Source: Amoebophrya sp. A120 (lineage: Eukaryota > Protista > Dinoflagellata). Taken from it: DNA of 64,000 nt. Shown in pieces: positions 1 through 64,000 of this stretch. The notes beneath the pieces were generated by a model, which was given only the letters and a program-made list of their open reading frames with translations, did no database searches and was not told where the DNA came from. The position numbers and the translations under genes are program-made. Numbering within the stretch: position 1 is the stretch's first letter; every line of letters starts with the position of its first letter. Where the stretch lies: the NCBI GenBank assembly GCA_905178155.1, contig CAJINV010000010.1, positions 1,881,182 through 1,945,181 on the forward strand, written 5' to 3'.

Positions 1-131
1 CCAATTCTTAACCCGTAGCAGGACAATAGTCGGCTTCCATTGCACCCTCTGCAATACAGTCTTTTTTGCGTCGCATTTCATGCATCACAAATTATTTCCA
101 CGTTGAGGATTTCCATTCTGAGGCTTTCATA

Positions 132-3100
132 CTGCATCGCTTCTTTGGTCAGGGGCTTGAGCTTCGGGTGCTTCTCCACCTTGTCGCTCTTTTCTTCGTC
201 GCTGGACCAGTCCATCTTGATGCTTATGTTTGTGTGCGAAGCAAATTTTCCGCTACTAGATTCTGCAGGCGGACCCTCACGAAACCAGGAACATACGAAA
301 GTATCCAACTTCCAGGATCGTGACCGTGCTATTTTATTCTTGTCGCAATAGTGGAAGTGGACGTCGCGATAATTGTCGCAATAAAAAAGGTAGCTTTTGA
401 TGTCGCCAGAATTTTAACGTAGATAAATGCGTGCCGCTGATAGATACATTAGAAAGCTTTCCACGAATAGCGAGCGCTTCAGACAGCAGGATCCAGAGGG
501 ACAAAATCAGGGCACCCCCCCATACATCTTGTGGCAAAAAGCCAAATGGGATCTTGGTGCTTGTTTTAGTTTTCCGTTTCAGCATCTCGGCTAATATTTG
601 TATGTGCAAGTGGCACCATTCGAGCATGTGCTAGAACATGATCTGGTCTAGTACTTCTAGGTGTAATAAAATTCAAAAGAATCGATCTTGTTGTGTTCTT
701 AGTCGTTGACCTTTAGACTTCTAGCACGACGCTCTGAGAATGTGTTTTCAATCTGCATCTACAGTTCATTGGTAGAAGAAATCATCCATATTACACGACA
801 GAATTTGAATTGCAGAGGATGAACATCATCGACAGGCTGGATGGCACACGCTCCTGCTGATGAAGTTTTTTTCATCCTTGCATCAAACACGGGGCCAAAG
901 CCGCCTCGTATCATGTTGATCTTGTATACGAGCCTAGTTGTACAGCGCGAGGACATATCATCATACATCAAGTTCATTTCATCTGTGGGTAGAACGACTA
1001 CCTGTATTTGTACCTCGGTTTCTTTTTCGTCAGAATGAGGAATTCGATTTCAGCAAGACCAATTATAGCCTGAATAGCAACGTAGAACAAGGATGATTCT
1101 TGTCAACATGCTATCCACGCATAATCATAGCACTATTGTCATTCTATCCACGCAAGATCATGGGATTTGGTGCTGCCCTCGCTGAGTTGCCGGTCCGGAC
1201 CGGCGCGTGCGGCTTGGACATCAACCTGATAGTGTTCATCAATATGAAAGGCAATGTAGAAGTCTGTCTGTCATGCAGCTCTCGCATGAAAAAACGAAAT
1301 TGTCATCCTGCTTTCTGCATTACAACAAAAGTCACATCTTATGATTATACGAGTTCGACGCGAATGGGTTGTCCGCACTGGTCGCGTTGCTGTTGCTAAT
1401 TCCGGCGAATCCACCGCCACCGCCACCACCGCTCATCTGTCGACCCCAAGAACCGTATGAAAGCCTCAGAATGGAAACCCTCAAAGTGGAAATACAAATA
1501 ATTTGTGATGCATGAAATGCAAGGCAAAAAAGATTCTATTGCAGAGGACACAATGGAGACCGACTGTTGTCCTGCTAGGGGTTCAGAATTGGGCTGCTGA
1601 TTAGCACGAGAGAAGGGCACCCCTTTGCCCACCTAGCATGACAGACATGCTTTGAGTGCCCGGAAAATTTGTCATGCGCCAATTAAAAATGGCGCTTCAA
1701 CTGGAGTCGTTTTTTTGCATTGCAAATTATTTTCACTTTTAGGATTTCCAACCTGAGGCTTTCATACACCGCCGCTGCTTGATCCACCGCCACCACCGCC
1801 CCACTGAGGAAGCTTACTCACGTTGTTGTGTCAAATGTAAAAATGTCTGGGTCTGGAAGATTCTGAGACTTGTGATGCATGTTTTGCATGACCCAGGACG
1901 TCTATAATGCACGCCCTAGCATCGCAGATCTTTAGAGGGCTTCATGATGCCTACTCCGCATGACAAGAAACACCCTCCCCGCGTAGCACAAACTAGACTC
2001 CTGTTGCTGGTCATGCAATACAGAGTTTCTTAGAGTCCGAAGGTAGCATCCCAAGTTCCAACCTTCCAGACCCAGACATTTTTGCATTTGATATATTGTT
2101 AGTATTAACCACTCGTCTCGTGATACTGCCCGGAGGGCGGCTGGAGCGGGTTTGGGATGAGGCAGAAGAAGGACCACCGGAACCTGAAAATTAGTCAACA
2201 ACTTCGCACTGCTACTGCTTGGCTTTGTCATGCCAGCAACGCAACCACAAGGCAAGTTGTAAAAATGCTCGAGTAAGTACAAGCACACGATGGATCTCCA
2301 TCTCCTACCCCTACCTAATAAATAAAGACTACCCCCTCCCGGTCCACTCGGCGTCCCCCCTCGTCGTCCCGCCAGACTGGACACTGGATTTTGCGTCGTC
2401 GGTTTTCGTAGAACGCTGCTCATCTTCTTCCCAGGTGTAACAGTACTACTAGTTGTCACCGCAGAGAAAGGCGCATTGGCCGCTCGGTTGATTCTGTTCG
2501 CGTGCGCGGTTACATCGGATAATGTGCTCCTCGCGCTAGAGCCACTATTCGACGTCCTGGACCCATTTGGCGTTCTCCTTTGCAATCTGCTCGCATTCGT
2601 GCTACCGTTGAAAGAACCAGGTGCAGCACCGCTCGATGTGTGTCTCCTGGCCGCGCGAATGGCTTCCCGAAACGCCATAGATTTCTCGCGCCAACTCGTC
2701 TGCGGGACTCGTGCGGGCGCTCGAGCGGTAGTGTTCGAGGTGCCGGGTTGGGTGCGTGACTGCGAGGAAGATATCCTATGTAAAAACGTCCCCACCCCAT
2801 AGTCAAGATGGGGAATCGGCTAGACAAATCCACACCACAAGTTTTCGTTTTGGCTGTTTTGCATGAAAAATTTGGACTCGTAGCGTAGTGCTGTTTGAGC
2901 TAGCTCAACAGCATGACATATCTAGCATATCATGCAGCTTGGAGAATGCCCAATTGCAAAACACGACTAGAAAATGCTGCTCATGGGGATCCGCATGAGA
3001 AACATTCTGAGCATGCAGATTTGGATTACAACTCTGGGGTGGGGACGTTTTTAGATACGATAGAAGACGATGCACCCCCTCTCGTCGCACCACCACCTCC

Positions 3101-3706
3101 CCTCTTGTTCTTCAACGGTGGCGGCATCCCGAAGCACCCATCGCTAGCGTAGGAATCAAAAGTCCCGCCGCCCCCAAAACTGCTCCCGTCAGTGGGCACG
3201 CGGTGCTTGGCGCTGTTGTACACTCGTCGCTTCTTCATCTTCGCGTTCGTCTTCATGCAGATCTGTTCGTGTTTCTGGATCCGGTCTATGGAGTTCTCAA
3301 GTGTTACACTCTCAACTGTTACATGAATTTGCAATGCAAGACTGGCAAAACAAGTGAAAGGAGGAAGACTGCGCCTTTTGCATTACAAGTTCGGCGCAGA
3401 TTTAGGTGCGGCTTAGCCCCCTTCGCAAATTTGTCATGGGGAGCAGCTTGATCGTGAGGATGGTGATGGTGTTTTTGCATGACAAATTCATGTAACAGTT
3501 GAGAATGTAGCGTTTGAGAACGCCATACGGTCCGGCAGAAACGTTCGGTTGCAAACGCGGCAGGGGACCAGCCCGGTCGGGATCATTGGGGGCTGCGCTG
3601 TGGCAGCAGCTTCGGTGGCGTAGATGTTGTAGGCACCAGCGTTTTGCTGGTTTTCTTTGTTCTGCATGTTAGTGCCCAGCATCTTGTTCCGAGGGTTGTT
3701 CATCAT
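132..3706 (-). CDS. ZC2HC1/FAM164-like C2HC zinc-finger protein, multi-exon; both ends uncertain (possible upstream exons to ~7.7 kb, 3' end may run off the window)
   Basis: Removing element 3287-3527 plus one TSD joins LVPCRVCNRTFLPDR to IQKHEQICMKTNAKMKKRRVYNSAKHR (zf-C2HC_2 pattern followed by a basic motif). A downstream exon has SWREKSMAFREAIRAARR, resembling the FAM164 'WRxKHEEFIxxIRAAK' motif. Confidence 0.65.
1456..1766. mobile_element. Introner family E (other copies 1-131 partial, 6830-7137)
   Basis: TIR TATGAAAGCCTCAG..GGAAA; flanks AACCG/CACCG. Confidence 0.85.
1829..2093. mobile_element. Introner family A
   Basis: TIR T(G/A)TCAAATG.AAAAATGTCTGGGTCTGGAAG; flanks TGTTG/TATTG. Confidence 0.8.
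2772..3062. mobile_element. Introner family D
   Basis: TIR TATC.TAT.TAAAAACGTCCCCACCCCA; TSD GAAGA. Confidence 0.88.
3287..3527. mobile_element. Introner family J, splitting the zinc finger (second copy 28957-29198)
   Basis: TIR TATGG.GTTCTCAA..CTCAACTGTT; TSD CGGTC; removal restores PDRIQKH. Confidence 0.9.
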
Positions 3707-4260
3707 CTTCGCCGAAGAAGAAGAAGAGGAAGGGTATCCACAGAAATTTTACCGCCACCGCCAAAAATCGCAAAAAAGCCACAACTTTTCAATTAAAAAA
3801 ATAAAAAAACTTGTCGTGGTAGTTAGTAAGGTCGCCGACGTAATCTAGTAGCTCGAAGTCGCTAGTGATGTCCAGTGGAAGCGCACTATGTAGATGAAAA
3901 TAAACTAGCTAGGCCCGAACAGCGATCCGGGCGAAGAAGGTGGCACCCGAGTCCCGCAGCACCTGCTCCCCGCTGCAGAATGCTGCGGGCCCAAGTCGTA
4001 GTCCGGGCGGGCTGTTGCCTGGTCTTTTGGCTGGCTGAGCTGGGTATATCGGTCGCCCAGCCTGACAGTGGAGGGGCAGCTGAGATCTGCCAGCCATGAG
4101 CTTTGCTTCAGAAAATGCCACATGGCGGTAAAGTTTCTGAGGCCGTTAGCTCGTGGTAAATTTTACCGCCACGCTCAGTTTTCGACTTGACGAAAAAAGT
4201 GAGATTTTTCTGAAAAGATCCCAGAACTTTTCCAAATCTGCTTTTTTCCACGAAGTCATG

Positions 4261-4558
4261 TTTTTTTCTGGCGGTAAAAATAATCACGGTGGTATGGCCT
4301 CAAAAATTTTACTGCCATGAGGCAACTTCTAAAAGAAAATGGCGATTTTTTGACTTTCCAAATCCACCGTAGCACCGGTAGAATTTTTACCGCCACGATT
4401 TTAATGGAAAATCAATGAAAAAGTGGCGGTAAAATTTCCACCGGTGCTATGCTGAGATTTTGGAGTCAAAAGCGAGCATTTTCTAGAAGAAAATGCGTCG
4501 TGGCGGTAAAATTTTTGAGGCCGTAGCACCGTGATTATTTTTACCGCCAGAAAAAAAC
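4261..4558. repeat. Foldback palindrome rich in AAATTTTTACCGCCAC copies, within a ~1.1-kb insert (3735-4823)
   Basis: Arms TTTTTTTCTGGCGGTAAAAATAATCACGGTG... and ...CACCGTGATTATTTTTACCGCCAGAAAAAAA are reverse complements, centred near 4410. Confidence 0.85.
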
Positions 4559-4887
4559 ACTATTCTCCGACATTTTCTGATTTTTTCTGAAAATTTTTGT
4601 GATTTGTCCTGTCGCAAAAGACGACAGGCAACAATTTTGTGCCAGCTGAGCTGCCGGGCCACCAAATCATCTCCGAACCCATGAAACGATCAGCCCAGGC
4701 CCCTCGCTTTCGCCCCATGTCGCCACACGGTGGCGCGGCGACATGGTGGCCGCGAAATGGACCAAAAAGGGTAGGCACCTCCAGCGACCAACACCTGGCG
4801 GACCTTCCAGCCGAGGGTACCTCCATCTTGTTCCGAGGGTTGTTCATCATCTTCGCGGAAGATGAAGAAGAGGAAGGGTGCTGCTGT

Positions 4888-5570
4888 TATCGAAAGAAAA
4901 AGTGTAGACGTCGACGGTTTTAAGAAAATGCAACAAAAAAAATTTTGTGACCACCCTAGAGGATCTTGCGAATGCCATAAAAAGACGTGCTCACATGGCT
5001 AGCTATTGCGGGACTCCTTTGTAGCTTAATTCAGTTGCGCTAGCTAGTGCAAAAGGTCTGGGCGCCGTCCTGCTGATCCATCAAGTGCCGTTCGAGGAGA
5101 CCCGTCTGGACAGCCACTGTTCCTGGCCCGGGGTCGTAACGCCCAAGAAACAGGTCGGCTGGGTGGAGTCTGCAACTTTCCGGCTGAGAGTCAGGCAGTT
5201 CTCCGGTGGGAACGTCAGCAGGGTCTCTCTGCGAGAGGGCTGGGCCGCCGCAAATATGCATAGGGCGTCTCCAATGCGCTCGTCTTTTCCGGGTGCCCTA
5301 CTCATGCAAAGTTTTTCAACGTTGCGACCGGGTCCAGGAGGTGGCACCGACGTGGAGGCGAAACAGGGTCAAGCTGCACAATTTGCCTTCCGTGGCTGGC
5401 GACCTTTCGCACTAGTTATCTAAATTCAACGCAGCTACATTGGAGTCCCACGGTAGCTAAGATCATGGCCTACTTGATTTACACCTATTCAAAATTCCTA
5501 CAGGGCACGTAAAAAATTTTTTTTTCGAAAAATTGAAAAACCGTCTACGTCTACACTTTATCTTGTGATA
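4888..5570. mobile_element. 683-bp TIR element of the same TAT...ATA / 5-bp TSD class
   Basis: Left end TATCGAAAGAAAAAGTGTAGACGTCGACGGTTTT versus right-end reverse complement TATCACAAGATAAAGTGTAGACGTAGACGGTTTT; TSD GCTGT. Confidence 0.85.
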
Positions 5571-5649
5571 GCTGTGGGTTGTTCATCATCTTCGCCGAAG
5601 AAGAAGAAGAGGAAGGGTGCTGTTGTCTACTTTGTGCTCCCGAAGGAGT

Positions 5650-5914
5650 TATCAAATGCAAAAATGTCTGGGTCTGGAAGGATGCAAGGTTTGTCATGCA
5701 GCACACTTTGCATGACTCCTGAAGTCTGTGACGCAGGCTCTAGCATCACAGATTTTGTGAAGGCTTCCTGATGCCTATAACGCATGAGAAATGTTCTCTT
5801 GCCGTGGCAAAAACTGCACCTCTTTTGCTGTTCACGCAATACAGGTTTTTGTAGAATCCAGATGCAGCATCACAAGTTGCATTCTTCCAGACCCATACAT
5901 TTTTGCATTTGATA
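5650..5914. mobile_element. Introner family A
   Basis: ~30-bp TIR; flanks GGAGT/GAAGT. Confidence 0.88.
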
Positions 5915-5961
5915 GAAGTGGGGAAAACATTATTTCCTCCACCGTCGACCGCCTGTCGTGC

Positions 5962-6223
5962 TATCAAATGTAAAAATGTCTGGGTCTGGAAGAATGCAAC
6001 TTGTGATGCTGAATTTGGATTCCAAAAAAATCTGTATTGCATGAACAGCAAAGGGAATGCAATTTTTGCTACGCGGAGAGGGCATTTGTCATGCGGAATA
6101 GGCATCGCGAAGCCCTCAAAAAATCTGTGATGCTAGGGCATGCATCACAGGCATCATGGCCAATGTAAAACATGCATGACAAGTCTCAGAATCTTCCAGA
6201 CCCAGACATTTTTACATTTGATA
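5962..6223. mobile_element. Introner family A
   Basis: TIR TATCAAATGTAAAAATGTCTGGGTCTGGAAGA; TSD CGTGC. Confidence 0.92.
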
Positions 6224-6454
6224 CGTGCCTGCCGAAGCCGATTCACGGTTCCAATTGCCGAGGACTCATAGAAGCCCCCGCTGCTGCCACCACCTCCGAA
6301 AAAGCTGTTTGGGTCCACAGTGTCACCGCGGAGGCTCGAGGCAAAATTCGCGTTCGCGTTTTGCTCGGGGTCGCCAGCACCAAAGCCGTTTCCGTTCTTC
6401 AATTGCCTATCCATAAACGTCTTCGCGCACTGCTTCCGGTGAAAGGGGAGGGAG

Positions 6455-6776
6455 TATCAAAGTGAAAAATCCCCCCTCCCCATAGTGAAGCGGGAACTTC
6501 TGTTGCTGGATTTGTGTACACAAATCAGGCCTGTCTTGCAGTGAGGCATTACAGGCAAAGCCTCAGCCTGCGTAGGGGTGTTTTGTTGTAGGCACTTAGC
6601 ATAGCAGAGGCCTGCCATGTAGATGAAATAGCATTACAAATCGCCTCCATAAGGTGGCGGATTCTTTGGATTTGCCTTCTTGCAAGAGAGACAGGATTTG
6701 TGGTCACAAATCAGCCTCACAAATTTTTAGGAACATACCTTTTCAATATGGGGAGGGGGGATTTTTCCTTACAATA
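6455..6776. mobile_element. Introner family F (second copy 45976-46296)
   Basis: TIR with AAATCCCCCCTCCCCATA; TSD GGGAG. Confidence 0.88.
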
Positions 6777-6829
6777 GGGAGCTCGGGAAAAACCGGCCCC
6801 CGCAGATGTCGCACGCCACGTCGCGGGGT

Positions 6830-7137
6830 TATGAAAGCCTCAGGTTGGAAATCCTCAAAGTGGAAATAATTTGTAATGCAAAAAAAACGACTCCAGTTGA
6901 GGCGGCATGTGTAGTCGGCGCATGACAAATTTCCCGGGTACTTAAAGCATGTCTGTCATGCAGGTTCAGGCAAAGGGGTGCCCTTCTGTCATGCTAAGTA
7001 GCACGACAATTCTTCACCCCTAGCAGGACAGTAGTCGGCCTCAATTGCGTCCTCTGCAATACAGTCTTTTTTGTCGTCGCACTTCATGCATCACAAACCA
7101 TTTCCACTTTGAGGATTTCCATTCTGAGGCTTTCATA
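6830..7137. mobile_element. Introner family E
   Basis: ~45-bp TIR; TSD GGGGT. Confidence 0.9.
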
Positions 7138-7383
7138 GGGGTGGCATTTTCCGAGTCGCAACGGTTGGTCTGCTTACTTTTGGTCCTCGGATACTTAATA
7201 ACCCTTGGCCTGCTCAGTGTCAGGATCAGGATGTGATTGTGAATAAAGTCGAGCGAAGACGGCAGAAAGTAGAGCACGTGGCGCGGTTCACCTGTAATCT
7301 GCTCTACGTTGATGACGGCGTTTTGAATCTCCGCAAGAGATGGATCAGAAGTGGGACAAGAACCAACACCACCGCGAGCGCGA

Positions 7384-7691
7384 TATGGATGAGTCAGGTT
7401 TGATATCGTCAAAGTTGAAATAACTTGTAATGCATAAAATCGATACCAATTGGACCCACAGTTTCTAGTCGGCGCATGACAAATTTTATCCGTACCGGAG
7501 GCCAGTTTGTCATGCTGTTTCGGGCAAAGGGGCTCCCCTCTGTCATGCTAATCAGCAGCCCAATGCTTGACCCTTACCAGCACTACAATCTACTTCCCTT
7601 GCGTCCTCTGCAATAGAGGCAATTTCTGCGTTGCATTTTATGCATGACAAAGTATTTCAACTTTGACGATTTCAAACCTGACACTTCCATA
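7384..7691. mobile_element. Introner family C
   Basis: TIR TATGGA.G.GTCAGG.TTGA.ATCG.CAAAGTTGAAA; flanks CGCGA/CACGA. Confidence 0.85.
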
Positions 7692-8550
7692 CACGACATA
7701 CAGAATGTATCTCGCGTGAATCTCAATTTTGAAATGTTTCTTCTTCGATTGCACTATTGCAATCGATCATAAGTAGACACTCCAGTTTTTACAATATGTC
7801 TATATTGATCGTTTCGATGTGAAAAAACCTCATCCCTTCAGGAAAACGCAGCCACTTCAGCTCGATAATATCAATGCAGCAAGATGTACGCGTAGGTGGA
7901 GGTCCTGCATGCGATAGAGAGTATTAAGTCACAACACACGTTTCTTCACACCCAAGCCCTTGCGCTTGCACAGCTAACGCTCACTCGTTTTCGGATTATG
8001 ATGATGCGTAGTTGTGCCCTAAGTATAAAAAGCTCCTTTTGCATCACACACACAAACACCAAGGCGCGCTCATATGAAATACGTACAAATGCTTCTTTTT
8101 TTCTTCCAAAACACCTCATACCGACTCGGAGCCTTCCTCGAACACGGAAGATGCTGGTCATTATTTAGGCAACACGATCATGGCGCTGCCTTTTTGAACA
8201 ACTACGGACGGGTCTACTCCGCATTGCTTGTTCACAAAATTTTCCTATCGGGCAAGGTTTGTGGTCTATTAGATTTTTGTCAAGCACGTTCAAGTATGTG
8301 TATGTGTAGCTCTAGGTCTAGCTACCACCTCTAAAAATGCGGTTTCTAGTCTTTCAGGTTTTTTTTTTTCCCAGGGAATCTTGTCTTTGAGTTCATCTAC
8401 ATACACCTAATATCATACATCAAAATGAAAGTGCGGTCTTTTGGATAATTTTACACAGTTTTTCTTTTTACTTCGTCTGGGTCTTCTTCATCTTCTTCTT
8501 CAAGATGTATGCTTATATTGCCTATCTATAACAAGACAAATTTTATTTAC

Positions 8551-8770
8551 ATCGGATGTCGATAAATATTACTAAACAAATGGAAGGGCGTCCCCGGACC
8601 CCCTGTTGAATCCGCAAAATGCTGAGGGTCGTGCTAATAATTCCTCAACTTCCTCGCGCTCGCTCTTTTTCCCTCGAGAAGAATGTCCGGCGCGCCCTTC
8701 GTTTTTTTTCAAAAGATTCAAAGGGGGCGCGGGGGTCCGAAAGTTCAAGAATATTTATCGACATCCGATA
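8551..8770. mobile_element. Small MITE-like inverted-repeat element
   Basis: ATCGGATGTCGATAAATATT ... AATATTTATCGACATCCGAT; true ends and TSD not resolved. Confidence 0.6.
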
Positions 8771-8856
8771 GAATCTGTTGCCCAGCAGGACAAGTGGCAG
8801 CAAATGCGCAAGCACACAGGAGGGCAAGCACACAGGATGCGCAAGCACACAAAAAC

Positions 8857-9879
8857 AGTACTTTGGACCAGAAGTGCCCCTATTGCTACCTGTTGCGGAT
8901 AGAGGTGAAACAGATGTGCAAAGTTCTAAAACTGCATCGATCTGGCCGCGTTTTGGCACTGCGGTCCGCCTCCTCGGAGCTCTTTTTTTCTCGTCTTAGG
9001 TCTCGGGGTGCCGCGCTCGGTTTTTTTTAGCGGATTCGCTCATGGGAGATTTTGCTGCAGCGCCGAAAATTATAAACATGAAGCGCCGGCCCTTTTTTTT
9101 ATGAAAGCACGCGAGGCGAAGTGAGTAGGACAACCTCCTCCGCGCGCGCAGTGCGCGCGAAAATTTTGTTTCATCTCGCCCCCGCTGCCGCGGATATTTT
9201 TTCTCTGGTTCCGCCCGGCGGCAGGCCGGCAGCAGCTGTGAGGCACCCGCGCGGCAGCTGTGCAACAGCCCGCGCAGCAGCCGGAATCAGGTGCGCAACA
9301 AGTGTGCAACAAGTGCGCAACAAGTGTGCAACAAGTCCGGATGGGTGTGAAATAAGTTCGTTTTCTTTTAGAAAGCGACTTATTTCACACCTATCCGCAC
9401 TTGTTGCGCACTTGTTGCGCACTTGTTGCACACTTATTGCGCACTTATTTCACACCTCTCTCACACCTGTGTAACATTTGTCGCGAGCCTGCCCTCAACC
9501 GGCCTCACACCTGTCTCGCAGCCATGCCGCAGGTCCCGCGCAGCGCGGCCGGCGTTGGGGCCGGGCTGTTGCACGGCTGTCGCACAGCTGTCCGCGAGGC
9601 CTCTCTTTTGCCACCCTTGAAAAAGTTTGGGAGCCGGGGGCCTGGCTCTTGACCCGGGCCCGGTGAACCGGTCGGCCCACGCTCGCCCTAGGCAACCCCA
9701 ACGCGCGATGGCCCGCGACCACGCGTCTAGTCGATTACTTCTCGCCGTGCTGTGCATTGTGAAAACGCGACGGCCCATGCGGAACGGGCCACCCCTTTCG
9801 TCCAGCTGGAGATTTCTGCAATACTATTTCACCTCTATCCGCAGAGTAATCCTATAGGGTGCTTTGGGGCCAAAGTACT
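8857..9879. mobile_element. ~1-kb foldback element with imperfect TIRs and central inverted 11-bp tandem arrays
   Basis: AGTACTTTGG..GCGGATAGAGGTGAAA pairs with TTTCACCTCTATCCGC..CCAAAGTACT. (GCAACAAGTGY)n and (ACTTGTTGCRC)n face each other about 9369, which is the element midpoint. Confidence 0.75.
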
Positions 9880-10806
9880 TCTATGACTACGCGTGCGTAG
9901 CAGTATAATGCGCTGTCCTCGCCGTCGTCCAACCTCGTGGTCCATCAATAATTTCTATAACGCGATCAACTGTTAAATCAAAAAATATTTTCAAATTTTT
10001 CTTTAAGTATCGGAAAGCGCGCGCGCAGAAGCCCACCAGAATCGGCGAGCAAAGAATCCGCACACAGCGCACAGATCTTGAGCATTCAAACTGACTTATG
10101 CTAGAGTCGGGCGCCGAGTGTGAGCCCTCGACCGGTCGCACAGTTGTGCCGCACTGTGTCCCTCGGGGAGGTCCCCCGGGGAGGTCCCGAAGCAGCACAA
10201 ATCCAAAGCAATGCAGGTCGAATTGCCTCAGAGCAACAGGCATGCCAGGGCTGGCCTTGTGGATCCCCATCCTTGCTCCGCCGCCGCCAGTGGGGCAGCA
10301 AGGCTTTTGCGCCATGTTCCGACGCACTCCTCTGTCCGCGGCGCGGGTGACGGCAGTCTTATGGCCGGCTTCGCGTCTGGTAATTTGGCAATGCCTCTGA
10401 CGGCTTGTCTTCCCATCCCGCTGCGATCCAGGCCCTGCCCCCGTGCCAAGGCAGGAGCTCAAATGATCCGGGTCTACTAGGAAGGGAGCAGAGCCATGCC
10501 TTCGAGCGGGGTGCGGGCTTCTAAGGCCACACGGCTGCGGCGGCGCCACTCGCCGCGTGTCAGACAGCATCCCGCTGGGGTCGTGGCATGCCTTGCTGGA
10601 GGGCTTTTGCGGAGCTCTTGCGCAGTTGCCCCCCGAAGCCACTTCCCGACAGGCGATTTTTTTGGCAGTAAAATGCGCTGTCCTCGCCGTGGTCGTCCAA
10701 CCTCGTGGTCCATAAATTTCACAATTATACAGTGAGAACCGTCAACATGTATCGATTTTTGCTTTCAAAGCTTTATTTAATTAGAAGGCGTCGTCCCGTT
10801 GTTCTT

Positions 10807-13800
10807 TTAGGGCTCTTCGACCTCCCCCCAGTTCTCGCGATTGAGCTTCTTCAGAAACTTATCCTCAAAAAAGACGTCCCCACCCCAGAGCTGTCATGCT
10901 AATCTGCATGCTTAGAATGTTTCGCATGCGGAGCCCCATGAGAAGCGTTTTCTCGTCGTGTTTTGGAATTTGTGATGCTCGAAAAAGCACCACGCGCTGG
11001 ATCTCTGATGCTGATGAGCTAGCAGCTAAACAGGAATACACTAGGAAGGAGGCCAAACTTTGCATTCGCAACAACCAAAGCTGCTGGTTGATTTGTCTAA
11101 CAGATTTCCCAACTTGACTATGTTGGGGTGGGAACGTTTTTCCTCAGGATAAAAGTACTGGTACGTGCCCTCGTGGTCCCAATTATCATTCTGTTATGCA
11201 ATACAAATTTCCTGTACAATGTACGGGACTCGACATCTATATAGAAAATGCATGACAAATTTCGATATCTTGGAGTGTCCGACTTGTCATGCTGACTAAG
11301 ATTGAAGGCAAGTTTTGTCATACAGAAACAGCATCGGTAGCGGTACGTGTACGGGAAATTATTTCCTGTGGATATCAGTTCCAACATGTATCAACTGCAA
11401 ATGATGTGTCTGGGTCGAAAAGTATAAATTTTTATGCAGGGCTTTTCATTCTGTTGCTCTTCTTGCGCGCTCCAAAACGATTACCCCGCATGCCCTAGCA
11501 ACATCTTCACAGGTTTTGAGAAGGTTTCGCGATGGCGAACGCGCATGACAACTCTCTCTTTCAGTGACAAGAAATCAATGCGGGCAACTTTTGCGCCGCG
11601 TCAATGCATACGATTTTTGATGTGTAGTGACTCCTGTTCTGGAAGAGGAAGTGGAACACGCATGACAACAATTTTCTTAGTATTCCTCCCGACCCAGATC
11701 TTCGACATTTGCAATGCATAAAATGCGGGCAATGGTGATTTCAAAATCTCTGAAATTCTTTCCCGAAATTCCTTTTCCCTCCCGAGCCTTCCACTTCTCG
11801 TCTCTCAATCCTGAGTAAAAACGTCCCTGCCCCAGACTTGTCATGCAAATTTGCATGCTCGCGACGTGTTCTTATGCGGCCTTCCGTGAAAGCGGGAGGC
11901 ATTTTCCAGCAGTGTTCGGGAGGGTCAAGAATCTGCCATGCGCTAATCAGGATCACTCAGCGGATTTGTGACGCGTCTGGAGTACTTCGCTTCTAGAAGG
12001 CACGACTACACTGCATACTAATACCCAAAGAACTTGTCATGCGTGAGTCCCAAATAAAGCCCTGGATTTCTTGTCTTCCAAAATTGTGCTCGTCTTGACT
12101 AAGCCCGTTTTTACCGAGGATACTCGCAGCCGGTGCATCAGGAGCGCCCGTATGCATTGCAAAAGTATCGCACTCGTATAAATGCATAAAATGCATTACA
12201 AATTTTTTTTTTTTTTGCAAAATGCATTACAAATTTCCCCAGCATGAAAAATAAGATTTGTGATGCTGATTTGCTTTGACAAGATGATTTGTAATGCATG
12301 ATTGCAATACGAGTACGATACTTTTGCACAGGATAGCCCGGTTCCAGAGGCGATCTGCCGCGCCCAGCTCCGTCGCCTCCCCGGTATGAATGCGTTTTAG
12401 CTCCGACAGGACCTATCAAATGCAAATATCCCTGGATGCCTGGAAGAGTCGGGTTTTGTCATGCACATTTTGCATGACCCGTGAGGTCTGTGGTGCAGGT
12501 CCTAGCATAACAGATTTTTTGAGGGCCTGCTCTTGATGCTTATCACGCATGAGAAATGTTGCCCTCTCCGCGTGCAAAGAACTGGACTCCTCTTGCTGCT
12601 CATGCAAGAACACAGATATTTTTAGATTCCGCAGATAGCATTACAAGTTCCAACATCCTTCCAGACCTGGTAGACATATTTACACTTCTGCATAGGACCG
12701 CGGCAGTGCTGATTTCAAGCGGACGCTTCGGTCCGAAAACAAGGTGTCCCGGGAGCATCTGATCGACGATCGGCTCTCGCTGTCTACTGAAGTATCCCGC
12801 CACTGCTAGTTGCATTTGATAGTACTTCTCCGGCAGCTGCTATCCAAGAAAAAAACTGTGTTAGTGTAACTTTCTTTGGCTGACAGCATCACAAATTTGC
12901 TCTACATAACAGAGAAAACCTGTCATGCGTGCCTTATAAGGGAAAACACACATGAAAAGAGGACTTCATGGCTGTGTGGCATGACAGGTGTAACTCTGTT
13001 GCATGTTCTGCATTACAGAGTTACACTTACACAGTTTTTTTCTTGCATAGCTGCCCTATCTCATCTTCTTGATACGGTCCCGCCAGGCACGACCGATGGG
13101 ACTGCGGCTGCGGCATCTTGTTCATCTGTATGGAACTGTCAGGATTGAAATTAACAAAGTTGAAATAATTTGTGATGCATAAAATCTATATCAGTTGGAC
13201 CCACAGTTTCCAATCGACGCATGACAAATTTTTCTGGTCTCTGAAGCAAGTCTGTCGTGCTGTTTAGGGCAAGATGGCTGCTCCCTGTCATGCTAGTCAG
13301 CAGCCCAATTCTTGACCCTTGCCAGCACTAGAATCTGCCTCCCTTGCGCCTTCTGCAATAGAGTCAGTCTTTGTGTCGCATTTTATGCATGACAAATTAT
13401 TTCAACTTTGTCGATTTCAAGCCTGACGCTTCCATAATCTGCACGTCGGAGGTATCTGTTTTCGATCCCAACTCAAGCAGCTCCTCCTCGTCCTATCAAA
13501 TGCAAAAATGTCTGGGTCTGGAACATTCTGAACTTGTAATGCTGTCTCTGGATTCTGAAAAAAATTGTATTGCATGACCAGCAAGAGGACTCCAGTTTGT
13601 GCTACGCGGACGAGAGGGCATTTCTCATGCTGTACCGGTATCACAAAGCGCTCTAAAAATCTGTGATGCTACGGCCTGCATCACAGATATCATGGGTCAT
13701 GGAAAATATGCATGACTAATCTAGAAATCTTCCAGACCCAGACATTTTTGCAATCCATACGTCGGAGGTATCTGTTTTCGATCCCAACTCCAGCAGCTCC

Positions 13801-16023
13801 AACTCGTCCCAGTCGATGGCAAAGTTTCGCTTCATCAAGAACGCCAGCCGACTCACTTTTTTCACCAGTACTTCTGGCGAGAAATGTGTTGGCGCATCGG
13901 TCTCGTCCTCCCGCAGGGCGCGAGCCCAAAGCTGCAGAAATTCGAGGTGTTCTTTGTCCTGCACCACTTGTCGTTCCACAGAAGTTGTAGAAGTTGCCGG
14001 GCAAAAAGAAGAGGAAGAAGAAAAAGATGAGGAACTGCTCGTCACCACTGAAAAAAACACTTGGAGTTCCAAAGGTAACGCCACTTCTCCTGGGAGGGAT
14101 CTTTGCATCAGCTTGAAGAGCTTGCCAAGATGCAGATACGCAACCGCTGCCTCCTCGTCGTCCTCGTTCTTGGTTTTGTGCAATGCGCGTGCACACAGGT
14201 TCTCAACGAAGCGAAGAAGTTTCTCCTTGCCTTCTTCTGTCACAGGATAGACCAAAACACGTCTGCCACAGGATAGGACTCTCGGTCGCATAAGACGAGG
14301 AACAACTCGGTTCAGCATTCGAGCCAGCCTCTGGTGAAACCACTCCGCTTCCGCGAGTGGTGCGAAGGGGAAGCGCTTCCAACGTGGAAGGTCCTCCGCG
14401 GCCGCGCCGTTTGGCCGCTCTGGTTCATGATCCTCATCAAATTCTAGGGAGGACGCAGCTTCCAACGTCCGCTCCGTCCACGTCCGCTCCTGCCACTCCC
14501 CGTACGATTCTTGCAGATCGTCTTTTCGCTGCAGAGCCTTGGCAGCGAGAAGTGCGTCCCGAAGTGCGTCGTCGGTAGGCGAAATGGGTGGAGTCACCCA
14601 CTTGTTCAATTGGTCGGGCTCCATGATCTCCACATCTTCTACTTCGGCCACGGAAGTAGCAATCGGAATCCTGGTTTTTGACGTTCTTGATCGAGCAGCA
14701 TGCTCCTGCACGATGAATGTGTCCACTCTCTCTCGCAGCTCCCGCAACTCGGCCAAGATACGCGCGCTTTCTTGAGGAAACTTGCGGCGCAGATGTAGGA
14801 GCCGTTCATCGTTCGGAAATTTACACACCAGCTGCAGCAGCTCTAGTTCCTCCAGAAACGACATGAACTTCCCTCGACGGAAATAAGGATCGCTTTCCGT
14901 CTCGGCTTTCAAAGCCACGAAATCTAGCAGAACGGCTTTCGCCGCTTCTAAATTTTTGCACAACTCATTCTGCTCCGTTGTTTCTAGTACGTGACGGATG
15001 AGGGCCCGACTGGGCTGGTTCGCTTGTGAGGGGATCTCCTCGCGTTGCAGAAGTGCAGCGCGAACAAAGTCCAGCAGTTTATCCTCGGCAGTTCTGGCTC
15101 GAGCGGCCGTTTGTTGTTGCCCCCAATTAAGATTAACGGCCGGGAAGGGCGATGCGTGCAAAAGTGAGGTCCTCGTGGACCGGAGTGGTTGCTGAACTTG
15201 CTCTTCTTCTTGGGTAGAACTGCAGCCGAGCGTCCTCGAAGGCCCCCAGCGGAAGGAGGCCACTTCTTGGCCCTCCGGTGGTCCGCGGGGGAGTAGATCA
15301 TGAAAGTGGTCTGTTCTTTCGAATGGTAAAGAACCCAAGACGAGGTGGGAAGATGCCTCCGGAAACACACCACTCAGACGACGTTCTTGAGATGAAAACA
15401 CTTGTTGTGAAGACGACGATATCCTGTGCAAAAGTATCGCACTCGTATTGCTGCAGTCATGCATTAAAAATCCTTTTTTTAAGGTAAATCCGCATTTACA
15501 AATTTTATTTCTCATGCTGAAGAAGTTTGCAATGCATTTATACGACGAGTACGATACTTTTGCAATGCATAGACGAGGGCGTAGCGGAACCAGCAGCTCC
15601 TTCGGCGCCCCCCTCCCCTGGAACTGGACGGGGAAGTAGAAATGACTGCGAAGATGACGAGTAAGTTGAGCCGGAAGTAGCAGCTCTAGTACTACTAGAA
15701 GCTGTCGCAGGATCTGAACCTGTGCCGAGCTCATCCGCTTGTTCCGTCGATGGAGTTCTCTGGCGCCACCAGCCTCCCCGTTTTCTTCCAGAAGGTCCGA
15801 GCCACGTCGCTGCGGAAACTGCTAGCATAGTTGTACTGTGACGAGCAGCGGTGGTAGTACCGTCTTGTCGGGGGAAGAAAATTGTACTAGCAGTATGATC
15901 CAACGACCCGGTTTGATGTTCAAGGAACAAGCAGCCGACCGCGATCGCCGCGATAGACCGCAGCTTCCGCAGGGCACGGGTCGTGGAGCAACCGGGTGAG
16001 GACAGCATTTTCCGTGATATCAT
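10807..16023 (-). CDS. Hypothetical protein, about 10 introner introns; R/S-rich N-terminus
   Basis: Long ORFs 15538-16023 and 13716-15734 are bridged by element 15420-15571. Short exons lie between elements down to ...NRENWGEVEEP*. No family recognised. Confidence 0.55.
12151..12335. mobile_element. Introner family B
   Basis: TIR TAT....TGCAAAAGTATCG.ACTCGTA; TSD GCCCG. Confidence 0.9.
12414..12694. mobile_element. Introner family A (diverged)
   Basis: TAT...ATA ends; TSD GGACC. Confidence 0.82.
12841..13049. mobile_element. Introner family H (second copy, opposite orientation, 21712-21936)
   Basis: TIR TAT.CAAGAAAAAAACTGTGT.AGTGTAACT; TSD GCTGC. Confidence 0.9.
13129..13436. mobile_element. 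Introner family C
   Basis: TSD ATCTG. Confidence 0.88.
13494..13759. mobile_element. Introner family A
   Basis: Flanks CGTCC/CGTCG. Confidence 0.85.
15420..15571. mobile_element. Introner family B
   Basis: TSD GACGA. Confidence 0.9.
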
Positions 16024-17856
16024 GTTTATTTTGGTCGACGTCCCAAAAGTAAGTAAGTAGCCGACTCAGGCGGGTCCGATTTCGTGTGAAGAAAAGCTTT
16101 GATGAAATTTTAATTTATCTTTCTGTAGTTGATGTACTTGCTTTTCTGGTGTTCTTTCAAAAATGTACGTGGGGAGTTCGACGTTCACGGGGCATTAGGA
16201 AAAATCGCATCAAGAAGGTAGTCAAAATAAGTACTTCTCAGCGATTTTTTTCTATCTCTTTACAATCGAATTTTACACGAGCACGTAGGCAAAACGCATC
16301 TATCAACGCTAGTGGGAAGCGAGTGAGAGTGATGTTGTACCTAGTAGTTCAATTAGAGTATTGTACAGAACGCGCACCAATCCACGCTGTATTTTCAGTA
16401 ATATAAATTTTTATCATATTTATCGTACCACAGGTAGCCGACGAAGTAAGGGCTCCTTGTGTTGAATGAAAAGCTGTGAATCTATACGACGACCTTTCTG
16501 TAGTTGATGTTATCTTTATTGCCTGTTCTTTCAAATAAAATTTACGTGGGGGGGTTCCCAGAGTGTGAAAAAACGTAAGATAATCTAATACTTCTCAGCG
16601 GGGTTCTTGTTGTACTTGTATCGAATATATTTAATTACTTTACACAAACAATCTATCTTTACAGTGTTGTACTAGTTTCTTCGAACTAAAAGAAGCGGTT
16701 CATCGAAAGTTACATAAAGAATTTTCAGGGCTGCGCGGCCTACGGTTTTGTCCGTTGGACTGCGATGAATCTGGTGGGCACATTATATATTATACAGGGT
16801 TGCAAAAATAAGAATGGAAATACTACATCTCTTCTGATCGTATCTGGATCTGGATCATGTTGATCTTCTGTGTTGTAGCACCGTTCTTGCACTCGTCGTG
16901 GTGCGTTGCTGTACACACCAGAGCAAGTGCAAGATGACCAAAATCGAAGATCCCTTTTGTTCTTACACAGCTGGCATAAAAGAGGATTCGACGACGATGC
17001 GAGGTGGTTTTATCTGCTCGGTACAGGAGGCGACGACATGAAGATCTTGCAGTAAAGCAGGTCTATATTAGTCATCAACCGAATACAACTACGACAACGT
17101 CGAAGCACTATCTATGGCTGTTTCCTCGTCAAGAAAGTTTTAGATCGTTTTCCACAAAACTGCTCCCAAAAACTACTTACACGAACCTCCGAGCCAAGTC
17201 GACTAGAAGGACGACAGAGCGTTATCGCAACGCCGTGCGATGCGGAACTGGAACAGCGAACCAGCGTATAAGACAAAAGAAAAAGTTTACCACCAAACAT
17301 AGTGTCGGGGAAGGTTTGTCATCTTCTTGGTCAACACGCCTTGATGAATCATCATGACGTAGTAAGTACATTTTCAACTTCTCGCGCTATCAACAGAAAA
17401 AACAGCGAAGCTTCTGCAGCAAAGAACCAATATTAAATGCATATATTCTTGTCGCTAGGTGTGTTCGGTGCAGCTACCACCTCCAGTTCTTTTTACCCTG
17501 AAAGTAGCTGGGGGGGGGTCTGTGGTCTCATCGCATCAATATTTACAGTTACTAAAACGGAAGTACATGAAGCTCTATGCATTCGCTTTCGCTAGTACTC
17601 CACAGGCACAGCTTATTTGCGTTCTTCGTAGTTGAAAAAAACTTGAGCTTGAGCTCAGATGGAAGTAGATTCATTCCTGCTATTAAAACACGAAGATCTT
17701 CTTCTCAACCCGCACTACTATCTTTATCGCAATATTAGCACCAGCCTGGAACTACTTACAAACCTCCCATGAGCGTCGCCCACAACTACTTCGCGCCCTC
17801 GAATAAATCCGTTCACCACACGTCGCAATAAACATCATCTGCATCTCCCCTAAAAA

Positions 17857-20800
17857 CTAGAACTTCCTGCAGAGCAAGCTCGCGCCGACGAGACAGTGAT
17901 CACTTGGCTCTGCTTCGTTCGGCTGCACGCGATATCAAAGGCAAATGTGTCTCGGTCTGGAAGATTGCAAGGTTTGTCATGCACATTTTGCATGACCCAT
18001 GATCGGTCTGTGATGTATGCCCCAGCATCACAATTTTTTTGCGGACATCTTGATGCCTGTCCCGCATGAGAAATGCCCGCTCCGCGGAGCAAAAACTGGA
18101 CGCCTTTTGCTGCTCATGCAATACAGATTTTTTTAGATTCCAAAAATAGCATCACAAGTTGCATTCTTCCAGACATCCAGGGATTTTTGCAATCCATACG
18201 CCGTGTTGGAGCGCGGTGTCTTCGTCGAGTAGGTCCACGACGGACTCGACCTCCCAGTGGTTCTTCGTATGGATGTGTCAGAGTTGAAATCGACAAAGTT
18301 GAACAAATAATTTGTCATGCATGATAAAATGCATGACCTGAGGTCCGTGTGTTGCAGAGCAGGCCAGTGAGGCCGATTGTAAGCCTGTTTCAGGTTACAG
18401 CTCGAGCTGCTAAAGTAGCATGAGAAAATCGCTCTCCTTTGCCTAAACAGCATGACAAACTGGATTTAGGGACCACCGAAATTTGTCATGCGCCACTTGG
18501 TAACTGGGTTCCAACTGGCATCCATTTTATGCATGACAAATTATTTCGACTGTGTCGATTTCAACTCTGACACATCCATACTTCGAGACAAAGACGTAGT
18601 CGAGAGTTTCCATGAAGTATGCATTGCAAAAGTATCGCACTACGACTACCTAGTATAAATCGCATGACAAAAAATTCGGTTAGCATGACAGATGGAATTT
18701 GCAATGCTGTTTTAGCTTCCGAGGGGAATTCGTCATGCAAATCTGCAATAAGAAGTACGAATGCGTCGATACTTTTGCGATTCATATGAAGTCATGCTCC
18801 TCCAACTCCGATCTGCGCGACGCGTAGTTTGTGAACCGGGGTTCCTTTTTCTGCTTCAGCGCGTAACAGGAGTCCAAGGGGTGGATATGACAGTGCACAA
18901 CTTCCCCCCCCTCATTTGTATAGCATGAACGGCAATACAAGCGCTAGCGAGAATGCAGATTTTGCATGACAAATTTTCACAGGATTGTAGTGCTATTTGG
19001 GCTGCCCCTGCCAAAACTTGTCATGCAAACAGTGCTAACAGGCACAGTCTGGATTGAGCATCTTGCATGACAAATGAGGAATAGGGGGAGCTGTGCACTC
19101 TCATAGTGGAACTCGGAGTTCCACAAGTGGTACTTGTGTGGCCGGTCGCGGAGCAACTCGAGTTGGTTGAAGGACTCGTCAGAAGCGGTTGTGATGTAGT
19201 CGTAAATGGGACCTGATAATGATAAAATGCGTGGATTTTTCGAAATGTCCTGTTCCTGTACAGCTGCGCATGTAGATGCACGGGCACGGGGCGACGTGTC
19301 AGGCAACACAAAAAAAAGACCATATTCTTCTTCACATGATACTTGCATGATAGTAGTACAACAGCAATCTTATACTGTTCGTGGGCGTAAAATTGAAATC
19401 CCCGAGTAGTATCCTCGGCGTGCTTTCCCCCGCAAACTCCTGAAACGCCTGGACCAGCATGGCTGTGTGTATCCCCAGCGCCCGCTATCATATGTAAAAA
19501 CGTTCCCGCCGCCGCCCAGTAGTCAAGTTCGGAACTTAGCAACACAAACCCAGAAGTTTTGAGAGCCACGCATGACAAGTTTCAGTCCGTAGCGAAGTGC
19601 ATGTTAGCAAGGCCAACCGCACCACAAATCCATCTGCTTATTCTATTTGCAGCATTACAAATGCCAAAACACGACAGGATATGCCTCCCTTGGGGATGCG
19701 CATTACAAATGTTCCTGTAATCGCAAATCTCCATGACAGCTCTCGGGTGGGGACGTTTTTACACAGGATATCCGCACCTTTTCCGAAGCTCCAAACAGGC
19801 ACGGGTTGTGGTACGTGGCCACGTATGCATTGCAAATATGTCTGAGTCTGGAAGACAGTAACTTGTGATGCTAAATCTGAATCATGCTAGAATCTGTGTT
19901 GCATGAGTGCCAAAATTAGCTGTCCACTTTCGACCAAGTTGGGAGGGGATTTCTCATGCAGGATAGACATGACAGAGACCTGGAAGAGTTTGTCATGCTA
20001 GGTCCCGCATTCCAGACCTCATGGGTCATGGAAAATCTGCATGACAAGTTGCATTCTTCCAGACCCAGACCTACTTGCATTTGATATCACGGCAAACTCG
20101 TTTGCGGTGGGTACCAGTGGCGCATTTTTTCCGTCGGATTCTTTTTCAAGCGTGGAGAATCTCACCATGATCACCCGATTCATGTATGAACTGCAAAAGA
20201 AGTATCGCACAACTAGTAGAAATCGCATCACAAATTTGGTCAGCATGACAAATGGGACTTCTAATGCGGATTTACCTTAAGAGAGAGATTTGCAATGCAT
20301 GGCTGCAAGAATTACTACGCCTACGATACAACTTTTGCAGTTCATATCATGCGCTTCTCCACGATGTCCCAGGCGCTTTCCTCCTTTTTGTCGAGGGAAG
20401 CGGACTATCAAATGCAAATATGTAGTCTGGGTCTGGAAGGATGCAAGGTTTGTCATTGTCTTTGTCATGCAGGGCGAGCATGACTCCCAAGTCTGTCATG
20501 CACATTACCCAAAAAACACGTCTCTCTGTCATGCACAAACGCAGTCTGTCATGCAAGACAGACAACACTGAGTAGCTCAAAAATTTGTCATGCTTGGCTG
20601 TCAATGGAGGCGTCGCGTGATTCGCCACATAGCATCACAAGTTGTTTCCAGAGCCAGACATAATTGCACCCGATACGGAGTTGGTGCCGCCGTCGCCCGA
20701 ACTACCTGCCGGAGGCCACCAGCCTATCCTGTGCATCACCGACTTCGCCAGCTGGACGGCGCTGTCCTGTGGGAGCAGGTTTTTGTTGATGCCGAAATTC

Positions 20801-23380
20801 AGAAACAATTCGTGCAACCAGAGCCAAAAGCTGTCAGTCTACTCTTCATAGGGCAGGCTTAAAAGAAAAAGTCACGAACCGCCAATGGCATGACAAAAAC
20901 CAAGATCTTTAGCATCTGTATCTACAAAGAAAATGTATCTATACTTTTATCCCCGGAGGCAGCGCTTTCTTCTCCGCTTTTTCCTTCTCTAGCCGTAACC
21001 GCTCCGCAAAGCTCGGCTGTTCGGGGAGGAGCGAAAAATCCACATACGCGTCCGACATGCGGCCGCAGTGTATGCTTGTCGATTTGTATCGTGAGGAAAA
21101 ACTGTTTCACTGTGATGATTTTGCAAAATCTGCATCACAAGTTTGCTACACACGACACGAAAAATTTGCCATGCGCAGTTCCCAAGGGAAAACACGCCTA
21201 AAAATCCAATGTCTTGCAGGTGTAGCAAGACAAGTCATTCTGTGCTCCGTTCTATGCATCACAAGTTCACAGTGAAACAGTTTTTTCTTCGCATAATTTG
21301 TAGAGTTTCGCGGGGTAGGCGACCATGATGCCCATGAAATCATTGATATGGGGGTGTCAAGATCGAAATCGTCAAAGTTGACATAATTTGTGATGCATAA
21401 AACGGATGCCAGTTGGTGCCTAGTTTTCAAGTGGCGCATGACAAATTTGGGTAGAGCCGAAATCCAGTCTGTAATGCGGTTTGGGTAAGAGAGGCGCCTT
21501 TTGTCATGCTACTTTGGCAGCTCAATTTCTACCGCCCCTAAAAAGGCTTACAATCTGCATCCCTTTCGCCCTGTGCAATAGAGGCAATTTCGGCGCTGCA
21601 TTGTATGCATCACAAACTATTTCAACTTTGACGATTCCGATCCTGACACTCCCATAATTGAAAGCGGTGCCGTAGTGCGTGTCGATGACTTTGTAGTCAA
21701 AGTCCTCGCAATATGCAAGAAAAAAACCTGTGTAAGTGTTGTAGCTCTGTAATGCAGAACATGCAACAGAGTTACGCCTGTCATGCCACACAGCCACGAA
21801 GTCCTCTTTTCGTGGTGTGTGTTTTCCCTTACAAGGCACCACGCATGACAGGTTTTCTCTGTCAACATGTAGAGCAAATTTGTGATGCTGTCAGCCAAAG
21901 AAAGTTACACTAACACAGATTTTTTCATCTTGGATACGCAGAGTTGCTGCAGCTCGCCCTTCCAGGAGAGACCCACTTCTTGGAGGCAGCAGATAACATT
22001 GTTGGGAAATACCTGAAGACGTTTTTTTAGCTGCGAAAGTACCACGACAATCTATCAAGCTTTATACACTGCAACTTCCTGGAAAAGTTCAAGTTGTATT
22101 GATGCCTGATTATAATGACGAAATAATTATTATATTTCTCTCAAGTACCTCTTCCATTTCATGCAATCACTCCAAGTACTTCATTCAATCACTTCAAGTA
22201 CCTCTTCCACCAACTTTCTCTTTATTTTCCGTAGTCGGCTGGGCGGGTGCAGGTGCTGCGGCAGTGCTCTGATGTGTGAACTTTGAGAAGACAACGCGGG
22301 ACACAGCACGTTGTAGGTTGCCACGCGAATTCGCTTGCTGTTATGTTGCCTCGTAGAGGAGGAGGCTGCTGCGGAATTGCCCGTTATCATTTTCGAAGTA
22401 GATGAAGGTCCTTGTCGTTCTTTCTTGGAGGTTAGCGCGATGGCTTTCTGGTCGTTATTATCTGGTGCGTCGTCGTCGAGCCGTGAAGCGCCGCTGAAGT
22501 TAGTTGTACTTGGGGCACCAGCTGCTTTCCAGCTTGTGGGCTTGGTACTGGTGGTCGTTCCGCTGGCAGAGGCACCAACCTCGTCCCTGTCTGCAGGTGG
22601 CAACGCACCAGTTTTCCAAGAAGTGGTCCTCGACTTGTTGATGACACGAGGTTCTTTCGTCTTGTTCCTCCCTTGTTGCCGACGTACTTCAGCGATAATA
22701 GATCGGGTCTCTTCCTGCTGTTCGAAAATTTGCAGCTCGTGGTGCGGCAGGTCGAACAGGGTTGCAATGCTGTGCTTGTAGTACCCTGGTCGTGCAACTA
22801 TGGTGGTTTCTTTCAGAGACTGCGAAGATGGTTCTTCTCCATCATCAATCGCGCCTCTCGAATCCGGAAAATTCTGGGCAGTTGTGAAGTTCTCTTGATC
22901 TAAATCTTCCTGCGCATCCAATTGCGCTCCTCGTTGCTGCTCTGTAGTACTGCTGCTGTCCTCTCGGGAGCGGAAGAAAAATGTGCGCCGGTGTTCTTTC
23001 AAAGCGACAAATTTAATCTGTTGATGCCCGGCTGGTCGCGGAAAATAATCCTGATTTTTGTCGAAAGTAGCCTTGCTCGTCGTCCAGCAGCTAGAAGACT
23101 TTGGAGCTTGTTTCTCGTCCCCTGGTACCAGCGCCGAAGGAAAATGATGAAGATGACGACCTACGTAGCTGCGTTGAAAAAGTAGTAGTGACCTCTGCCG
23201 TTCTTCTTGCGCTGCAGCTCTAGAAATAATTGACTGCTTCTGCTGTTGTAAAAGACCCACCGCTGGCCTCGTCGATGTTCTGGAGAAAGACGATGCGGGC
23301 GCTCTTCTTCTCGATGATGATGATGCAAAAAAACACAATTGGTTCTTCACTTTAGTCCCTTTAGTCGGAAGCTGAAACAT
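17857..23380 (-). CDS. CCR4/nocturnin/PDE12/Angel-like EEP-family phosphohydrolase, possibly mitochondrion-targeted
   Basis: EEP motifs in order across exons: IRVATYNVL (~22310), VICCLQEV (~21980), EPRFTNY (~18830), DYVF (~18590), C-terminal QPNEAEPSDH (~17900). The N-terminus is R/S-rich and acid-poor. Confidence 0.8.
18268..18580. mobile_element. Introner family C
   Basis: TSD CTTCG. Confidence 0.9.
18618..18786. mobile_element. Introner family B
   Basis: TSD TGAAG. Confidence 0.85.
18886..19105. mobile_element. Introner family G (others 36417-36636, 47939-48158)
   Basis: TIR TATGA.AGTGCACA.CT.CCCC..CTCATTTGT; TSD GTGGA. Confidence 0.88.
21087..21295. mobile_element. Introner family M
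   Basis: TIR with AAAAACTGTTTCACTGTGA; TSD ATTTG. Confidence 0.85.
21347..21656. mobile_element. Introner family C
   Basis: TSD ATTGA. Confidence 0.88.
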
Positions 23381-24551
23381 AAACGTTAATATCACACTCT
23401 GCTGGTGGAGGCGACGAGGGTTGGGTCGAATCCTATACAGTGGTCGTTCATTGTGAACCTTCGCCGCAGCAGCAGATGGAGAAATTTTTTTCAAAAAACC
23501 GGTGCTCAAGTAGATGCGCAGATGCTTCACCTGGTCGCGCACTAGGAAGCAAAACGGGCGCCGAGAGGAAGCTGGTGCCGGAAACAGGAAGGCGTCGTGA
23601 ATTCGTATATCATTACAAGTTCTTGCGCCAACGCTAAGTACTTCATACAATTGCTTTAATTTATTTTTGGCACAATCGAAATGCGCGATAATCTTCTTCA
23701 ACTTGTACTCACAACTAATTCTTACATCAATTATCAAAACTACTATGAGGGAGACTTAATAATGTGAATATGACCTTGATGAATTACTGGTAAATGTCTT
23801 TCAAAATCTCAACAAATTCTAGACGTAAAAAACCTCGAAGAGCCACATACCGTGAAGCAGTGTAATAGATTGAGTAATTCGCAACTACAAAGATCCGATG
23901 TAGATATCGTCAGGAACTAGTAGACATCCAAATGAAACAAGGAGGACTATGCTAGGACGCTCGTCCCTTCGCCTTCTCTGCGAAACAAAAAAGATGAAAA
24001 TGCGTTCTCGTCATGTTCTTTTCGTGTGATGCTGATGTCTACAACACAACCAAAACTATCTTGTCATTGCTTCGCTCACATGAGAAGTTGTACAAAAATG
24101 TGGTAGCGCTAGGAGCATCTTCACGAGTTATTGTAACACTTGTAGAGGCGACAAGTCTGTCGCCTCCGTGGTCCACTGACTCAACTGACGCTGCACAGTC
24201 AGCATTAGAAATTCCCGTACTTCGGATCATCAAGCGATAGTGATTGATAGTGATTTCCATCATTACTGGGTTCATTTCGTCAGACTTCAGTGGTAGTGAT
24301 TTTGTTCGTTTGCGCAAACCAAAACTTTACATGAATTCGAAGTAGTCGTGGGGTAGTACCAGCAAGCAGCTATACGGAAAGTTTCGTTGTGCATGCTAGC
24401 TTCGCGAAACAGACACGACAACAGAATAAATCTAGGATTTTCATTTTACAAACAACAGAATCAGAATTCATTTTCAAACATCAGCTCAACACGAGAATGA
24501 GAATGTAGCTCTTGACGATGAAACACTCCAGGAAGATGAAGAACGTCGGGA

Positions 24552-24806
24552 TATGAAATGTAAAAGTGTCTGGGTCTGGAAGAGTGCATGTTTGTCATGC
24601 TTGTCTGGCATGACTCTTAAATCTGTCATGCACGTTTTTACCCAAGAGCTCCATTTTTCTGTGATGCAGAAACGCAGTTTGTCATGCAGAATAGGCAACA
24701 CCTAGAAGCTCAGAAACTTGTCATGCTGAGCCAGCACTTGTGGCCTCATCATGAGACGCCCCCCAGCATCACAAGTTTCAAGACCCATACATTTTTACAT
24801 TTGATA
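24552..24806. mobile_element. Introner family A in 3' flank; empty site at 26372
   Basis: TSD CGGGA. Confidence 0.92.
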
Positions 24807-24830
24807 CGGGAGGACAACTACTCATTCTCT

Positions 24831-26167
24831 TTACAACACGGCCAACAGTCCCACTACCACGAGCGCCCCGACCAGAGTCGCCCCTAAAACGCAGCCGATC
24901 CGCTTGATCCATTATCCCAAGTGAAAACGTCCCCACACCAGACGAGTCAAGATGGGAAATCTGCTAGACAAATCAGCCAGCTTTGGTTGTTTCGCATGAC
25001 AAGCTTGTCCTCGTTGTGTAATCCTGTTTTGCTAGTTCAGCAGCATCACAGGTCTAGCGTATCATGCTGATTCTAGCATCACAAATTCCAAATCGCGAAT
25101 CGAAAATGCTTCTCATAGGGCTCCGCATGAGAAACATTTTTCATTCGCATACAAAATTGCATGACAACTCTGGAGTGGGGACGTTTTTACACAGGATATC
25201 CATCCGAAAGTCATCACCAGCCCGTCGACTTTCGACCCCACCTGGTCCAAATTCTTATCCACGAAAAAAAATCCACCCCTATCCCTTGTTTGCATGACAA
25301 CCAGCGGACTTGTTGTATGTTTTGCATGTCAAATATGGATGGGGATAGGTGTTTCTTTGTGGATACTTCTCGTCTACCTGTTCCAACTCCGAGTCTAAGT
25401 GATCGACCTTCTCGTCTATCACCGTCTATCCTGTGCAAAAGTATCGCACTCGTACTCATTGCAGAGATGCATGACAAATCCAACTTTCTACCTGAAATAG
25501 CATGACAAATTGCATTTTTTTTCTTGGGCAAATTTGTAGTGCAATTTACAATAGTACGATACTTTTGCAGTCGTGCATACCGTCACTTTCCCGTCCACTT
25601 TCTCGATTCGGATGTTCATATCTTGCAAGCGTTTCTGGAGTATCCACTGTAAAAGTATCGCGCTCGTAGCACTTGCAGCCTCCTCGCATGACAAATCCAC
25701 TTCAGACAGTAGCTGAATCAGGGTTACAAATTCCATTTTTCTTCCTGAGAAAATTTGTAAATGCAATTCCTACTAGTACTACTTACGATACTTTTGCAAT
25801 GCATATGGAGTTGTGTGAAATGTTTCTTCTGCCTCTCGATGATGTCCTTGTTTTGGGATTCAATTTTCGCAAATTTGTCGTTCATCTTCAGCTCGATTTT
25901 TTCCTCCATAGAATGCAACTTCTCATCCAATAAAGTTGCCATCTGCTCCATCTGCTTTTTGTTCAGGTCTTCAAACATTTTCCCGAAGAGAAGAGTCTGC
26001 TCGGATTTGATCAAGTCATTCTGCTGGATGAACATCTTTTTCAGTTGTTCCGTCTCCTTCCGAAATTCGTGGTGGAATAGCTCCTGCTGGATTTTCTGCG
26101 GCAGGGGGTTCAGATCTGCTCGTCCTGAACCGTCTTCATGAAGAGGATTACTACGCTGCTCCTGCAT
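24831..26167 (-). CDS. Partial tandem duplicate: C-terminal coiled-coil plus TM tail of the adjacent gene, starting at MQEQRSNP
   Basis: Near-identical protein to 26669-27806 after removing four introners. Ends IGCVLGATLVGALVVVGLLAVL*. Confidence 0.6.
24913..25198. mobile_element. Introner family D; empty site at 26746
   Basis: TSD TCCAT. Confidence 0.93.
25256..25365. mobile_element. Introner family K, shared by both duplicates (26803-26923)
   Basis: TATCCAC...GTGGATA; flanks ATTCT/CTTCT. Confidence 0.82.
25427..25579. mobile_element. Introner family B; empty site at 26980
   Basis: TSD CCGTC. Confidence 0.93.
25641..25805. mobile_element. Introner family B; empty site at 27036
   Basis: TSD TGGAG. 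Confidence 0.93.
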
Positions 26168-26668
26168 TCGAAGTAGTCGTGGGGTAGTACCAGCAAGCAG
26201 CTATACGGAAAGTTTCGTTGTGCATGCTAGCTTCGCGAAACAGACACGACAACAGAATAAATCTAGGATTTTCATTTTACAAACAACAGAATCAGAATTC
26301 ATTTTCAAACACTAGCTCAACACGAGAATGTAGCTCTTGACGATGAAACACTCCAGGAAGATGAAGAACGTCGGGAGGAGGACCAGGACTACTATATCAA
26401 ATGTAAAAATGTCTGGGTCTGGAAGATTGCCAGGTTTGTCATGCACATTTTGCGCGACTCCTGATGTCTGTGATGCATGCCCTAGCATCACAGATTTTGT
26501 GAGGGCCTCCTGATGCCTATACTGCATGACAAATGCTCTTTCCGTGTAGCAAAACTTGGACTCTCTTTGCTGCTCATGCAATACAGATTTTTTTAGAATC
26601 CAAAATCAGCATGACAAGTTGGATTTTTCCAGACCCAGACATTTTTACAGTTGAAACTACTCATTCTC

Positions 26669-29600
26669 CTACAACACCGCCAACAATCCCACCACCACCA
26701 GCGCCCCGATCAGAGTCGCCCCTAATACGCAGCCGATCCGCTTGATCCATCCGAAACTCATCACCAGCCCGTCGACTTTCGACCCAACCTGGTCCAAATT
26801 CTTATCCACGAAAAAAAATCCACTCCTATCCCTTGTTTGCATGACAACTAGCGGACTTGTTGTATGTTTTGCATGTCAAATATGGTTATGGAAGGATGGG
26901 GATGGTTTTTTCTTTAGTGGATACTTCTCGTCTACCTGTTCCAACTCCGAGTCTAAGTGATCGACCTTCTCGTCTATCACCGTCACTTTCCCGTCCACTT
27001 TTTCGATGCGGATGTTCATATCTTGCAAGCGTTTCTGGAGTTGTGTGAAATGTTTCTTCTGCCTCTCGATGATATCCTTGTTTTGGGCTTATGAAATGCA
27101 AAAATGTCTGGGTCTGGAAACTTGTGATGCAAGTCAGTCAAAAACAAATGCACTGTAATGCGCCGCCAAGCATGACGAGTTGCTTCGTGCTTCTGTGCTG
27201 CAAAATTCCGCATGAGAAACTGCGTTTTGCATGACAGGCGAGAGAGGCTGTTTGTGACCACGCAATACAGATTTAAGGGCCATGCCAGATCAGCATGACA
27301 AATCTCGCAATCTTCCACCAGACCCAGACATTTTTGCATTTGATAGGGCTTCGATTTTCGCAAATTTGTCGTTCATCTTCAGCTCGAGTTTTTCCTCCAT
27401 AGAATGCAACTTCTCGTCCAACAATGTTGCCATCTGCTCCATTTGCTTTTTGTTCAAATCTTCAAACATTTTCCCGAAGAGAAGAGTCTGTTCGGATTTG
27501 ATCAAGTCATTTTGCTGGATGAACATCTTTATGAAGTGCACAAGTATCGTACTCGTAGTAATCGACGCATTTATGTTTTTCTGAAAGGTAAAACAGCATT
27601 ACAAATTCCATTTCTCATGCTGAGGGAATTTGTGATGCTATTAATACTAGTACGTTACTTTTGCAGTTCATAATCTTTTTCAGTTGTTCCGTCTCCTTCC
27701 GGAATTCGTGATGGAACAGCTCCTGCTGGATTTTCTGCGGCAGGGGGTTCAGATCTGCTCGTCCTGAACCGTCTTCATGAAGAGGATTACTACGCTGCTC
27801 CTGCATGTTCTTTCTCCGAGTCTTCGCTTTCACATACGCCGCTGCATTAGGGCCCAATTCTTGGTGGAAGCTGCTGTGGTGGTCGTTGTTGTTCATATCG
27901 TCCACATCTTCTGCAACCTCGTTCATCTCGTTACTCAGTGCGTGAATCCGAGCGGCGATGTCTTCAATCGTGTCCACATTTGAGACTGGGCACTGGTCAC
28001 TGATACTTCCACGTTTCCCCGCGTGTTTCTTTGCAATCGCATCCGCCGCGATGTTCTTTGCCGATGTTGCTTTCTGTTTTCCTTTTCCTTTTGCGGCTTT
28101 TTTTCTTTCTTTCTCTTTCTGTTTTTCCCTTTCCTCCGCCTCGTTTTCCTCTTCCCTCGCTTTTTGGAATAAGCAGCGCAGCGGCCCTATGCTACTGCAA
28201 CCTTTCCTCAGCTTCTTAAATGTTCTCCTCATCGGACTGCAACTGAAACAGGACTTCGGTTCGACGATGCTATCCGAGTCTGTTTCGATCACAACTGGCT
28301 CTCTGCCTTGCAGTTGCAAAAACCCCGCTGGTGTAGAACCACGGTGTGGTGGGGGCACGACATCACCACCGGAACTATAATACTTCTGCAACTGCACACA
28401 GGGGCCGACGCGAACCTCGGATTGCGAGTTTTCAGGTACGGTGCGCGTGCGGTTGCCGCGGCCTGTCATGTTTGACGCAGTTGCTGTAGTCCCGTTGTTG
28501 TTTGCAAGAAATCCGAGATCAAACATGCGCGACGCGTTTATTCTTCTGGTTCTATCTGATGTGCCGTTCTTGCGGTGCATGCTGGTGGTTGTATTTCCAT
28601 TTGTTCCATGTTGCTCCGACACCAAGTCCATACAGGCCTCCACATCAATCTCGTCCAGGTCGCCGAAGGCGGCTTGTCTTTCTTGACCTTCTTGCTTTCC
28701 ACTACTTCCTCCACCAGCAGCTCGTCCCATCTCTCGTTCTTCGTCCCTCGTATTAAGTACAAAAGTATCGTACTCGTATAAATGCATTACAAATTTCCTC
28801 AGCATCATGAGAAATATAATTTGTAATGCGAATTTACCTTAAGAAAAAGATTTGTAATGCATGATTGCAATACGAGTACGACACTTTTGCAAAGGATACC
28901 TCGCGACGGCTAAAAAATCCCGCATCCGCCACTTCGACACGAGTTTCGCCAACTGCTATGGAGTTCGCAAACGTTACACCCTCAACTGTTAGACGAATTT
29001 GTGATGCAAGAATAGCAAAAGTGCAAGGCGGGAGACTGCGCCTTTTGCATTACAAGTTTGGCGCAGATTATATATCATGCTATCTAGTGCGTCGAGAACC
29101 TGTCATGCGAAGCAGCTTGATCCTGTAGATATGTATTGCAATTTTGCACGACAAATTCATGCAAAACAGTTGAGAATGTAACAGTTGAGAACGCCATAGC
29201 TGCATCGTCTTCATTGCTCGGTCCAGTCGCAGGGAAATTTTCCTGAAATCCGTCGCTAAAGTTCTGGAGTGGGCTAGAAGCAACGTCTTCACCTGGGGCG
29301 TTTTTTCGTACATGTAGAGAACGAAATCGTCCCAGTTTTCCGGTTTCTTCTCCTCCGGGATGAGAACGCCAAACTCTTCTGACGGCAATTGCCGCTCCAG
29401 GTCTTCTAGCGTCGCGGACGGCTTGAAAGAGCGTGGCTCCTGTTCCTCGGGGGCGACGCCTTCTTCTGGAATCGTGGCCGGTTCTTGTGCTTGTTGTGCA
29501 GGAGTACCAGCGGCGGGGTTTTTGGAAGATGCAGCACCAGTAGAGCTAGTTGATGAGGCAGTAGTTCCTCGCCGGAACAGCCCACCTGTTGAAGAGGACG

Positions 29601-31183
29601 ACCCGAAACCGGACTTAAAAAGTCCAAAGGAGGTCGACCCTTTCCCTTTGGCAGGTTTTTCTTGCTCTTTCGCTGTAGTTGCTTCAAGATCCTCAGTGGC
29701 TTTTCTCTGCTCATGTTGATCCCTTCTAGTCCTTGGGTCTACTGCTTCTGTACTGCCGCGCGAAGGGGATTCTGCAGCCGTTCCGCTACCTGGTGATCCT
29801 GGTCTTCCTGCTCCGGCCGCAGGCGCTAAATGCCACAACTTGGCCATTTTGTGCAGCTCTAGTTTCCCGACTTCTCGCCATTTTTCCGCGTTCTGCAGTT
29901 GATTTTTCACCACCCGCCGCATCGTGACTTCGATTTCTCCAAATTCGTCTGAGTCGTATCCTGTGCAAAAGTATCGCACTCGTAGTAATCGCAGTTATGC
30001 ATTACAAATCTCCATCCCAAGGCAAAATAGCATGACAAATTCCATTTGTCATGCTGAGCCAATTTGTATATGCGATTACTACTAGTACGATACTTTTACA
30101 ATGCATAAATCGTACGTCGTTGCGACGTCCATCTGAATTACGGCGGAGTGTTCCAGTATGGAAGCGTCAGATTTGAAATCGACCAAGTTGAAATGATTTG
30201 TCATGCAGAAAGTTGATACCAGTTGGAAGACCAATTTCCAAGCGGCGCATGACAAATTTTCGGAGCACCGGAATCCAATTTGTCAAGCTGTTAGGGCACA
30301 GAAGACTGCTTTTGTCATGCAGCTTTAGCAGCTCTATCCCAAACCCTAAATAGGCTCACAGTCTGCCTCAGTTGCCATCTCGGCAAAGCAAGCAGCTCAT
30401 GCCTTGCATTTTATGCATGACAAATCACCTCAACTTTGACGAGTTCAATCCTGACAGATCCATATCCAGCTTCTTCGTTGCGTCTTCAAAGTTCTTCGAA
30501 ATCTGATTTGCTTTGAAAACGGCGTTCTTGACGAAAGTGTTGACCAGGTGGAAAGCGTGTTTCTCTGTGCGCTTGCGTTCTATTTCGACTTCCTCTTCCT
30601 CTTGTTGTGAATTCATCGTTTGTTCATCTTCATTACTTTTACTCTGACTCTCCTTCTGTGCAGCTTCGACGTGCTTCCTCTTCTCTGCAGCTTGTTCTCG
30701 TCTCTCGTGTTTCAGTGCCGTGCGCAAAAGCGTCACAAGTTCGTGCTCGTTTGGATCAGGGTCTTGTTGTACTGCACCTTGAGCGCCGGTGGACGAAGAT
30801 CCAGCTTGAGGTTGGGCGGGCGATGCAGTCGACGTTGACGCAGTGGCTGCACCAGTGGGTTTAATATTTCGGTGCGCTTCTTGCTGCTCCTGCTGGTCCT
30901 GCATGTTAATTCCGGTTGCACTGGGATTCGCCGACGGGACCACATGGCTTGTTTTTGGGAGCGAACCGGATTCCAGGCTGGATGCCATCAGGCAGTACGC
31001 GCCAGATGAACCAGCAAGCAAGCACGCAAGAAGAACGCTGCTGGTCTGCCACTTGGCACGTCGAGTGTTCACGACGGACGCAAAACTTGACATAAAGCAC
31101 CGCCGTGCTGTATCGCGCCTTGCGAGTGAGGAGGTCATCTTTTCTGTAGTGATAGTGTTAGCACCACTTCCACCAGCAATCAA
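26669..31183 (-). CDS. Coiled-coil protein with C-terminal hydrophobic tail anchor and an N-terminal hydrophobic stretch; unknown family
   Basis: ORFs 30425-31183, 29080-29979 and 27615-28808 are separated only by TSD-flanked elements and micro-exons. Ends IGCVLGATLIGALVVVGLLAVL*. Confidence 0.6.
27090..27345. mobile_element. Introner family A; empty site at 25855
   Basis: TSD GGGCT. Confidence 0.93.
27530..27672. mobile_element. Introner family B; empty site at 26034
   Basis: TSD ATCTT. Confidence 0.93.
30157..30464. mobile_element. Introner family C
   Basis: TSD TCCAG. Confidence 0.88.
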
Positions 31184-32042
31184 TTAATAGGAGTGACGAC
31201 GTCCACCACGCAAAGACTCTGCTCTCTGAACCGCCCCTCACTTCATTTAGTGCGCCCCGGGTGGACTGTGCAGCTGTAGATGTACTAGTAGTTCGAAGAC
31301 CACAATGTGAATCATTTACAGGGACAGCCTCAAGTCGTAGCGACTAGCATATTAGAAACAAAGGTGCATGTTGGGGGGCAGGTGTTCGGAAATACAGCAG
31401 AACCAAGAAAAAGAAACGTGAACAGGGTAGGCGTGGTTCTGTTTCACAAGACCGGGCGGCGTCACCTTCCTTCTTTCGCTGAACTTTGACTTTCTTCGTA
31501 GATTTGGAAGACTGTTTTTACAAGTAGGTACATGGAAGACCATCGCTTGTGTCGTAGTCGTGTCTGTGGGTAGTTGAAATTTGTGCCTGCTAAGATGAGG
31601 GCGAAAGCGTCAACAGTAAACATCGACGAAAATGATGCGGATAAAACCAGAAACCCATCGGTAAAGAAGCCCTCCCGCGACTACATAAAGTGCCAGAGGG
31701 CAACTTCTACAAACTAGATCAGTATCTTTTCTATCTCCTGCTCTGCAAAGGTGCCGAGGTCGTGCAGTGCTGCGGCTGCTGAGCTGTAACCATGTGCAAG
31801 CGCTACTTATCTACTCGTACTTGCTGCGTCGTGAGGCTGAGGGCGTCGGGAAAATCAACAAAATTCATATATTGATGATCTATTGCAGTGTCCTGCTTGA
31901 AAAAGTCATGACGTTGTTGATAAACACGTAGAAAAATTGTTCTCCCCCATGACGAGGATGGAGGGATGAAAAAAGAAACTCTTTTCGTCGCAAAGAGATG
32001 ACAGCTCCAGAGGACGCTATTTATTTACTTGAACCTCCTGAA

Positions 32043-34289
32043 TTACTTTTTCTTCGTCCTCCCCAGCCGCTCGAGACTCGGGTCCTTCAGCTCCCAGGCC
32101 GGGAGATAGTATTCGCTTTGCCCCTCAACAACAACTCCTGCCCCTGCTGCATCACCATTATCTATTTTCAGGTGCGGATTTGGCTCGGAGTCCTTCACGG
32201 TTCCAATCGACGTGTATCCCCTATCGTACAGTTCGCAATAAGGCAGCTGGAAATCGCGGAGAAACCTGATTGATTCATAACGATGTTGTTGCGCTTGGAA
32301 CATAAAGAAGGTTTTGCATGATCAGAAACAAGACATTTGACAGACATTTGACACGGGGATGATCAGCTGCTACAATTACACGACCTCCCTACGAAAAAAA
32401 TATTAGAAAGTTGTAGAATATTGAAACCATAAACAGATTAGCGTCCTTATACGTCCAAACATCCTGGTATTCCCAGTCCAGGATGGGATTACACCGGAAA
32501 AAATCCTATGAATTGCAAAAGTATCGCACTCGTATAGATGCAATACAAATTTCCTCAGCATGAGAAATAAAATTTGTAATGCGGATTTTACATGAGAAAA
32601 AGATTTGTAATGCATGATTGCAATACGAGTACGATATTACTTTTGCACAGGATAAATCCAGCCCCTTCAGCCACGTGCTTGACGGTTCGAATTTTTCCGG
32701 CCTCGCACCCGCGTTCGGATCCGTTTTTCTCGTTCCCAAAGCGAAGCAGATGAGCTGCTTGTGCTGCTTGTTCAAAGACGTTGTCGTGGTTCCACTTTCA
32801 GCTGCTTCTATTATCGTGTGGCGGTTGAGCATATGCATTGCAAAACCAAAAGTATGATATCGTAGTCGTATAAATGCATTACAAATTTCCTCGAGCATGA
32901 GAAATAAGATTTGTAATGCGGATTTACCTCAAGAAAAATATTTGTAATGCATGACTGCGATTGCTACGAGTACGATACTTTTGCACAGGATAAAGCAGGG
33001 ACTCGATCCCGTCCTTCCACCCGGTTTGAACTTCTTCGAGAGCTAGGATTTATCCATTGCAAATATGTCTGGGTCTCCTGCCCATTTGTGATGCATGTCA
33101 GTGAGAAGAAAGCACACTGTAATGCACCGCCAGGCATGACAGATTTATCCTTGCTGCCGTGTTGCGTATTCCGCATAACAAACAGTGTTTTTGCATGACT
33201 GATAAGAGGAGCTCTTATTGCTGGCCACACAATACGGAGCTCAGTGCCATGCCCGACTAGCATGACAAATCCCGCATCCTTCCAGACCCAGACACTTTTG
33301 CGCTGCATAGGACTTTCAAATGGTTCGTTCCGAAGTACGTGTCGCACTGTTTGACGAATTTCAAAATTTCCGGAAATTCGCTATCGTTTTGCTGGACGAA
33401 ATGGACAGCGCGGATTTGGTTCGTAAAAGGAGGCTGCGCTAGTGCTCCTTCTGGTGTGGAAGAGGTGGACGACGAGGATGCTACTGTGCTGCCCGTCAGC
33501 TGCTCCTGCACCTGTTGTGCCGACGTTGTCGTTGGTGGGAAAGACGCACTTCTCGCGGCCCTGCTTATGATATTCGGAGTCGCTGCACTACTTGCCGCTG
33601 TGCTGGCAACCGAGTCGCGCTTTTCTTTCTCTTGTTGTCCAGCAGCTTTTATACTAGTAGCGGAAGTGTTTTTCTCGTCCAAAATTGTTCCTCCGCTCTT
33701 GAAGACCTCATATCTTTCGTCGAGGACCATGAGCATCAAATACAGCAAAACCGTTGCTTCCTTCCCCCCGTTGAAGGAGGAGTAGGTCTTCTCAAAGCCG
33801 AACAAGCGGAAGGCATCGGACATATCCTGTGCACAAGCATCGCACTCGTACTAATCGCACTTATGCAAGACAAATTTCTTTTTCAAGCTGAATCAACGTG
33901 ACAAATTCCATTTGTCAGTACTGGTATTGCAATACTGGTACTGCGAGTACGATACTTTTGCAGTTCATAGGACAAGGTAGACAAAGACTCGACAAACCGG
34001 GCGTAGAAGGGAAGGTCGCCGTTGGTTTCTCTGTCAAACAGGAAGGCAAAAGCCAGATTCAGAATGTCGAATTTCATGGTTCTGGAGCTTTAGTATCTAT
34101 TTGACCAGGTCTGCAGCTGGGTAGAAGTGGTCGTTGCCGTTGTGTCGGGGCTCTTCTTTTTCGCTTTTCGAAAGAAGGATTGAGTGGAACGTGGTCTGGT
34201 TTGCCGCTGCTTGTAGTTTTACTACTAGGTACTACTTGCGACTACTTCCCGGAAGGTTCGACTTCGATCGGTTGTTCTGTGGTGCCCAT
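32043..34289 (-). CDS. FLAD1: FAD synthase (FMN adenylyltransferase, PAPS-reductase fold; FAD1/FLAD1 type); start uncertain
   Basis: Motifs SFNGGKEATVLL, EFPEILKFV, LGTRKTDP, FLRDFQLPYCELYDRGYTSIG, PNPHL and YLPAWELKDPSLERLGR. Confidence 0.88.
33823..33969. mobile_element. Introner family B in FAD synthase (other introners in this gene 32507-32654, 32832-32992, 33051-33309)
   Basis: TSD GGACA; removal joins LSTLS to DAFRLFG. Confidence 0.9.
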
Positions 34290-35406
34290 GATTAGTGCAT
34301 CCTCCGAGCTGTACTTGTTATTCTGATTGTTTGCCTGACAGTGACACAGACACTAGCGCACAATACAACAAAAACTAAATTGCCCCAGCCCGTAAAATCA
34401 AACAATGAATGTACTTCTCACCCGACCGAGTAAAACGAATACTCACGTGTGATATATGTCCCTGGCTGCATCGGGAGGCGGGAGGGGGTATCATGTCAGA
34501 AACTAAATCAATCGGTCGACGTCGCTGTTCCAAAAAAAAAAATGAGTCAAGCATTTGATTGCTTGTGCTTCCTCCTCACAAATAGTTACTAGTAGCTAGG
34601 CACAACTTACTGAAAGTAAATTCCGTGTGCTGTTTGTTTCTTCTTCTCTCTTGGCATACCATCTTATGAAAATTTTCAGAAAAAGAACAAAATACGGAGT
34701 GCTCCTTTCTGGCCCGCCAGCAACTGCGGTGCTTCGTTCTTTGTGGCAACAAAAACCCGCCCGAGTTTTGTCATGATATCATTCAAGTATGGAGAAAAAT
34801 GCTTTTCTGGTGGGATTTGAAAAAATCAAGCATGCCACAAAAAGCATGACACATTCCAACAAGAAGGCGTGCTCGTGATGTCGCGTCTCTGGGAATCTTC
34901 TTCATGGAAATCAAGTGAACATCAGGGGCTGTAGTAGTTACATACTAGGTAGTAGACTAGGGTTGTGCTATTTCATAAAAATTCATTCGGAAAATGATGC
35001 CAGTTGTGGGTACAAAGTTTTACCGCTATGTTCATTATGTGTGAGTGTGATAGTATCCATATTGCGCATGTTGATAGATTGTAACCATAGCGGGTTCCGC
35101 TAAAAACGTTGCGAAACGACCAGGAGGCTGATCTTCGTAGTGTAAGTGTTTGAAAAACTATGATAGAGGGTTTGGGTTTCGAAGTAGGTAGCAAAAAAAG
35201 AATTTCCGGGAGGTTCCTAGAAAAGTATGAATATGACCACTACACACGCTCTTCATCGTCCGACAAGAAGCTTGAACTTCTACTACCGGAGTTGTAAAAG
35301 TGTCAGTCTATAAATCGTATTTGGTTACACAAAAAAAACAGGAAAAGAAAAGACCCTCCATGTGAAGATGTAGATGTCGTAGACCAACGATATTAAAATA
35401 AACCCT

Positions 35407-38400
35407 CTAAAACCGGTTCTGCACCTCTTTCAGCACCGCTTGCGCCTCCTCCACGGAGAGTGATTGCAGTAACTGCGTCACCTTCACCCCAATCTGTTCC
35501 TGCTTCATGGCGAGAATTGCCTGTTGCACTTCGTGCTCCTTCTGCTCAAAGAGAATACAGAACGACCGGTCAGACGTGGTTTCATTGTCGATTTTCGCGA
35601 CCTGCAGTAAAATTTTCTCACAGTGTCGCTTCACGTTCTCGGAGACCTTCCTGCTGCTGCCCATAGAAGTCGTCGCAGACGAGGATCCCACGGACGGAGA
35701 TGTAGTCGACACAAAACCACCACCACTAGCATCCACCGCCAGGACGTTCCCAATCCTGCGCCACAAGTCGCACTCGATCAGCCGTCGCTTGATCCGCCAG
35801 TAGAAATAGACGCGGGAGGTTCATGCATTGCAAATCTGTCTGGGTCTGGAAGTATGTTGCGAGATTTCGATTTGTCATGCTTGTCTGGCATCACTCTGAG
35901 TTCTGTATTGCGTCGTGGCCACATACAGCCTGCTACTCTCGCCTGTCATGCAGGAGGACGCAGCTTCTCATGCAGAATACGCAACACAGAACCATGAAAA
36001 ATCTTATACTTGTCATGCTGGGCGGTGCACTACAGAGCGCTATATCGTTTCTAACTTGCATTACAACTTCCCAGACCCACATAGATTTCCAGTTCATAAG
36101 GTTTTCCACTCCACCACGTCCCTGACGCAGCCGACGTTCTTCATTCTCGCCGTATGCAATGCAAAAGCATCGCACTCGTAGTAATTGCATTTATGCATTA
36201 CAAATCTCGTTCTCAAGGCAAATCAGCATTACAAGTTTCATTCTTAATGCTGGGCTAATTTGTAATGCGATTTATACTAGTACGAGGGTACTTTTGCAGT
36301 TCATACGCCGCCCTGTCGTGCAGGTCCGCGTAGTGCAACGCCATAGACTGGTACAAGGGAAGCAACAGCTCCTGCCGCCGGTTGTGCTGGTCCTGTTCCA
36401 GTTTCTTTCCGTTCAATATAACAGTGCACAACTCCCCCTACCCCTCATTTGTAATGCAAAATACCAAATCCAGTCGCTGCTCTGTGGCACCGTTTGCATG
36501 ACAAATTCCGCAAGCCCAAAAAGTACTACCTTGGGAAAAGAAATTTGCCATGCGTAGGCTCTACGTGTGCGGGTGTTTGTATTGCTGCTCATGCCATACA
36601 AATGAGGGGGAGGGGGACTTGTCGTGCGCTCTCATATTCAAAATCGAGTCGCAGCGGTTCATCATTTTGATCAGTTATGGAAGCGTCAGGTTTGAAATCG
36701 ACAAAATTCAAATGATTTGCCATGCATAAAATACAAGGCATGAAGAGCCTGTCGTGCCGGGATAGCAAGCGAGGCCGATTGTGAGGGTGAGCCTGTTTGG
36801 GGTTTATTGAAATAGAGCTACTAAACTCGCATGACAAAAGGAGTCTTCTGTACCCAAACAGCATGACAAATTGGATTCCGGTGCTCGAAAAATTTGTCAT
36901 GCGCCGCTTGATAAGTGGGCTTCCGACTGGTATCTGTTTTATGCATGGCAAACTGTTTCAACTTTGACGATTTCAAACCTGACACATCCATATCAGCGTC
37001 GGAGGCCGTAACTTCACGTCGATCGCCCCGGCGGGTTCCAGGATTCCGCCCCGCGAAGAGTTGTCCGCGTACATTTCCATAAAATCCGGGTTGATGCTCG
37101 GATATGAATTACAAAAGTCTCGCACTTGTAGTAATTGCAGTTATGCATTACAATTTTTTTTCTTGAGGTCAATCAGCATTACAAATTCCAGTTCTCATGG
37201 TCATGCTGAGGAAATTATTTGTAATGCTATTCATACTGGTACGAAGCTTTTGCAATTCATATCGGGTCAATCACCACCCACGCGCCACCACGTAATTCCG
37301 CATGCGGTGGGAGGTAGACAAACACCGGATTTTCGTACTCGACCAACGCGTCGACGATTTGCGCGCCGTACTTCAATATGGATTGTAAAAGTGTCTGGGT
37401 CTGGAAGGTTGGAACTTGTAATGCTAGCTTTCCATACCTAGAAAATCTGTATTGCATAACCAACAAAAGTCGCAGCCTCTTTTGTCATGCAGAAACGCAG
37501 TTTCTCATGCGGATTGCCTATGAGAAAGCGTTTCGGGAAGTTGTCATGCCGAACTGCATTCGGAAGTGTTTTCATCATGGAGATTTTAGCATCACAAGGT
37601 TCCAGACCCAGACACTTTTGCATTTGATATTCAAAATCTCCATGAACATGTCCCGCGTTCCGCCGGAAAATCCTCGCCAATTCGCGAAAATCATCAAAGG
37701 TAGGTTTTCCCGGTTGAAATCCTTGATCGCCGATGCGGTTTTGTATGCACTGTCGGGGAACCACACCTGCCCGGCCTGACTGTCCTCCACCACCGCGGAA
37801 TCCAAATTCGCAGGGTCGGCTGGTACATACCGGGACACCGCTCTCGTCTCCACCGCAATGCAGCCGATCGGGATCCCGCCCAGTCGGCCCCTGCCGACGA
37901 CGACCGTTTTGCCCCACTGGGAGAGCACTTCGACGAAGGAGTTCTGGTCCAGAAAACCCGTGAAGTCATTGTCCGGAGTGCCTTGCAGCAGAAAACGCGG
38001 GTCGTAAGTCGTGTTGGGGGAAGAGGGCTGGAAGGTGACAAAACGGTCGACGGTTTCTTGCTCGGTGACTTGTCCGTTGTTGGTACTAAGCTGTGCAGCT
38101 GTTCCGGTCTGCTGAGACAAGAGTTGCTTGTTCAGGTTCAAGTCGCTGCTGTCGGTGGTGCTTGTTGTTCCGGAAGTAGCCGCGACAAAGTTCTGGTTCA
38201 TCTTCTGCAACACAGGTTTAGAACCACCAGCGCCGCTACCGGGCCGACTAGTATCACTGCTAAACCCAACGGGCAACACCGGCAAACTCCCGCCCTGCCG
38301 CTTCGGCACGAAGCTGAGCCACTCTATGAAGCAAAAAAGTGTTATAACGTGAACGGTTTTCACAGAGTGCAGTCACGCATGACAGATTGTGGCTAATATG

Positions 38401-41400
38401 CATGCTGTGCATGACAAATTTTGTCGCGTTTTGTGATGCGTCGCTGCGTCACAGATTCCGTTAACGCTAACTACACTTTTTTCTGTGATACATTCCAGGA
38501 TCCGCTCACACCCCTCCTGGTCGTTCTCGACCAGAAGGTGCGTAACCCCGTTCGGACACATCACCTGCGGGCCGCCCAGCTGGTCTTGCGACGTGTACAC
38601 CTGTCTCCCCAGGAGCTTGTTCAGTGCGGAGAAGCCGGTCAAGATCATCGGTCCGTGTCTCTGCTGGATGATTCGACTGGACAACCGGTTCACGTACGCG
38701 CCAATCCCGACGGACCTGCCCGTTACGTAGGAGAGGGTAAAGGTCTCCTGATACGCCCGGGAGGTTTCGTATCCTATGTAAAAACGTCCCCACCGCATAG
38801 TCAAGATGGGGAAGCGGCTAGACAAGTCCACAAGTTTTTGGCTGTTTTGCATGACAAATGTGGACTCGCAGTGTAGTGCTGTTTCATGTAGTTCAGCAGC
38901 ATCACAGATCTAGCATATAACGCTGCTTGGCGCATCACAAATCCCAAAACACCTGCAGAAAATGCTTCTCATGGGGCTCCGCATGACAAACATTTTGAGC
39001 ATGCAGATTTGCATGACAACGCTGGGGTGGGGACGTTTTTACACAGGATATTTCGCCCGCGATCATGGCGGAGCCTTTCAGATTCTCCACGCCGATTCCC
39101 GATCCGCCGATAATAGCGTTGATTTTGTATTTGGTGATCTCGGTCTTTGTGGTGCTATATCCTGTGCAAAAGTATCGTACTCGTAGTAATTGCATTTATG
39201 CATTACAAATCTGGTTCCCAAGGCAAATCAGCATGACAAATTCCATTTTTCATGCTGAGCGAATTTGTATTGCGATTACTACTAGTACGATACTTTTGCA
39301 ATTCATATGCTATCTTGCTCCACAATCTTCTCCACCACCACGTCGTTTTTATGCTTCTCATACCCCTCCTCATCCAGCCACCAGTACTCAAACCCGGACG
39401 GTAAGTGGTGGTGCGAGGTCTCCGCGCTCGGGGTGACGGTGAAGTGCGGTTTCACGGAATTTTCCAAGTTATCCACCATGCCCACTCTTGCACCGGAGTT
39501 GGACGCAATGTAGACGAAGGGGAGGCCCGTTTTTCGAGCAAATTCCGCGGCTTGCTTGTACATGAGGTCCTCTTTCACGCCGAAGGAACCCGCTTTATGC
39601 GTGATGTCGTTGGCGACTAAGACGATGAATCTTCCGTCTGGGAACTCCTGCGTTTTCAAGTGCGCGATCCAGCAAATCATCCCGATCTCGTTATTTGCAA
39701 TGGGCCGGTTCGTTGGGTGCAGTTGGTGCTTCTTCAACAGATCCCTGATTGGGGTCGTGGTGTCGTCTTGGAAAGACGAGGAAGTGCTGTTCAAACCGGC
39801 TCCAGCACCAAAAGCCGGCGGCGACAACGTTTCCGCGGGAGACGGATCATTGGAATTCGAGTTCAACACATGCACGGCCGCTTGGTGACTGGAACTTCTT
39901 CTCGGAATCGCCTGCGCAAGAAGATTTCTACTCAGCAAATTTTGGGCGTCCTGGCTGATCGCAGTAGCTGCGTTTCCTCCCCCACCGGCGACGGAGGAAA
40001 AAGTTGGGCTGGAGGCGATTGCTCCAGTGCCCGTTTGAGAATTTATTCCCTGCTTCAGCTTCTTGTACTCCTCATCGGCAATGATTTCGATCACGGTGAA
40101 GGACCCGACGCCGGAATTGATAATATCGGTCGCGTATCCTGTGCAAAAGTATCGCACTCGTATAAAAAATGCAAGTCTTGCATTACAAATTTTTTTCTTA
40201 AGGTAAATCCGCATGACAAATTTTATTTCTCATGCTGGGAAAATTTGTAATGCATTTATACGAGTACGATACTTTTGCACTTCCATATCGCGCCGACGCT
40301 AGTGGTCCCGCCCCGATGGTCGCCGGCGTTCAGTTGTGCAGCAGAAGTAGAATTATACCCCTTTGTCATGTTCAACAGCGCCATTTTCAGGAGATGCGGA
40401 AAGTCGTAGACGTAAGTGGATCCAGCCTGGTGCGCGACCGTTCTCTTCTTCGAGATCGCTTGCTCCAGGGACTTCTGCGAAGACTGGTTCTCGTCGGCGT
40501 TCAAGTTGGGGGCGTTCATCATGCCTGACACCAAGTGTGCCAAATCGACCGATCGGGTCACTTATGCATGGCAAAAGTAGCGCACACGTACTAATTGCAG
40601 ATATGCAATGACAAATCTGTTTCCGAGGGTAAACTGCCATGACAGACTCCATTTTTCATGCTGAGCAAAGTTGTAACGCAGTTTCTACTAGTGCGTTACC
40701 TTTGCAATGCATATGACTTCCCCGGTCAACGGGTTCAAGTACTCCAAATACGCCTTCGGCTGCAAGTACTCGGCTTCCGAACTCGCCACCATGCGGAGGT
40801 TCTCGCCCGAGACTAGCCTTAATTTGAATTCCACGGTATCCACCCGGTATTTCAGCAGCGCCTTCACAAACCCGGACAGCGAACTCAAAATCGACGCTTC
40901 GTAGCCCCGCATTACCACAGACGGCGAAAACGCCAGTCGGGTCATCACGTTGATGAAGATTTTCGCCGGGATTTGTTGATTTCCCGAACTCATGGTGACT
41001 CTCTTGTCCATCCGCGCTCTTGCCAGCTCGTCCAACGCGTGGGTTAGCGGGATTTCGACCGGGAGGAAGAATTATCAAATGCACAAATGTCTGGGTCTGG
41101 AAGGTTGGAACTTGTGATGCTATTTCCGGACTCTAAAAAAATCTGTACTGCATGACCAGCAAGAGGGGTCTAGTTTGTGCTACGCGGGGAGGGCGTTTGT
41201 CATGCGAAGTAGGCATCAGGAAGCCCTCTAAAAATCTGTGATGCTAGGCCGTGCATTACAAACAACCTGGGTCATGCAAAACATGCATGACAAGTTTCAG
41301 AATCTTCCAGACCCAGACATTTTTGCATTTGATAAGAATTCCGTCTCATCGGTCAGGGGGAGTTGGAGTTGCCCGGATAATTGCTGCCCGGTCCCACGGT

Positions 41401-44400
41401 AGTTGTCATAGGAAACAGCGCGGATCTCCAGGTAGTTTTTGTTCAGCAAAGCCATGCAGTGAGCCGAGATTTCCGGACCGATTCTTTGCGGGATGTTGTT
41501 GCGCAGTTGGTCCGTGATTTCGAGCAGGTGGCCGAATGTTGGCCGGAGATTGCGGACCAGAACGTCTTCTGCGAAAAAGTAGAACTGCGGTTGCTGCTGG
41601 ATAGGAGAAATACCCGTTTGCTGCGGCACAACTGCGGCGGTCGTTGCAGTTGCACCACTCGTAGCTGGTAAATTTCTCCCCAAACTCTGGCGGTTCAAGA
41701 ATTGGTAGCTTTCGTACGCACCACCGCCCGTCCAGGTTAAGGAAATCCGGTGCAATTCCACGTATTCCGACCCGGTCAACTGCGAGCCCTTGTTGTTCAA
41801 CTCTGTCAAGAGCATCTCCGCGATCTCCTGGGTGGTGCCATTCATTGACTCACACCTCTCCGACGCGTAGAGGATCCACAGATCGTGCAGAACCGGCAAG
41901 GGCGCGGTTTCGAGCGAGTACTGATCCGCGACGAAGTTGCTCATGGAAGGGGATGCGCGGAGATGAGAAGACGTCCTCTGCGGGATTTGATTCGTACTGT
42001 TGCTGTTAATATTCCCAGTGCTTGAAGATCCACCTATCGCTGCCTGCTGAATGCTCATCTGCGCTAACTCCGACAAGTATTGCGGCTTGAGCAACTTCTT
42101 CATCTCGGACACTGATTGAACCACCACCACCAAACCATTGCAGGCCGGAATGAAGGACCCGAAACCGGAAAAACTGTTCCCCACGCCCGGAAAGCGGAAC
42201 TTCCAGCCCCTTGCGGAAGTGAACACTTTCTGGGTCTGGTGCATGGAAGATGAGTTGTACTGCTGCTGGTGTGCGCTTACTGTTCCCAAAGTGTTGTTGT
42301 ACTGGTTCTATGAACTGCAAAAGTATCGTACTCGTGCAAATGCATTACAAATTTCCTCAGCGTGAGAGATAAAATTTGTCATGCGGATTTACCTTAAGAA
42401 AAAGATTTGTAATTCAAGACTTGCATTTATACGAGTACGAAACTACTTTTGCACAGGATAGGTTCAAACTCACGCCGGAATTGCTCGCCGTGTCATTTGA
42501 CAAAGTCCGGTGGTCCGGTATGGAAGTGTCAGGATTGAAATCTTCAAAGTTGAACTAGTTTGCGATGCATAAAATGCAACACACAAAGTGCCTGTCTTGC
42601 AACGTAGGCAAGTGAGGCAGATTGTAAGCCTGTTGAGGGGTAAAAAAAGAGATGCTAAAGTAGCATGACAAAGGGCGTTTTCCTTACCCAGACAGCATGA
42701 CAAACTGGATTTAGACTCTTCCTAAATTTGTCATGCGCCACTTGAAAACTGGCCGCCAACTGCTATCGGTTTTATGCATGACAAACTATTTCAACTTTGA
42801 CGATTTCAATCCTGACACATCCATATCCAGCAACGGTGAGTTATTGTCCCGATCCCCGCCCCGGCTGGAGCCCCCGCCGCCCCCGCCACCCAGCGGGCTG
42901 TTCATGGTAGAGGTTGTGGTTGTCGGGAACATCAAATTTGCGTTCGGGTATTCCAAATAATCCAATTCCGGCCCAACCTGCAGCCCCTCGTAACCCCTAA
43001 AAGTCCGGTAGATCAGCAATTCCAGGGCTTGCGACCGGAGCTTTTCCCGTTCGAAGTTCGTTTGCACGCCGAGAAAGCCGCCGAAGGAGCTTCCTGCAGC
43101 ACCTTGGTGGTATAGATGTGTCAGAGTTGAAATCGACAAAGTTGAAATCGAAATGATTTGCCATGCATAAAATGGATGCCAGTTGGAACCCAGTTTCCAA
43201 GCAGCGCATGACAAATTTTGGCGGTGCCTGAATCCAGTTTGTAATGCTGTTTAGGCAAAGAAGACTGATTCTCTCATGCTGCCTCAGCAGCTCGACTTAT
43301 AACCCCAAACAGGCTGACAATCGGCCTCATTTGCCTGCTCTGCAACACACGTATTTCGCGCCATGCATTTTATGCATGACAAATCATTTCAACTTTGTCG
43401 ATTTCAAACCTGACACTTCCATAGGACGGCGCTTCCGAGTATCGGGTCGAGGTGGACTACCTTCGGTGGCGATAGCAAATATGCAATACAAATTTACTGT
43501 ACATGTACAACGTGCATCACAAATTCCCCCCACTTGCAGCATGGAACTTGTCATGCTACATAGGATTGTAAAGAAAATCTGTCATGCAGAGCCAGCATTG
43601 GTACGTGTACGGGAAACTTACTATGGATAACAAATGGATCAAGTTCATCAGCGTCTTCGACTGCGGGGCGGAAGTTAAATTCGCCGTGTCCGCGTTAATC
43701 CCGCCCGCACCGAGAGAATTCCGTCCGCTGTTCGATCCGGACCTGACGTAAGAGGTGGAGCCAGCGGAAGAGATGTCCTCGATCCATTCCTTTCCCTGCT
43801 GCACCGTGTTCAGGTTCACATACGTCCTCGCGTTTTCCCTCAGTATCCTCAGGAAATTTTCCGCACACGTCCAAATGTGGTTTCCGCATGACAAACTTTT
43901 CCTTCAACGCTCTGCAGCATGACGAATTACTTCTTCCAAGTTGGTGAAACTAGATATGTGATGCATTTTGTAGATGTAGTACGGAAAATTTGTATTGCAT
44001 ACTCAACAACCTCGTGCACTTCAGCCCTAGTTCGCCGTACCGCTCAGACAAATTCTCCGCGAAGGACTGGATCGTCTGCTTCCTATGCACTGCAAAAGTA
44101 TCGCAGAAGTACTAAAATTGCAGGCATGCATTACAAATCTAGGTTGTTAAGGTAAATCCGCATTACAAATTCAATTTGTAATGCTGAGATAATTTGTATT
44201 GCAATTTCTACTAGCACGATACTTTTGCAGTTCATACTTCCCGAGGATCAGTAACTTCGAATCAAACTTTTGCAGAATCTCCAAGGCGACCGACAAACGG
44301 GAGTGGAGTTGGGATTTTGCGAAGAAAATTTTGTAGATTTTGTCGATGGTAAGGTCGGGGTTGTCGTCTCGTATCATCTGGTGGAGGACTTGCTCGTTGC

Positions 44401-47400
44401 TTATGTTCAACACCTGGTTTATTTGACCACTCTGCGATGTCATGGGAAGGAAATACCGCTCGGTCTTCAAAAAATCCTGAAGTAACTGCAACCCTTCCTC
44501 CACGGTCTCGGGTAATCGCAGTTTTCCGTACCTCGGGTACCCCTGCAGTACCGCCGCGGCGTCTTGGAAAGTTGGAACGTCCTCGCCCGTGGCAAAAAGT
44601 TTTCTCCCCTCGGAAATTTCCGACCACTTTTTGATAGTGACGGCAGGGCCCTGATGAAGTGCGGATTTTGATGATTGTTTTGTTTGATTTACCATGATGA
44701 CCCTTTTTATCAGGTCAAGATATGCATGCCGCAATGAATGTCAACGCCCTCCTCGTGGCGCCGTCTAGTTGTCAAATAGTAGGCGCCATGCAATAAACCA
44801 AAGGGCTTCAGCACCAATTTAGTTCCTTTAGAGTCACAAATTCTATACCTGTCCCGCCAATTCCATCTTGAGCAGCAAATCTCCCGCCCCAACCACGGCG
44901 TTGCTGGTTCCGATCAATTTTTCGACCTTCCCCGCAAACCTCGCCTTCACCGGCACGATCATCTTCATCGCCTCCAATTCGCAGCACACCTGCCCCTCGG
45001 CGATCTCATCCCCTTCGGCGACGAGAAAGCGGATCAGCCTCCCCTGTACGTCCGACCGCAGCTCCGACGGGTCCGTCGCGTTCGGAATGAAAACCTCGTA
45101 GCCAGACATGGCCCCAATCCGTAGCCGCATCCCCGTCAACTCCGACGTGGAGACGATTTTCGTCGACGGGGTCACAATTTTCCCACAAATTGCGCGGATA
45201 AAAACCGCGTTCTGGTGCGGCTTCGTCTGGATGATACATTCGGAATTGTCGTCCTTACACCGACAACAATACCGGTGCTCCGCGATCCGGGTGATGTGAA
45301 AGGTGTACTTCACCTGGTCCCAGACGACAATCACCTCGGGTATGGAAGCGTCAGGATTGAAATCGACAAAGTTGAAATAATTTGTGATGCATAAAACGGA
45401 TACCAGTTGGCGCCTAGTCTCCAAGTGGCGCATGACAAATTTGGGTAGAGCCGAAATCCAGTGCGTCATGCTGTTTGGGTAAGGAAGACGCCTTTTGTCA
45501 TGCTACTTCAGCAGCTCAGTCTCTACCCCTCAACAGGCTGACAATCTGCCTCCCTTGCCTACTCTGCAAGACAGGCACTCTGTGGGTTGCATTTTATGCA
45601 TCACAAACTATTTCAACTTTGTCGATTTCGATCCTGACACACCCATATCGGGGAAGCTGTAGGTTTGGAGGAAACTGTGGACCAGCTGGCCCTTCTGCAA
45701 CGTGTCCTGAAACTGCTCCTGGGCTTCCTTATCCTGTGCAAAAGTATCGTACTCGTAGTCATTGCGATCATGCATGACAAATATCCCTTTTTAGGTAAAT
45801 CAGCATTACAAATTCCATTTTTCTTCTTGAGAAAATTTGTGATGCAATTTGTACTAGTACGATACTTTTGCAATGTTGCATATTCCTTGCTCATCTGCAA
45901 CGCTTTCGCCACCGCGCAGTACAGAATGAAGTCCTCGCAATTCAGAATTTGGGATAGCGAATCAAACTGATTCTGTATCAAAAGGACAAATCCCCCCTCC
46001 CCATATCGAAAAGGAAATCTGTGAAGCTGGATTTGCGTACACAAATCAGATTTGTCTTGCAATAGAGGACTGCACGCAGATCGCAAGCCTAGATGGGGGC
46101 CTTTTGGTGTAGGCACCTAGGACGGCAGGCGTCTGCCGTGTAGGCCTCAAAGCATTACAAATCGCCCGCATAGTGTGGCAGAGAGCCTGGCTTTGCCTTC
46201 TAGCAAGACAGACAGGATGTGTGGTCACAAATCTGCATCACAAATTTTCAGAAGATACGTTTTCAATATGGGGAGGGGGGATTTGCCCTTGCAATATTCT
46301 GCCCCGCGGCGTTCACCAACTGGTTCTGTCTGGACTTCGTTTTCGCGTACTGCACCAGTCTGCTGTTGCTCGCTTGTTGCAAATTCGTACCTCCGGAAGC
46401 CCTCGGACTGGCCCCCGGCTGCTGGAGGTTATTAACCGATTGAGTATCCACCGAGTCGCCCCACGCGACGGAAGACACCCGGCCGTCGTCGGAGTAGGCG
46501 CAGCTATCCTTTCCGTAAAAGTCCTCGTTGAGAGAGGACGTTGCGGTCAGCATTCCCGGGATGGTCTGGACCAACCTCGCGATTTCCTTGTTTTGAATCA
46601 GTCCGTCCAGCCACGCGGTGTCCACCTGGTTGTCAACAAACCTGTTTAGCCTCAACAGCTTCGGCAAAACGTCCACCGTGTTCCGGATGTCCCCTTCCAC
46701 GTGCAAATGCCCGAGGGAGATGATCAACGCCTTCCGCGCCTGCTCCCGCGTTTGCCCGATGCTGAAAATGTGGCCGAATTGGCTGTCTGCGAACTCGTGG
46801 ACCGCACCGGGCGTGGCGACGGAGAAGTATCCCCAGACGGACTCGTGCGTTGGCGCGAAGTCGATATGCAGTGGAAAAGTATCGTGCGTAGCAGTATACT
46901 GCAATACAAATTAGCGCAGAATGAGGAATGGAATTTGTCATGCTGATTTAGCTCGAAAAAGAGATCTGTCATGCATGTCTGCAGCTAGTACAACTACGAC
47001 TACGATACTTTTGCAGTGCATAGTCGATCTTCCGGATGTTTCCGCTGCAGGGGAGAAACCCGTCCTCCGGGTTTTCCGCCGTGATGCGCGCGGCGATGCA
47101 GTGAGAATACATGGGGACTTTCCTCGTGAAGTCCAGCTCCTTGATGTAGTTGCTTGTTGTTTCGCCTTGTCCACCGTCTTTGTTTTGTTCCTCGATTCCG
47201 CGAAGAAAGTACCTCCTGATGTCCGTATGCATTGCAAATTTGTCTGGGTCTGGAAGATGAGTGCAGGGTTTGTCATGCTTGTCTGGCATGACTGTTAACT
47301 CTGTGATGCTTAGGAGCGAAAAGATGATCCTCTCGCCTGTCATGCAAAAATGGAGCCTGCCATGCGGAATACGCAACACGCAGGAGCTCAAAAACTTGTC

Positions 47401-49598
47401 ATGCTTGGTTACCTATTGCAGTACGCTCAATATTTAGAGACTTGCATCACAAGTTTCCAGACATCCAGGCATATTTGCTTTTGATAGTCTGGAATATCGT
47501 GCAACGCCACCCCCATCCCGATCTGGAGCTGCGCGGCCGGTATGTTTACCCCCGTGATGCACTCTGTCACTGGGTGCTCCACTTGCAGCCGCGGGTTCAG
47601 TTCCAGAAAGTAAGCTTCTTTGCGCTTCGGGTCGTACAGGTATTCCACCGTGCCGGCGCCTCGGTACCCAACTTGCCTCGCCAACCGGCAGGTATGGTGT
47701 GAAGAAATATCGCACTCGTACTAATTGCAAATATGCATGGCAAATCTATACTCCTAAGGTAAAACAGCATGACAAACTCCACTTTTCTTCTTGCCAAATA
47801 AATTTGTAATGCAATTCATACGTAGCACGATACATTTGCAATGCATAGCAGGCCGCCAGCTGCATCTCGTGAAACACGTCCGGGTCCGCGACCGTCGGTG
47901 GACCCTCCTCAAAGATCTTCTGAAACCTGCGCTGCGTGTATTACAGTGCACAACTACTCCTCTCCACTCAGTTGCCATGCAAAACCCCGAATCCAGGCTG
48001 TGCCTCTTGGCAATGTTTGCATGACAAGTTCTAGTAGCCCAAATAGCACGACACTCCAGTGTAAACTTGTCATGCAAAACCTGCATTCTTGCCCACGCTT
48101 GTATTGCCGTTCATGCTATACAAATGAGAAGGAGGAAAAGTTGTGCACTGTGGTCATAGCGTGGAGCAATCCCTCCCCGACAAGGCACACACGTTCCCGT
48201 GCTCGTCGCCCAATAGTTGCACCTCCAAGTGGCACGCGCCGGAGCTGTACTTCATAATGAAAATCGGGGAATTCACCACCTTATCCTATGCAAAAGTATC
48301 GCATTCGTATGTATAAATGCAAGTCTTACAACATTACATTTTTTTTCCTCAAGGTAGACCCGCATTACAAATTTTATTTCTCATGCTGAGGAAATTTGTA
48401 ATGCATTTATACGAGTACGATACTTTTGCGATTCATACACCTCCATCTGGCACAGCGCGTAGTTGTTCTTCACATCTTGGCTGTTCTCGCATTTCCGGAT
48501 TCCCTTCCCGCCCCCGCCCTCCGACGCTTTCAGCATCACCGGGTAGCCGATGCGGTTCGCCTGCTCGACCGCTTCTTCCACCGTCTGGCAACAGGCTTTT
48601 TCGAACAGTTCGTCCAAGTCGTCGAAGGTTTTCAACTGTTTCGACTTCAAGCCGTCACCGGACCAGGGGATGCAGGGAACTTCCGCGGTCTGTGCCATGA
48701 TGTTCGCGTAGATTTTGTCCCCCAGAAGCCGCATCACCCTCGGTTGCGGCCCGAGAAACACGATTCCTAATTTCTCCAGCGCCTCTGGGAGCTCCGGCTT
48801 TTCGCTGGCGTGGCCCCAGCCAGGCCAGACTGCGTCGCATTTCTCTTGGACGGCCACTTTGCAAATCAGGTCGACGTTGGCGTAATTGTTCAGGTTCTTA
48901 CCTGATACAGTTTGTAATTGTAAGATTGCAGCTTTGATGTAGTTATTTTTCATGCTATAATCTGCATCAGAAAACAGGTCTGTCATGCATGCCAAACCAC
49001 CGGACCATCTCCGAACTTTCCGATGATATGAAATCGCAACCGCCATACATGAAAAATAGTACCTCCCGGCACCTCCACAAACGAGTCCACCATTTGCAAA
49101 AACTGCTATGCATTGCAAATGCATCGCGCTAGTACTAGTAGTGTAAATTGCATCACAAATTTCAGCAGGAGGAAAATAATTATGCTGATGTACGTTTACT
49201 AATGACATTTGTCATGCATTAATATAAGTACAATTACTACAATTACGATGCACTTTTGCGAATCATAACTGGGCGTTCGCCGCAATATCTTCCGGCGTGG
49301 CCATCGCGACAAAACTCAAGCACCGATCCAGGTTGGCACGCGTCTTCAGCACCTCCAGCACTTCCCATCTTCGCATGGACCGAATCGCCTTCACCGCAGC
49401 TAAACCATTCGACGCGATCAGAATCCGGGAAATCACCCGCTTCCCCTTCTTTTCGGAGACAATGTAGTTCTGCAGGGCCTGCCTCCGTTGGTCCATCGGC
49501 TCCGGGAGGTCATCCTCGGGGATCACCGTAGTGGAGTGATCCACCAACACCATGGCTTCTTTACTTGTCCGCGGGGAATATACCAGACGCGTGGACAT
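35407..49598 (-). CDS. ACC: Multidomain (homomeric) acetyl-CoA carboxylase; about 27 introner introns plus 2 GT-AG introns
   Basis: BC domain: [86 protein letters not shown]. Biotin site: ELEAMKM. CT domain: [63 protein letters not shown]. Confidence 0.97.
35822..36098. mobile_element. Introner family A in ACC
   Basis: TSD AGGTT; removal restores [14 protein letters not shown]. Confidence 0.9.
36153..36305. mobile_element. Introner family B in ACC
   Basis: TSD CGCCG; removal restores [11 protein letters not shown]. Confidence 0.92.
37377..37629. mobile_element. Introner family A in ACC
   Basis: TSD TTCAA; removal restores [12 protein letters not shown]. Confidence 0.93.
38325..38490. mobile_element. 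Introner family L in ACC
   Basis: Flanks CACTC/CATTC; removal restores ILEWLSFVP. Confidence 0.88.
38770..39050. mobile_element. Introner family D in ACC
   Basis: TSD TTTCG; removal restores MIAGETSRAY. Confidence 0.95.
43480..43629. mobile_element. Introner family I (others 11195-11374, 43844-44001, 57446-57596)
   Basis: TIR TAT.CA...AA.TTT.C.GTACA.GTAC; flanks GCAAA/ACAAA. Confidence 0.82.
44651..44848 (-). other. Probable canonical GT-AG intron in ACC
   Basis: CAG|GTATAG...CATCAG|GGC removes in-frame stops and joins MELAGQ to GPAVTIKKW. Confidence 0.6.
45341..45647. mobile_element. Introner family C in ACC
   Basis: TSD TCGGG. Confidence 0.9.
46865..47022. mobile_element. Introner family B in ACC
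   Basis: TSD GTCGA; removal restores [17 protein letters not shown]. Confidence 0.92.
47939..48158. mobile_element. Introner family G in ACC
   Basis: TSD GCGTG; removal restores RDCSTQRRFQK. Confidence 0.94.
48282..48437. mobile_element. Introner family B in ACC
   Basis: TSD CACCT; removal restores [12 protein letters not shown]. Confidence 0.92.
48902..49062 (-). other. Canonical GT-AG intron in ACC
   Basis: GGAG|GTACTA...TATCAG|GTAAG joins VEVPG to GKNLNNYAN (conserved ACC motif). Confidence 0.85.
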
Positions 49599-50543
49599 AA
49601 TTTTTGAAGCGTAGTTTATTGTTCGGGTCAAAAAATATCAACGGATGTTCTTGAAACAACTTCAGATCGTAGAAAGAAAAACAACTCGACATCTCATCGT
49701 AAAAACTAACTTTCAGAAGGTTCAATTGTTGGAAAGAGACACGACCGTCACTTTTTTTTCCGAAAATGAGACAAAAAAAATGAAGTTCTACTGGTTGCGG
49801 ATACACTAGAACTAGACACCAGCAGTATGATACTCTAGTTCTACAAATCAGGGGCTGAAATAAAAGTAGCTAGCTCTCACTTCATTTTTCTTTTTGCCAC
49901 CTCCCATTATTTGCTTAGCTCTCTCGTCGTCAAGGACAAACAATGTTTGTTGTTGATCATGCCACCTTGCCACACCCCAATAAATTTGCCACATTTCTAC
50001 TTTGATGCCGGCTAGTTTGTTTTTTGGGTTCTTGAACACTTTTCAATGCTACTTCGCCGTGTTTTCTTGCGGTCCCCTTCTAAAATATCCATGACATGTT
50101 GGTATCGCCTTGCTTGATTTATCTTCTCGCTCCAAGAAGCAAGCTGGCAGTTCTACTTACCAAGGTCGACCGAAAGTCTTTAGGAAGGAGTTTAACTGCT
50201 CATTGATCCTTACTGTGGACAAAAGTCGTCTTGTTTTAATTGTGGATCGACAACATTTTTCTGCCGTCAACATCGTCTGCAAGGATGTAAGTCGTTTATC
50301 GTGGCTGCCAAGCGCCAGTCTTGCGACAGGAAGAAGGAAAATATGTAATCACATTTACTCCACATAAGAACTGTCAGAAAGATTTTGAAGATGTACGAGT
50401 ACGTTGATGCTTTATTTTTCTTCAATTTACTTATTACTTCAAGTGTAAGTGTGGGGACCACCAGCTCAGGGAAAAATATCTGCCGCAACTGTAGTACTTG
50501 CACATGTTTTGTAGTACTGCAACCGCTAGTACCGCGACCGCCA

Positions 50544-53500
50544 CTACCGCAGATACGAAAACGCCGGCACCGCTGCTTCTGGTATTTGTTCTTTCCTTGA
50601 GGCCGCTGCACTAACGCTTGATGATGCCACTCCTAGACTCGGTGCTTGTGCTCTGCCGCTACTGTGCAAGTGCTGGCCGCCATGGCCGCTCCCAGTCGAC
50701 ATCAACGTGCTGGTTGATCTCGCGTCAAAAAACTGATCCTCGCCCGCAGACAAGGACCCCAGCGATTGCGCGTCCTCGAAGGCAGCTGAGGCTCCGACCG
50801 AATTTGACGTTGCAGCTCCTCCGCCGCCGTTCAAAGACAGAGCGTCGTCGTAGGAAAGCAGATCGTCGTCTGGGTCTTGATCCTCATCGACGCGCTGGCC
50901 GCTCGTCGTTTTACTACTTGTTTTGTGTGTGCTTCTACTCTGTTCTCTCTGATCCTCTTCAAAGTACCTGTTACAACCCCTACTGCTCGCGGCGAGTGTA
51001 TCCTTTGTGATCACGATTACATTGTTTTTATCACTGACGGTGGATAAACTACTCAACTTTCGGCGCGCCGAGGACGAGGATGTCGACGTGTGATAGTTGC
51101 TCTTGTGTTGATGTTGGTGCCAGGTAGAAGAAGTGGGAACATTACTACCGTTTGCGGATGTAGTCATCCCGTGGTTGTGCCGGACATAGAACATATCGTC
51201 CGGTCCTCCTGTGTCAAGCCCGTGCTCTTGCTGGTGAGACAGAATGCCAGCAGCTCGTGGGGTCAAGGGGCTGGGAAGGGTTGTGGTGGAAGTTGCACAA
51301 CCTCCTGCAGCTCCTGCTATGCTTGATGCTGCAGCTGTTGTCTTTGAAGAATGAGCAGAGGAAGACATCACGTTGAAGCCATTCACTGTACTAGAAGATA
51401 AAGCGCTTCTTGTGCTGGTTTTACTGGTGCTGTTTTTGTTCAACATAATTCCTCCGGCTGGCACTGCTGTTGTCGAAGACTGGCGCAGGCTGCTTATACC
51501 AACGGCAGGAGTTGTCCCCTCTCCTGGCACCAACCCGGCGGACAAATGATCATCATCTCCCAACCCCACTTCTAGTCCAGCCAGGTTCGGGTTCGATGCA
51601 CCAGCAGACCGGTTACTCGCACTACTCTTGCTCCCTCCGCCGAATGCCGCCCGGAACAGCGAAAATTTGTGTTCCTGCCTCCGCAACTCCTCCTCCCGGA
51701 GCCAGTAAATGAGAAACCCGGCCGCGGAAGATTGACAAAGCAGCCACTTCACAATGTCCAGCCACTTGGACTGGCCGTACAGCGACAGGTGTCTCGTTGC
51801 AAGAATGGAAAACCCGAAAACGTAATTCGCGACACCGAGCGCTAAATACTTCAGAGACAGGCTCTTCCACACCTCCGCTAGCTCCTTCGCGGGGAGGTTC
51901 GTCAGAAGAGACGTCACCGCATGCATCGCACTGTTTGACGATGGGGGGGTGAGGAGAATCATAGTCGTACTGGACTTCGGTGAGGACGACGAGTTTGATG
52001 CTGGTGCGGAAGATGAGGCAGGTCGCGGTGCTGTTCTTGCTGACGATGTTCTAGTTTTGCCACGACTATCGAAAATTTCATCCACTGTCGTGCTCAAAAA
52101 CCTTGCTTCCGCCATCACGACCACTTCGGAGTCGGGCTTCAAGATCCTCTCGGACTTCAGTTGCAGGTCAAACGGCAGTATCAAGTGCAAATATGCCTGG
52201 GTCTGGAAGGTTGTGATGCTGAACAGTGGATGACTGAAATACTTCCCAATGCAGCCAAGCTTGACAAGTTTGACGAACACTTTGTCATGCGCAGTCCGCA
52301 TGAGAGCCTGCGCTTCTGTATGACAAAAGAGGGCGTCTTTTGCCAGTCATGCAATACAGATTTTACAGGAATGTAGGGCCAGCATTACAAGTGCCATGTT
52401 TCCAGACACAGACATTTGCAATCCATAGGCAGCTGCACGGTGAAATACTTCCAGTTGTCATAGACCAACGGGAAGAGGTTTTTGAAAAACTTCCTTGCTG
52501 CCACCCGAATCTTCGACTTCGACGCCTGGCGCGCGAGGTTCCGGTCGCTCGCTTGCACAGACGCTTGGTGCTGGAGGAAAGTGTCCTATCAACTGTAAAA
52601 ATGTCTGGGTCTGGAAGGTTCTGACACTTGTCATGCACGTTTTGCATGAGCCATGATGTCTGTGATGCATACCCGAGCAATACAGATTTTTTGAGGGCTT
52701 CCTGATGCGTATTTCGCATGACAAATGCCTTCTCAGCGTAGCAAAAATTGCATTTCCTTTGGTAGTCATGCAATACAGATTTTTTTGGAATCCAAATGCA
52801 GCATCACAAGTTGCATTCTTCCAGAACCAGACATTTTTACATTTGATATGTCCTTGTAGGAGGCAAAACTCGGCTTGACGCTGTCCAAACGGAGACTACT
52901 GAACCGGTCCAGCATGGAATGGTGGATTAGGATTTTGGTTGGTTGATGAAAATGTTGTTGCTGGTGCCCACCTCCTGGTGTTCCAAGTGTAGTAGAACAA
53001 GTGCTATCCTCAGGGGTACCAAACTCTTCTGCCCCTTGTTCTCTACCACCTTCACACGGCACCAACTCGCATGCAGCGCCGAAGGGACCAAAAGTGGTGG
53101 TGTCGTCTTGAAATTTCAAACACGCCCTCTCGCGGACGAAAATCGGTAGGAGGGAGCCGCTGCTGGACTTCTGGGAGTTGTTCGAAGTAGACTTGCAGGT
53201 CGTTGTTTTGCTGGTTTGTCCTCCTGATCGGGAAGACGGTGCACGAGAACCTTCAGAGGGTCGTGGAAAAGCTTCCGCAAGGTGGCCTGCTGTTCCTACG
53301 GCTGTCCCTATTGACGCGGAGCAGGAGTCATCGAGTGGGGAGAATTCCTCAATGGAATTGTTGACAGAGACGTAACCAGCGTCGTCCTGCTGTTGGGAAG
53401 CAGACGAAGCAGCATCATCCACTCCCGATGAAGCAGCCCTGCTCCTACAACTTCTCGTCCTGAGCAGAGGGGCAAAGCCATTCCGCCAGCTGTCGCCTAG

Positions 53501-54376
53501 ACCCCGTCTCAAATTCGCCAGCGAGAACGAGCTTTTGAAGCGATAGGCTGAACTCTGCATTGGCGAGAATGACCACGACCGCAACCCAGCTGGTACTAGC
53601 TGCGGAAGGTGCGCCGTTCCGCAGAAACACGCGAAGGGAAACGTCCAGACCGACTCGTACAGGATGCAGACCTTGTTCGTGTGCGGCGCCCGAAGGTAGG
53701 AGAAGCCGTGGGGTAGGCGGAGTTTACCGCGCACTTTCACGATGATCGGCGAGGAGGAAGAGGTTGAAGATGTTTTTGTTTGTGGTCCAAGACTTGTTTT
53801 TGCTGATACTACCCCCGCAGCTGTGCTTGCACCTACTGGTCCTCGTGCAGCTGATTCTTCTTGTCCTCCTTGGCAAACGCTCACCGCCCGCAGCATCTGT
53901 TCGATATCTGTCAGTGGCGTGAAGGGTAACTCCTCATCGTTCGCCAACGCCAAAGCGTCTCGGCGTTTTCGCCTCGCTAGGTAGAAGAACAAACCGGAGA
54001 GGCCCAGGAAGGAAAACCCGAAGAGGTGGGCCAAGTTCGGCTGCTCCTGCATCCAGAATTGGATGCTTTTTGCCGCTTGTGTGAAGAAGTGCTTGAAAGC
54101 GGCTTGCAGCTCTTGTTTGCTGCAGTTGAGTGGCTGTAAAATGATCGCGGAAAACGACGCTGCCGGCCCGGACAAAAATGTTTGGCCGAACAAACAGAGG
54201 TTGCTGGTGCACCACTCCCGGATTTTTGCAGCCGATGCCTCTTGCGCGCCGCTGGGAAACTTGGTCGTGAAGGCGGTTGGTGATTGAGAAGAGGGTGCTG
54301 AGGAGGAGCTGGAGCCGCCATTGCTGGATCTGGAGGGTGGGCGCTCCGCGACATCGTGGGGCCAGAGACCGAACAT
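50544..54376 (-). CDS. MUL1/SP1-like GIDE-domain membrane protein with low-complexity insertions; no RING seen; 3' end uncertain
   Basis: TM1 LSGLFFYLARRKRRDA, then PIIVKVRGKL, APHTNKVCILYE, ERILKPDSEVVVMAE and TM2 KYLALGVANYVFGFSILA. This order resembles plant SP1/animal MUL1 (recognition from memory). Confidence 0.5.
52587..52848. mobile_element. Introner family A (neighbour 52179-52427, TSD GGCAG)
   Basis: TSD TGTCC. Confidence 0.9.
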
Positions 54377-56984
54377 AGGCTTTTTATTGGGCGATCTGAG
54401 CTACGTCCTGACTGCGTCACTGGCGTATAACGAACGGAAAACATTTGTAGACTCGACGCAGCTCCTAAAAGTGGATAGAAGTCACTTAGCGTTAGGAAAG
54501 CAGCTCATGGATAAACAAATCAAATGATTGAAATAAATGCAATCGGCCCAAAATACCACAAATCGAGTCGAGGAGCCTTCTTCTGGCTGCTGAGATTTCA
54601 AATTGAAATTACAAACAGGCATGGGCAGGCTACGCTGCAATCTGCTTTGGAAGTATAATGAACACTAGAGCTGCGCGACGAACGCAAGCGCTGGCCTTGC
54701 TTGTTGGGACAGGTGTCGCGTGTCGATCAATCTTGGCTGCCCGCGGCTTTGTGCAATGCCTTTTCTTGCGCAAACTATCGCACACTCACGCAGACCAGGC
54801 GTGGCCCATCTACGGACTGCTGCAGATTGCGTGATCAGAGTGAGCAGGCTGGCACCAAAGACAAAAGGCCACGCGCGGGGCAACGAACAGACACTCACAC
54901 ACGCCCGGCCAAACTCCTGGCCTTGCGTCCCTCCCCCGGAGTGAATCAATGGAATGGAACCTACCTGGCAAAGAGGCTGCAGCCGCGCGGGCGGGCACCG
55001 CGCGCCCGCGCGCCGAGCAAGATAGCGGCGCCACCCCTCCGGTTCTTTCTTTCATTGATTCAAAGCGAGAGGGAGGCGCGTCACAGCCATCCAACAGGCC
55101 AAACACTGCGCAACCCCTCCACCTTCCTGGGCCAACCACAGCGCGCGGGCACACTGCAGACAACGGCAAGAGACACGCCACAACCGGGGGGCCAGCTCCC
55201 TCACCCCCGGGCACTTGGCCGGCGCCTTCCCTTTCGCTTTCTGCCAGTCGCGAACCCATTGCCCCGGTGGCGGGGGGGCCGGCGGGCGCGCTGCCGCGCG
55301 GCGACCTGCCTGCCGGCCTTGGCGACCCTCTTCTTCTCCACGGAGGTCGGGCCATCCTTGGCCTTTCTCGTTCAGAAAGAAAGAAGCCGACGGACCAGGG
55401 CGGGGGCGAAGGCGGCTGGCGCCGCGGGTCGTGGCTGACTCCTTCGCGAACCGGATCCGCTTGGCCGGCTTCTTCGCCTTGAAGTCCGGGGCGATCTCAC
55501 GGGCGAACGCGGGCGCTTGCTTGTCGTTCATCGGAAGCGTCTTGCTTCGTGCGCAACTGACTCGATCGCGATCGGAATCTTGATCGGAATCGCGTGCATC
55601 TTTTCCAAAGCAGTGGCCCCCGCCCGCGACCGATCCACGGCCGGCCGGCCCCAAAACGGCGCGGGCACAAGCTGGCCAGCGGCCCAAGGGGCCGGCCCGG
55701 CCGGGCGCCGGCCTGCGGGCGTCCACGCACCCAAAAGGGGCGCAAAAGCATACTGCCGGCGGCGGCGAGGCAGCCTACCTGCCTGGCTGCCAAGGAAGCC
55801 CGCCTGGCTGCGGCTGGGAACACGAACACACCAAAACCCCAACAATAAACACACACCGCGGGCGTCTGCCGGGCTGTCTCTTGGCTCTCGCACAACAATG
55901 CCCGCTGCGGAGCCACTTCCGGAGCCGCGCGCCGCTCGGTCGCCCCCAAGGGCGCGGCGAAGGCAGCCGGGGGCCGTCTGGACGGCAGTCGGTGGGGAAT
56001 TCAATTGATCGGCGCGCAGCGGCGCTGGCGCGGGCGCGCCAAAAGCGCCGGCGCCGGCCTCCACCCCGGAAGCGCCCCCGAAGGAAGGGGGCGCGGGCGC
56101 TGGGGCACGCAGGCAGGCTGGCAGAGCCGCCGCAGCGGCAGACCGCGGCCCTTTGCTACAAAGCTCCGCGGCCTCCGGCCAGGGGATGGCCCGCCGCGCG
56201 GGCGCGGCCCTTGGGCTTTGCGGCGGGGCCTCCCGCTCGGCCGCACCGCCGGCCCCCCCTTCCCAACCGGCCGCCCGGCCCCGCCAAAAAGGCCGCGGCG
56301 GACAACACCCCCCCGGCGGGCTCCTTCCTTGGCGCGGCTGGCTCACACGAAGCGCCATTGGTGGAAAAGCTTCGCGGCTCGCTGGCGCGAACTGCTCAGC
56401 GCCGCCGCCCGCGGCTTGTGGCAATGGCCCGGGGCCGCGGCCGGTGGGGCTGTTGGCCGGCCCACTCGTGAGGCGCGCTGCCCTTCTCACCTTGCAGCGA
56501 TCCGGGCGCCCGCTCTGGCAGTTTTCGTAAGATCAAGCGCTCTCATCTGGACCACAGAGATAGGCTCTTCACGAGCAACAAGAACATCCTGCGAAGCTAG
56601 CACTCCGCCTGCGAAGGTGCAAATCGTCGCTCGTAGCTCGCTGCTGAATCAGAACTACAGCTACAAACGCTACCTACCAAAGTTAATAAGATGAGACCCT
56701 ATCATCACGCTGCACCTACAACTTCAACTTCTACATTTGGTTTGTCATTATTTCTCCTCGTCAACTATCGACGACACACGGTGCCATAAGCTTCAGTCAG
56801 ACTATGTCAATGCGGGTCAAAATGGAAGCCATCGACACGACTCGGTGAGCCTCATCACGTGTATGTGTTCAGCAAATCGCTTTCACTTTTCTATAAAAAT
56901 TTAGATTTCGCGATCTTCTGGGAGTATCACTGTCAAACTTTGGTTGCGTTCTACTTGCGACATTCATCTATCGTTCTGTCGACT

Positions 56985-59122
56985 TCACGACAACTGTCCA
57001 CACATGGAGATCGTGACGGGTTCTGTGGTCGCGCCCGTTTCGGACCCCGTGTCGCGGTATGCATTGCAAATATGTCTGGGTCTGGAAGATTGCCAAATTT
57101 GTCATGCGCGTCTGACATGACTGGGACCTCTGTAGTCATGCGTTGGTGCAAAAAGATCATTTTGTCTGTCATGCAAAAGCGCAGTCTGCCATGCGGAATA
57201 CGCTACACATAGCACCTCAAAAACTTGTCATGCTTGGCCACGTATGACAGTGCGCCCAGTATTCCCTGGTTTGCATCACAAGTTTCCAGACCCAGACATA
57301 TTTGCAGTTGATACGCGGATGCTTTCCGCAACCTTCTTCGACTTTTCCAGCACCCGACCAAACACCACGTTTTTGCCGTCCAGCTCCGGAATCGCGCGGA
57401 AACAGATGAAAAACTGCGACCCGTTCGTATCCTTGCCGCTGTTCGTATCCACAGTAAATTTTTCGCACACGTACAAATGCAGTCTCTGCATGAGAAAACT
57501 TGCCCTTAGTCCTAGGCTAGCATGACAAGTTGGACACTGCAAGTTAGCGAGATTTGTCATGCATTTTGTACATGTACGGGAAATTTACATTGCATAATTC
57601 GCCATGGACAAGGCCAGATACTCGTGCTTCAGCTCGAAATTCTCGTCCTCGAAAAACTCCCCGTAAATCGACTCCCCGCTGATCCTATCAAGTGCAAAAG
57701 TATCGCGCTCGTACTAATTGCAATCATGCATGACAAATCTTTTTTCTTAGCGAATCAGCATTACAAATTGCATTTTTCCTTGTTTTGGAAAAATTTGTAT
57801 TGCGATTGATACTAGTGTGATACTTTTGCAATGCATAGATTCCAGTGCCCTCGACGATGTCCCCCGCCTGGGCGAAAATTTTCGGGCACACCCGAAAGAA
57901 CTTGTGGTCCAGGTAGTGCAACCCGACGTAGTACCCCCGGCTCAAACCTAGCTCGCCCGTTATGCAATGCAAAAGTATCGCGCTCGTAGTAATTAAAATT
58001 ATTGCGATCACGCATGACAGATCGTGCTCCGAAGCGAAATCAGCATTACAAACTCCATTTTCGTTCTTGGAAAAATTTGTAATGCAATTTGTACATACCA
58101 CGATACTTTTGCAATGCATACCTGTGCACAGACAGCGAAAATTTTCCGCGGTTTTCGGTGTCACCGTGGTGTTCAGTTCGATCTCCAACCTTCCCACCTC
58201 CCGGCTGCCGATGCGGATATATCAAATGCACATATGTCTGGGTCTGGAAGTAGACCACCGCAGAAGTTTCTCATGCTGTTTTTCCGTGACCCGAAAGGTC
58301 TGGCATGCACGCCCTAGCATTACAGGTTCGAGAAGTTATCTCAAAGCCTAATCCGCATGAGAAATCCCCTGCTTCGGTGACACAAAGTGGGCAACTTTTG
58401 CCGTCCACGCATCACAGATTTTTGCGTCATTCAAAATGTGCATGACAAGTTTGCATCCTGCTTCCAGACTGAGACATATTTGCAATGCATAGGATGTCAA
58501 GGAAAACGATCGGGTGGTCCGGATTGACTGGTTTGATTTCCCGCTTTTTCAAAAACCCCTTGCGAAGCAGGAGTTGATTGGCGCTCTGCCGGCTGGAAGT
58601 CGTGCCTGTTCCGCCCGAAGCCGCGGCAGCGGACAAGTTTTGCGTTTGCTGGGCGGGATGAAGAATATTGGCCGCGGGTCGCGCAAGCTGTCCTGTACTA
58701 GATGATGAGCCGAACGAGAAGGCTGACGAGGTCGTGTTTGGAAAATTGTTGTTGGCATCTTCTTGTCGACCAAAAGAAGCTGAGGTTTGCGCTGAAAGAA
58801 CACTTTGTGGTGGCTCCTGCGGCAGGTTCAGCTTCAGAGGCGGTATGTGCACAGCGCCGGCGGGCCGTAGTTTATTTGATGTGCCAGCCATCGTGCTGCC
58901 AGCAGGGGTCGTGCTCGATGACGGTATGTCTGCTGGTGCTCTGCGACCGGGGGCAGATGAAATCGCTTCACCTGCGGCTGCAATACTAGATTCTGGTCGT
59001 TGATCGACGTTGCGCGCGATCCCCTTGTTCAGAGTCTCGTCTGCATCTGCGGATGATGGTCCAGCTTTCGCGCTTCCGTCGGCTGTCCGTGCGGAAGGCG
59101 CCGAGGACGCTGAGGGTAACAT
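56985..59122 (-). CDS. Cyclophilin-type PPIase domain with long low-complexity N-terminal extension; 5 introner introns
   Basis: Spliced sequence reads [89 protein letters not shown]. Confidence 0.93.
57058..57313. mobile_element. Introner family A in cyclophilin (other introners in this gene 57446-57596, 57686-57837, 57961-58120, 58220-58491)
   Basis: TSD CGCGG. Confidence 0.9.
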
Positions 59123-59847
59123 CTTGCTCGATGGATATATATCAACTACGACTCTTGGCTTTCCTAGTAAAAAGAAAGAGTCGATTTTCAAAAAATCGCC
59201 ACGACGAGCTCGCTCTGGCTCGATTGAAGATAGAAGCGCGGCAGTGTCTCCAAAGTCGGTAAAGACGGAGCGACACGCGCCTGCTCTCACAAGCTAGCCA
59301 ACTTCTCACTCTCTACGTGGCAGTTCCTGAGACATGTTTCTCTGGTAAACGCGAATACGCAAAGGGCAAAGGCAAAGAAAAAATTACAAAATTATATTTA
59401 CTCATTCGCGTTCTTTCCGTTTCCTTGATATTACAAATCCTCACACAGAATGGTGATGGTCAGAATCGTTACTACAGAATGCCAGGCCAAAGAGTACACA
59501 AGAGAACCTTTCCAACATTCTTGCGAGAAACAAAGACGGGGCACGCACGCGCTCCTTGATTGTGAAGCAGATGCAGTTTGGATCAGAGTTATTCTCTGTA
59601 GTGAAGGTAATGCTTAAGCAGGGCATGGGTTGCGTCGCGTGCTCGTGGTAAGGGAAATTGACGTAGCCTGAGTAGCTCAACAACGTACAGAGAACCGCTC
59701 CAGCATCACCTCCAATCCTGCTCGCGCACGCTGTGCTGCAGCCATTGGGCCTACTGGTGAAATCTATGCCCGACCACGACCTGCGTGCTCATATTTTTCT
59801 ACTCGAAACTCAAGTTACGTACAGGCACTTGAATTAGAGGCATAAAC

Positions 59848-60498
59848 AATAAGAACGGGGTCACAAAATGTCCGACTAAGTCCTCGGGGGACCTGCGACC
59901 CACCCAGCCGGGTGGGCCTTAGGTCCCCTGTCCCAGTATAGAACTAAGTTACGAATCCGCCACAGCTCGCGTCCGCCCGTTCCAGTTTTCTGGCCGTTCT
60001 TTTTTGTGGGTGTCAATCTGTGACGCAGTAGCTTATGTATTATTGTATTTGTGCACTGCACTAATCCAAGAAAAAGGATTTGCGCACTGCACTCATCCAA
60101 GAAAAAAGCTTTGCTGTGGGTTAAATCTGTGATGTAGAAAATGCAAAGCTGTTTTTACGCAAAAGGGGCCCGTGATGCGGAAAGTGCAAAAGTGTTTCTG
60201 CAGTTTCCTGTGAAACAGTTTTGCATTTTCTGCATCACAGATTTACACCCACCAAATAAGCTCTTTTCTTGGATAAGTGCCGACAAATGGAGGCACAAGT
60301 ACAATAGTGCAAGACTCTAGTACAGATTTACACCCACAAAAACGAACGGCGAGAAAACAATATGGGCGGACGCGAGCTGTGGCAGAGTCATAGTTAGATA
60401 ACCTGATTATTGGGACAGGGGACCTAAGGCCCACCCAGCTGGGTGGGTCGCAGGTCCCCCGAGGACTTAATCGGACATTTTGTGACCCCGTTCTAATA
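59848..60498. mobile_element. ~650-bp intergenic element with long (~130-175 bp) TIRs
   Basis: AGAACGGGGTCACAAAATGTCCGA.TAAGTCCTCGGGGGACCTGCGACCCACCCAGC... is mirrored at 60360-60495. The right end is ...ATA. No TSD seen. Confidence 0.85.
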
Positions 60499-63400
60499 TC
60501 TCGATGGTGGCAACACCAAGGGTCGCGTCGTCGATGAGTACAAGTGGATTCCGGAACTTCAAGTTCAAAGAAATGAGTCAGTACATTATAGGAAATAGTT
60601 ACAAATATGTGCATATCTGCCTCTTGTATAATATACGAATTCTTTGTACACTACAACGTCACCGACATTTTTCAGAAGTGGAAATTTATCTATCCTATGT
60701 CCTTGCGCTGAAATCTTCCATTTTGTCTGCAAGAAGAGTGTGCTCGTGCTGCTACCGTTAGCACTACCATGCATGGATCACAATTTATGAAAAAATATTT
60801 ATATTATCCTCACGAGTTGTTCTTGTTGGTGGCAATTCTTTTGTCAAGGACACCGTTTTTTTTTTGCTATTTCTCTCAGATCTGATCCGCCCTCGGTCCC
60901 AACTGCCTTCTGTCGTCGGGCCTCTATGGCAACAGGCTTTGACGGAGCACGTCCCGGTCGTCTGCAGCACCTGATAGGTATGCACATAAGTGTCATGTAT
61001 ATGCTGCGTCGTGGGCTCGAAGTGTAAATTCTTTGTTTGGCAAAGAATTCCATTGTACAAAAACACAATCAAACAAAACCTAGGCTAAGCTAAAGCTTCT
61101 CGACAGAATACAAGTTAGTATAACCGCCCAAAATCTGCCGCATCAGAAAACCAACCAGATAAGTACGTTCCTCCACATAGATGCCGTCGGTCGTGTCGTC
61201 GAACGCTTCTTGGCGACGAAGAGCTTCTTCGACTCTTTGTTGTGCACCCGGCGGCAGGTTTTCGGCCTCCAGTCGCGCGACTCTGGCTCGGAACTGGTTG
61301 TCAGTTTCACCATCCAACTTCGCTATACAAGTTAGCTGACCAAATGCTTTTAGTACTGGAACGAACCAAGGAAACATGCATACGCTACGAAGTCAAGGAA
61401 GTTGAGGTTGAGCTTGCTTGTCGGGCCCCTTTTCGCTCAACACAGAATCCAAATAAGGTACGTATCTTCATCGTCTTGTGATTCATATTTTTTCTGCGAA
61501 TTAGCGAAAAGGGGAGCCCCCGCCCATGTCCAGAAATAAAGAATAGATTAACTCACGCAACTTGCCCTAACTGATTCTCGCTCTGTTGCGATTCAATATA
61601 TTTGCATCCATGTCCCCTGGCTCTCGTACTTCAATATATACAAAACTGATTTGGGTCATACGTTGGTAAAAGGGCTGCACTTCATCTGATCGTCCACCGC
61701 GGCCCGCAAATCGTGCCTGCAATATAATGAAAGAACACTGCAAAATAAAAAAAATCGCTGCAGCTCGCACGAGCAGCGTTGCATCTTCCCACTGTATTGC
61801 TTACATTTATATACAGGCACTCGCACTATTTGTATTTCATGCGGTGCTGCCTCAACTGTATTTACTGTACGTAGTCATAGAATACCGCTCTGTCCCGGAG
61901 CCCGGCGAGGCGACTCTGGGCCCGGGCTGGTTCGCCGGCCGGTTGCGCTGCATTGTCTGCATGTCCTTGGTCCGGTGCTACTTGACTTCCTCGCGGTCCT
62001 CGGCCGCGAAACTGCAAGATTATTTCGAGGCAAACTCAAAAAATTGTTTATTTCAGCTTGCGTGTATAGCTTATCGTGCACTGTACTGCATCAACATGTG
62101 TAGTTTTTCATGATGCACTGTCGCACCAATTTCATTTTTAGTGTAGGCTGTACTAGATCAAATACCGGCAACCGCGGCCACGCCGGCCTTTGCTCTACGA
62201 AAGATCCATCGGGATGAACTTCCTCCGAGTAGTACTCCTCGTCCTGGTCATCGTCCGTGGTCTTCGCGATATTTTTCTTGTGCCTGAAAGAGACAGGAGG
62301 AGCAATAAAAAACAAAATTGTCGCTACTTCATGACTCTTGATGCCTCAAGTAGTGGTAGTCAAGTGCCATGCATGTCGATCGGGTTTGACTTCGACATAA
62401 AGTCTTTCGTATGTATTTTCGTTTCGTGAAAATAGTACTTACATGCGATAATCTTGATCATGATCGACATTTCACATCACTTATTGTCATTGTAGTTATT
62501 TCATCGTACTACGACCTCTACCCATATTAACACTTACTTTTACAGCCGGGTGACAACTCATCCAAGACCTGCGCTACCTCTTCAGATTCCAACTATCACA
62601 GTCCATCTATCAGTTGAAGCTAAGTTATCCGTGAATACTTGTGGTTTTTCCCGGTCTTTCCATCGACTTTCCCCAAAGTGTGCGGTTCTTTCGGTTGGTA
62701 TCGAGAGAAAAGTGTGTAGCTTTAAGCACCGAGAAGCCGATTCATTTTTGGCCGTGAAGCCACAGAGCTGTGGAGAAGAAGTGCCATAGAGGTGCGCTGT
62801 CGTGTCTATGCAAGGCCATTCATGCTCAGAATCTTAGGAACAAAATGAAGCCACGACGCACCTCCACCTTTGCGCCGTCTGCTATACAAACTTTGATGAT
62901 GATGCTGATGCAGAATGGTTCTTTTCGTGCTAGAGCACTAGCATGGTACACAGCTTTATCTTTCTTTTTCTCTTGATAATTTTTCGTCCTTGTCCAGCAC
63001 AATAGCCACGACGCCGACTGCAAACACGATCGTCCAGCAAATCCACCCCAGCACAGTAAAAAAACCCACCGCCATCTTGATTCCCTACTGTGCTACAAGC
63101 ATACTCCGCGGGAAGATCCTGCACGACCTGTTCGTCCTGTTGTAATACTATAGCAAAAGATACGCCATAGAATCGAAGCACTTAAACTTTGGCAAAACTA
63201 AAACTCCATCATCTTTCGACATGCATTTTATTGATTCATTTGAACAAGTAATTGACGCCTGCTCCACAACCACACAACTTTTTCGATGAAGAATTCGAAG
63301 TCAAACTGGATGACGAGCGATACGAATTTGATGCGACTGTGAGCGATGCTTTTGAGGAGCTGGTAGTAAGTTTGCCGCTCTTTAGTCATCCCTACCGATC

Positions 63401-64000
63401 ATGAATGAGAACTCGTCCTACTAGGTCCCTGCTACGATATGAATGCTGTGCCCTGGATTTCCCTTGTTACGAGCGCCGCCACGCTTGCCCCTGCGATTCC
63501 CTCATGACAAAGGCAACGACGAGGATCAGGTAATTCCAACCGACGTCACAATCTGAAATTCTTCTACTTAGAATTAGAAAGATAGTCGACGTAATACTGA
63601 AATATAATTTTGCCTCGAAATTGTAGATGAGGCCCCTGCGCTTGTCCATGCGCTAGTGTGTGGCACTCCAGGTAACAGTTGTATTCAGAGCGCTCTATTC
63701 TTAGCTGATCTTCAGATGTAACGGCTATTCTTCAATAGACGTCAAGGGGAACAGCAACGCGCCTGGGATTTGAATTTCTCGGACTTTGTGGTCATGGACC
63801 TGTAGTCCGCGACAGTAAATAGTACTTTCTTACAGTGCGAGCACTCAAGTTCGATCGTCTCAAGCAGATGAAGGTGCAGAATACAAATCCAGCAGTTGGT
63901 GCAGTAAGGGAAACAGAACACAGACATACTGGATTGTGTGCGCATGCGCTTTTCTTTTCATCATCTCAAACTCTGTTCGCGAATTCTCTCCAGCCATTGC

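What the first reader, a model, noticed from the sequence alone, without database searches (positions are those of the whole stretch)
35407..49598. Core metabolic gene split by ~27 transposon-like introns lacking GT-AG ends
Seen: ACC is interrupted by elements with TAT...ATA ends, TIRs and 5-bp direct repeats. Deleting element plus one repeat restores conserved motifs exactly ([37 protein letters not shown]). For 38770-39050, every junction register across the TSD gives ends CG..TA, GA..AC, AA..CG, AA..GA, AT..AA or TA..AA, never GT/GC-AG or AT-AC. Known: non-canonical introner elements with inverted and direct repeats are described in Amoebophrya, and their removal mechanism is unresolved as far as I know. 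Inference: a precise excision system reads element ends or structure rather than spliceosomal dinucleotides.
Basis: partly seen in the sequence, partly recalled or inferred. Interest (0 to 1): 0.9.

Follow-up and report, generated by a model that had tools for sequence, protein, structure and literature searches.

The report
Transposon introns cut at fixed offsets
A fat-synthesis gene of the marine parasite Amoebophrya carries 27 short transposon copies that are cleanly missing from its likely RNA, an oddity already published; new here is that the cuts fall at fixed offsets (1 base before, 4 after the element), likely made by a relaxed spliceosome guided by a predicted hairpin.

Summary
Observation confirmed. 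The minus-strand acetyl-CoA carboxylase gene holds 27 TAT…ATA elements with 5-bp repeats plus 2 ordinary GT-AG introns. Removing them gives one open frame. Contigs of probable RNA runs skip element+5 exactly: 14 of 14 joints read one by one, and summed lengths fit all 27. The window is Amoebophrya sp. A120, whose TAT-ended, direct-repeat 'introner elements' were described in 2021, so the class is known.

Where the two repeat copies differ (16 testable elements), the message keeps bases 1-4 of the upstream copy and base 5 of the downstream copy every time. The intron is therefore N-TAT…ATA-NNNN, cut 1 nt before and 4 nt after the inverted repeat. This matches the TA(T) of the local canonical donors at +2 to +4, but 270 elements show no preference for G at +1, for AG, or for orientation.

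Best reading: a hairpin-anchored ruler, likely run by a relaxed U2-type spliceosome (0.5). A spliceosome-independent cut-and-ligate system as proposed for Euglena remains a strong rival (0.35). The catalyst was not tested.

The parts
35407..49598 (-). Acetyl-CoA carboxylase gene (BC, BCCP, central, CT domains), 30 exons, 29 introns
   Evidence: whole-gene contig
44651..44848 (-). canonical GT-AG intron (GTATAG..CATCAG)
   Evidence: skipped length fits contig
48902..49062 (-). canonical GT-AG intron (GTACTA..TATCAG)
35818..36099 (-). element intron at 1+4 register (core 35822-36098; 3' end ATG)
36149..36306 (-). element intron (core 36153-36305)
36413..36637 (-). element intron (core 36417-36636)
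36672..36993 (-). element intron (core 36676-36992); upstream copy kept at repeat base 1
37099..37262 (-). element intron (core 37103-37261); upstream copy kept at base 1
37373..37630 (-). element intron (core 37377-37629)
38321..38491 (-). element intron (core 38325-38490); upstream copy kept at base 3
39154..39308 (-). element intron (core 39158-39307)
40131..40288 (-). element intron (core 40135-40287)
40559..40714 (-). element intron (core 40563-40713); upstream copy kept at base 4 (sets lower bound of register)
41069..41335 (-). element intron (core 41073-41334)
42305..42461 (-). element intron (core 42309-42460)
42515..42826 (-). element intron (core 42519-42825); upstream copy kept at base 2
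43107..43424 (-). element intron (core 43111-43423); upstream copy kept at bases 2 and 3
43476..43630 (-). element intron (core 43480-43629); DOWNSTREAM copy kept at base 5 (sets upper bound of register)
43840..44002 (-). element intron (core 43844-44001); upstream copy kept at base 1
44080..44237 (-). element intron (core 44084-44236)
45337..45648 (-). element intron (core 45341-45647)
45726..45883 (-). element intron (core 45730-45882)
45972..46297 (-). element intron (core 45976-46296)
46861..47023 (-). element intron (core 46865-47022)
47222..47487 (-). element intron (core 47226-47486); imperfect repeat, kept base not read
47689..47848 (-). element intron (core 47693-47847)
47935..48159 (-). 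element intron (core 47939-48158), splits RDCST|QRRFQK
48278..48438 (-). element intron (core 48282-48437); the only one readable as GT-AG at any register
49103..49268 (-). element intron (core 49107-49267); upstream copy kept at base 1
   Evidence: (piece starts at 49267 with no other letters)

Best explanation
The 27 inserts are short non-coding transposon copies (terminal inverted repeats ending TAT..ATA, 5-bp target duplication) that are absent from contigs of probable RNA runs, cut out at fixed offsets of 1 nt before TAT and 4 nt after ATA, likely by a relaxed U2-type spliceosome that uses the element's predicted hairpin as its guide. Shown: element anatomy, about ten families inserted in both orientations, exact removal of element+5, and the 1+4 register in all 16 testable elements. 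Inferred: DNA-level insertion by a cut-and-paste or integrase-type transposase that makes a 5-bp duplication; pairing of the two ends in pre-mRNA brings the sites together in place of U1/U2AF recognition; the element's U-A-U serves as donor positions +2 to +4 with any base at +1; the acceptor is set by distance from the stem, not by AG. Because 1+4 equals the 5-bp duplication, any insertion in either orientation restores the codon sequence, which would explain how these elements colonise an essential gene.
For: Removal: one 8845-nt contig spans the gene with 0 other letters in the listed pieces, and skipped lengths equal the model in 7 of 7 intervals covering all 29 introns. In one search, 14 of 14 joints in 36640-44060 skip core+5 in 4 of 4 runs (2 samples, 1 study). 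Retention would break the gene: 17 of 27 shift the frame, 10 of 10 others carry stops. Register: of 30 window elements with unequal repeat copies, 16 were testable (17 sites). The upstream base is kept at positions 1 (5 of 5), 2 (4 of 4), 3 (3 of 3) and 4 (2 of 2); the downstream base at position 5 (3 of 3). Nine elements come from contigs and seven from A120 annotated proteins. This is about 1000-fold likelier than a uniformly random register. At two position-5 sites the ortholog of another strain has the residue coded by the downstream copy, so the upstream base (intron +1) drifted from G to A. Ends are conserved: 1 of 126 terminal-3 positions differ from the family majority against 90 of 546 at positions 4-16 in ACC members. 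Elements fold far below shuffles (z under -3 for 24 of 27; the canonical introns -0.7 and -1.4). Spliceosome link: all 5 canonical donors read in the window start GTA, 3 GTAT and 2 GTAC, and only 1 of the 6 possible registers puts TA at +2/+3. U at +2 never changed among 23 variant-ended copies while its partner A changed in 7. Farhat 2021 finds U2, U4, U5, U6 and 83 of 89 spliceosomal proteins but no U1 in A120, lists nine predominant A120 site types that all have T at +2, and reports A25 ends starting TTA.
Against: No catalyst evidence at all. In 270 elements with a trusted frame there is no enrichment of G at +1 (A77 C71 G70 T52) or of AG at the acceptor (23 of 270), only 14 could be GT/GC-AG at any register, and there is no +5G orientation bias; no family shows orientation bias. 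This total indifference is odd for a spliceosome. Pairing of TAT with ATA would hide the donor (predicted pairing probability of the terminal triplet averages about 0.6). Neither A of ATA is invariant in coding copies, so ATA is not an obligate branch point. The +2 asymmetry is mostly A-to-G, which RNA wobble pairing explains equally well, and strand was uncertain for 10 of those 23 copies. The register's bounds rest on 2 and 3 elements; only one of each comes from contigs, the rest from gene models. Runs are only guessed to be RNA, and contigs drop rare forms. A codon-usage test on 60 mismatch sites in the second assembly was inconclusive. A general G.U-over-A.C strand bias in the stems was not found (147 vs 135).
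Confidence: 0.5

Rival explanations
1. Same elements and same 1+4 geometry, but removal is by a spliceosome-independent, structure-reading endonuclease and ligase (or a domesticated transposase-related protein), convergent with the nonconventional introns of Euglena.
For: Complete indifference to +1 and acceptor bases and to orientation; strong hairpins; G lost at +1 in two elements. Euglena uses fixed spacers from paired end motifs (N3 and N5-6, a similar 2-3 nt longer 3' arm), and its authors favour non-spliceosomal factors and circular products (PMC12501133). One stem position shows a transcript-strand wobble bias of 27 to 2.
Against: The register places TA(T) exactly at donor +2 to +4, as in local canonical introns, a 1-in-6 coincidence, apparently repeated by A25's TTA (from annotation only). 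A120 keeps a near-complete spliceosome, and the tunicate Fritillaria shows that a U2 spliceosome can be retooled for transposon introns. No candidate enzyme was sought or found.
Confidence: 0.35
2. The join slides within the 5-bp repeat (homology-guided), with 1+4 only the commonest product.
For: Differences between repeat copies are synonymous more often than expected if one copy were free: 52 of 90, expected 46-48%, p 0.014-0.04. No stop codon in either copy among 60 sites in the second assembly. Farhat describes variable sites. Contigs hide minor forms.
Against: 17 of 17 informative sites fit one register; four runs give identical joints; one removed copy does carry a stop (10860). The window-only excess is not significant (18 of 30, p 0.03-0.13) and could come from recombination with empty alleles.
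Confidence: 0.07
3. Elements are excised from DNA in an expressed stage or nucleus, like ciliate internal eliminated sequences.
For: Transposon-like ends and a duplication that is restored on removal; the element-free runs are only guessed to be RNA.
Against: The element-free contigs also lack the two GT-AG introns, as spliced RNA would. In DNA-like run X1, single contigs run through elements and both flanks (37605-38806, 40254-41100, 48408-49800) at depths of 45-48. Strand-linked asymmetries point to RNA.
Confidence: 0.05
4. Reverse-transcriptase template switching at hairpins with direct repeats makes false introns, and the gene is broken.
For: Hairpin plus short direct repeat is the classic substrate for such artefacts (recalled knowledge); all RNA evidence here is cDNA-derived.
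Against: Every one of the 27 would kill the protein if kept, yet the frame and motifs are intact. Protein-level conservation against an ortholog follows the same register. The switch would have to occur after 1 base of homology in every case.
Confidence: 0.02

Closest known systems
Amoebophrya sp. A120 introner elements / non-canonical introns (Farhat et al. 2021, PMC7789003)
   Same: Same organism (two neighbouring genes match A120 proteins CAD7961545.1 and CAD7961543.1). Inverted repeats start TAT, then 7 variable bases, then AAA; direct repeats at the borders (5 bp in their example); repeated families; RNA-supported; predicted hairpin.
   Different: Nothing in kind. The paper calls the splice sites variable or unknown relative to the hairpin; here they resolve to one 1+4 register. 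[quoted passage not shown]
[quoted passage not shown] 2025, PMC12130899, supplementary file 8)
   Same: 5-bp target duplication, TA termini, terminal inverted repeats, tens of introners per gene.
   Different: That family is about 810 bp with Copia/Gypsy-like ORFs; the ACC elements are 150-321 bp. Relationship to family 38 was not tested.
Euglena nonconventional introns (code N3CDG..CH'GN5-6|R; Nomura et al. 2025, PMC12501133)
   Same: MITE-like origin, paired ends, cut sites at fixed spacers from the paired motif with a longer 3' arm, repeats at the junctions, coexistence with GT-AG introns.
   Different: Motif TAT/ATA rather than CAG/CTG; spacers 1 and 4 rather than 3 and 5-6; no purine rule at the exon start; unrelated lineage; circular products not tested here.
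Fritillaria borealis non-canonical introns (PMC13326754; review PMC11282704)
   Same: Transposon-derived introns with TIR and TSD that escape GT-AG, handled by a modified U2 spliceosome.
   Different: Fritillaria has preferred ends (AG-AC, AG-AT), keeps U1 and has duplicated U2AF; here +1 and the acceptor dinucleotide are unconstrained and U1 was not found.
Aureococcus/Micromonas and Polarella introners (as reviewed in PMC7789003 and PMC11282704)
   Same: DNA transposons that become introns on insertion.
   Different: Those carry or co-opt GT/GC and AG; these do not.

Membership tests
Amoebophrya A120 introner elements | Lies in an A120 genome | tested here: met
   Exons of two neighbouring genes match A120 annotated proteins (100% and 96% over the matched parts, the latter with intron read-through)
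Amoebophrya A120 introner elements | Non-GT-AG intron supported by transcripts | tested here: met
   the runs are guessed, not recorded, to be RNA
Amoebophrya A120 introner elements | Inverted repeat starting TAT, 7 variable bases, then three or more A | tested here: met
   position table; family end majorities (one family has AGG at 12-14)
Amoebophrya A120 introner elements | 3-5 nt direct repeat overlapping the borders | tested here: met
   5 bp
Amoebophrya A120 introner elements | Repeated in families | tested here: met
   10 families cover 73 of 77 window elements; 388 copies in loci L001-L151
U2-type spliceosomal intron | GT or GC at the 5' end | tested here: not met
   5 of 27 in ACC and 70 of 270 overall start GT at the supported register, as expected from base composition; only T at +2 is shared
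U2-type spliceosomal intron | AG at the 3' end | tested here: not met
   23 of 270
U2-type spliceosomal intron | Branch point and lariat; dependence on U2/U5/U6 | not testable with these tools
   no same-strain raw reads; neither A of ATA is invariant
MITE / non-autonomous TIR DNA transposon | Short, multi-copy, terminal inverted repeats | tested here: met
MITE / non-autonomous TIR DNA transposon | Target-site duplication of fixed length, arbitrary sequence, both orientations | tested here: met
MITE / non-autonomous TIR DNA transposon | Cognate autonomous element with transposase; empty-site DNA allele | not tested
   no whole genome held; no orthologous locus among the best matches shown for L001-L151
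Ginger DNA transposon | TG..CA termini and integrase-like transposase (termini recalled, not from a call) | tested here: not met
   termini are TAT..ATA; PMC12130899 itself says A120 family 38 lacks Ginger termini; transposase not examined
Euglena nonconventional intron | CDG..CH'G motif at spacers 3 and 5-6, purine at exon start | tested here: not met
   motif TAT..ATA, spacers 1 and 4; first exon base purine in 148 of 270
Euglena nonconventional intron | Excised as full-length circle without lariat | not testable with these tools
   needs RNA biochemistry

The most novel reading that the evidence does not exclude
A120 has a second splicing code, N|TAT..ATA-N4|, read as a ruler from the base of an RNA hairpin by a spliceosome-independent (possibly transposase-derived) machine. 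Its 1+4 geometry equals the transposon's 5-bp duplication, so that every insertion anywhere in any orientation is silently repaired, a convergent twin of the Euglena code in an alveolate.
Probability: 0.3. Interest if true: 0.85.

Novelty: already known. Interest (0 to 1): 0.52.

Why it matters
The elements are published, but how about two thirds of this organism's introns are removed is an open question, and their borders were reported as unknown. A single cut register turns an ambiguous annotation into a defined substrate. It says where to look for lariats or circles, which bases to mutate, and what A25 should show. It also suggests why a 5-bp-duplicating transposon can flood essential genes. 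If the spliceosome does it, it works without G+1, AG and apparently U1; if not, alveolates have a second mRNA splicing machine.

Tried and rejected
No whole genome is held, so no genome-wide tally, snRNA search or transposase search was possible. No listed holder is on record as RNA. A protein search with an exon at 14472-14921 found nothing. Three of four hits were unrelated repeat proteins and were dropped. Codon-usage test of which repeat copy is coding, 60 sites in 197 of 352 elements with a trusted frame: signs weakly agree, inconclusive, no stop-codon cases. +5G orientation bias seen in the window (24:14, p 0.14) vanished in 270 elements (65:68): rejected. Synonymous excess looked strong in ACC alone (8 of 11) but is weak over all trusted frames (4 window elements with uncertain frame left out). 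General wobble bias in stems: not found. ATA as obligate branch point: weakened. Rfam: no match at gathering score. Earlier findings: three look-ups returned nothing. The window catalogue of 77 was selected on TAT/ATA, so end conservation was judged only on the ACC set and on homology-defined copies. Roy et al. 2023 (Curr Biol) is not held and may bear on novelty.


Full report
Observation. Deleting each with one 5-bp repeat copy, plus two GT-AG introns, gives a single frame of 2661 aa from ATG 49553 to the stop at 35407; an in-frame ATG at 49598 adds 15 residues. Exons carry Pfam biotin carboxylase, biotin-lipoyl and carboxyl transferase matches (5 of 8 stretches with hits), and conserved motifs rejoin without gaps against homologs. 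Kept in, 17 of 27 elements shift the frame and the other 10 contain stops.

Organism and class. Exons of two neighbouring genes match annotated proteins of Amoebophrya sp. A120. Farhat et al. 2021 (PMC7789003: abstract, sections 10, 11 and 16 whole, passages of others, supplement text parts 2 and 3; no figures seen) describe A120 introner elements with inverted repeats starting TAT, seven variable bases and AAA, and 3-5 nt direct repeats. They report RNA support, a near-complete spliceosome without a detectable U1, and borders that are variable or unknown. Gozashti et al. 2025 (PMC12130899: passages and supplement rows; files 13-14 not searched) list an A120 family with 5-bp TSD and TA/TA termini. 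The elements here meet every listed feature. The window holds 77 catalogued elements, 73 in ten families, in both orientations although the genes I could model are all on the minus strand. Loci L001-L151 from another assembly hold the same families; 312 of 388 homology-defined copies have exact projected ends, and the repeat is 5 bp only.

Removal. Four runs guessed to be RNA hold about 0.55 of the region's words, against 0.8 for two DNA-like runs. One 8845-nt contig spans the gene, and the lengths it skips equal the model in 7 of 7 intervals. For 36640-44060 all 14 joints appear in 4 of 4 runs (2 samples, 1 study), each skipping core+5, with no other letters. The same contigs lack the GT-AG introns, and DNA-like contigs run through at least three elements with both flanks. 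This argues for RNA-level removal and against a pseudogene. Contigs drop rare forms, and the DNA joint table was truncated.

The cut register, the new point. A perfect repeat hides the cut, but 30 of 77 window elements have unequal copies and 16 could be read. From contigs: upstream base kept at repeat position 1 (36676, 37103, 43844, 49107), 2 (42519), 2 and 3 (43111), 3 (38325) and 4 (40563); downstream base kept at position 5 (43480). From A120 annotated proteins: upstream at 1 (20406), 2 (17933, 10860), 3 (11195) and 4 (11389); downstream at 5 (19486, 19824) (one search read by eye). The only single register that fits is four bases of the upstream copy plus one of the downstream copy, about 1000 times likelier than a uniform random register. 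An ortholog from strain AT5.2 has the downstream-coded alanine at both non-synonymous position-5 sites, so there the intron's first base drifted from G to A. This support does not depend on reverse transcription. The intron is thus N-TAT..ATA-NNNN. Limits: the two bounds rest on 2 and 3 elements, seven of sixteen come from gene models, and an independent codon-usage test was inconclusive. I found no statement of this register in searches. [quoted passage not shown]

What is read. Terminal triplets are conserved far more than the rest of the inverted repeat (1 of 126 against 90 of 546, ACC members of five families; subfamily variation inflates the latter). Elements are predicted to fold into long hairpins. 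In 270 elements (197 from loci, 73 from the window) the +1 base, the acceptor dinucleotide and the orientation are unconstrained. The register places T-A-T at +2 to +4; the five canonical donors I could read start GTAT (3) or GTAC (2). Among 23 variant-ended copies of 362, the +2 U never changed and its partner A changed in 7, mostly to G; both A's of ATA vary in coding copies.

Mechanism. Shown: anatomy, exact removal, and 1+4 offsets in all testable cases. Inferred: insertion by a transposase making 5-bp duplications, and hairpin-guided juxtaposition of the sites. For the catalyst I favour a relaxed U2-type spliceosome (0.5), because of the donor-like +2 to +4, the retained U2/U4/U5/U6 and proteins, the missing U1, and the Fritillaria precedent (PMC13326754: abstract and first part of the discussion; review PMC11282704 section 6). 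A spliceosome-independent ruler is nearly as good (0.35). It explains the indifference to G+1 and AG, and Euglena has a genetically defined code with fixed spacers from paired end motifs (PMC12501133: abstract and passages; diplonemids PMC12621601: abstract only). Sliding joins (0.07), DNA excision (0.05) and artefact (0.02) are disfavoured. Other Amoebophrya strains use GT-AG introns (PMC12005148: passages). PMC12787238 (passages) added nothing.

Verdict. Real, and a member of a published class; not a new system. The value lies in the resolved cut geometry, which makes the published open question directly testable. Interest 0.52.

Noticed in passing
~150-nt family, inverted-repeat position 21 (e.g. 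window 39158-39307, 44084-44236; loci L001-L151): Mismatches between the two arms are polarised by transcript strand: U.G wobble 27, C.A 2 (window 7:0, loci 20:2), in both family orientations, while all other stem positions show no bias (147:135). Unexplained; a site-specific RNA pairing or sequence requirement, or a strand-biased mutation hot spot.
   Followed up: partly
all elements, window and loci: Insertion phase is biased: the first repeat base is a third codon position in 131 of 270. Target preference versus codon composition not separated.
   Followed up: partly
all elements: Differences between the two repeat copies are synonymous in 52 of 90 sites, mildly above the 46-48% expected if one copy were free; minor alternative joins or recombination with empty alleles could cause it.
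   Followed up: partly
window elements: A 9-nt word GCAT[GTC]ACAA and its complement occurs 180 times in 17.9 kb of elements (72 of 77) against 13 times in 46.1 kb outside, across all large families; candidate transposase or splicing-factor binding site.
   Followed up: partly
window 11375-11388: A 9-nt exon between two elements is present in the annotated A120 protein CAD7961543.1, so the system appears to handle micro-exons.
   Followed up: partly
window 1828-2094 and about 26390-26660: Two family members missed by the end scan; the second has degenerate ends and lies between modelled genes, as expected if ends are kept only in coding sequence.
   Followed up: no
window 48902-49062: This GT-AG intron contains, by eye, words resembling the element motifs (not matched by my pattern) and folds no better than shuffles; possibly an old element that became canonical.
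   Followed up: no
window 4888-5570: Longest element (683 bp), a singleton inside a reading frame; not examined for transposase remnants.
   Followed up: no
window 25256-25365 and 26803-26923: Two similar 110-121 bp TAT..ATA hairpins near gene ends, left out of the catalogue.
   Followed up: no
run X9 laid on window 37384-37426 and 41073-41334: Raw RNA reads under the same species label match only element ends (90-99%) and no exon: a diverged strain with related elements, in which an element is present in RNA reads.
   Followed up: no
window 54662-56700: GC-rich stretch (about 62%) with overlapping long ORFs on both strands and no elements.
   Followed up: no
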